Shown here one piece after another: positions 1 through 32,000 of a stretch of DNA of 32,000 nt. Made by a program: the position numbers and the translations under genes. The notes under the pieces were generated by a model, which saw nothing but the letters and a program-made list of their open reading frames with translations, did no database searches and had not been told where the DNA came from. Source of the stretch: an uncultured Synechococcus sp. (GTDB taxonomy: Bacteria; Cyanobacteriota; Cyanobacteriia; Thermosynechococcales; Thermosynechococcaceae); NCBI GenBank assembly GCA_964653145.1, contig CAZZCG010000009.1:37596-69595 (forward strand). Direction: 5' to 3'. The number at the start of each line of letters is the position of its first letter. Within the stretch, counting starts at the first letter, position 1.

Positions 1-1602
1 CGTGTCAGCTCCAGACTCAACATCATAATTGCCAGTCCATTCATGCCAGGTACCATTCGCTGGAAAATGAGGAACTGTATAGCCAGCCAAGAAATTACCG
101 GAAAAGTTAGCAATTACGACGATTCTTGAGCCTTGCTCATTCCAGCGCGTATAGGCAAGAACCTGGGAGTTAGGGTCTTCGTGGAAAAAATCAATACTTT
201 CCGTATAAAGGGCCTGGCTATTTTTTCGCAGATGAATCAGTCCTTTATAGTATTCAAGGAGTTCCCGATTTAAATCATTTCCTAACAGATCCCATTCAAT
301 CTTAGATTGCTCTTGAGTGTTATGTTTATATTCACCAAACTCTTCTCCCATCCATATTAACGGTACACCCACTGCTGTCATCAAAACTGCTGCACCTAAT
401 TTGGCACGCTTAAATGCCTCTTCATTAAAAATATTTCGATTAGCTAGTTCTGCCAAGATATGACTGTGATCATGATTAGTCAGATAATTCACTACATTAG
501 TGGCTCCCATAAAACCCTGACGTTTACAGTCAATTACATCCTTAAGTTGTTCGATATCAAACATATCGCCGAAGATATGCCCGGTAATTACACCGCGAAA
601 ACTATCATGCCAGCAACTATCCATAGGACCATCAAAATTTGTGATAGTGGTGGTTTCCGGAATGTATTCAGCAATGTTGTAAAAGGGCTTATCTCCAGCT
701 ATTTTCTTGGTCTCGTCAACGATCCAATGCATAAAGTCATAATTGGCAATTTGTCGAGCGGCATCATAACGAATTCCATCAACATGATATTCCTCAATCC
801 AAAAGCGGACGACATCACCAATGAATTTCCATGCTGGTTTAACACCTAATTTTTCATCATATAATTCATAATTAAATTCTGGCCCCCAGTTATTATCAGG
901 ATCGCGAGGAGAATGGTGATACCAATAATCGTGGTCAATCTGAGTCAAAGGACTAGAGGATTCCGAGTGGTTATAAATACCGTCCATAATGACGCGTATT
1001 CCGCGACCATGACATTCGTCAATCAGTTTTTTTAGCTCGTCTGTCGGCCCATAATTAGATTCTGTCGCAAAAAAGTAACGCGGGTTATAGCCCCAACTAT
1101 ATTCACCCGGATATTCTTTAATCGGCATCATCTCGATTGCATTAATTCCCAGATCAGTCAGAAAGTCTAGTTTTTCGACAACATGCTTATACTTACCTCG
1201 AACATAGCGGTCAGGTTCACCTCCAGAGAAATCTGAAACATGCAATTCATAAATTACTAACTCGCGATCACTGGGCAAGGGTCTATCATCGTGTTGCCAG
1301 ACATAACTATCAACAATGACTGTCCCATTCTTGACTTGAATAATCCCATTTTGACTGGGACTGTCAATCTCCGTAGCGTAGGGATCAACCACTTCTAGCC
1401 ACTGATCCGGTTCAACAAACCAGCTTTTAGATTGCACTCGAAATTTATACTGATAACTGCCATCTTCCAGATCAACATGGGTGCGGAAATAGCCATCTTC
1501 CCCTTTTGACATTGGAATATCTTCCCAGTTAGAAAATGATCCAATTACAGCAACTCCGTTGATGTAGGGGGCAAATAATTGAAACTGAATTGGGTGTGTC
1601 AT
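1..1602 (-). CDS. GH13 alpha-amylase-family glycoside hydrolase with N-terminal CBM48/E-set-like module (3' end runs off the window)
   Basis: Absent from the ORF track because it has no stop inside the window. My reverse-strand translation from the ATG at complement of 1600-1602 reads MTHPIQFQLFAPYINGVAVIGSFSNWEDIPMSKGEDGYF...ELHVSDF...GINAIEMMPIKEYPGEYSWGYNPRYFFA...LIDECHGRGIRVIMDGIYNHSES...VDGIRYDAA...YLTNHDH. These are GH13 conserved regions I, II and IV. The frame stays open to base 1 (534 codons). Confidence 0.85.
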   Translation of the reverse strand, partial: MTHPIQFQLFAPYINGVAVIGSFSNWEDIPMSKGEDGYFRTHVDLEDGSYQYKFRVQSKSWFVEPDQWLEVVDPYATEIDSPSQNGIIQVKNGTVIVDSYVWQHDDRPLPSDRELVIYELHVSDFSGGEPDRYVRGKYKHVVEKLDFLTDLGINAIEMMPIKEYPGEYSWGYNPRYFFATESNYGPTDELKKLIDECHGRGIRVIMDGIYNHSESSSPLTQIDHDYWYHHSPRDPDNNWGPEFNYELYDEKLGVKPAWKFIGDVVRFWIEEYHVDGIRYDAARQIANYDFMHWIVDETKKIAGDKPFYNIAEYIPETTTITNFDGPMDSCWHDSFRGVITGHIFGDMFDIEQLKDVIDCKRQGFMGATNVVNYLTNHDHSHILAELANRNIFNEEAFKRAKLGAAVLMTAVGVPLIWMGEEFGEYKHNTQEQSKIEWDLLGNDLNRELLEYYKGLIHLRKNSQALYTESIDFFHEDPNSQVLAYTRWNEQGSRIVVIANFSGNFLAGYTVPHFPANGTWHEWTGNYDVESGADT

Positions 1603-2465
1603 AAGGTTCCCTTGACTTAAAAGCCAGTGTTAAATTTTCTTCAACTGTACATAAAACTCTTACAAACTGAGAAACTTCGGTCAAATAAGGGGGTCTGGTT
1701 CTTGCTGCCTCAGAACGGGTTGGGCGGTCTGGAGATCAACCATTGAGCTAGCCTGATTAATCAGGGAAATATTCAATCACCCCATCTGGAATCTTTAGCC
1801 TTTCAATTCTATTGTCTATTGATTTATTGAAATTCGGCGGAAAAATTGTCGAGATTCATGAGTGAAAATATCTTGACTGTTTTAGTTTATGTTGGATTTG
1901 CTTTAGAATTCGATTATAAGTTTGAATTATTAACTAGTACTACATAATTAGTGATGAGTTGTTATGGTGAATGAAATTCCATAGCAATTCAACGTCTTTT
2001 AAGAGGCATTAGAAGAAGGTAAAAATTAGGCTGAACGAACTATGGTAGAACCCGCAAGTTAGGGTACTCAATATATTTTTTGCCGCTTTATTTATTCATT
2101 ACCTGAGCTCGTATTAATGATGAGACCCTCTGACAGCCATTCGAATCATTGGTAAAAAGGTCACTCTTCGAGAAACCGGGTGATAAGAGGCACCAGACTC
2201 CTGCACTCTCACGTCCCCGAGACGCAACATGGATGCTTATCATCTCTCGGGAAAAACATTTGGCGAGCAATATCTATTTTGTTTGATTGAAAATAGATGA
2301 CCACAGTTCATCTTCAGGCAAGCAAAGCCCCTACATACTACAGAATCAGCGACTCACCTTACTGACAATAAATTAATTAACCTTTTGAGTTAATTTGACA
2401 AGATTAAAAATTAAAAACAGGATTAGCTAGGGTATCACGTTAAGTTTAGACCGAAAAGTGAAGTT

Positions 2466-3476
2466 TCAAGCTTCAAATTCAGAACCCCAACGAAAAATAG
2501 CTGAACCCCAGGTTAAACCTGCCCCAAACCCTGCAGTGGCGATGACGTGGCCTGGTTTTATCTTGCCTTGAATCACAGACTCTGCCAAAGCTAAGGGGAT
2601 TGAAGCCGCTGAGGTATTGCCATAGTTGGCTAAGTTACTAATGACTTTTTCCTTGGGAATTCCTAAGCGTTGGGCGACGGAGTCTAAAATCCGTTGATTC
2701 GCCTGATGGAGGACTAGCCAATCAAGATCCGCCGCTGTTAAATTAGCGCGATGGAGGGTTTTGGTGATCACTTCCGGGACTTGGGTCACGGCAAAGCGAT
2801 AGATTTCCTGGCCGTTCATATAAATCGGTTGATATTTCCCTTGGCCAATTTTGGTATGCACCAGAGATTGAGGTTCCGAGTTAAATGCCAAGGTTAAATG
2901 GTGATTGAGTTGACCGTCGCTGCGTAGTTCAAACCCAAGAAGCGCATTTTCTCTATGCGGAGTAGCTTCCATAATCATGGCGCCAGCCCCGTCACCAAAC
3001 AAGATGCAGGTGCGCCGATCTGTCCAATCTACCCAGCGAGAAAGGATATCTGCTCCAATCACCAAGGCCCGGCGATAGGTTCCGGTTTGTAAATATTGAG
3101 CGGCGGTCACCAGGCCAAAAATAAATCCAGAACAGGCTGCTGTTAGATCAAAGGCCACGGCATGGGTCGCCCCAATTTTGGCCTGAATTAAACTGGCACT
3201 CCCAAATAAATCATCGGGAGTTGAGGTGGCCAGGATGACTAAATCTATTGTGGTCGGATCAATCTTGGCCTGGGTGAGGGCATTTTGGGCAGCAGTGGTG
3301 GCCAGTTCCGTTAGGGTGATGTCTGGAGTAGAAATCCGGCGCTGAGAAATTCCAGTGCGGCTTTGAATCCACTCATCCGAAGTGTCAACTAAAGTTGTCA
3401 GGTCTTGATTACTCAGGGAAACAGGGGGCGTGGCGGCTCCAATACCAATAAAATTCACGCCAAAGGGCAACTCCAC
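2466..3476 (-). CDS. fabH: 3-oxoacyl-ACP synthase III (KAS III)
   Basis: 336-aa ORF with AACSGF (active-site Cys), HQANQRI and NYGNTSAAS motifs. The start shares base 3476 with the plsX stop, giving the classic plsX-fabH order. Confidence 0.95.
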   Translation of the reverse strand: MELPFGVNFIGIGAATPPVSLSNQDLTTLVDTSDEWIQSRTGISQRRISTPDITLTELATTAAQNALTQAKIDPTTIDLVILATSTPDDLFGSASLIQAKIGATHAVAFDLTAACSGFIFGLVTAAQYLQTGTYRRALVIGADILSRWVDWTDRRTCILFGDGAGAMIMEATPHRENALLGFELRSDGQLNHHLTLAFNSEPQSLVHTKIGQGKYQPIYMNGQEIYRFAVTQVPEVITKTLHRANLTAADLDWLVLHQANQRILDSVAQRLGIPKEKVISNLANYGNTSAASIPLALAESVIQGKIKPGHVIATAGFGAGLTWGSAIFRWGSEFEA

Positions 3477-4501
3477 TAATCTCCCTCTCCGACGACACTG
3501 GATGCTTGATAACAGGCCTGGATGCGTTGGGAAACTTGATGTTCAACAGCTTCCTGGGCCAAGCGAATCGCATTAAAAATCGACGGGGCCTGGGCACTGC
3601 CATGACTAATAATGCAAATTCCATCGACACCGAGGAGCAACCCACCGCCGTGTTCCGCGTGATCAATCCGTTGCTTAATGTTGCGGAGGTTGGGCCGTAA
3701 AAGTGCTGTGCCTAGGCGACCCCGCCAGCCTTTGGGCAGTTCTTCCCGGAGAATTTGGACAAGTACCCCACCGAGGGATTCCGCAAATTTGAGCAGGACA
3801 TTACCAACAAAGCCATCACAGACGACGACATCAAACTGCCCAGACATGACATCACGACCTTCGGCATTACCCAAGAAACTAATCCGGGGGTTATCCCGTA
3901 ACAAGCTATGGGCCTGGAGGGCAAGATCATTGCCTTTCGTATCTTCTTCGCCAATATTCAGCAGGCCAACTTTGGGGTCTTCAACACCAAGAACAAATTG
4001 GCTGTAGATCGAACCCATCAGGGCAAATTGCTCTAGGTAACGAGGTTTACAATCTACGTTGGCCCCGACATCTAAAATCAAAACAGATTTACTGGGTAGC
4101 AAAGTCGGAAACATCGCCCCAATGGCCGGTCGGTCAATACCGGGAAGTTTCCCCAAGCGCAAAAGAGCTGCTGCCATCGCCGCCCCGGAGTGTCCCGCCG
4201 AAACTACGGCATCTGCTTCCCCCTTTTTAACTAAGCTCATGGCCACATTAATTGAGGCATTGGGCTTCCGACGCAGGGCAATTAGGGGTTCCTCGTGCAT
4301 TTCCACCACATCGGCGGCGGCCACGATCTTTAAGTTAATTCCGCTTTCATGTTCATCAAGATACCGCTGGATTGGGTCAGGGTCGCCCACCAGGATAATG
4401 TCCGCTGCTAACTCCGCTTGGGCCCGAATCGCACCCGCAACGATCTCATCGGGGGCATAGTCGCCACCCATAGCATCTACCGCAATCCGTGGACGAGTCA
4501 T
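3476..4501 (-). CDS. plsX: phosphate acyltransferase PlsX
   Basis: 341-aa ORF. The N-terminus MTRPRIAVDAMGGDYAP and the SAGHSGA motif are typical of PlsX. It lies directly upstream of fabH. Confidence 0.95.
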   Translation of the reverse strand: MTRPRIAVDAMGGDYAPDEIVAGAIRAQAELAADIILVGDPDPIQRYLDEHESGINLKIVAAADVVEMHEEPLIALRRKPNASINVAMSLVKKGEADAVVSAGHSGAAMAAALLRLGKLPGIDRPAIGAMFPTLLPSKSVLILDVGANVDCKPRYLEQFALMGSIYSQFVLGVEDPKVGLLNIGEEDTKGNDLALQAHSLLRDNPRISFLGNAEGRDVMSGQFDVVVCDGFVGNVLLKFAESLGGVLVQILREELPKGWRGRLGTALLRPNLRNIKQRIDHAEHGGGLLLGVDGICIISHGSAQAPSIFNAIRLAQEAVEHQVSQRIQACYQASSVVGEGD

Positions 4502-4578
4502 TCCTAAACTCTTGTGACAAAATCCTTCAGAATTTTAGCAGATGAACTTCCCCTCCCTTGCACTTTTGGCTGAGATTC

Positions 4579-5883
4579 ATGACAGCATCTCCCGACTTTT
4601 CCGCTGATTTTCCCAGGCCAGGCCAAGGGCCCTTACTCAGGCAAATTGCCCCGGAACACCAAACGGTCTGGCTTGCAGAGCAGGAAACCACCGTAATTGG
4701 GCGGGATCCACAAGCCTGCCAGGTTGTCCTAGATTCCCAGCGCTATGGATCCGTTTCGCGGCACCATGTTTGTTTACGGCCGGGCTCCTCAATCACTCAG
4801 CCCTGGGTTTGGCAAATTGAAGACCTGAACAGCATCAACGGAACATTTTTGAACAATCGCCGGATTTCGGCCCCCCACCCTTTAATTCCAGGTGATCGGT
4901 TTCGGTTGGGCACTGAGGGGCCGGAATTTGAATTTACCTATGTGTCTGCCACTGAAATTCCCGCCACCATTCTGCGTTCCCCCGTCAGTAGTTTGACGCT
5001 TTCCCAGTTGATGCCCCTGCTGGCCGCTGGTCAGGATTTGGCCCGCAAAGCCTATTTGATGCCGGGAATGGTGACGGTGTTGGCGGTGATTTTGTTGTTT
5101 ATGACCACAGCCCAAGGGGAACTGTTCAAGGTAGTGCTGGCGATTTATCTGGGCCTGGCCGGCTATTACTTTGTCTATCAACTCTGTGGTAAACCAAAAC
5201 CAATTTGGGTCTTGGCGGCGGCGATGGGGTTAGAAATTTTGCTGATTCGCTCCCCTATGGCTTTTGGCCTGGCCTGGTTTTTTCGTCAAGTCTTACCCGG
5301 CACCGTGAATCCAGCCCAGATGAATGTGGGGCAGCAATTTGTTGGTTATTTCTTTGGTGCGGGGTTAATGGAGGAGTTACTCAAGGCAATTCCGGTTTTC
5401 CTGGCCTGGGGCCTGGGGCGATTGCTGCGGTCTCCGAGACGGGAACAGGTGGGGGTTTGGGAACCACTGGATGGGATTTTGCTAGGCACGGCGGCGGCCC
5501 TAGGCTTTACTTGGCTCGAAACCCTGGGGCAATATGTTCCCAACTTGGCCAGCCAAACCGGAGACTTAACTGCATTGCAGGTGCTGATTCCCCGGGTCAT
5601 TGGTTCGGTGGCCGGACACATGGCCTATAGTGGCTATTTTGGCTATTGCATTGGCTTGAGTGTGCTGTATCCGAGACATCGCTGGTTTTTGCTGGGTTTA
5701 GGCTGGTTGGTAGCAGCTTTAATCCATGCCCTTTGGAATACTTCAGCCACCAGTTTTGGGCCGCTGGGTTTGGTCGGAGTCGGAATTCTGGCCTATGCCC
5801 TCCTCACCGCCACAATTCTTAAGGCTAGGCAACTCTCACCGAATCGCGCCCTCAACTTTGCAACCCGCTTCTATGAACGTTAA
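4579..5883 (+). CDS. FHA-domain / PrsW-like polytopic membrane protease fusion protein
   Basis: The ORF track starts at TTG 4558; I prefer ATG 4579 (MTASPDF...). The N-terminal FHA pattern is TVIGRD...VSRHH...NSINGTFLNNRRI...GDRFRLG. It is followed by multiple hydrophobic helices carrying MEELLK and HALWN motifs (EExxK / HxxxN, as in the PrsW family). Confidence 0.7.
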   Translation: MTASPDFSADFPRPGQGPLLRQIAPEHQTVWLAEQETTVIGRDPQACQVVLDSQRYGSVSRHHVCLRPGSSITQPWVWQIEDLNSINGTFLNNRRISAPHPLIPGDRFRLGTEGPEFEFTYVSATEIPATILRSPVSSLTLSQLMPLLAAGQDLARKAYLMPGMVTVLAVILLFMTTAQGELFKVVLAIYLGLAGYYFVYQLCGKPKPIWVLAAAMGLEILLIRSPMAFGLAWFFRQVLPGTVNPAQMNVGQQFVGYFFGAGLMEELLKAIPVFLAWGLGRLLRSPRREQVGVWEPLDGILLGTAAALGFTWLETLGQYVPNLASQTGDLTALQVLIPRVIGSVAGHMAYSGYFGYCIGLSVLYPRHRWFLLGLGWLVAALIHALWNTSATSFGPLGLVGVGILAYALLTATILKARQLSPNRALNFATRFYER

Positions 5884-6658
5884 TCCTAACCCCCAGGCCT
5901 GGCGGTACATCCCCCCAATCACAGCCCCAGGCCTCGTCCAGATGGCTATTGATACTTGGCTATGGGAGCAACATCATCTTGGCCAACACCCCTCCTGTTT
6001 GCGGTTCTATCATTGGCAGCCCGCCGCAATTTCCTATGGCTATCATCAAACCGACCTACCGGAACATTGGCACACCTTGGCCTGGGGGGAAACGCACTTA
6101 GATGTGGTTAGACGGCCCACTGGGGGACGGGCTGTTTTGCACCAAGGAGATTTAACCTATGCTCTAGTCACAACCCTACCCAAGCTTTCCCGTCGCCAGG
6201 CCTATGGGCTGTTGTCGCAATTTTTGATTCAGGGCTGTCAACGTTTAGGAATGGAACTGAGACTGGGATCTGATTTTCGCAACTATCAACGTCATGTCAA
6301 CTGTTTTGCCTCCGCAACCCATGCTGATTTGGTTTTAGATGACGGTTACAAACTCATTGGCAGTGCCCAGGCCTGGAAAGGGTCAACGGTTCTCCAACAT
6401 GGTTCAATCCGACTGAATCCCGATCCTAGGCTGTGGCAAGAGGTTTTCCAGGCCCCGCTGACCACCACAACTCTTTCCCTGCCCTCAGAAGCAACATTGA
6501 TGTCTTCCTTGACCGCGGCTTTAACTGATGTCTTCCAGGCCCCCCTCATTGAGAACGCGATGACCGCAAGGGAGTGGCAAGAAATTCAACAACAGTCGAG
6601 AACATCCTGGGATTTGGTCGAGATGGATGCTTTGTATTGTCCTGCCGGGCAAAATTGA
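5873..6658 (+). CDS. lipoate/octanoate-protein ligase family protein (BPL_LplA_LipB-type catalytic domain)
   Basis: The track ORF begins at 5726 inside the upstream gene. The first plausible start is ATG 5873 (MNVNPNPQAW...), which overlaps the upstream stop by 11 nt. RRPTGGRAVLHQGDLTYALV and YKLIGSAQAWK resemble the LplA/LipB core (RRxxGGxAVxH ... KxxGxAQ). Confidence 0.65.
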   Translation: MNVNPNPQAWRYIPPITAPGLVQMAIDTWLWEQHHLGQHPSCLRFYHWQPAAISYGYHQTDLPEHWHTLAWGETHLDVVRRPTGGRAVLHQGDLTYALVTTLPKLSRRQAYGLLSQFLIQGCQRLGMELRLGSDFRNYQRHVNCFASATHADLVLDDGYKLIGSAQAWKGSTVLQHGSIRLNPDPRLWQEVFQAPLTTTTLSLPSEATLMSSLTAALTDVFQAPLIENAMTAREWQEIQQQSRTSWDLVEMDALYCPAGQN

Positions 6659-6783
6659 AATACCCAATGACAGAACTCCTCAGGGTTATCAGGTTTTTTA
6701 TTGCCTACCCATGCAAAATGACGATGATGACCCCAGGTTGATTGCTTAAATGCACTGGCGAACAACGGTAAATCTATTTGAGA

Positions 6784-7212
6784 CTACCATCGCCAGTATT
6801 TTTTCCCTTTCCAGAAAACACCAACAACCATCCCGACCAATATATTTTGATTGATGCCCAATAAACTAGAGGGAACATTCGCAAAATCGGAAATTAGGGA
6901 CACAATAATCATCAGGACTAGCAGACATAAAACTAGGCCCCAGAGTGTGCTGGCATAGATGGCTCCAGGGGAAAAAAACGTCTCCAATAGCCAAACTGAT
7001 ACTGCCCCCAGGCCAATACTCAGCAGAATAATCAAGATCAAGCCCCAGGGCGGTGAAAAGATTAGATCAATCCAAGATTGCGACTGAGGCACGTAACTGT
7101 AGGTGGAAATAAAAACTAAGTCAAAAATTTTACCCAGGGTGACAGTCACCACGGCGGTGGAAATGAGGGGTATCCAAGGGAGTGATTTGAAGCTTTGCCA
7201 TGGATCAAACAT
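6784..7212 (-). CDS. small multi-pass membrane protein, unknown function
   Basis: 142-aa ORF with about 4 hydrophobic segments. It contains one copy of the host heptamer (CCAGGCC at 7010-7016). No recognisable catalytic motif. Confidence 0.5.
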   Translation of the reverse strand: MFDPWQSFKSLPWIPLISTAVVTVTLGKIFDLVFISTYSYVPQSQSWIDLIFSPPWGLILIILLSIGLGAVSVWLLETFFSPGAIYASTLWGLVLCLLVLMIIVSLISDFANVPSSLLGINQNILVGMVVGVFWKGKKYWRW

Positions 7213-7225
7213 ATTGATGACGCTC

Positions 7226-9799
7226 TTATTTAGCTAGAACAAAGTTAATGAGTTTACCGGGCACAACAATCACCTTTTTCACGGTTTGGTCTGCTAGGTA
7301 GCGCGCCCCAACTTCAGAGTTTTTTGCATAGGCTTCTAGCTCCTCGGCACTGGCCTGGGCGGGAACTTGAATCACCCCGCGAGTTTTACCCATCACCTGA
7401 ATCACTAGGGAAATTTCATCGGCCACTAGGGCAGTTGGATCAACACTGGGCCAGGCCTGGAGATGAATAGATTTTTGATGGTTTTGATTGGGTAACTGCT
7501 GCCACAGGTCTTCAGCAATGTGTGGGGCAAACGGTGACAGCAACAGCAACAGCGTTTCAATTCCCTCTTGATAGATTGGACTGGCAATTAAATCCGCCCC
7601 ATCACCCAGGGCATTACTCAACTTCATTAACTCCGAAATCGCAGTGTTGAACTGATAATCCGTCGCTAAATCCTCGCTAATTTCGTGAATTGCAGTGTGA
7701 ATTGCCCGACGAAGCTTTTTCTCATCAGGACTCAACTCAGAACTGGGGGCTTGAACTTGAGGATTTTTTTCAACATAGCCCGTGACCAACCGCCAAACTC
7801 GATTTAAGAAGCGAAACTGTCCTTCCACATCGGCATCATCCCACTCCAAATCTTTTTCGGGAGGGGCTTTGAACAAAATAAACATCCGGGCTGTATCTGC
7901 ACCATATTTTTCAATCACATCCCCCGGCGCGACACCGTTGTGTTTAGACTTGGACATTTTTTCATAGACCACATCCAAGGCAATCCCCGACTCGGGATCA
8001 ACAGGATTTGCCGGATCTTTGACGAGGCTGGGAATCACATATTTACCCGTTTGTGGGTTTTTGTAGGTTTTCCCCTGCACCATGCCCTGGGTTAGTAACC
8101 GCTGAAAGGGTTCACCAAAGTTGATCAGGCCCCGATCCTTGAGGACTTTTGTAAAAAAGCGGGAGTAAAGTAAATGTAAAATCGCGTGTTCAATGCCACC
8201 AACATACTGATCCACGGGCAACCAATCGTTCACTAATTCGGAACTAAACGGGGCCTGGTCATTTCGGGCATCGGCATAGCGCAGGAAATACCACGAGGAA
8301 TCAATAAACGTATCCATGGTGTCCGTTTCCCGCTTGGCTGGTTGACCGCAGCTAGGACATGGGACATTCACCCAATCCTCCAGTTGTGCCAGTGGAGAAG
8401 CGCCCCGACCAGTGAATTCGACATTTTCTGGTAAGACTACGGGTAAATCTGCTTCCGGTACCGGCACTGCACCACAATCGGGACAATGGATCACCGGAAT
8501 TGGTACACCCCAATAGCGTTGACGCGAAATGAGCCAATCCCGCAAGCGGTACTGAATTCGGGCCTTGCCCCAGCCTTTTGACTCGGCAAACTTAATAATT
8601 TCGTTTTTGGCAACGGCGGACTCAAGACCATCAAACTCCCCAGAATTGATCAGGATTCCTGGGTCGGTGTAGGCCTGATCCAATTTCACCAACTCTGGCC
8701 TGGCAGGGATAATTACTGTTGTGAGGGATAACTGATTCTGTTGGGCAAATTCATAATCCCGTTGATCGTGGGCCGGTACTCCCATCACTGCCCCAGTCCC
8801 GTACTCCACTAAGACATAATCGGCAATCCAGATGGGAATTTCTTCACCGGTAAAGGGGTTGATTGCACTTCCTCCTGTCGCCAGGCCCCGTTTTGGTTTA
8901 TCTTCGGCTGTCCGTTCTAGTTCCGATTCATGGCTAATGGATTCAATAAATTCCGTTACCTTGGCCTGGTTTGCGGGGGTAGTCACGGTCTGCGTCAAGG
9001 GATGTTCAGGAGCTAAAACCACATAGGTGACGCCAAACACTGTATCGGGTCGAGTCGTAAACACCCCAATTTTTTGATCAGAGCCGACAATCGGAAACTC
9101 CAAATACGCCCCCGTCGATTTGCCGATCCAGTTGGCCTGCATCAGTTTCACCCGTTCTGGCCAGCCGGTGAGGGTTTCTAAATCCTGTAACAGAGCCTCG
9201 GCATAGTCCGTAATTTTCAAAAACCATTGCCGCAGGAGTTTCCGCTCCACAATGGCCCCGGATCGCCAGGATCGCCCTTCACTGTCCACCTGTTCATTGG
9301 CCAAAACCGTTTGATCAATGGGATCCCAGTTCACCGCGGCTTCTTTTTGGTACGCTAACCCGGCCTGGAAAAACTGCAGAAACAGCCATTGTGTCCAGCG
9401 ATAATAGTCCGGGCGGCAGGTGGCCACTTCCCGCGACCAATCATAGGACAGCCCCAACCGTTTCAATTGGGTTTGCATCTGGGCAATGTTGGCCTCTGTC
9501 CATTGGGCTGGCGGAATTCCCCGTTCAATGGCGGCATTTTCGGCCGGCAAGCCAAAGGCATCCCACCCCATTGGATGTAGAACCCGATAGCCCTGCATTT
9601 TTTTGACCCGCGCAATCACATCAGTAATCGTGTAATTCCGGACATGGCCCATGTGGAGATTACCTGAGGGGTAGGGAAACATGGAGAGGGCATAAAATTT
9701 CGGCTGACTGGTATCCGTTCCCGTTAAATCTAAGCCAGACTCCTGCCAACAGGCCTGCCATTTGGGTTCAATGTCCTGGGGCTGATACCGATTCTCCAC
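7226..9799 (-). CDS. leuS: leucine--tRNA ligase
   Basis: 857-aa ORF with the class I signatures NLHMGH (HIGH-type) and KMSKS. It has LeuRS-typical length and an editing-domain insertion. Confidence 0.97.
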
Positions 9800-10015
9800 G
9801 GGTAATTCCTAATTTTGCAGTAAACATGAAAGGTCTAGGTTCTAGGGTACAGGCTCCAGGGAAAAGTTTGGCAGTAGGACAAGGGCGCAGGGCATTGCCA
9901 CTCAACCCTAAACAGGCCCCACTCACCAGGATTTTGTCAGAAACATAATTCCGGCCCTGCCCTCACTAAATTTTCTACGGGCTGAAAGGGTAATTTTGTT
10001 CCCACGATAATAGAT

Positions 10016-10159
10016 ATGGCTAGACTAGAAGCAGTTGAATGGCTCTTTCTGATGCCCCAGACCAACATTAACGAAGCAAAAGCCGATCTTTCAACTTTGA
10101 TTGATGCTGCACTGGTGGGAGAAGAAGCCAATACCTTGTTTTATGGTGAGTCTGAGTGA
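10016..10159 (+). pseudogene. shortened Phd/YefM-type antitoxin remnant
   Basis: Hand translation gives MARLEAVEWLFLMPQTNINEAKADLSTLIDAALVGEEANTLFYGESE*. The segment MPQTNINEAKADLSTLIDAALVGEE matches the N-terminal consensus of Phd/YefM-type VapB antitoxins, but the protein ends about 40 aa early. Its stop overlaps a GTG (GTGA) that opens the PIN remnant. Confidence 0.5.
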
Positions 10160-10272
10160 GAAATTTGCTTGATACTCATACTTTGCTCTGATGGATAGAT
10201 TAAGTTACCCGTTTATCATCAAATACTCTGAAGGTTATTGGGGACTATGATGGCCTAGTTTCAATCTTGCAT
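10156..10272 (+). pseudogene. PIN/VapC toxin N-terminal remnant with in-frame stops, truncated at the 3' side
   Basis: Reading from GTG 10156 gives MRNLLDTHTLL*WID*VTRLSSNTLKVIGDYDGLVSIL. This matches the canonical VapC start (LLDTHxLLWWxxDxxxLS...), but TGA and TAA interrupt it. Homology stops just before the stop of the intact opposite-strand vapC at 10278. Confidence 0.55.
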
Positions 10273-10277
10273 CAGAT

Positions 10278-10676
10278 TTACCAACGCTCTAACTGTAAAC
10301 CCTCAATATAGCTAAAGTCAGAATCATCAGAAACTAATATCCAATTCTGGCTAATACATTGAGCAGCGATCCAAATATCATTTGTTGGAATAGGTCTGTC
10401 TTTTCTTTTTAGGTGCAATCTAACTTGGGCATAAACTAATCCACCCTCATTTGTAAGTGGTTTGACTGTGCAAGAAAAAATCAATGCTCCAAAAGCTGAA
10501 TAATTTTGTGAAGAGCGAGAGGAATTAAGCGCATCATCAAGTAGTTCACCAATAACCACTACAGGCAAGAAAACTTCGGGTAAATTTATAATTCTTTCCC
10601 TAAGAGAGGAGTCACCATTGAGATAACGAATCGCAACTGAAGTATCTAGGGCAATATCACCACTCATTGGCATCAA
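10278..10676 (-). CDS. vapC: PIN-domain VapC-type toxin
   Basis: 132-aa ORF with the PIN acidic residues in context (IALDTS, VIGELL, TNDIWIAA, SDDSDF). It overlaps the upstream small ORF by 20 nt. Confidence 0.85.
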   Translation of the reverse strand: MMPMSGDIALDTSVAIRYLNGDSSLRERIINLPEVFLPVVVIGELLDDALNSSRSSQNYSAFGALIFSCTVKPLTNEGGLVYAQVRLHLKRKDRPIPTNDIWIAAQCISQNWILVSDDSDFSYIEGLQLERW

Positions 10677-10866
10677 CCTGACGATAATCAGATTTTATAG
10701 TTTCTAGAATTTCCTGGGCATCCGAATCACTGAGAATCCCTGAAAGCTTCAGTAGGTTTTCATTATTTGTAGTGCTTTCTAACTGTTTAAGGAAATTAAA
10801 AACAGTTTCAATCTGCTCGTCAGAACTAGTCGAAATTTCTTGAAGAAGCTGTTCTCGTTTTTCCAT
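10657..10866 (-). CDS. putative cognate antitoxin (family not recognised)
   Basis: 69-aa acidic ORF directly upstream of vapC and overlapping it. The call rests on position and size only. Confidence 0.6.
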   Translation of the reverse strand: MEKREQLLQEISTSSDEQIETVFNFLKQLESTTNNENLLKLSGILSDSDAQEILETIKSDYRQVDANEW

Positions 10867-10898
10867 TTTGCATTCATCTCTTTAATTTTTTCTTTCTC

Positions 10899-11022
10899 CC
10901 AGGCCCCGTAGGCTCCCATTCTAACCTCTGCCACCTGAGTCAAAATCCCCAGGCCCCGCCCCCAACTTTCTAAACTTCTCTAAAGAAAAGTCAATTTTGT
11001 TGAATTTTTATCAATAGACCAG
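10899..11022. repeat. 124-bp direct repeat, copy 1 (left of the R-M cassette)
   Basis: CCAGGCCCCGTAGGCTCCCATTCTAACCTCTGCCACCTGAGTCAAAATCCCCAGGCCCCGCCCCCAACTTTCTAAACTTCTCTAAAGAAAAGTCAATTTTGTTGAATTTTTATCAATAGACCAG matches 13167-13290 at every position but one (G/C in CCTGAGTC vs CCTGACTC). Confidence 0.95.
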
Positions 11023-11053
11023 CGAAAATTCTCTACGCCAGGCGAAGGGTCGT

Positions 11054-11059
11054 TAGAAT
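11054..11059 (+). promoter_or_regulatory. candidate -10 box (TAGAAT) for the REase-candidate gene
   Basis: GAAGGGTCGTTAGAATA lies 18 nt upstream of ATG 11078. The same block, GAAGGGTCGCTAGAATA, recurs upstream of the J-domain gene. No transcript data are available. Confidence 0.3.
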
Positions 11060-11077
11060 AAAGTTTTTACCTAAGTT

Positions 11078-11854
11078 ATGACTCCTTCCCAAAATGCTAA
11101 TTCTAAAAAAGATAAAGTGGATTTCAATGCAATTAAGCTGTCGTCAGACTCTTTGGATGTATTTCTAAGAGTTTTTCAAGATGCTTTTGAAGAATACAAT
11201 TATCAATTTCTTGATGCACACCGAGCAATTCTTACAAGCTGCTATCAACATATTGAACTTGCTCCATCTCTAACAGCAGCATCACAAGCACAATTAGCAA
11301 AGGCATGGTTGAAAAAATATAATGATGGGTATCAAAGTAGGATATCAAGACGGATTTCTAAAGCTTCTGGAACAAAAGTTGATCCGATTATTAGCAGTAT
11401 TATTAACGCAAGGCTGACCCACTTAACAAACCAACACCTAGAGCAAATTAATTATGCCCATAGACTCTCAATGTCTGCTGAAAATATTTTAGGGTTGCTG
11501 TTAGAAGAATTTTTAGCTGAACAGTTAAGCGATTATGGTTGGCATTGTTGTTGGGGAGAAACACTACGCCATGTAGATTTTTGTCACAATGACGGCTCAC
11601 TTTTACAAATCAAGAATCGTAGTAATTCAGAAAATAGTTCCTCATCAAGAGTAAGAATTAACAAGCCTATAGAAAAGTGGTTTAGAGTAGATGCTAAAAA
11701 AGGAAGCTATCAATGGTCATATTTTAACCAAAGATATGAAACAGATCGTTTTTCTGAAGAGAGATTTATTGCATTTGTACAACAAGTTTTGAAAAATAAT
11801 CCTGAAGCTCTGGCCGTAGAAGAAAGTAATCCTTGGAAAAACACAAGTAACTAA
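11078..11854 (+). CDS. putative type II restriction endonuclease (PD-(D/E)xK-like), family not recognised
   Basis: 258-aa ORF convergent with the C5-methyltransferase, with the two stop codons abutting (TAA 11852-54 and the complement of TCA 11855-57). The segment HVDFCHNDGSLLQIKNRS fits a D...(E/Q)xK nuclease core. The assignment is positional plus motif-level only. Confidence 0.5.
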   Translation: MTPSQNANSKKDKVDFNAIKLSSDSLDVFLRVFQDAFEEYNYQFLDAHRAILTSCYQHIELAPSLTAASQAQLAKAWLKKYNDGYQSRISRRISKASGTKVDPIISSIINARLTHLTNQHLEQINYAHRLSMSAENILGLLLEEFLAEQLSDYGWHCCWGETLRHVDFCHNDGSLLQIKNRSNSENSSSSRVRINKPIEKWFRVDAKKGSYQWSYFNQRYETDRFSEERFIAFVQQVLKNNPEALAVEESNPWKNTSN

Positions 11855-13108
11855 TCAAACAAAAGTTAGGGAGAGTTGACCAATAGACAAATTCTGAGTT
11901 TCAGGTTTAATATCTTTCATCCAGCTTTGGTCATCTGTATTCCGATAGCGAGAATACAGAAAATCTGGATAAATTATAGGTGTTTCGTCACTTAAGTGAG
12001 TTAATAACATTCTGGCAATCGCACGTCCTAAAGAACAAGGCACGGCATTTCCAACTTGACGATATTGATCAAGTAAAGACCCAGCAATGATCCAATTATC
12101 AGGAAATTCTTGAATCCGCTTATATTCTTCAATACTCAGAGGCCTATCTTCTTCTGGATGGGCTAAATCTGTGGCTGGCATAGCAGGATGAGTCACTAAA
12201 GTTGGAGAGGGTTTATCCCAGGCCAAGCGCCGATAAAAACCTGTTTTCCCACCTCCAGCAAAATAAGATGCTCCCAACGCCTCTTGCTGTAATTCTGCTG
12301 GTAAATCTCGCCAATATTGTCCAGGCCTAAGGAGTCGATAATACTTAAGTCGTTTTTCTGGGAATTTAACGAAATGATGTTCAGATTCAGATAAACCTGC
12401 CAAAGCCTCTCTTAAAGTACGCCATTTGGGAAGACTATATAGACCATTTTCTGAGTGGGTTGGAGTTAAGTAGGGAAGCTTTTGCCCATCACGACTACAA
12501 GCAATGACAACTCGTTCTCGTTGTTGAGGGGAGCCAAAGTTTGCTGCATTGTACAAATTAAATGAAACACTATATCCAGCTTCTTTAAGTTTTTGTATGA
12601 CAAATAGTAATGCACCACCTCGCTGTTCTTCTTGAGAAAGAGATGGAAAATCATAACCTCTCATTTCATGGGGACGATGTTTTAACGGTGCTGATAATAA
12701 TCCTCTAACATTTTCAATGACTAGAAACTTTGGATATAGCTCAATCACTAGGTCAATGAAGGTTAGAAATACATTACCCCGTTCATCATTAAATCCCTGA
12801 CGTTTTCCAGCACTACTAAAGGCCTGGCAAGGAGGACCACCGACAATGAGATCAATTTCATCCGTTGGTTTCAATCCGGCTTTTTCTCTGATTTCTGCGG
12901 CTGTGTAATCTCGAATATCACCGATTAAGGGAATATCCGGTCGGTTTATTTCAATGGTTTTGCGAGCGGCGGGATCAACTTCACAGGCCAGGATCACCTC
13001 AATTCCCTCTTTCTCCAGGCCAAGGTCTAATCCCATACAACCCGAAAAAAAACTCAAGGCCTTCAATTCAGGTTTACTAGCGGAATGAGTCTGACGATGT
13101 TGATTCAT
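11855..13108 (-). CDS. DNA (cytosine-5)-methyltransferase
   Basis: 417-aa ORF with the full C5-MTase motif set: [10 protein letters not shown] (I), GGPPCQAFS (IV), ENVRGL (VI), QQRERVVI (VIII) and GNAVP (X). Confidence 0.93.
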
Positions 13109-13166
13109 AGTTGCTTTGAAATTTGGTGGCCTTGGCTATACCTAATAATGAAGCATCTAACATGAT

Positions 13167-13290
13167 CCAGGCCCCGTAGGCTCCCATTCTAACCTCTGCC
13201 ACCTGACTCAAAATCCCCAGGCCCCGCCCCCAACTTTCTAAACTTCTCTAAAGAAAAGTCAATTTTGTTGAATTTTTATCAATAGACCAG
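13167..13290. repeat. 124-bp direct repeat, copy 2 (right of the R-M cassette)
   Basis: See copy 1: 123/124 identical, same orientation. Confidence 0.95.
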
Positions 13291-13321
13291 AAAAAACTCA
13301 TCAGGACAAAAGAAGGGTCGC

Positions 13322-13327
13322 TAGAAT
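13322..13327 (+). promoter_or_regulatory. candidate -10 box (TAGAAT) for the J-domain/HNH operon
   Basis: GAAGGGTCGCTAGAATA lies 21 nt upstream of ATG 13349 and parallels the block at 11044-11060. Confidence 0.3.
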
Positions 13328-13348
13328 AATATTTTTTAGTGCAAGACT

Positions 13349-13900
13349 ATGGCCTCATCATCCAAAAAGCTCACCCCAAGGATTGAAGCTGAGATTTCTC
13401 GACTATCAGGGGTTCTTAGCTGTGATCCAAAAATTCTCAGTGATTTCGCCTACTTTGTTAAGGGGATTAAACCACCGCCACCACCTAAACCTAAAGCCTT
13501 AACTTTTCTACAACTCAAAGAAGCCGTATATAAGCATTTCAACGTGAAAACCACTCCTGAGCTTAAAGAGTCGGGCAATTTTCAGATGGCTACAAATGGG
13601 ATGAAGTTGAACTTAGGAAAAAAAGAGGCCTGGGAGGATGTTTATCGGAAGTGGATTGGTATTTTGCCCAACGAGGACGGAGAAACAGGCAAGGACTGCA
13701 TCAACGGTATCAACATCTTTAAATATGATTTGCCTTGGCGGGTGTTTGGCCTGGATCGGCATACGGCAACTGAAGCAGAAATTAAGGAAGCCTATCGCAA
13801 TTTAAGTAAGAAATATCATCCTGATAATCCTGAAACCGGAGATGATCGAATTTTTCAACGGATTAATATTTTCTATCGTAGTTTATTAGGTAAAGGTTAA
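13349..13900 (+). CDS. J-domain (DnaJ-like) protein with an unrecognised N-terminal region
   Basis: 183-aa ORF. The C-terminal ~55 aa, VFGLDRHTATEAEIKEAYRNLSKKYHPDNPETGDDRIFQRINIFYRSL, form a canonical J domain with the HPD tripeptide. The N-terminal ~125 aa have no motif I recognise and include a PPPPPKPK linker. Confidence 0.8.
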   Translation: MASSSKKLTPRIEAEISRLSGVLSCDPKILSDFAYFVKGIKPPPPPKPKALTFLQLKEAVYKHFNVKTTPELKESGNFQMATNGMKLNLGKKEAWEDVYRKWIGILPNEDGETGKDCINGINIFKYDLPWRVFGLDRHTATEAEIKEAYRNLSKKYHPDNPETGDDRIFQRINIFYRSLLGKG

Positions 13901-14943
13901 TGGCAAAGCAAATATGGATTACTTCAGCCAAGTTGATAGAAATTTTGAGGATTTCTGAGAGGGAGTTACATGAAATTGAGAAATTTTTTGATGCTGATCC
14001 CTACGATAAGTGGAACCTTGAGAATGGAAAGGATTACAGAATTATCAATCAATCAAATGGATTAAGGGAATACACAGATACAGGAGCATATGCTATCGCC
14101 TCGTATTTGGAGCACAGAAACAGATCAGAAAATAAAGGTTTTCTAGGTTGGATCAGAGAGTTCGTTCGCAAGCTGAAGGGAGACGTTCGCAAAACATTCA
14201 TTAAAGAGAAAATCCTTTATAATAGCTCATCCTTAGTAAAGCGCAGAAATTACTTTTACTTATGTGAGAAGGACTTGATCTCTATCTTTGGCACAAGAAA
14301 GGACTATTTTTATAAGATTTTTGAGTTGGCGCAAAAGGAAGAAAAACCTTTGATTGTTGATTTGGATTATGATGACACTTTTGGAAATGGAATGAGATAT
14401 TATTCTACAAGTGGCATTTTAAAGTTAGCCAAGGTATTTAATCGAGAACTAACTAATAAAAATCGCCAAGAATGGTGTGAAGATGTTGGTGCGGTTATTA
14501 TACCTTTTACACATGAAATCGAGAAAATACATATACAGCGAAATCAGAGAATTACCTCTACTAAAAATGCTGCCAAGAAACGGGATAAATCTAGATGTCG
14601 CATTACTAAAGAAAGTCCACGGGATAGTAGTATTTCCCCAATTAAACTAGCTGCTCATCATTTATACTCTGCGGCCCACTATCCCCATTTAGCTGACTCT
14701 GTAGATAATATCATTACAATTAAGGAGGAAATCCACGATCATTTTCATCAAGTTATGGGTGGAAAAGGTAAGCCCTGTACGATTGATGACTTTATTAACT
14801 ACATCAAGAATTACTATCCTGATAAATTAGAATTGATTACTTGGTTGCACGGTCAAAAAGCTAAAATTCCCTCAGAGCCTCTTTCAAAAAATGCACCAAT
14901 GGTCTTATATTTACCACCAAAGCAAGTGATGCAAAACAATTAA
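13900..14943 (+). CDS. HNH-motif nuclease with a duplicated N-terminal module
   Basis: 347-aa ORF whose ATG overlaps the upstream stop (TAATG). The C-terminal segment CRITKES...LAAHHLYSAAHYPHLADSVDNIITIKEEIHDHFH matches the HNH pattern (HH...N...H..H). The N-terminus holds two similar ~65-aa segments, ending LREYTDTGAYAIASYL and MRYYSTSGILKLAKVF. Confidence 0.75.
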   Translation: MAKQIWITSAKLIEILRISERELHEIEKFFDADPYDKWNLENGKDYRIINQSNGLREYTDTGAYAIASYLEHRNRSENKGFLGWIREFVRKLKGDVRKTFIKEKILYNSSSLVKRRNYFYLCEKDLISIFGTRKDYFYKIFELAQKEEKPLIVDLDYDDTFGNGMRYYSTSGILKLAKVFNRELTNKNRQEWCEDVGAVIIPFTHEIEKIHIQRNQRITSTKNAAKKRDKSRCRITKESPRDSSISPIKLAAHHLYSAAHYPHLADSVDNIITIKEEIHDHFHQVMGGKGKPCTIDDFINYIKNYYPDKLELITWLHGQKAKIPSEPLSKNAPMVLYLPPKQVMQNN

Positions 14944-14971
14944 GTTATGACGTTGAGGGAATTCTTGAAAG

Positions 14972-15071
14972 CTACAACCGCCCGATGGCAATCCCCATGA
15001 GCATGACCCGATCAATCACATAAATCACCCCATTATCAGCCTCAATATCTTGGATGATCACCGTGGCATTT
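14972..15071 (-). pseudogene. orphan 3'-terminal fragment of a diverged cupS/fasciclin gene (33 codons including stop)
   Basis: The reverse strand reads [32 protein letters not shown], versus [32 protein letters not shown] at the true cupS end (15640-15739). The core 94 nt (14978-15071 vs 15646-15739) differ at 10 positions. Confidence 0.85.
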
Positions 15072-15090
15072 AATGAGCTAGTATTTCTGA

Positions 15091-15303
15091 TCAAATCTCA
15101 AATAAATGACGAGGTAGCCCTGATTGGCGAATGATAGATTGTAATGTGCCGATTTTGAGTTCGGGATGATTGGGAACGGGGACAGTGATTGTTGTGTCTT
15201 TTGTTTTAAGTTGCATAATGATATGGCTTCCGCTTTGCCGTATTTCGATAAAGTCATAGGCTGCCAGAATTTTGCACACCTCGCGTCCAGATAAAATACG
15301 CAA
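15091..15303 (-). CDS. hicA: HicA-family mRNA-interferase toxin
   Basis: The track ORF (to 15387) overlaps hicB. I start at the TTG at complement of 15301-15303, 1 nt after the hicB stop. The product (M)RILSGREVCKILAAYDFIEIRQSGSHIIMQ... matches the HicA consensus (LSGxEvxKxL...GFxxxRQxGSH). Confidence 0.8.
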   Translation of the reverse strand: MRILSGREVCKILAAYDFIEIRQSGSHIIMQLKTKDTTITVPVPNHPELKIGTLQSIIRQSGLPRHLFEI

Positions 15304-15304
15304 C

Positions 15305-15532
15305 TTACCCAACAGTAATTTCCAACCGGGTGATAAAAATCTCTGAACGTAAGCGATTGGTAATTTCCGAAGGATCGGCAACATCAAAGAAAAGTTCTAA
15401 GGCTTCAATCAAGTTGTTTTTGGCTTCTTCAATCGTGTTTCCTTGGCTAGCAATATCAAGTTCGGGACATAGGGATACATATCCATCCCCTTCTCGTTCG
15501 ATAATTGCAGTAAAAGGCTGAACTTGTTTCAT
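15305..15532 (-). CDS. hicB: HicB-like (UPF0150) antitoxin
   Basis: MKQVQPFTAIIEREGDGYVSLCPELDIASQGNTIEEAKNNLIEALELFF is typical of a HicB N-terminal domain. I prefer ATG 15532 over the track start at 15565. It lies directly upstream of hicA. Confidence 0.8.
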   Translation of the reverse strand: MKQVQPFTAIIEREGDGYVSLCPELDIASQGNTIEEAKNNLIEALELFFDVADPSEITNRLRSEIFITRLEITVG

Positions 15533-15639
15533 TGGTTTTCTATTTGTTTTTATTAGGATAATCAAATTTTACTTGAGACGGACTATACCTCCCAGCTTAA
15601 ACGATTGAGCTTTGAGCAGCAAAAATTACAAAAAGGTAC

Positions 15640-16062
15640 TTAAAGCCGCCCAATGGCAATTCCCATCAGCATCACCCGATCAATTACATGAATCACGCCA
15701 TTGTCCGCCTCAATATCTGGGATGATCACCGTGGCATTTTTGGCTTCAAACTTACCATTACTGGCATTAATCGGAATCACAGAGCCTTCCACCGAGGTTA
15801 ACTTGTCCACACCGACTAAATCCGCTTTTTTGTAGATTCCTGGCACCACATGAAATGTCAAAATCCGAGCCAACTGCGGGGTATTTTGCACCAAGGTTTG
15901 AATCGTGCCACCGGGTAACTGAGCAAACGCAGCATCCACGGGCGCAAATACGGTAAAGGGGCCTGGGCTGTTGAGGACATCCACTAAACCCGCAACCTTC
16001 ACAGCCGTCACTAAGGTTTGAAAATTCTCATTCCCGACTGCAATTTCCACAATCGTTGCCAT
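15640..16062 (-). CDS. cupS: fasciclin (FAS1)-domain protein; position and size consistent with CupS of NDH-1MS
   Basis: 140-aa ORF with FAS1 signatures ([23 protein letters not shown]). It sits immediately 3' of cupA, where cupS sits in the Synechocystis ndhF3-ndhD3-cupA-cupS operon. As far as I recall, CupS has a fasciclin-like fold. The name is a positional inference. Confidence 0.7.
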
Positions 16063-16109
16063 CTTAAATTCCTCTTGGATGAATGTTGTGAACAGACCGT
16101 CAATGAGTT

Positions 16110-17408
16110 TTAGCGATACTCTTGGAACTGCACATTCCGTAACCGAGCTTCCGGACGTTTGAACCGATCCATTTGGGCTTCAAAGAAGATCCGATTCGCC
16201 ATTAAATGCTCAGGGTCTGGATCATCAAGGGGATAAAGTAATGCCGTCCGCAGGGCCTGGATTACCGCTGAAGTCACGTTGTACATCGACCGCTGGAACG
16301 TAATCCCCAACTGAATCAACATATCCGCTTCCCCCCGGCAATACTGTTTGTAGTAGTCCAGTAGATAGGGCGGTAAAAAGTGGAGCATATCCTGCATTAA
16401 CAATGTGGGGGGAATCCCAGCCGAACCCACCGGAAACACATCTGCATAGAGAATTCCATAGTGAAAGTCTTTTTGCTCAGATGGGACTTGGTAGGCCTGG
16501 GCATTGTAGGATTTCGTTCCCCGGAACGGCGAAGTGCGATAAAACACCGCTTCCACATAGGGCAATGCCGCCTCATAGAGCCAGGTAAAGCCTTTTGATT
16601 TCGGAATGATTTCGTAGCATTCCCCATCAATATAAACATGGTGATAAATTGGCCGCCCAGCAATGGCAAAAATCCCATTCACGAGGAAATTCATAGCATC
16701 AGGAACGCCCTTAAAGCCGCCCTCATCATAAATGTCCGACATTTCAAAGAACACCGGGGCCATGACTTCCCAGAACAGGCCAAGATTGGCGTAGTAGGAA
16801 AGTTGCCGCACCTGTTCATAGAACATATCCGGAAAGAGTTTGTACAAGCCCAGCATCAAGGGATTGCCTTTGAAGTAGGCCCGAATTGCCCGATCCGCAT
16901 TGGCTTTGTACTCATCCGTATCCAGGTAAGGATCAAACTGCCCCCCCATGCCCCGATGCCACAACATCGCCCGCATACACTCTTCAGCAAATTCCATATT
17001 GATCCGGTCGTGCCAGAGGTGATGAGCCAGTTTCGGCAGGTTCCATTTCAACTCTCCCTTGGCCATAAACTCCAGGAGTTCAGGATGAGCCGTTGCTTCC
17101 CCGCGCCAGATGCGTAAATCAGCGGTATCTCCCGCGTAGTGATTGTGTAGATCCAAATATTCCTGGGGCAAGAAATACTTAAAGGCAGGTAACGGATTTA
17201 AAAATACCCGCTCGGCAATATAAAGCAAATCCCGCCAGTAAAAATCCATCGGCACCGCATAAGCTTTATAAATCCCGATGATCTGCATCAGGTTTTCCGG
17301 CGTATCGGGCAACATTGAACCCCCAGCCTCAAGGCGATGGATCACCTCTGCAAATTCGTGGGTCGAAGGGGGAATTTTGGTGGGGGCAGTTAAGGTGGCA
17401 GTGGTCAT
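16110..17408 (-). CDS. cupA: CO2 hydration protein CupA/ChpY
   Basis: 432-aa ORF. The sequence [46 protein letters not shown] is typical of the ChpXY family. The length fits CupA rather than the shorter CupB, and it follows ndhD3. Confidence 0.9.
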
Positions 17409-17441
17409 AGCTAATGCTCTCTCCAGATCAGGGTTTCAGGG

Positions 17442-18962
17442 TTACTCAGCAATTAGGACAGTGGTATCAGCAAGGGTTGGACGCGGGGCCTGGGCCACAA
17501 TCGCCGGGGTTAATTCTGGGGCAGCTGCAACCATAGCTGAGGTGGTAGATTCCGTCCATTTCACGAGCCAGGCCGGTTGCACACCCAAGTAAAAAATCAC
17601 AGCAACAAGGATTAAGGCTGGAACTCGCTCATTCCACTGCACCATCGGAAAATAGGCGATGGCATTATCCAATTTGCCGAAACAAGTCCGGTTCAACAGA
17701 ATCACGAAATAGACGGCGGTTAACCCAGTCCCAACCACGCAGAGCAAGGTTTGTAGCGGGAACGTGGCATAACTGCCTTGGAAAACCAAAAACTCAGCCA
17801 CAAAGCCCACCAGGCCGGGGATCCCTGCACTGGCCATCCCGCCCAAAATCAACAGACTACTAACTAAGGGCAAGCCCCGAATCGGATTCAGTAAGCCATT
17901 GAGCACATCCAATTCCCGTGTTCCGACCTTGGCTTCAATCACACCCACCAAATGGAACAGCAGGGCCAAAATCAACCCGTGAGCAACCATTTGCGACACT
18001 GAACCCACCAAGCTCAAGTCCGTTAAAGCCGCTCCCCCAAGGAGGATATAGCCCATGTGCCCAATGGAGCTGTAGGCCACCATCCGTTTAATATCTTTCT
18101 GAGCAATGGCCACGGTTGCCCCGTAGAGAACACTAATTGACCCCCAAGTTGCCAAAAATGGTGCCAGAGATGCCCAGGCCTCGGGGAATAAGCCCAACCC
18201 AAAGCGGAAAATCCCATAGGCCCCCAATTTTGCCAGCACCCCACCGAGCAACATCGCAATTGGAGCCGAAGCTGCAACATAGGTATCCGGTAGCCAAGTG
18301 TGGAGGGGAACCAGCGGAATCTTGATCCCAAAACCGACCAAAATCAAGCCCAGCAAGACCAACTGTAACCAGCCCGGGAGAGTATTACCCATCACCGCTT
18401 CGTAGGCAAAACTATCCGCCCCCTGCACCCAAACCAGGCCCAGGAATGCCGCCAAAATCATCGCCCCGGACAATGCCGTATAGAGCAGAAATTTAATCGC
18501 CGCATAATTGCGTTTTTCACCGCCCCAGATGGAAATCAACAGATAGAACGGCACGAGCTCCACTTCATAGAACAGGAAAAACAGGAGCAGATTTTGAGCT
18601 AAGAACGCCCCTGCCACACCCCCAGACACCAGCAGAATCAAGCTATAAAACAGTCGCGGCCGTTCAGTTTGGTCTTTGCTGCAATAAATCGCAATCCAGG
18701 TCAGAAAAGCATTCAGCACCAACAGCGGCAAGGAGAGACCATCCACCCCAATCTGATAGTTCAAACCCAGGGCATCCAGCCAAGGTAAAAACTCTGGCAT
18801 TTGCAGGAGCGGATTGCTGAGGTCAAAGTGGCCGACCACCCAAACACTCCAGGCCAAGACAAGAAAGCTAATCCCCAAGGCTGAGAGTTTTAGAAACCGC
18901 GCCGGTACAACGGTAATCAGCAACGCCCCCACCACTGGCAACCAAATCAACGGACTCAACAT
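17442..18962 (-). CDS. ndhD3: NDH-1 subunit NdhD (D3-type, CO2-uptake complex)
   Basis: 506-aa polytopic ORF of the NuoM/NdhD family. The D3 assignment comes from its position between ndhF3 and cupA. Confidence 0.88.
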   Translation of the reverse strand: MLSPLIWLPVVGALLITVVPARFLKLSALGISFLVLAWSVWVVGHFDLSNPLLQMPEFLPWLDALGLNYQIGVDGLSLPLLVLNAFLTWIAIYCSKDQTERPRLFYSLILLVSGGVAGAFLAQNLLLFFLFYEVELVPFYLLISIWGGEKRNYAAIKFLLYTALSGAMILAAFLGLVWVQGADSFAYEAVMGNTLPGWLQLVLLGLILVGFGIKIPLVPLHTWLPDTYVAASAPIAMLLGGVLAKLGAYGIFRFGLGLFPEAWASLAPFLATWGSISVLYGATVAIAQKDIKRMVAYSSIGHMGYILLGGAALTDLSLVGSVSQMVAHGLILALLFHLVGVIEAKVGTRELDVLNGLLNPIRGLPLVSSLLILGGMASAGIPGLVGFVAEFLVFQGSYATFPLQTLLCVVGTGLTAVYFVILLNRTCFGKLDNAIAYFPMVQWNERVPALILVAVIFYLGVQPAWLVKWTESTTSAMVAAAPELTPAIVAQAPRPTLADTTVLIAE

Positions 18963-19011
18963 TTTCCTTTCACCCCAAATTTAGAACAAGCACAGCAATT
19001 CAGTTCAGTGT

Positions 19012-20853
19012 TCAGAGCAACAACAATCGCCAGGTAATCCCCACGGCAAAGATCGAGAGGCCGATCACAATCGTCAAAATATAGGCTTGTCCCCGACCCG
19101 TATTGCTATATTTCAAGGTTTCGCCCCCCAGCAAGGACACAATCCCCACCAGATTAACCACGCCATCGATAATGAAGCGATCAAACCAATCGACAATCCG
19201 GGAAGTCCAATCCACAACAAAGACAATGCTGGAGCGATAAATCTGCGGCGTGTAGAGGTCATAGGCAAACAGGGCCTGGACTTTTTTCCAAGGGAGTTCA
19301 ATGGGCTTGGGAATGCTTTGCCCCACATAGACCACGGCTCCCAGGCCAGCCCCCAACAAACTCGACCAAATCAGCAACAAAGCCAAGTTTTTGTCCAAAA
19401 TTGCCCAACTGGGGAGTAAATCCAAGCTCTGGAGAATTAGGGGTAAATGCAACACCATCCCCAACAGAAACATGATCGGTAAGGTAATCAACCAAATATT
19501 TTCCGGTGAGCGTTCGGTCATTGGCTTGGGCTTGCCGGCAAAAATTAGACCAAATTCTCGGATCATGGCAAAGGCAGCAAGGGCATTGACCAACAATAAA
19601 ATCCCCACCAGAATCGGGTTCGATGCCCACAGCCCATCCGCCAGTTGGAGTAGGGCCCAGAAGCCACCAAAGGGAGGAAGTGCAATTAAACCCGCCACGC
19701 CGACTAAGAAGCTAATCCCCACCAGCGGCCGCCGACTCCATAGCCCCCCCAGTTGCGTTAAGTCTTGGGTAATGTTGTTTAGGACAATCGAACCGGAACT
19801 CATCACCAACAGGGCCTGGGCTAAGGCATGGGTCAAGATTAAGAGCAGGGCCGCTTGGGTTTGGCCAGTTCCCACCGCAATGAAGATCAGGCCCATGTAA
19901 GCACTGACGGTGTAGGACAAGGCCCGCTTGACATCGATTTGGGCAATGGAAATTAAGGTTCCGCCAATGGCAGTTAAGGCCCCAATGGCAATGGTTACAG
20001 TCAAAACAACCGGAGACAGGGCTAAAACCGGCTGTAACTTCACCAATACCCAGGCCCCGGTGGCGACAACAACCGAATTCCGCAAAATCGTACTGGGTAA
20101 CGGGCCCTCCATCGCCTCATCTAGCCAGAGGTGCAACGGAAACTGAGCGCATTTGCCCATCGGCCCCGCCAGAAGCCCCAGGCCCACCAGGGTTGCTAAA
20201 GTTGGATCCACATTCGCCGTTTCGGCCCAAGCTGCTAAGCCATTAAAGTCCCAAGTTCCCGCCAGCGGATAAATTGCTAACACTCCCATCAGCAAAAAGA
20301 GGTCACCCACCCGTTTGGTCAAGAAGGCATCCCGAGCGCCGGTCACCACCAAGGGCTGGTTATACCAAATCCCCACTAGAAGGTAGGTTCCCAGGGTGAG
20401 AATTTCTAAAATCATGTAACCAAAGAACAGGGAGTTACAGAGGACAAGGGCACACATCCCCGCTGCAAATAGTCCCAACATGCAATAGAAGCGGGACCAG
20501 CCCCAGTCCATTTCCAGGTAGCCCACTGCATAAACTTGAGCCAGAAAATTCAAGCCTGTAATGACCACACAGGCCCCAATGGTCACCGCCGAAATTTCCA
20601 AAGGTAACGTTAAGTTCAATCCGGCCACGTCTAACCAGGTGTAGTTCAGGTATCGGGTGGGTTGATCCCAGGCCTGGAACAGAGCAACTAGACCATGAAC
20701 CAAGCCAAATAGGGTAAACAAAAGATTGACATAGCCCGCTGGCCGTGGCCCGGAAAGCCGAATAAAGCCAGGAGCCCAAAAAATAGATAACGCCGATCCC
20801 ACCAACGCGTAGACGGGGATCAACCACACCGATTCAAGCCACAGATCAGCCAT
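19012..20853 (-). CDS. ndhF3: NDH-1 subunit NdhF (F3-type, CO2-uptake complex)
   Basis: Polytopic NuoL/NdhF-family ORF. The track starts at TTG 20880; I prefer ATG 20853 (MADLWLESVW...). It is the first gene of the ndhF3-ndhD3-cupA-cupS order. Confidence 0.88.
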   Translation of the reverse strand: MADLWLESVWLIPVYALVGSALSIFWAPGFIRLSGPRPAGYVNLLFTLFGLVHGLVALFQAWDQPTRYLNYTWLDVAGLNLTLPLEISAVTIGACVVITGLNFLAQVYAVGYLEMDWGWSRFYCMLGLFAAGMCALVLCNSLFFGYMILEILTLGTYLLVGIWYNQPLVVTGARDAFLTKRVGDLFLLMGVLAIYPLAGTWDFNGLAAWAETANVDPTLATLVGLGLLAGPMGKCAQFPLHLWLDEAMEGPLPSTILRNSVVVATGAWVLVKLQPVLALSPVVLTVTIAIGALTAIGGTLISIAQIDVKRALSYTVSAYMGLIFIAVGTGQTQAALLLILTHALAQALLVMSSGSIVLNNITQDLTQLGGLWSRRPLVGISFLVGVAGLIALPPFGGFWALLQLADGLWASNPILVGILLLVNALAAFAMIREFGLIFAGKPKPMTERSPENIWLITLPIMFLLGMVLHLPLILQSLDLLPSWAILDKNLALLLIWSSLLGAGLGAVVYVGQSIPKPIELPWKKVQALFAYDLYTPQIYRSSIVFVVDWTSRIVDWFDRFIIDGVVNLVGIVSLLGGETLKYSNTGRGQAYILTIVIGLSIFAVGITWRLLLL

Positions 20854-21662
20854 AGCAATTACCTGAGAGCGGGGCAACAAAAAGGGAAACGCTGGCCTGG
20901 TTCATAGAAAGATATAAAAATTACTAGAACAGGCAAAGACATATCTCAATAGATTTAAGTATAAATGGCCATAGTAAAAATTCAATCTTGGTAATGATCC
21001 CAATTGCTTTATATCTATTTAAGAATTTGATAAATCTTGCTTATCGCTCTAGAACCTTGGACTTAGAATCTAAAATTAGTCCCGAAGGAAAATAAACCCA
21101 GCTTAAAGTCTCCAATCCCTGGTTCTTTTAAGCGGTCATCAGTCAATCCTGGCGATAAATGTCCTGGTGGGCTTGGGCTTGAACAGTCAAGATCTTCAAC
21201 CCATGCTGGATCCTCTGCACCAATGTTGAGGATTATGCAGTAGTAGCAGCTATCACAAACTCTCAACACAGGCCTGGGGCATGGCAGCTAATACCCGTCG
21301 AGGGATCACCTGAACCATGCGAAGAAACTGACTCAGGACTTGATGGATGGCCGTCAAATTGCTGACATCCTCAATGAACTGGAAATGGCACTCCTAAATC
21401 ATGGGCATTACCGCCACGCCGACGCCCTGGGACAACTTAAACCCTTGCATGGCCTGGTTCATCCACAAATTCTCAAGTTGTTTCCAAGTCACAGCAGAGT
21501 GGGAGATCGCAAAATTTCCCTGTCACCAACGAAATCGCTTAAACTGGAGCCCACCCCGAGCCTTCTCTCTACAGTCCCACCCTTCTCAGCGGATTTTCCG
21601 ATCTCTGGCAAATACCCTTCATAATTTAAATAGTTGTTAGATGTTGGATTGATTGAGCTTCG

Positions 21663-23624
21663 GTGACTTCTCCCCAGTTTGTTGAAACCCCAGAGCCCTC
21701 TTCTGATTCCCAAGGTTCTTGGCAGAGTCGGATTACCCGCTGGTGGTCAGAATTTAAAATTCAAACTCGCCTCCTTGTCGCCGTCACCCTAATTGTGTCA
21801 ATTGTCACCAGTGGTCTCACTTTCTGGGCCGTCAATAGTATTCAACAAGATGCCCGTTTGAACGACACCCGCTATGGTCGCGACCTGGGAATTTTGTTAG
21901 CTGCTGACGTTGCCCCCCTAGTGGCCCAGGAAAACTACTCCCTTGTGGCTGAGTTCTCCCAGGAGCTCTACAACCGTAGCTCTAGCATTCGATACATGCT
22001 CTATGCGGATCGGGATGGCGATATTTACTATGGCATTCCCTACACTGCCCCACCCGTCAACAGTGCCCTGGCCCTGCGCCGCCGGATGCAATTACCCCCA
22101 AGTTATGCCAAAAGCAAAGAACCCTTAGTCCGTCAACACGCAACCCCCGATGGCACCGTCGCCGATGTGTTTGTCCCCTTGGTCTATCAGGATAAATATC
22201 TCGGAGTCCTCGCCCTGGGAATTAACCCCAATCCAACGGTTGTTGCCTCAGCTGCCCTGACTCGTAATGTGACAGTGGCCGTTTTTGTGGCCATTTGGGT
22301 CATGGTAATTCTCGGGGGAGTTTTCAACGCCTTGACAATCACCCAACCGATCAAAGAATTGGTACAGGGGGTGAAAAAAATCGCGGCAGGGGACTTCAAA
22401 CAACGGATCAATTTGCCGTTTGGGGGAGAGTTGGGGGATTTAATCTCTAGCTTCAATGAGATGGCGGAAAAGCTAGAGGTCTATGAAGAGCATAACATCG
22501 AAGAACTAACTGCCCAAAAAGCCAAACTAGAGACCCTGGTTTCGACCATTGCAGATGGCGCAATTCTCCTCGACCCCCAAATGCGCGTGATTTTGGTGAA
22601 TCCGGCTGCCCAGCGTCTTTTTAATTGGGAAGGGATGACGGTTTTAGGTGAAAATGCCCTTCATTTTTTACCATCGGCAGTTACTGAACGTTTAACTTGC
22701 TCCCTGTACCAGGCCGTGCGGGGGGAATGTGAAGGGGGAGAGTTTCGCGTCACCCTCAATGAGCCGAACCACCGAACCTTACGAATTTTGCTGGCGACTG
22801 TTTTGGATACGCGGGATGTGGCCAAGGGCATTGCCATCACCGTGCAGGATATTACCCGGGAAACAGAACTGAATGAAGCAAAAAGCCAATTTATCAGCAA
22901 CGTCTCCCATGAGCTCCGAACTCCCCTGTTTAACATCAAGTCCATCATTGAAACCATTTATGAATATATGGACGAGTTACCCCGGGAACGGCAACTGGAA
23001 TTTTTAATGACCGCCAACCAAGAAACCGATCGGCTGACTCGCCTGGTCAATGATGTCTTGGATTTAGCGCGGTTGGAATCCGGTCGCTCCTATCAATTTG
23101 CGGCGGTGGATTTGATTCCGGCCATTGAGCAAACCCTCCGTACCTATCAATTGAACGCGCAAAATAAAGGCATTACCCTCGTCAAGGATGCCAATTCAGA
23201 TATCCCCCTGATCCGCGGTAACTATGACTTGTTGTTGCAGGTATTCACAAATTTGGTGGGCAATGCGCTGAAATTTACGGCGGTGGGGGGGCATGTGACA
23301 ATTCGGGCCTATCATATTCATCCGAACGCTGATCTGGCAGGCCAAGCCGTACGGGTGGAAGTTTCAGATACAGGGATGGGAATTGCACCTGAGGATCAGC
23401 CCAAAATTTTCCAGCGTTTCGTTCGCGTAGAAAATCGTGTGCATACTCTCGAGGGAACTGGCCTAGGGCTTTGCATCGTTAATGATATTATCCAAAAGCA
23501 CGACTCCCAAATCCATGTCATCAGTGAAGTGGGCGTCGGTAGCACCTTTTGGTTTGACCTACCCGTCTATATCCCTGAATCCCTAGAAGTAATGCTTTCG
23601 GAAGCTGCAACTGCTAATGCTTAA
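21663..23624 (+). CDS. nblS: membrane sensor histidine kinase NblS/Hik33 (DspA) type
   Basis: 653-aa ORF. The N-terminus WWSEFKIQTRLLVAVTLIVSIVTSGLTFWAVNSIQQDARLNDTRYGRDLG is characteristic of Hik33/NblS. It is followed by HAMP and PAS-like regions, the H-box SHELRTPL, and N/G boxes (GNALKF, GTGLGL). GTG start. Confidence 0.88.
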   Translation: MTSPQFVETPEPSSDSQGSWQSRITRWWSEFKIQTRLLVAVTLIVSIVTSGLTFWAVNSIQQDARLNDTRYGRDLGILLAADVAPLVAQENYSLVAEFSQELYNRSSSIRYMLYADRDGDIYYGIPYTAPPVNSALALRRRMQLPPSYAKSKEPLVRQHATPDGTVADVFVPLVYQDKYLGVLALGINPNPTVVASAALTRNVTVAVFVAIWVMVILGGVFNALTITQPIKELVQGVKKIAAGDFKQRINLPFGGELGDLISSFNEMAEKLEVYEEHNIEELTAQKAKLETLVSTIADGAILLDPQMRVILVNPAAQRLFNWEGMTVLGENALHFLPSAVTERLTCSLYQAVRGECEGGEFRVTLNEPNHRTLRILLATVLDTRDVAKGIAITVQDITRETELNEAKSQFISNVSHELRTPLFNIKSIIETIYEYMDELPRERQLEFLMTANQETDRLTRLVNDVLDLARLESGRSYQFAAVDLIPAIEQTLRTYQLNAQNKGITLVKDANSDIPLIRGNYDLLLQVFTNLVGNALKFTAVGGHVTIRAYHIHPNADLAGQAVRVEVSDTGMGIAPEDQPKIFQRFVRVENRVHTLEGTGLGLCIVNDIIQKHDSQIHVISEVGVGSTFWFDLPVYIPESLEVMLSEAATANA

Positions 23625-25299
23625 CCAACCCTCGATCCCGAATCAGCTCGTTTCTCTTTTTACACGTAAAATTTATCTGGCTCGAAAGGTTTCTAACGTT
23701 CTCAAATCTTGGGTTTGGGCAGGGAGTTTGGGAATGTTGCTGGGCCTGGGGGGTGGGGCCTGGGCCGCTGAAACCGTCACAGTTTCCATTGATGGCCTCA
23801 GCATTTCCCTGACGACTCAGGAGCTATCTTCCTTTGCCGAAACCGGTAATCTTCCTCCCAATGTGGCAGCTTTAGCAAGTTTTCTACAACCCGATGACCT
23901 GGCCGCCTTACGCAGTGGAATCAATAGCAGTTTTTCAATTCCACAGACAGGGATTGCCCAACTCCTAGAGACTCCATCGGGACAGCGGGTTCTCAGTGTT
24001 TTTGGGAAATTCATCCAAACCGATGCAGGACAACCAGGTGGAGATGCCCTAAAAACTGCCATGGTTCAAGCCGCCGGCCAACCCCAGGGATTAACGCTAC
24101 TGGGGGTGATTGAGCAATTTCCCGGCACCACGATGAACATTCAGGGGAGTGAAGCCATCCCGTTAATCAATGCAGTCTTTTCGGAAATTCGCCAAACCCA
24201 AGCAGTCATCGCCACCATTAACAAAACAAGTCAAGCTACCCAGGCCAAGGCAGCCCCACTTCCAAATAATTTGGTTGATCTAACCGCCCCAGGCCGGGTT
24301 GATTGGCAAGTTAAATCCTTGACCCTCACCAATAGCCAAGCTCAGTTTCAATTTCCCGTCAATCTCTATCTCCCTAACCTGAATGGGCCGATTCCCTTAG
24401 TCATTATTTCTCCTGGCCTGGGGGAAGACCTGAATACCTATGCCTATTTGGCTGAGCACCTGGCTTCCTATGGGTTTGGAGTAGCTGTCGTCGATCACCC
24501 TGGCAGTGATGCACAACGGCAAGCAGAATTTCTAGCTGGCAAAATTCCCCAAGAAGTGATCCCGGAAGAATTTACCAATCGTCCCCGCTCGATTTCCGAC
24601 ACCTTAGATTATTTGGCAAAAATGCCGGGCGTAAACCTCCTCACAAACAATGTCGGTATTATTGGTCATTCCTTTGGCGGCTATGATACTTGGGCAGTAG
24701 CTGGGGCAAATCCACAATTGGACAACCTAACAAAGATTTGTCAAACTCCTCAGACCATCATCAAGCCCTCTGTCCTGTTGCAATGTAATTTAACTAAGGC
24801 AACAGTCCCCTTAGCCAACCTCCGTGATTCCCGGATTCAAGCAGGCATGGCAGTTAATCCAGTGGGGGGAGCAATTTACGGCAGCGCTGGGTTCAGCACC
24901 ATAGAGATTCCCCTCCTTGTCCTTGCCGGTAGTCAAGATTTTGTTGCCCCACCCTTCCTTGAGCAATTTACCCCCTTTGCTTGGCTTGGGTCATCCCAAA
25001 AATACCTCCTTCTCCTCAACGGTGGTACCCATTTATCCACCATGGGGGATCTGCCACCGGAAAACAGCCCCAATGCTCTACCTCCCTTTGTTGTTGGGGA
25101 AGATCCTGGCATTGCCCGAAACCAACTCCAAGCTGTAAGTGTGGCCTTCATGCAGACCTATCTGAATCGGCAATCAAACTATCAGGTTTATTTGACCCCT
25201 ACCTATCTAGCCCAACTCAGCCAGCCACAAATGAAGGGGAGTTTGGTCAACACCTTAACGCCTGCACAACTCCAAGAATCGACTCCTTCTCAGCCTTAG
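23617..25299 (+). CDS. secreted alpha/beta hydrolase with N-terminal DUF1400-like domain
   Basis: 560-aa ORF whose ATG overlaps the nblS stop by 8 nt. It has a signal-like segment (GMLLGLGGGAWAAE), a DUF1400-like region (TVSIDGLSISLTTQELSSFAETG) and the nucleophile elbow GHSFGG. The exact start is uncertain. Confidence 0.8.
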   Translation: MLNQPSIPNQLVSLFTRKIYLARKVSNVLKSWVWAGSLGMLLGLGGGAWAAETVTVSIDGLSISLTTQELSSFAETGNLPPNVAALASFLQPDDLAALRSGINSSFSIPQTGIAQLLETPSGQRVLSVFGKFIQTDAGQPGGDALKTAMVQAAGQPQGLTLLGVIEQFPGTTMNIQGSEAIPLINAVFSEIRQTQAVIATINKTSQATQAKAAPLPNNLVDLTAPGRVDWQVKSLTLTNSQAQFQFPVNLYLPNLNGPIPLVIISPGLGEDLNTYAYLAEHLASYGFGVAVVDHPGSDAQRQAEFLAGKIPQEVIPEEFTNRPRSISDTLDYLAKMPGVNLLTNNVGIIGHSFGGYDTWAVAGANPQLDNLTKICQTPQTIIKPSVLLQCNLTKATVPLANLRDSRIQAGMAVNPVGGAIYGSAGFSTIEIPLLVLAGSQDFVAPPFLEQFTPFAWLGSSQKYLLLLNGGTHLSTMGDLPPENSPNALPPFVVGEDPGIARNQLQAVSVAFMQTYLNRQSNYQVYLTPTYLAQLSQPQMKGSLVNTLTPAQLQESTPSQP

Positions 25300-25392
25300 T
25301 CTTTAGTATTCTTTATATTCAGAGCGATTTAAAAGACAATGGAATCAGCCTAGGGTGGCTGTGGTGTTGTCCCCAATGGATAGGAAAATCCC

Positions 25393-25995
25393 ATGAGTAC
25401 GGTTTATACCCGCCCCCTGGCGCGCCTGATTGAACAGCTCCAACGCTTACCGGGCATTGGCCCTAAGTCGGCGCAACGATTAGCCCTCCACCTGCTCAAA
25501 CGCCCCGAAGCCGAAGTCCAGGCCCTGGCTCAAGCTCTGATCGAAGCGAAACAGCAGGTTGGTCTGTGTGGAATATGTTTTCATTTGTCAGCGGATACCG
25601 TTTGCGAAATTTGCTGCACCCCAAGCCGTGAGGGGCAGTTACTGTGTGTTGTCGCGGATTCCAGGGATGTGATTGCCATCGAAAAAACTCGGGAATATCG
25701 GGGTAAATACCATGTTTTGGGAGGATTGATTTCACCTATGGATGGGATTGGCCCGGAACAACTGCACATTACGCCACTTGTCCGGCGCGCCAGCCAAAAT
25801 CAGGTTACAGAAGTCATCCTCGCCATCAATCCAAGTATCGAAGGGGAAACCACAACCCTTTACATTGGCCAACTCCTGAAACCCTTTGTTAAAGTCACCC
25901 GAATTGCCTTTGGATTGCCTGTGGGGGGTGATCTAGAGTACGCCGATGAAATGACCCTCGCGCGGGCCCTAGCCGGACGCCGGGAGCTGGATTAA
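25393..25995 (+). CDS. recR: recombination protein RecR
   Basis: 200-aa ORF with the HhH N-terminus ([13 protein letters not shown]), a Cys4 zinc finger ([16 protein letters not shown]) and a Toprim region. Confidence 0.95.
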
Positions 25996-26197
25996 CGGGC
26001 ATTGGTTTTTTAAGAAGTTTTTAAACTCTGTGCCTGTGCCACTACTGTCACACCTATAAATGTGGCACTCATTCCCGTAAGTCATGCTAGTGGGTGAGGT
26101 TCAATTCCCGACCTAAGCGGTACTTTTAAGTAAAGAGTGTAGAGTCCTGAATTTAAGAACAGCCAAGCGTTACAGGATTTAGGTGCGAGGTAAAGAA

Positions 26198-26665
26198 ATG
26201 TTAAGTAAAATCGCCTTGATGATCGGGACTGTGACAGTTTCTGGGTTGGTGAGTGGTGTTGTATCGCCTATGCCGGTTTATGCCAATTCAGCCCCCAATA
26301 CCCTTGTTGCTGTTTCTCCACAGGCTTCCAGTTTGGGAAATGGCACCTATCTTTACGGTCAATCAGCTCGCCCCAACCAAGTTCGTCAAACCTATATGGT
26401 TTTTGAAGTTAAAAACAATCGGGTTGTCGGTGCGGTGTTTATGCCCAATTCCTCCTATGACTGCTTCCACGGCTCTTTGGACGGCGATACCTTGAATGCC
26501 ATGGTTCTAGAACCCTATGAAGGCTCCAGCTACCCCGCTACGGTTGAGCTCAATGCCCTCTATGCTCTTCCCAATGTGGAAAGCAATGCCAAAGCCCTAC
26601 TCACCAGTTGTCGAGCCGAAACTGCCAACCAATTCCAGGCCACGGTTGCGCCCAGAGTTCACTAA
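26198..26665 (+). CDS. secreted hypothetical protein
   Basis: I prefer ATG 26198 (MLSKIALMIGTVTVSGLVSGVVSPMPVYA...), which gives a signal-peptide-like N-terminus. No recognisable domain. Confidence 0.55.
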   Translation: MLSKIALMIGTVTVSGLVSGVVSPMPVYANSAPNTLVAVSPQASSLGNGTYLYGQSARPNQVRQTYMVFEVKNNRVVGAVFMPNSSYDCFHGSLDGDTLNAMVLEPYEGSSYPATVELNALYALPNVESNAKALLTSCRAETANQFQATVAPRVH

Positions 26666-26799
26666 GGTTTGACCAATCTGCTCCGTTCAGCAAGTAACCA
26701 TAAAGCTCCTAACACTTAAAAGCCAACCTCTGAAGCATCCCTTATTGGAATACCGCAGTCAGTTGGCCAAGGCTTGAGAGATTTTTAGGAGGCTTTAAT

Positions 26800-27102
26800 C
26801 TACCAACTAGATTTCACCAGGCCTGGTAATAATCCTTGGTGAGCCATATCCCGCAGCGCATTCCGGCAAAGACCAAAATCACGGAAATATCCCCGGGGAC
26901 GCCCCGTCAGCCAACACCGATTCCGTAACCGAGTTGGGGCACCGTTACGGGGTAAACGCTGTAATTGCCGATGCAGGGTCAGTTGCTCGTCAGGATTTTC
27001 GGCATAAGCAATTTGTTCCTTTAGCTCAGCCCGTTTTTCTGCGTATTTATCAACCAAGCGTTGGCGTTTCTTTTCCCGCTCGATCATGCTTTTTTTGGCC
27101 AT
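26800..27102 (-). CDS. rpsN: 30S ribosomal protein S14
   Basis: [28 protein letters not shown]...[41 protein letters not shown]. Starting at ATG 27102 gives the standard 100 aa; the track ORF is extended upstream. Confidence 0.93.
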
Positions 27103-27366
27103 GGGGGTATTATTGTCATCTAAAAATGCAGCCTTACCATTATAGCTAGGCACCAGCGCTTCGCCAAATGATTCCTAGGATTTTGATGGGTTTTCCAGTT
27201 CCGCCCATTGTTTTTGTATGGCCGCTCAGAGATTAACGTAATTTCAGTGGTTAGGGGGCTTTAAGAATTTGGACTCCAGAAAAGAGTTTGCTATCATTGG
27301 AGCCGATGTTTCAGTCACCTGTGAACTGACGTTGTCGTTGCCATTTTTAAGGTTGGGGATTTTCTC

Positions 27367-27675
27367 ATGGAATTTGAAGCACTGCTGTTGGGGATTGAAC
27401 CTCTAACTGTTTTGGCGGTGGGGATTGGGGCTGCAGCCGTGGCTCCCGTGGTTGGAGCAGTGGATTCGATGACGGGGCATTCCTTAACTGAATCGGCCCG
27501 GACGGCTGCAAAACAGGGGCTTGTTTGGGCCTTTGAAACCTACGAAAAAGCCCAGGCAACGATGGCTGAAGCCAGTGAATCCTTCCAAGACCTGGTGGCC
27601 GAAGCTCGTTCGGAAATCATCACCACGAAAGCTGAAGCTGATAGCAGTGAACCTCGGGAAGTCACCATCAACTAA
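27367..27675 (+). CDS. small DUF5132-like protein
   Basis: 102-aa ORF. The N-terminal hydrophobic stretch followed by an Ala/Glu-rich helix (LAVGIGAAAVAPVVGAV...AKQGLVWAFETYEKAQATMAEASESFQDLVAEARSE) resembles the DUF5132 family as I remember it. Confidence 0.6.
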   Translation: MEFEALLLGIEPLTVLAVGIGAAAVAPVVGAVDSMTGHSLTESARTAAKQGLVWAFETYEKAQATMAEASESFQDLVAEARSEIITTKAEADSSEPREVTIN

Positions 27676-27680
27676 GTCCC

Positions 27681-28664
27681 TTGGGTAAATCGCGGCAAAA
27701 ACCATCGCTATCTTTACCACAACCCTCGGCATTACTCACTAAGTTTGCGGCTCGGCTGTTTCCCAGTGCAGAGGAGCAGGAACTTTTTATCCAGGCCCTG
27801 TTAAATCCCAGGCCCTATCCGCCCGCAATTATTTGGTGTCAGCAACCGTCGAATTCATTCCCCTTTGCCGTAACTAAGCCGGAGTCCTGGCAACCCAGTT
27901 GGGTCAATCGGTTAGAAATTGGAGCGCGTCCAGGCCAGGATCCTCTCCACCAGCAAGGGGCTTATTATGTTTTAGATTTTTCCTCGGTGTTTGCTGCCAC
28001 CCCACTTTTACACTTGGAGCTCTCCCAGGCCCCACAGTTGATAATTGATGTTTGTGCTGCTCCGGGGGGAAAATCTATTTTTGCCTGGAAAGCCTTAAAT
28101 CCCCAACAATTGGTGAGTAATGAGGTGATTGGTAAGCGGATCGGGATGCTAAGGAGTAATCTCAGTCGTTGTCGCATTTCACCAGTGGCTATAACCAATT
28201 TAGAGGTGGCGGGCCTGGGAGATCGGTATGCCAATCAAGGGGATGTCGTGATTGTGGATGCGCCCTGTTCTGGTCAATCCTTGCTGGCCAAGGGAACCCA
28301 AGTTTTAGGCTGTTTTCATCCCCGAACCATTAGCCACAATGCTCAACGTCAGAAAAAAATTATGGCCCTTGCCAGTCAACTGGTGCGACCGGGGGGATAC
28401 CTGCTCTACAGCACTTGCACCTTCTCCCTAGAAGAAAACGAAGCGGTGTTGAGTTGGTTATTGACCCACTTTCCAGAGTTTCAGTCTGTGGCAATTCCGG
28501 TTTTATCAGCCTTTGAATCGGCCTGGCGTGAACCTCAGTTATTTGATAAAAAATACAATCGTTCGGACGTTCTTTACAGTTATCGGCTGTTTCCCCAATC
28601 TGGCCTGGGGGCGGGGGCATTTACGGCGCTGTTAAAAAAATCTGAGTTAAACGCTTCCCTGTAA
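27681..28664 (+). CDS. RsmB/RsmF (NOL1/NOP2/Sun) family RNA m5C methyltransferase
   Basis: 327-aa ORF with a TTG start. It has the SAM motif DVCAAPGGKS and the catalytic-Cys motifs VDAPCSGQS and YSTCTFSLEENE. Confidence 0.8.
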   Translation: MGKSRQKPSLSLPQPSALLTKFAARLFPSAEEQELFIQALLNPRPYPPAIIWCQQPSNSFPFAVTKPESWQPSWVNRLEIGARPGQDPLHQQGAYYVLDFSSVFAATPLLHLELSQAPQLIIDVCAAPGGKSIFAWKALNPQQLVSNEVIGKRIGMLRSNLSRCRISPVAITNLEVAGLGDRYANQGDVVIVDAPCSGQSLLAKGTQVLGCFHPRTISHNAQRQKKIMALASQLVRPGGYLLYSTCTFSLEENEAVLSWLLTHFPEFQSVAIPVLSAFESAWREPQLFDKKYNRSDVLYSYRLFPQSGLGAGAFTALLKKSELNASL

Positions 28665-29501
28665 AAGTACTGAATATAAATCTGTCCGCCGATCACGGAA
28701 AAAGCCAAAGGCTGCCCGTAACCGTTCAATCGCATCTAAATCAAAGGATTGAGTGATAATTCCAGATTCCTCTCTGCTCAATTCGGCCACCTTATCGCCC
28801 CGGACATCGGCAATGAAGGAACTGCCATAGAACACTTGACCACCCTCATTCCCAATCCGATTCGCCGCCACAACCGGAATAATATTAGCCACCGCATGAC
28901 CGATCATCACCCGCTGCCAAGGGTCTTTGGTGTCCAGGCCCGGATCGTGGGGTTCACTGCCAATCGCTGTTGGATAAAGCAAAACATCCGCTCCCATTAA
29001 GGCCATAGCCCGCGCACATTCGGGAAACCACTGATCCCAACAAATCCCCACACCGATCACGCCATATTTTGTTTGCCAGACCTTAAACCCTGTATCTCCC
29101 GGCCGAAAATAATATTTTTCCTCATAGCCAGGCCCATCGGGAATATGACTTTTACGATAGACCCCTAGGACACTACCATCCGCATCAATGATCACAACTG
29201 AGTTGTAGTAGGCGGGGCCAGCTTTTTCAAATAAGGAAACCGGAATCACCACCTGCAACTCTGCGGCAACTTTTTGGAAATGGATCACCGTGGGATGGTC
29301 ATTTAAGGGCCTGGCCTGGGCAAAAAATTCTTCTTGTTCCTGTTTGCAAAAATAATGGCCTTCTAAGAGTTCCGAGGGAAGAATCACTTGCGCCCCGATA
29401 GCCTTGGCCTGGTGGATATAGTCGGTGATCGTGGCAATATTTTCATCCCGATTTTGACTAAACGCCATTTGAATTGCGGCAACGGTGATTGTTCTAGGCA
29501 T
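28647..29501 (-). CDS. aguB: N-carbamoylputrescine amidase (CN-hydrolase family)
   Basis: I start at ATG 29501 (MPRTITVAAIQMAF...), preceded by AAGGA. The E-K-C triad contexts are present (PSELLEG, VYRKSHIP, GICWDQWFPE). It lies 7 nt downstream of aguA. Confidence 0.88.
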   Translation of the reverse strand: MPRTITVAAIQMAFSQNRDENIATITDYIHQAKAIGAQVILPSELLEGHYFCKQEQEEFFAQARPLNDHPTVIHFQKVAAELQVVIPVSLFEKAGPAYYNSVVIIDADGSVLGVYRKSHIPDGPGYEEKYYFRPGDTGFKVWQTKYGVIGVGICWDQWFPECARAMALMGADVLLYPTAIGSEPHDPGLDTKDPWQRVMIGHAVANIIPVVAANRIGNEGGQVFYGSSFIADVRGDKVAELSREESGIITQSFDLDAIERLRAAFGFFRDRRTDLYSVLLQGSV

Positions 29502-29508
29502 AGTTTCC

Positions 29509-30558
29509 TTAAGGTTCCTGTTGAGTAATGCAGTGAAAGGCGCCGCCACCTGCCAATATCTGTTTAGCACTCAAGCCAATCGTTGTTCGGTCGGGAAAGA
29601 GTTGCCCAATTTTTTCAACCGCTAATTGATCAAAATCCGTGCCATAGGTGGGGACAATTACGGTTTTGTTAGCAATGTAGAAATTCACATAACTGGCGGG
29701 CATGACAGTATTTTCTTCATCTAAAACCAGGCCAGGGGAAGGAATTTTGATAATTTCTAGGGGGCGATCTTGGGCATCGGTAAAGGTGGCTAAATCCTCG
29801 GCAATTTGCTTAAGTGTGACGGCGTTAAAATCCTCATTAGTGAGGCTTTCCATACAGACCACGACACCCGGCTGAACAAACCGCACCAGGGTATCAATGT
29901 GGCCATCAGTGTGATCATTCTCTAAGCCTTGATCCAGCCAGAGGATTTTTTCATACCCCAATGCCGCGGTTAAATAGTCTTCAATCTCGGCCTGGTTTAA
30001 TTGTGGGTTGCGGTTGGGATTGAGTAAACATTGTTTTGTGGTTAAGCAGGTTCCGGCCCCATCGGTTTCTATGGCCCCGCCTTCTAAGACAAACGGCAAG
30101 TCAAAATTGGGAACATCCACCCTGCGAGCAATCTCAGATCCAACGCGGTCATCTCCTGGCAAACAATATTTTCCGCCCCAACCATTGAACTGAAATCTGA
30201 CGGTGGCTTTTTGGTGCTGATCATTGACTAAGAAAATGGGCCCCGTATCCCGTACCCAAATGTCACCAAAGGGAATTTGAAAAAACTGTGGCTGAAGATG
30301 GCCGATTAATGACCTGGCCTGGGCTTGTCCAAGATCATCTAAAACTAGAATCTTCAGGTCTTCCCCCTGTAAAACTCCGGTAACTGGATCAGGAGCCGCA
30401 ATGGCCTGGCATAACTGGGCAAATTCCTGTTGAACACCAGCTAACTTTTTCCCCCACAAATCGCTATGACTCGGAAATGCTAACCAACAGGCCTGGTGGG
30501 GCTGCCATTCTGGAGGTTGAAAAAATCCCTGTTGCGCTGGAAAATTGCTCACTTTCAC
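29509..30558 (-). CDS. aguA: agmatine deiminase
   Basis: 349-aa ORF with FFQPPEWQPHQACWLAFP at the N-terminus and the C-terminal catalytic-Cys motif GGGAFHCITQQ, typical of the PAD_porph/AguA family. Confidence 0.92.
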   Translation of the reverse strand: MKVSNFPAQQGFFQPPEWQPHQACWLAFPSHSDLWGKKLAGVQQEFAQLCQAIAAPDPVTGVLQGEDLKILVLDDLGQAQARSLIGHLQPQFFQIPFGDIWVRDTGPIFLVNDQHQKATVRFQFNGWGGKYCLPGDDRVGSEIARRVDVPNFDLPFVLEGGAIETDGAGTCLTTKQCLLNPNRNPQLNQAEIEDYLTAALGYEKILWLDQGLENDHTDGHIDTLVRFVQPGVVVCMESLTNEDFNAVTLKQIAEDLATFTDAQDRPLEIIKIPSPGLVLDEENTVMPASYVNFYIANKTVIVPTYGTDFDQLAVEKIGQLFPDRTTIGLSAKQILAGGGAFHCITQQEP

Positions 30559-30565
30559 CCCAGGC

Positions 30566-31513
30566 CTAGAGAACAGATTCTAAAAGTTTGATGTTACTGG
30601 CGATGTTAGCAGCGGAGGTTTGCAGGGCCTGGAGTTCTTCAGCGTTTAGCGGTAGTTCAATGAGTTGTTCAACTCCATTAGCCCCAAGTTTGATCGGAAC
30701 CCCCATACAGACCCCAGAAATCCCATAATCGCCCTCCAAATAAACCGATGCGGGGACAATGCGTTGATGACTGTTCAAAATAGCGGCAACCATTTCGGCT
30801 GTGGCGGCGGCGGGGGCATAGTAAGCACTTCCAGATTGCAGCAAACTGACAATTTCGGCACCTCCATTGCGGGTGCGTTCAACTAAGGGCTCAATCTGCT
30901 CGCGAGGGAGTAACTCCGAGAGGGGAATACCATTGACCGTCGTGTGGCGCGCTAAGGGAACCATCAAATCCCCATGTCCCCCCAAGACCATGGCCCGAAT
31001 ATCCCGCCGACTAATTTGTAACTCCCAGGCAATGAATTGGGCAAACCGGGCTGAGTCTAAAATTCCGCCCATGCCTAAAACGCGATGTTTCGGAATCCCA
31101 CTGACTTTCCAGGCCAAATGGGTCATGACATCGAGGGGATTGGTGACGACAATCAGTTTGGCATCCGGGGCCTGGATGAGAGCTTGTTCTGTGATGCTTT
31201 GGACGAGTTGCCCATTGATTTTGAGCAGATCCTCCCGACTCATGCCTGGTTTGCGCGGAAAGCCCGCGGTGATCACAACAATTTCAACATCTTTGAGATC
31301 GCTGTAATCTTCAGTCCCAAGAATGCTGCAATTGCCACCGGTGATCGCCTGGGCCTGGTTTAAATCGAGGGCTAAACCCTTTGTTCGGTTGGGAATTACA
31401 TCTAGGAGCACCACATTAGCTAAATCCAGTTCTAAAATCCGGCGTGCTAAGGTACTCCCGACATTTCCGGCCCCAATAATCCCAATCTGGGCGGATCGTG
31501 GCAAGCTGACCAC
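30566..31513 (-). CDS. mdh: malate dehydrogenase (LDH-like MDH)
   Basis: 315-aa ORF with the Rossmann motif GAGNVGS, plus LDSARF and GGHGD motifs of LDH-type MDH. A GTG start directly abuts the ndhO stop. Confidence 0.93.
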   Translation of the reverse strand: MVSLPRSAQIGIIGAGNVGSTLARRILELDLANVVLLDVIPNRTKGLALDLNQAQAITGGNCSILGTEDYSDLKDVEIVVITAGFPRKPGMSREDLLKINGQLVQSITEQALIQAPDAKLIVVTNPLDVMTHLAWKVSGIPKHRVLGMGGILDSARFAQFIAWELQISRRDIRAMVLGGHGDLMVPLARHTTVNGIPLSELLPREQIEPLVERTRNGGAEIVSLLQSGSAYYAPAAATAEMVAAILNSHQRIVPASVYLEGDYGISGVCMGVPIKLGANGVEQLIELPLNAEELQALQTSAANIASNIKLLESVL

Positions 31514-31726
31514 TTATTTACTAACTTCCAGTTGATCAACCCGTAACCAAATCGTCGGAGTTGGAACCGGGAATTTAATTTGGGCATAGTCGCCTTTGAG
31601 ATCAACCACTTCCCCGCGACCGGCAAAGATATAGGGGGGTAACCGGGGATCACTGGCCTGGGCTTCGAGGCTATCGGCAAATTTATCAGCCAGAACCTTA
31701 ACGAATTCACCTTTTTTGATGGTCAT
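31514..31726 (-). CDS. ndhO: NDH-1 subunit O
   Basis: From ATG 31726 the product is [67 protein letters not shown]. This matches my recollection of cyanobacterial NdhO (~70 aa; ...SLEAxASDxRxPxYxF...GDYAxIKF...PTPxIWLRxDQLE). Confidence 0.85.
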
Positions 31727-31829
31727 AGAACGCGATGCCTGGAGACTATCTCCCAATTTTACGCAACTGTGTTCGGGGTTGGGCTGTTAATTTATAGAAA
31801 AACCTGGAGATCACGGTCTGGGAGGGGCG

Positions 31830-32000
31830 GTGTTAACGGCCATAATTCACTTGGGCTTGGGCACAGTAGGGGCATTATTGATTTGGTTCATCTTCCAGCA
31901 GATTTTCGAGGAACAGAGAGATTCATCTCCCCTAGCCTCTTGGTTTGGATGTGTTTTGATTGGCTTGTTCTGTGCAAGCTTGTCTCAAGTAAGTCCTTGG
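31830..32000 (+). CDS. 5' part of a membrane protein gene running off the window
   Basis: A hand-read frame from GTG 31830 stays open to base 32000 (57 codons): VLTAIIHLGLGTVGALLIWFIFQQIFEEQRDSSPLASWFGCVLIGLFCASLSQVSPW, with two hydrophobic segments. The start is uncertain. Confidence 0.3.
   Translation, partial: MLTAIIHLGLGTVGALLIWFIFQQIFEEQRDSSPLASWFGCVLIGLFCASLSQVSPW

Follow-up and report, generated by a model that had tools for sequence, protein, structure and literature searches.

Insertion of restriction-modification (R-M) genes with long duplication of the target sequence was reportedly described by Nobusato et al. in 2000. Other kinds of known system also resemble the locus analysed here. 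Chromosomal integron arrays carry attC repeats of about 120 nt, for example the VCRs of Vibrio, and duplicated genes such as tuf and the rRNA operons undergo concerted evolution by gene conversion. For long target duplication, Furuta, Abe & Kobayashi reported in 2010 a cyanobacterial example, from Microcystis, as well as genes fused at the junction (PMC2853133). According to the same work an insertion of this type is recognized when R and M genes lie inside an insert shorter than 20 kb and free of other mobile genes, when the flanking repeat is longer than 30 bp and otherwise unique in the genome, and when a related empty site aligns to both repeats (PMC2853133).

The present locus lies in a 32,000-nt stretch of DNA from an uncultured Synechococcus sp. 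(contig CAZZCG010000009.1), referred to below as the window. It illustrates how an R-M pair can become embedded in host regulation, by way of a duplicated host start codon and promoter region. Argued by analogy, it possibly adds an old and partly homogenised case to the known kind of R-M insertion with long target duplication.

The R-M pair and its flanking repeats

Two direct repeats of 124 nt on the forward strand, U_L (10899-11022) and U_R (13167-13290), differ by a single base (10939 G versus 13207 C; 99.2% identity). They bracket a convergent REase/C5-MTase pair, as the first-pass annotation had described, and both the coordinates and the Pfam matches agree with that description. The 2,144 nt between them hold the R and M genes only. 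The REase gene (11078-11854, forward strand) encodes a type II enzyme of the SinI/AvaII family (Pfam RE_SinI 6.7e-35; PADLOC REase_II 1.5e-45) with homologues of 63-71% identity across cyanobacteria, and it is abutted by the convergent gene (11855-13108, reverse strand) of a 417-aa C5 cytosine DNA methyltransferase (Pfam DNA_methylase 3e-61; TIGR00675 3.1e-53). A SinI-family REase with a paired C5 MTase makes this a SinI/AvaII-type type II R-M system, and its predicted site is GGWCC. This sequence occurs three times in the window against 53 expected, and it is avoided in every locus of the clade (0-5 observed versus 20-38 expected). A plasmid search with the island returned as its sole match the MTase gene, a distant one. 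The homologous R-M pair of Ca. S. calcipolaris G9 lies away from the J-domain/HNH-like genes discussed below and has no flanking repeats; thus flanking repeats are no property of this R-M family.

In the sequence searched, the repeat is confined to this locus. A 28-mer taken from it matched the window twice, in the two copies themselves, and never in 100 shuffles, and an nhmmer profile of U run over about 240 kb (the window and related loci) placed all copies in one orientation at the single locus upstream of the J-domain gene, which lends no support to the dispersed regulatory or mobile cassette that had been offered as an alternative. In the genome contig collection an exact 24-mer of the repeat had no match and a degenerate U pattern gave chance coding matches only (a cobA-type gene in L005 and a Corynebacterium contig); this collection evidently lacks the PCC 6312 clade, since PCC 6312 fits the degenerate pattern and was not returned, and these searches therefore give no genomic copy count. 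The same pattern had a single chance match among metagenome contigs, a ThuA-like ORF in L007, and no match among viral contigs. Two independent Logan assemblies with the identical J protein break at the repeat: the contig of L002 begins at its first base and that of L001 begins 30 nt before its right end, the positions expected if this repeat interrupts a k=31 graph.

Structural features of U were also sought. No inverted repeats involving U were found in the window, and U folded as single-stranded DNA, on both strands and for the PCC 6312 units as well, gave z-scores of -0.9 to +0.2, with no structure beyond that of shuffled controls; attC-like and terminator-like readings were dropped for this reason. 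Rfam returned nothing in the window at gathering thresholds and, around the repeats at E <= 1, only RAGATH-12, a chance match inside the REase gene. The tRNA scan found no tRNA, and a tRNA-targeting island was rejected on that ground. Between the MTase start codon and U_R lies a spacer (13109-13166), the 5' leader of the MTase gene; it is outside the repeat, 83% identical to its L016 orthologue and unrelated to the vapB-side flank.

Promoter region and start codon of the REase gene

To the left of U_L lie two genes on the reverse strand. A vapC gene (10278-10676), with an orthologue in L014, encodes a PIN-domain toxin (Pfam PIN 7.6e-12; NCBIfam VapC 2.6e-15, below the model's curated cutoff), and it is overlapped by a gene for a vapB-like antitoxin (10657-10866; weak match to Pfam VAPB_antitox, 0.007). 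The start codon of the latter is 32 nt left of U_L, and its orthologues in L014 and L017 have an identical junction to the repeat. To the right of U_R, on the forward strand, are a J-domain gene (13349-13900; Pfam DnaJ 8.6e-10) and a 347-aa partner with an HNH motif (13900-14943), a pair that is conserved across cyanobacteria and has another context in Ca. S. calcipolaris G9. As had been noted, the vapB-like gene and the MTase gene read leftwards from the two copies, the former out of the left edge of U_L and the latter out of that of U_R.

Downstream of each copy are segments that we call D_L (11023-11077) and D_R (13291-13348), both on the forward strand, with TAGAAT as -10 box at 11054-11059 and 13322-13327, respectively. 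D_R is the J promoter region and D_L, upstream of the REase gene, its diverged paralogue. The block GAAGGGTCG(T/C)TAGAATA, which the first-pass annotation had pointed out in sequence that it regarded as only loosely similar, was found in the window only at 11044-11060 and 13312-13328, and none of the shuffles contained it at least twice. The similarity goes further than was proposed: it runs past this block, through the ATG and into about nine codons of the REase gene aligned with the J gene, so that the full homology measures about 205-215 nt. Identity steps down sharply along it, from 99.2% in the 124-mer to 66% in the remainder (Fisher p = 3e-12), D_L and the first 27 nt of the REase gene (11023-11104) being 66% identical to the J-side equivalent.

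The REase start ATGACTCCTTCCCAAAATGCT aligns with the start of the J gene ATGGCCTCATCATCCAAAAAGCT. Homologues of the SinI family begin at the residue that aligns with REase residue 12-13, which leaves an extension of 11-12 codons unique to this REase among the homologues compared; the J-derived start codon and the extension (MTPSQNANSKKD) occupy 11078-11113 on the forward strand. Across the clade the N-terminus of J belongs to J itself. Judged from these alignments, the duplicated sequence is the control region at the 5' end of the J-domain/HNH-like operon, and the REase gene is shown to be fused to a J-derived start codon downstream of a copied J promoter region. This bears out the earlier suggestion that the repeats are copies of the upstream region of the J operon and that the REase gene stands behind a copied J promoter, and it adds the start codon to what was copied.

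The regions upstream of J in L016, L014 and PCC 6312 are 79-85% identical to D_R. The J-side TAGAAT is kept in L016, PCC 6312 and L017, and the L014 variants are TAAAAT, TAGTAT and TATAAT. On the reverse strand of U_L a candidate leftward promoter (10918-10943) can be read, with TTGACT at 10943-10938 as -35 and TAGAAT at 10923-10918 as -10; the spacing is 14 nt, or 16 nt if TTTTGA is taken as -35. Its equivalent in U_R is at 13186-13211. The sole mismatch between the two copies falls in the -35-like hexamer (TTGACT versus TTGAGT), and the leftward hexamers are conserved in L016 and in the vapB-side copy of L014 (L014iii). A consensus promoter scan called none inside U and did not pick up the assigned promoters, which are readings of conserved hexamers. 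U may serve as promoter or operator both leftwards and rightwards.

Age and fate of the structure in related lineages

Comparison with the relatives shows, at the level of gene order and alignment, that the R-M/repeat structure is old and common to lineages of the PCC 6312 clade: L016 has it intact, and PCC 6312 and L014 retain decayed forms. The clade lineages differ by 13-18% in DNA, and in the chpXY-ndh block PCC 6312 branches as the outgroup. L016 has an intact R-M-repeat-J arrangement up to the point, inside the REase gene, where its sequence ends. In PCC 6312 an MTase 5' remnant (79% identical) lies directly left of U, and there are two tandem U units, A and B, with a period of 124, which are 74% identical to each other. 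An MTase 5' remnant also stands beside a U copy in L014 (tblastx 1.3e-5), in which both copies are kept with hicAB between them and the MTase remnant nearby; altogether four U-derived copies in this locus separate DUF4760, the decayed R-M, vapBC and hicAB.

The vapC-vapB-U-D segment of L014 is collinear with the window (85.6% over 822 nt, through 11081). There is no R-M in the slot beside vapB-U-D of L014, and a REase remnant was not found downstream of its vapB-side copy. Since the junction of vapB with the repeat and the diverged REase-side segment are common to the window and L014, the structure predates lineages that differ by 13-18%. The window, L014iii and L017 also agree approximately in where the J' fragment stops. 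L017 has a J-type D segment on the vapB side, and the history of the locus accordingly appears to comprise several conversion or duplication events; nor can the four U-derived copies of L014 and the tandem pair of PCC 6312 be put down to one simple event. The leuS neighbourhoods of L012 and L013, in which the other half of a split R-M was sought, contained glyoxalase-bioB and nothing related.

The first-pass annotation had expected precise excision by recombination between the repeats, and an empty site consisting of vapBC, one repeat and the J-HNH genes. No site with vapB, a single U and J was found among the PCC 6312, L014 and L016 loci. The only loss of R-M with a readable junction, that of L014, is a microhomology deletion on the hyper-abundant motif CCAGGCC and not the expected excision. 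Several rearrangement joints are linked to this clade-specific motif, which bears on the roles of HIP-like motifs.

About 2 kb to the right of the R-M pair is a hicA/hicB-like cassette (14973-15739; genes at 15091-15565 on the minus strand; Pfam HicA 3.1e-19) between direct repeats of 99 nt (14973-15071 and 15641-15739; 88% identical). These repeats are the duplicated 3' end of a fasciclin gene, and at the empty site of L016 one repeat copy is present. The cassette is a clean cyanobacterial example of long target duplication for a toxin-antitoxin (TA) cassette. On this comparison, insertion with long target duplication is a process that operates in this lineage. The earlier proposal that the R-M pair arrived by such an insertion thus holds as to a mechanism present in the lineage, but not as to a recent event or a duplication of 124 bp. 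The window ORFs tested on both sides of the repeats (1-7212 and 10016-16062) included no Pfam match to an integrase or transposase, and none was called in the related loci.

Probable homogenisation of the repeats and comparison with known systems

Near-identical flanking repeats are often taken as a sign of recent insertion, which is contradicted here by the comparison with four relatives. The locus is on balance best read as an ancient duplication of about 205-215 nt of the J 5' region, whose 124-nt block would have been homogenised recently by gene conversion. In the original event the R-M pair would have entered the start of J and produced a long target duplication, a mechanism proposed by analogy with hicAB because no vapB - single U - J site was found. 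The duplication took in U, the -10 box, the start codon and some 9-12 codons of the J operon; one copy stands before J, and the other adjoins vapB and supplies the promoter region and start codon of the REase gene. A recent conversion tract may then have passed from the J-side copy (U_R, the probable donor) to the vapB-side copy (U_L, the probable recipient), presumably confined to U because only this part was still similar enough to recombine. The copies would go on exchanging sequence long after the original event.

The informative sites agree with this proposal. U_L has the J-side state at 11 of 12 sites and the L014 vapB-side state at none, and D_L shares four derived sites with its L014 orthologue, as well as CCTAAGT..ATGA; the contrast in vapB-side states (0/12 in U versus 4/15 in D) is weak if taken alone. 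D_L is closest to L014iii (73%) and D_R groups with the J-side copies, whereas U_L shares 94% of its bases with the J-side U of L016 and 83% with L014iii. The C at 13207 in U_R is a derived change. A block of near-identity within diverged paralogues, with donor-type states in the converted copy, is what distinguishes gene conversion, and both are found here. The conversion is read from one genome, as the vapB-side repeat of the other R-M-bearing lineage (L016) lies beyond the end of its sequence.

Youth of the insertion would be another account of the near-identity: the R-M pair would have entered the vapB/J intergenic region recently and duplicated just 124 bp. The copies are indeed 99.2% identical, the bracketed segment holds R and M alone, the region is low in G+C, and the mechanism is known (PMC2853133) and seen next door in hicAB. 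Nevertheless this is very unlikely, for R-M genes or their remnants occur at the same U junction in three other lineages at 13-18% DNA divergence, the homology runs some 80-90 nt further at only 66% identity, vapB-U-D_L is common to L014, whose slot has no R-M, and the avoidance of GGWCC across lineages indicates long exposure. If the copies are old, purifying selection on a constrained regulatory U could in principle have kept them alike without any conversion. Such constraint would fit the comparison of the window with L016, in which U_R is 93.5% identical and the adjacent spacer and D segments 78-83% (p = 3e-4), U being also above the coding genes. Selection alone is quite unlikely, given that orthologous U differs at 8 of 124 positions in L016, by 17% in L014iii and by about 35-40% in PCC 6312, that the tandem units A and B of PCC 6312 are only 74% identical, and that one difference in 124 nt between old paralogues would be improbable even at 6% divergence (p = 0.004). 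Exchange by crossover would leave the same trace as conversion. D_L, R-M, spacer and U would be excised as a circle by recombination of U with U, and the circle would enter the genome again at U, either in the cell of origin or in a different one. This predicts what is seen, namely U copies that match, D segments that do not and an abrupt change on the right where U meets D, and a homology of 124 nt suffices for exchange by RecA. When the window is compared with L016, moreover, R-M and U are 86-94% identical, D 78% and the gene of the 347-aa partner 69%, with J itself at 84%. We consider it unlikely, as neither an empty site nor a circle junction was observed; the Logan contigs cannot phase across the repeat, and the sequence of one genome cannot tell crossover from gene conversion.

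Two further readings concern the nature of U itself. As a discrete mobile or recombination element, MITE-like or attC-like, it would have captured the R-M, hicAB, vapBC and DUF4760 cassettes site-specifically. TA and R-M genes are the type of cargo found in chromosomal integron arrays, the cargo between U copies varies (R-M in the window, hicAB in L014), and U is present in up to four derived copies in L014 and as a tandem pair of period 124 in PCC 6312. This reading is highly unlikely nonetheless: no integrase or transposase was seen in the window ORFs tested or the related loci, U has neither inverted-repeat nor hairpin structure, and viral, metagenome and genome scans, the last in a collection that evidently lacks the clade, gave no copies. 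The copies in the 240 kb share one orientation and one locus and, in the manner of segmental duplications, bring along ragged fragments of their neighbours (the J promoter, vapB' and 33-90 nt of J'); U has no terminal inverted repeats and no off-locus copies there, as a MITE-like or dispersed repeat should have. A broader possibility, which we regard as doubtful, is that the start of the J-HNH operon is a dedicated, integrase-free capture site for defence and TA cassettes. With every capture U would be copied together with the promoter and the start of J, and the newcomer would come under host control (the REase under the J promoter, the MTase under a vapB-type leftward promoter), CCAGGCC would supply the joints, conversion of U would keep the co-regulation, and L014 would be such an array.

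Compared with integron arrays, the locus is alike in having repeats of about 124 nt between TA- and defence-type cassettes, with cargo that varies among relatives. It differs from them in the lack of an integrase and of an attC-like palindrome, and we do not class it as an integron; its repeats include the promoter of a neighbour and coding fragments, and the orientations of the cassettes are mixed. As a SinI/AvaII-type system it is ordinary in its RE_SinI match, its C5 MTase and the strong avoidance of GGWCC, and it shares its convergent gene order with the homologous pair of Ca. S. calcipolaris G9. What sets it apart is the REase, whose N-terminal extension is a copy of host coding sequence and which uses the upstream region of the same host gene; the 417-aa MTase lacks the HTH-like N-terminal extension (faint Pfam match) of the 476-aa G9 enzyme. 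With the conversion of tuf and rRNA genes it shares a block of near-identity in older, diverged paralogues and a donor type that can be read from orthologues; here the block is a short, non-coding, promoter-proximal element flanking a defence cassette, and one tract in one genome is concerned. The closest likeness in layout is to insertion with long target duplication: about 2.1 kb of R and M genes without a mobility gene, between repeats that are far longer than 30 bp and derive from the insertion point, although the empty site that goes with such insertions was found for hicAB and not, in the PCC 6312, L014 and L016 loci, for R-M. It departs from the described cases in that the structure is old and common to several lineages, that the R-M of L014 was lost by microhomology deletion and not by recombination of the repeats, and that one part of the repeat is 99% identical and the rest 66%, a bimodality that calls for a later step of homogenisation.

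The repeat pair and the genes it brackets

The direct repeat is made of two copies of a 124-nt unit (U), lying at 10899-11022 on the vapB side and at 13167-13290 on the side of the DnaJ-domain gene (J, 13349-13900), with a single mismatch between them (10939 G, 13207 C). The repeat 28-mer has two matches in the window, both in the repeat copies, with matches in 0 of 100 shuffles, and two independent Logan assemblies with an identical J protein both break where a k=31 graph would break at the repeat. The presence of repeats bracketing a convergent REase/MTase pair, as reported in the first-pass annotation, is therefore confirmed and an artefact of one assembly is unlikely. In one Logan contig (L002, SRR10912416; positions 1-130, about window 13167-13296) the left-copy variant G is joined to the J-side flank, indicating either that the mismatch is polymorphic or that the assembly graph gave a chimeric contig here.

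Between the copies lie a gene for a RE_SinI-family endonuclease (11078-11854, plus strand; Pfam 6.7e-35, PADLOC REase_II 1.5e-45) and one for a C5 methyltransferase (11855-13108, minus strand; Pfam 3e-61), which are convergent and abutting. The left flank holds a vapB-like gene and a PIN-domain vapC, both oriented leftward, and the right flank J and a 347-aa partner (13900-14943), both oriented rightward. The partner has no Pfam, NCBIfam or PADLOC match, but an HNH-like motif is present close to the C-terminus. At the DNA level this gene is 69% identical to that of the related Logan contig L016 and 84% to that of the related locus L014, against 84-91% for neighbouring genes, which suggests allelic or diversifying variation.

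The source organism is a member of the Synechococcus sp. PCC 6312 clade (J protein 95% identical). The G+C content is 35-42% over approximately 9800-15600 compared with about 50% in the surroundings, no tRNA genes or Rfam families were found in the window, and no integrase or transposase was found among the tested ORFs either side of the repeats (1-7212, 10016-16062). Synteny breaks between leuS and vapC (9800-10277): in two relatives, L012 and L013, a glyoxalase gene and then bioB, not vapBC, are found upstream of leuS, and the J locus of PCC 6312 has a CBS-domain gene on its left. The SinI/AvaII site GGWCC occurs three times in the window (626, 12834 and 20494, the second inside the MTase gene itself) against about 53 expected. 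All related loci are just as poor in this site, and its avoidance is as strong in PCC 6312 (0/36) and L014 (1/28), both of which are without an intact R-M pair at the locus.

A REase gene fused to the start of J

The duplicated unit had been described as about 124 bp of upstream region; the copying of an upstream region stands, but the homology does not stop there. In the alignment of all copies it extends past the 124-mer, across a common TAGAAT box (11054-11059, 13322-13327), through the ATG and about nine codons beyond it (REase ATGACTCCTTCCCAAAATGCT, J ATGGCCTCATCATCCAAAAAGCT). The SinI-family homologues start at the residue aligning with residue 12-13 of the window REase, so the N-terminal extension of 11-12 codons is absent from them. 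As the J N-terminus is native to J within this clade, copying went from J to the REase side, and on this alignment a duplicate of the J start forms the fused beginning of the REase gene.

The block GAAGGGTCG(T/C)TAGAATA occurs in the window only at 11044 and 13312. Most copies retain the TAGAAT box that reads rightward; with the J-derived ATG, this box should serve expression of the REase in the way it serves that of J, which upholds, as a predicted promoter, the earlier proposal that the REase stands behind a copy of the J promoter region. On the opposite strand U has conserved TTGACT and TAGAAT hexamers (10943-10918), which closely precede vapB in one copy and the MTase in the other; they are non-canonically spaced, and the promoter scan called no promoter there. 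Should they be functional, the duplication would have supplied a J-type promoter to the REase and a vapB-type promoter to the MTase. In Ca. S. calcipolaris G9 the homologous MTase (L008 10745-12175) has 476 aa and a faint HTH_17 match, and the window MTase has 417 aa, with just 15 residues ahead of the methylase domain. The window enzyme is apparently without the N-terminal part of the G9 homologue, a possible sign that control was taken over by the flanking unit.

Related loci, age and probable homogenisation of the repeats

Four related loci were compared. In PCC 6312 (L003) vapBC and the REase are absent, and the MTase is represented by about 150 nt of its 5' end (79% identical), immediately to the left of a tandem pair of 124-nt units, after which J follows. 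L016 has REase-MTase-U-J with orthologous junctions, the contig ending inside the REase gene. In L014 (GCA_006364995.1) vapC-vapB-U-D-J', where D is the segment right of U and J' a copied J 5' fragment, is collinear with window 10263-11081 (85.6%); hicA/hicB occupy the R-M slot, followed by a 5'-truncated U, D and J. Farther left, the stretch 6940-8335 holds a piece of vapB, part of U and an MTase 5' remnant (tblastx 1.3e-5), as well as a U 3' part, J promoter and first ~90 nt of J that precede a DUF4760 gene. This debris is all upstream of the intact vapBC, giving four U-derived copies in 3 kb. L017 (GCA_006365075.1, 634 nt) has vapC-vapB-U-D-J', where an in-frame stop follows 14 codons. In the chpXY-ndh housekeeping block PCC 6312 stands as the outgroup, with 82-83% identity to the others; among themselves the window, L014 and L016 are 85-87% identical.

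The MTase-U junction is in the same place in the window, L016 and PCC 6312, and an MTase remnant also exists in L014; the R-M pair was therefore in place before these lineages split. The vapB-U junction and a diverged D are common to the window and L014. The REase-side D groups with the vapB-side copy of L014 (73%), backed by four shared derived sites and a shared CCTAAGT..ATGA motif, and the J-side D groups with the J-side copies of L014, L016 and PCC 6312 (79-85%). The end point of J' is roughly shared between the window, L014 and L017, which fits one old duplication from U to about J nucleotide 33-39. Orthologous U copies have diverged by 6% (L016), 17% (the L014 vapB-side copy) and more (PCC 6312), and one difference per 124 nt has p = 0.004 even at 6% divergence. 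Judged by these values, copies this old cannot be 99% identical by descent; the structure is old and repeatedly reshaped, and the near-identity of its repeats is secondary.

A recent 124-bp target duplication is accordingly contradicted by the related loci, and a recent R-M insertion is not borne out, since the MTase or its remnants stand at the U junction in L016, PCC 6312 and L014. That selection alone has kept the two U copies near-identical is contradicted too, orthologous and tandem units having diverged. The view of U as a discrete mobile or attC-like element, earlier offered as a dispersed cassette, is contradicted as well: no recombinase was found among the window ORFs tested, folding shows no structure in U, the copy ends are ragged with pieces of vapB and J, and all copies in about 240 kb (window and related loci) belong to a single locus. 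Scans of genomes (a collection without this clade), metagenomes and viruses gave nothing related.

The 124-mer is most likely a recent gene-conversion tract, identity being 123/124 in U and 59/89 in D (Fisher p = 3e-12). Strand exchange would be confined to U, where alone the paralogues are still similar. Of the 12 sites at which the L014 vapB-side copy departs from the J-side consensus, 11 have the J-side state in both window copies and none has the vapB-side state, and the window U is 94% identical to the J-side U of L016 against 83% to the L014 vapB-side copy, so the donor was probably the J-side copy. The C at 13207 is derived in the J-side copy, because all other copies aligned there have G. 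Excision and re-integration through U, in place of conversion, would give the same pattern. Conversion tracts may also differ in extent between lineages, as suggested by L017, whose D is of J-side type (81-84% identical to J-side copies) and in which the 5' half of U has diverged strongly. In the comparison of the window with L016, U is 93.5% identical and the adjacent spacer and D segments 78-83% (p = 3e-4); U is also better conserved than the neighbouring genes, which suggests that it is functional.

Loss of the R-M pair and comparison with long target duplication

Precise excision between the repeats, as earlier envisaged, is not borne out at the readable loss joint. In L014 (CTCCAGGCCAAG) the D segment is joined to about codon 30 of the MTase on a common run of ~11 nt containing CCAGGCC, a joint that reads as microhomology deletion on this motif and not as long-repeat excision. 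CCAGGCC is also the left edge of U, the tandem units of PCC 6312 (period 124) are bounded by CCCAGGCC, and several rearrangement joints at the locus coincide with the motif. The window has 94 sites of this asymmetric heptamer (CCAGGCC/GGCCTGG) where about 3 would be expected (~2.9/kb, ~30 times the expected rate), for example at 10899, 10949, 13015, 13167 and 13217. HIP1 (GCGATCGC) is absent from the window; G9 shows the reverse, with HIP1 and without CCAGGCC. Published work reports only the palindrome CAGGCCTG as enriched in PCC 6312 (PMC5861425).

A hicAB-like cassette (15072-15640; genes 15091-15565, minus strand) lies between 99-nt direct repeats (14973-15071, 15641-15739) that are 88% identical and duplicate the 3' end of a fasciclin gene. 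L016 (3740-3930) has the uninterrupted target in single copy, collinear on both sides, so the hicAB cassette arose by insertion with long target duplication, for which L016 supplies the empty site, and by this comparison such insertion operates at this locus. PCC 6312 has a 300-nt version of the flank duplication (L003 11625-11924, 13014-13313) and, between hicB and the fasciclin gene (L003 12773-12986), five copies of a 42-nt tandem repeat, 61-76% identical to the reference copy, part of which matches window 15584-15613.

R-M pairs flanked by long direct repeats are of an already known kind, and the anatomy of the R-M bracket fits an origin by insertion with long target duplication in the sense of Furuta et al. 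(PMC2853133). The defining comparison is an empty site of the form vapB - one U - J, which was looked for in the four related loci and not found. Compared with the published description, here R and M are the only genes enclosed, the size of the insert is well under 20 kb, the repeats greatly exceed 30 bp and a gene fusion stands at the junction. The points added are a nuclease fused to a host start, concerted evolution of the flanks and motif-associated joints.

Follow-up and report, generated by a model that had tools for sequence, protein, structure and literature searches.

A J domain carrying the HPD motif docks on Hsp70/DnaK and triggers ATP hydrolysis, and Hsp70 then clamps the client that the J protein presents. 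In E. coli, the class-C J protein HscB is dedicated to the client IscU, which it delivers to the Hsp70 HscA. Phage RB43 encodes a J-domain protein of its own, Rki, that targets the stability of sigma-32, and the three-gene TAC systems combine a SecB-like chaperone with a toxin–antitoxin (TA) pair of HigBA or MqsRA type. The anti-phage protein bNACHT25 requires host DnaJ to sense phage (PMC12169576), the GAP1-N2 GTPase-centric conflict systems include HSP70, GrpE and a DnaJ-fused protein (PMC7159879), and in sacsin DnaJ adjoins a HEPN domain (PMC3710099).

Here we describe a cyanobacterial operon that encodes a J-domain protein together with an HNH protein, an undescribed pair. Literature searches returned no system composed of these two parts, PADLOC-DB v2.0 yielded zero families for either protein at E≤0.1, and neither protein matched the TA families in Pfam, NCBIfam and PADLOC. 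The opinion given in a first-pass annotation of this DNA, that no named defence or TA system is built from such a pair, thus holds for PADLOC, Pfam, NCBIfam and the literature.

Both genes, hereafter J and H, are located on the forward strand of the window, i.e., the whole stretch of 32,000 nucleotides that was analysed. The annotation had proposed that a J-domain and an HNH protein form an uncharacterised module of two translationally coupled genes; this module is real, and its two reading frames and the overlap of the TAA of the one with the ATG of the other are borne out. The following features were delineated:

13167..13348, + strand: upstream/promoter region of the J-H operon, kept in the close relatives PCC 6312 and L055 (alignment)
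13349..13900, + strand: gene J, 183-aa class-C (type III) J-domain protein
13349..13729, + strand: family-specific N-terminal region of J, aa 1-127 (alignment conservation and AF2 secondary structure)
13730..13888, + strand: J domain, aa ~128-180, helices I-III, without helix IV (Pfam, invariant HPD, Foldseek)
13898..13902, + strand: TAATG stop/start overlap (TAA 13898-13900, ATG 13900-13902), translational coupling
13900..14943, + strand: gene H, 347-aa protein, predicted to be DNA-binding and HNH nuclease-like
13912..14124, + strand: module 1 of H, aa ~5-75, beta-alpha-alpha-beta-beta-alpha, winged-helix / Bro-N / KilA-N / antirepressor-like (AF2)
14230..14454, + strand: module 2 of H, aa ~111-185, a second unit with the topology of module 1 (AF2)
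14458..14583, + strand: long helix of H, aa 187-228 (AF2)
14587..14757, + strand: HNH (beta-beta-alpha-metal) core of H, aa ~230-286 (invariant columns, AF2, HNH_2 matches, BFVD)
14758..14940, + strand: conserved helical C-terminal subdomain of H, ~60 aa (alignments; AF2 helices 295-305 and 310-322)

Within the upstream region, a TAGAAT box resembling a -10 element is present ~25 nt 5′ of the J start codon, a promoter-like site at 13303-13330 scored not above chance, and positions 13167-13336 constitute one copy of a 170-nt direct repeat (D1). No Rfam RNA, tRNA integration site or terminator was found across the window.

J is a class-C J-domain co-chaperone with a family-specific N-terminal domain. 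The C-terminal J domain with an intact HPD, as initially read from the translation, is confirmed by a Pfam PF00226 match of 39 bits (cut-off 27.8) over aa 132-179, by the HPD at aa 157-159 (nt 13817-13825) and by the AF2 model (pLDDT 91.5), which superposes on the J domains of Sis1, DnaJ and Tim14 at 1.2-2.6 Å with probability 1.0 (Foldseek); HscB J domains are also among its fold matches. All 102 members of the J family match PF00226, and H157, P158 and D159 are invariant across them, as are the basic residues of helix II. PF00226 is the sole Pfam match in J, with G/F region, zinc-finger and DnaJ C-terminal domains being absent, and NCBIfam DnaJ equivalogs score 15-30 bits vs cut-offs of 150-620. 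J-only PHROG families match the protein, and in the AF2 model the chain stops four residues past helix III. The N-terminal region, presumed to be the client-binding part, is made up of a helical hairpin, a Pro/Lys linker, a helical bundle and a conserved β-hairpin (GILPxExGExGxxCINGINIFKY), as seen from AF2 and the alignment; Foldseek identified no PDB fold match for it, and weak HHD_RTEL1 matches occur in this region in only 15 of the 102 family members. Altogether, 144 J homologues were identified, all of them cyanobacterial, all ~175-220 aa long with PF00226, and J abounds in Microcystis (108 contigs). Sll1384 of Synechocystis PCC 6803, considered as a counterpart of J, was rejected, for its J domain is N-terminal and accompanied by TPR, and it belongs to another family.

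The 84 homologues of H (~320-355 aa) are likewise all cyanobacterial and, at ~80 clusters at 50% identity, define a new HNH family. Residues C233, H253, H254, N270, H279 and H283 are invariant in all 84. The AF2 model of H (pLDDT 92, pTM 0.81) arranges the core as beta(250-254)-beta(271-275)-alpha(276-285), with H253-H254 at the end of the first strand and both H279 and H283 in the helix, and HNH proteins from BFVD superpose on it with an rmsd of 1.8-2.3 Å and probability 1.0. Hairpin and helix present the residues expected of an HNH fold, namely general-base His, structural Asn and metal-binding His. The H protein of the window itself has no Pfam match at E≤1 and no NCBIfam, PADLOC or PHROG match, and neither the single sequence nor the profile retrieved more than chance matches from PDB sequences. 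HNH_2 is matched below threshold by 48 of the 84 homologues (12-16 bits vs a cut-off of 21), always at aa ~228-279, and the family profile reaches proteins above the Pfam HNH/HNH_2 cut-offs at E 1e-11 to 1e-13, which provides a transitive link. From the invariant C/HH/N/H/H set, the beta-beta-alpha arrangement and this profile link, H is predicted to be, likely, an active HNH enzyme. The HNH motif noticed initially is therefore backed by invariant residues, fold and HNH_2 matches. It does not lie at the very C-terminus, since a conserved helical tail of ~60 aa comes after the core; this subdomain carries the motif MGGxxKPCTIDDFIxFVxxYYP..., and a 'P(H/M)VLYLP' tail closes it in the subtype to which the window belongs.

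The preceding part of H (aa 1-228) had no PDB, Pfam or PADLOC match and no homology to McrA or to modification-dependent readers, the label 'McrA' being attached to one H homologue only (automatic, JGI). Module 1 is presumed to bind DNA; phage antirepressor, KilA and 'regulatory' proteins in BFVD match it weakly, and seven family members show sub-threshold DUF2316 matches.

The linkage of the two genes was followed from both sides. A full-length J homologue lies directly 5′ of H on the same strand in 45 of the 45 testable loci, that is, full-length H homologues with readable upstream DNA, and H was found downstream of J in four of four checks that started from J (Synechocystis LEGE, Microcystis, thermophilic Synechococcus and C. 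aponinum). The junction in the 45 other loci mostly leaves ~2 nt between the genes, with a 4-nt overlap in six. Chance is excluded as the origin of the pairing, which goes far beyond it, and the co-location across genomes on which the first-pass annotation had staked its module is found without exception. The association extends to P0321, a divergent HNH relative with likeness to H confined to the HNH region and an unrelated N-terminus, whose gene comes after one for a protein of 203 aa that has a DnaJ domain at its C-terminus, scoring 29.4 bits and thus exceeding the cut-off. The distant HNH relatives with zinc-ribbon repeats, P0336 and P0332, have no J neighbour, and the link with J is therefore not general to HNH_2-like proteins. 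No conserved third gene was found beside J-H when one was looked for.

The pair is chromosomal, occurs in cyanobacteria only and lies outside phage, prophage, intron and intein; relatives are absent from PLSDB plasmids, from 50,697 GenBank phage records and from IMG/VR. Its spread is patchy, with ~50 GTDB species recovered across the phylum by a pattern estimated to be ~60% sensitive. Two J-H pairs each are present in C. aponinum and in one Phormidesmis MAG, and L030 and L041 carry a broken H and UTEX 3221 a truncated one; J remains intact where H copies have decayed.

Pairwise distances of J and H correlate (r = 0.84), and the two proteins yield identical three major clusters, which amounts to at least three co-diversifying subtypes with genus names scattered among them. 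As a single, self-contained operon, J and H are passed on and diversify together. They have broadly similar synonymous divergence (dS), and most omega values in lineages other than that of the window lie at 0.04-0.26. Purifying selection of this strength, acting on J as well as on H, does not tell the possible roles apart, and a pair confined to a single phylum, whose clusters roughly resemble phylogeny, suits a lineage-specific cellular function equally well. In nearly all genomes, the GC content of J and H is 8-9 points under that of the flanks.

A peculiar pattern was seen in one clade only, comprising three genomes (the window, PCC 6312 and L055), in which H is hyperdivergent: it is 67-71% identical with synonymous sites saturated and zero indels, J is 88-95% identical, and the flanking genes are 85-98% identical. 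The divergence of H among these close relatives peaks over module 2 and the helix after it, aa 186-250 being the least conserved (42-51% identity). Between the window and PCC 6312, J is 95% and H 67% identical, and the N-terminus of J does not change in step with the variable part of H. Zero indels and the retained invariant residues suggest that H may be under positive selection, a reading of sequences whose synonymous sites are saturated.

The surroundings of the pair in the window consist of vapBC, a SinI-like restriction endonuclease with a C5-methyltransferase (R-M) and hicAB, in an islet of 33-44% GC vs ~50% in the flanks, and these neighbours and the AT-rich DNA are as the annotation had stated. 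Its argument from a defence islet fails nonetheless: long direct repeats (170 nt and 99 nt) lie on either side of the R-M cassette and hicAB, R-M is missing from PCC 6312 and hicAB from L055, and both are separate, independent insertions. The J-H pair has no flanking repeats of its own and is found at one chromosomal position, beside fasciclin-chpXY-ndhD-ndhF, in three diverged genomes. At 35 other loci, the 134 nearest neighbours are mostly housekeeping genes; about a dozen are TA- or defence-like (PIN three times, Uma2 twice and a few singleton PADLOC matches), and neither a systematic enrichment in defence genes nor a recurrent defence-island location was found in this set. TA cassettes gather round J-H in the window and in L064. 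Of the original interpretation, the module itself has survived, with its 45 of 45 pairing, whereas the defence context has not.

The conserved pairing in ~50 cyanobacterial genomes suggests a chaperone-controlled nuclease. As the best explanation, which we put forward tentatively and at a little short of an even chance, a dedicated J adaptor couples DnaK to the predicted nuclease H. J and H would be produced at a constant ratio, and H would be bound by the N-terminal domain of J and passed to DnaK by the J domain, so that the nuclease activity of H, or its assembly on DNA, would be licensed or restrained by the host Hsp70 cycle. It is more speculative that the pair is an accessory module of conflict type (defence or addiction), with free DnaK capacity as the switch, rather than a part of core DNA metabolism; this proposal is based on the patchy spread, the subtypes (at least three), second copies in some genomes, occasional H pseudogenes, an HNH nearest to phage-type enzymes and the hyperdivergent H. 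Against it stand the lack of a PADLOC match, neighbourhoods with no systematic enrichment in defence genes, the absence of relatives from plasmids, phages and IMG/VR, the stable position among close relatives and the confinement of H hyperdivergence to a single clade. The most specific form of the proposal, unlikely in our estimation, is that of a founding example of an Hsp70-gated nuclease system for immunity or addiction, in which J keeps the HNH nuclease under the control of DnaK. Phage infection or proteotoxic stress would then flood DnaK with clients, the nuclease would be freed or unrestrained, and the released enzyme might cut DNA and abort the infection; the hyperdivergent H region (aa ~111-250) could represent a target- or escape-facing surface under diversifying selection.

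Other functions were weighed against the same observations. H may be a sequence- or structure-specific nuclease or nickase acting in cyanobacterial repair, recombination or chromosome handling, with J recruiting DnaK for the assembly or disassembly of nucleoprotein, much as DnaJ/DnaK remodels lambda O-P-DnaB and monomerises plasmid RepA. Such a lineage-specific DNA-transaction factor would fit a pair that is chromosomal, confined to a single phylum and absent from plasmids and phages, that has housekeeping neighbours and a stable locus among close relatives, that experiences strong purifying selection and whose J protein is so common in Microcystis. We place it on the unlikely side, given the patchy distribution (~50 GTDB species at the estimated ~60% sensitivity), the several subtypes and the second copies possible within one genome, as well as the H pseudogenes, the hyperdivergent H alleles in close relatives and the constant GC deficit. 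A pair similar to type II TA systems, in which an HNH toxin is neutralised directly by J as a labile antitoxin and the J domain mainly links folding or turnover of the antitoxin to DnaK, as in the chaperone-addicted antitoxins of TAC, appears improbable. The order of a small protein followed by a larger nuclease, with stop and start overlapping, would agree with it, as would the extra copies, the decayed H beside intact J and the TA cassettes accumulating nearby in the window and L064, but J has no recognisable DNA-binding or antitoxin fold, TA families were unmatched, the copy number is low, the pair is not on plasmids and J is more conserved than H, which is unusual in antitoxins.

The strict pairing also bears on explanations in which J is of little consequence. 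The mundane alternative of the first-pass annotation, a restriction or homing enzyme that acts alone and could do without its accessory protein, is weakened by this pairing and by the lack of relatives among phages and plasmids. Where H is taken as a Type IV (McrA-like, modification-dependent) or other restriction endonuclease that J merely helps to fold, one may cite the predicted architecture of DNA-binding modules plus HNH, the homologue labelled McrA by JGI, the adjoining m5C R-M system in the window clade and a presumed recognition region that diverges fast. Obligate pairing with J in ~50 genomes and in a divergent family would be unexpected of a dispensable helper, however, and no sequence match to McrA or to PADLOC/Pfam restriction models was obtained, which renders this function decidedly improbable. 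We give very little credence to the view that H derives from a phage homing-endonuclease gene, selfish or domesticated, with J travelling along as its helper. The HNH of H is nearest to phage free-standing HNH enzymes (e.g., P0336, beside a MazG-like gene), its N-terminal modules resemble phage antirepressor/KilA-N proteins and its GC is low; against this, the phage records and IMG/VR hold no relatives, the pair is outside intron, intein and prophage and without flanking repeats of its own, and one locus has been kept in three diverged genomes with purifying selection on both genes.

If H is indeed coupled to DnaK through J, it would be the first case of a nuclease supplied with a J-domain adaptor of its own for access to the host Hsp70 machine, and HPD-to-QPD and His-to-Ala substitutions in the pair would make the gating of DNA cleavage by chaperone capacity directly accessible to genetics. 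It would also extend the idea that immunity 'guards' DnaJ/DnaK (PMC12169576) to a co-chaperone encoded by the system itself, and make a phylum-specific addition to the sparse catalogue of cyanobacterial defence and addiction systems, including those of bloom-forming Microcystis and industrial Arthrospira. Even under a housekeeping reading, an orphan class-C J protein is assigned a testable partner and client.

Compared with the systems described so far, the J-H pair most readily recalls HscB-IscU, where a small J protein with a client-binding domain (presumed here) shares an operon with its client. Unlike in HscB, the J domain of J is C-terminal and without helix IV, and the neighbourhood has no gene for a dedicated Hsp70; in place of an Fe-S scaffold, an HNH nuclease is the presumed client, and J would have to interact with H as we infer. 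The phage-borne Rki is likewise a small protein with a J domain as its sole known domain, for redirecting host DnaK (presumably also the case for J), but J is chromosomal and always linked to a predicted nuclease gene. As for H, McrA-type and phage free-standing HNH enzymes (PF01844, PF13391) have the same His-His/Asn/His beta-beta-alpha-metal core and separate DNA-binding modules, whereas H falls below the Pfam thresholds, has lost the CxxC zinc-finger pairs with C233 alone kept, possesses an extra helical C-terminal subdomain and an obligate J partner, and is not found in phages.

The proposed control of H has its parallels among conflict systems. With bNACHT25, it would share the use of the host Hsp70/Hsp40 network as input to a DNA-degrading effector, i.e., a chaperone-guarded nuclease; bNACHT25 depends on housekeeping DnaJ and a NACHT/STAND sensor, whereas J-H has its own J protein and no NTPase, and a role in defence is hypothetical for it. 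TAC resembles the proposed J-H arrangement in that a toxic enzyme is controlled via a dedicated chaperone component encoded in the operon, but J-H has two genes, one for a J-domain co-chaperone and one for an HNH protein, and lacks a recognisable antitoxin. GAP1-N2 systems and sacsin have in common with J-H the occurrence of a J domain in predicted conflict systems or beside a nuclease-family domain. These are large multi-gene or multi-domain assemblies of actinobacteria, firmicutes or eukaryotes, and none of them consists, as does the cyanobacterial operon, of a small J protein and an HNH nuclease.

The first-pass annotation placed two genes on the forward strand, and both open reading frames were recovered exactly:

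13349-13900, + strand: J, 183 aa
13900-14943, + strand: H, 347 aa

The stop codon of J (TAA, 13898-13900) overlaps the start codon of H (ATG, 13900-13902), as had been claimed, and the two form an obligate, co-evolving, translationally coupled unit. A scan for H by peptide pattern, with one genome per GTDB species, yielded 50 loci, 45 of which encode a full-length H homologue. All 45 carry a full-length J homologue immediately upstream on the same strand (E 1e-39 to 1e-63), which settles the co-location check suggested in the first-pass annotation; of the other five, two lie at contig ends, one holds a truncated remnant of H, and two are short partial matches outside the H family. The genes are ~2 nt apart in most loci and overlap by 4 nt in six. 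The J family (144 clusters) is cyanobacterial without exception, and in checks started from J the next gene downstream was H in Synechocystis LEGE, Microcystis, a thermophilic Synechococcus and Cyanobacterium aponinum. Neighbourhood comparison of other loci gave no third conserved gene beside the pair. Pairwise distances of J and H are correlated (r = 0.84), and clustering of either protein gives the same three major subtypes. For closely related genome pairs from outside the clade of the window, dS is broadly similar for the two genes and omega is mostly 0.04-0.26.

J matches Pfam DnaJ at aa 132-179 (39 bits, cut-off 27.8) with HPD at aa 157-159, and its AlphaFold2 model (pLDDT 91.5, built on 102 homologues) superposes on the J domains of Sis1, DnaJ, Tim14 and HscB in a fold search (probability ~1.0, rmsd 1.2-2.6 Å), in agreement with the C-terminal, HPD-bearing J domain originally proposed. 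Helix III is followed by four residues and the end of the protein. The J domain carries every feature needed for Hsp70 engagement. As Pfam and NCBIfam revealed no G/F, zinc-finger or DnaJ C-terminal domain, J is assigned by domain content to the class-C J proteins. Residues 1-127 are modelled as a confident helical fold with a β-hairpin conserved among homologues (GILPxExGExGxxCINGINIFKY); this region has no fold match in PDB, and weak HHD-like matches were found for it in 15 of 102 family members.

The H protein of the window has no match in Pfam, NCBIfam, PADLOC or PHROGs and no sequence relatives in PDB. Nevertheless, four lines of evidence establish its predicted identity as an HNH protein and bear out the motif noticed at first. 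C233, H253, H254, N270, H279 and H283 are invariant across 84 aligned homologues. In the AF2 model (pLDDT 92, pTM 0.81), H253/H254 end strand 250-254, N270 lies just ahead of strand 271-275, and H279/H283 fall within the subsequent helix 276-285; this predicted strand-strand-helix arrangement (250-285) is a ββα-metal motif. Sub-threshold HNH_2 (PF13391) matches of 12-16 bits occur in 48 of the 84 members; in every case these lie at aa ~228-279, and they span profile positions 1-62 of 66. Finally, a family profile searched against 1.84 billion representatives retrieved ~80 family members plus >1,200 proteins aligning at positions ~200-320 only, and those relatives that were scanned include clear above-threshold Pfam HNH/HNH_2 proteins (P0336, 31.5 bits; P0337, 29.4; P0350, 31.6; P0345, 32.5; P0346, 32.6). 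Phage HNH proteins superpose on H in a BFVD fold search (rmsd 1.8-2.3 Å over 75-90 residues, probability 1.0). The CxxC zinc-finger pairs of classical HNH are lost, and the putative HNH core keeps every catalytic residue. According to the model, the core is preceded by two units of one topology, βααββ(α), at aa ~5-75 and ~111-185, and by a 42-residue helix. The best, weak BFVD fold matches of these units are phage antirepressor, KilA-N, Bro-N and ‘regulatory’ proteins, and they are putative DNA-binding modules.

A related protein, P0321, resembles H in the HNH region only (BLASTP 8e-11) and is preceded by a 203-aa protein whose sole domain is a C-terminal DnaJ (29.4 bits, above threshold); more distant zinc-ribbon HNH relatives have phage-like surroundings without J. 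Because of these two observations and the strict pairing, selection seems to act on the J-HNH link itself in this HNH branch. A divergent arrangement was seen in a metagenome contig:

L060, 322-2835: three genes, in the order 281-aa zinc-ribbon/membrane-like protein, 203-aa C-terminal-DnaJ protein, 324-aa protein like H at the HNH only

Partial H relatives lacking a J gene were noted at L047 3317-3829, L048 6001-6186 and L050 6001-6174. That of Phormidium pseudopriestleyi comprises the C-terminal half only; two from other cyanobacteria align over ~60 aa with the helical subdomain that follows the HNH. This subdomain may also occur in other protein contexts.

The surroundings of J-H contain the following features:

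10278-10866, - strand: vapBC, overlapping genes for a 132-aa PIN toxin and a 69-aa antitoxin
10899-11068 and 13167-13336: 170-nt direct repeat, 91% identical, bracketing a SinI-like REase and C5-MTase cassette (11078-13108)
14973-15071 and 15641-15739: 99-nt direct repeat, 88% identical, duplicated fasciclin 3' end bracketing hicAB (15091-15565)

The TA/R-M islet, previously regarded as meaningful context, proved to be a local accident: its cassettes are repeat-bracketed and each is absent from one close relative. Synechococcus sp. PCC 6312 has the order CBS-J-H-(fasciclin fragment)-hicAB-fasciclin-chpXY-ndhD-ndhF without the R-M system, and the metagenomic relative L055 has REase-MTase-J-H-fasciclin, lacking hicAB and with its fasciclin gene unbroken. 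The pair is accordingly the older resident next to fasciclin-chpXY-ndhD-ndhF, and the two cassettes are later arrivals. The hicAB insertion looks like that of a cassette with long target duplication. The 170-nt repeat corresponds to the J-operon promoter/leader, and the upstream copy stops 9 nt short of the REase ATG; a second copy of the putative J promoter therefore seems to drive the inserted REase. PCC 6312 retains a ~130-nt remnant of the MTase 5' end (window 12958-13087 versus L053 6937-7066, 79%) and a longer fasciclin fragment beside hicAB (104 aa). The vapBC genes adjoin a GC-poor boundary starting near 10000, right after leuS (7226-9799); this side is rearranged as well, because PCC 6312 has CM_1 and CBS upstream of J instead. 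Among 134 nearest neighbours from 35 J-H loci elsewhere, most are housekeeping genes (DUF554, gamma-glutamyl transpeptidase, histidine kinases, PPDK and others), and only PIN (three), Uma2 (two) and scattered singleton PADLOC matches are TA/defence-like. No relatives of the pair were found in PLSDB plasmids, GenBank phages or IMG/VR.

The distribution of J-H is accessory-like. Only ~50 species across the phylum were recovered (one genome per GTDB species), a rough prevalence with a peptide pattern ~60% sensitive as judged from the alignment of H homologues (A1). Genus names are scattered over subtypes: three clusters contain Phormidesmis and two contain Thermosynechococcaceae. Two pairs per genome occur in C. 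aponinum (PHV61371, PHV64329) and one Phormidesmis MAG (L030, L044), and such coexisting pairs belong to different subtypes. In C. aponinum, the second H (L064 3418-5206, P0080) is 401 aa long, including an additional C-terminal domain, and a hicA gene again lies a few hundred bases away; H reaches 445-468 aa in further variants (P0248, P0229). A frameshift or interruption affects H in two MAGs (L030 5995-7016, L041 6001-7041), and in C. aponinum UTEX 3221 (P0359) the protein is cut to 163 aa. J is intact upstream in each case, and either decay of H or faulty assembly could account for the damage. Mean GC deficits of J and H against their flanks are 7.6 and 9.1 points (46 loci; flanks 29% to 61% GC), seen in almost every genome (hosts 25% to 50% GC); the offset follows host GC and not a fixed foreign composition.

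Within the clade of the window, PCC 6312 and L055 (H at 13900-14943, L053 8001-9044 and L055 2723-3766), H is only 67-71% identical, versus 88-95% for J, 95-98% for fasciclin and ChpXY and 85-94% for NdhD. Synonymous differences in H are saturated in every segment (pS 0.65-1.0), with zero indels and all family invariants retained. DNA identity falls at the J/H junction from ~0.9 to ~0.7, reaches a minimum of 0.45-0.55 at 14240-14660 (roughly H aa 115-255) and rises again over the HNH core. This excess is not general, as J and H diverge similarly in other close pairs. In these three genomes it implies either old maintained alleles or replacement of H alone by recombination; ancient balancing, such recombination or diversifying selection could be the cause. 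At the DNA level, positions 13371-13490 (J codons ~8-47) are 97-98% identical to PCC 6312, compared with ~85% in the rest of the locus, and only 62-80% to L055, a pattern suggestive of recent recombination along a tract that ends within J.

Given what J domains are established to do, J would serve as a dedicated adaptor, binding H through its N-terminal domain and delivering it to DnaK through its J domain. This would couple nuclease activity, or the assembly of a complex on DNA, to the Hsp70 cycle, with DnaK either licensing or restraining H. We tentatively favour this adaptor in an accessory, conflict-type role as quite possible. The same adaptor logic in a lineage-specific DNA-transaction role seems unlikely, and less weight than to either of these is given to a plain TA pair, to H as a Type IV restriction enzyme and to H as a homing endonuclease.

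PADLOC, consulted as the first-pass annotation had advised, matched J-H to no known system, and neither PADLOC nor literature searches turned up a system of a small J protein and an HNH nuclease. Among the nearest analogues, HscB-IscU consists of a class-C J protein dedicated to a neighbouring client, a service that J may likewise perform, and TAC systems are SecB-type. Others are the defence protein bNACHT25, which depends on DnaJ (PMC12169576), GTPase conflict systems containing HSP70/GrpE/DnaJ (PMC7159879) and sacsin, in which DnaJ is juxtaposed with HEPN (PMC3710099). Unlike these five, J-H combines a small system-encoded J protein with a predicted HNH nuclease. We class it as a dedicated J-protein/client module with the nuclease as putative client, and not as a categorically new kind, because its function and mechanism are proposals.
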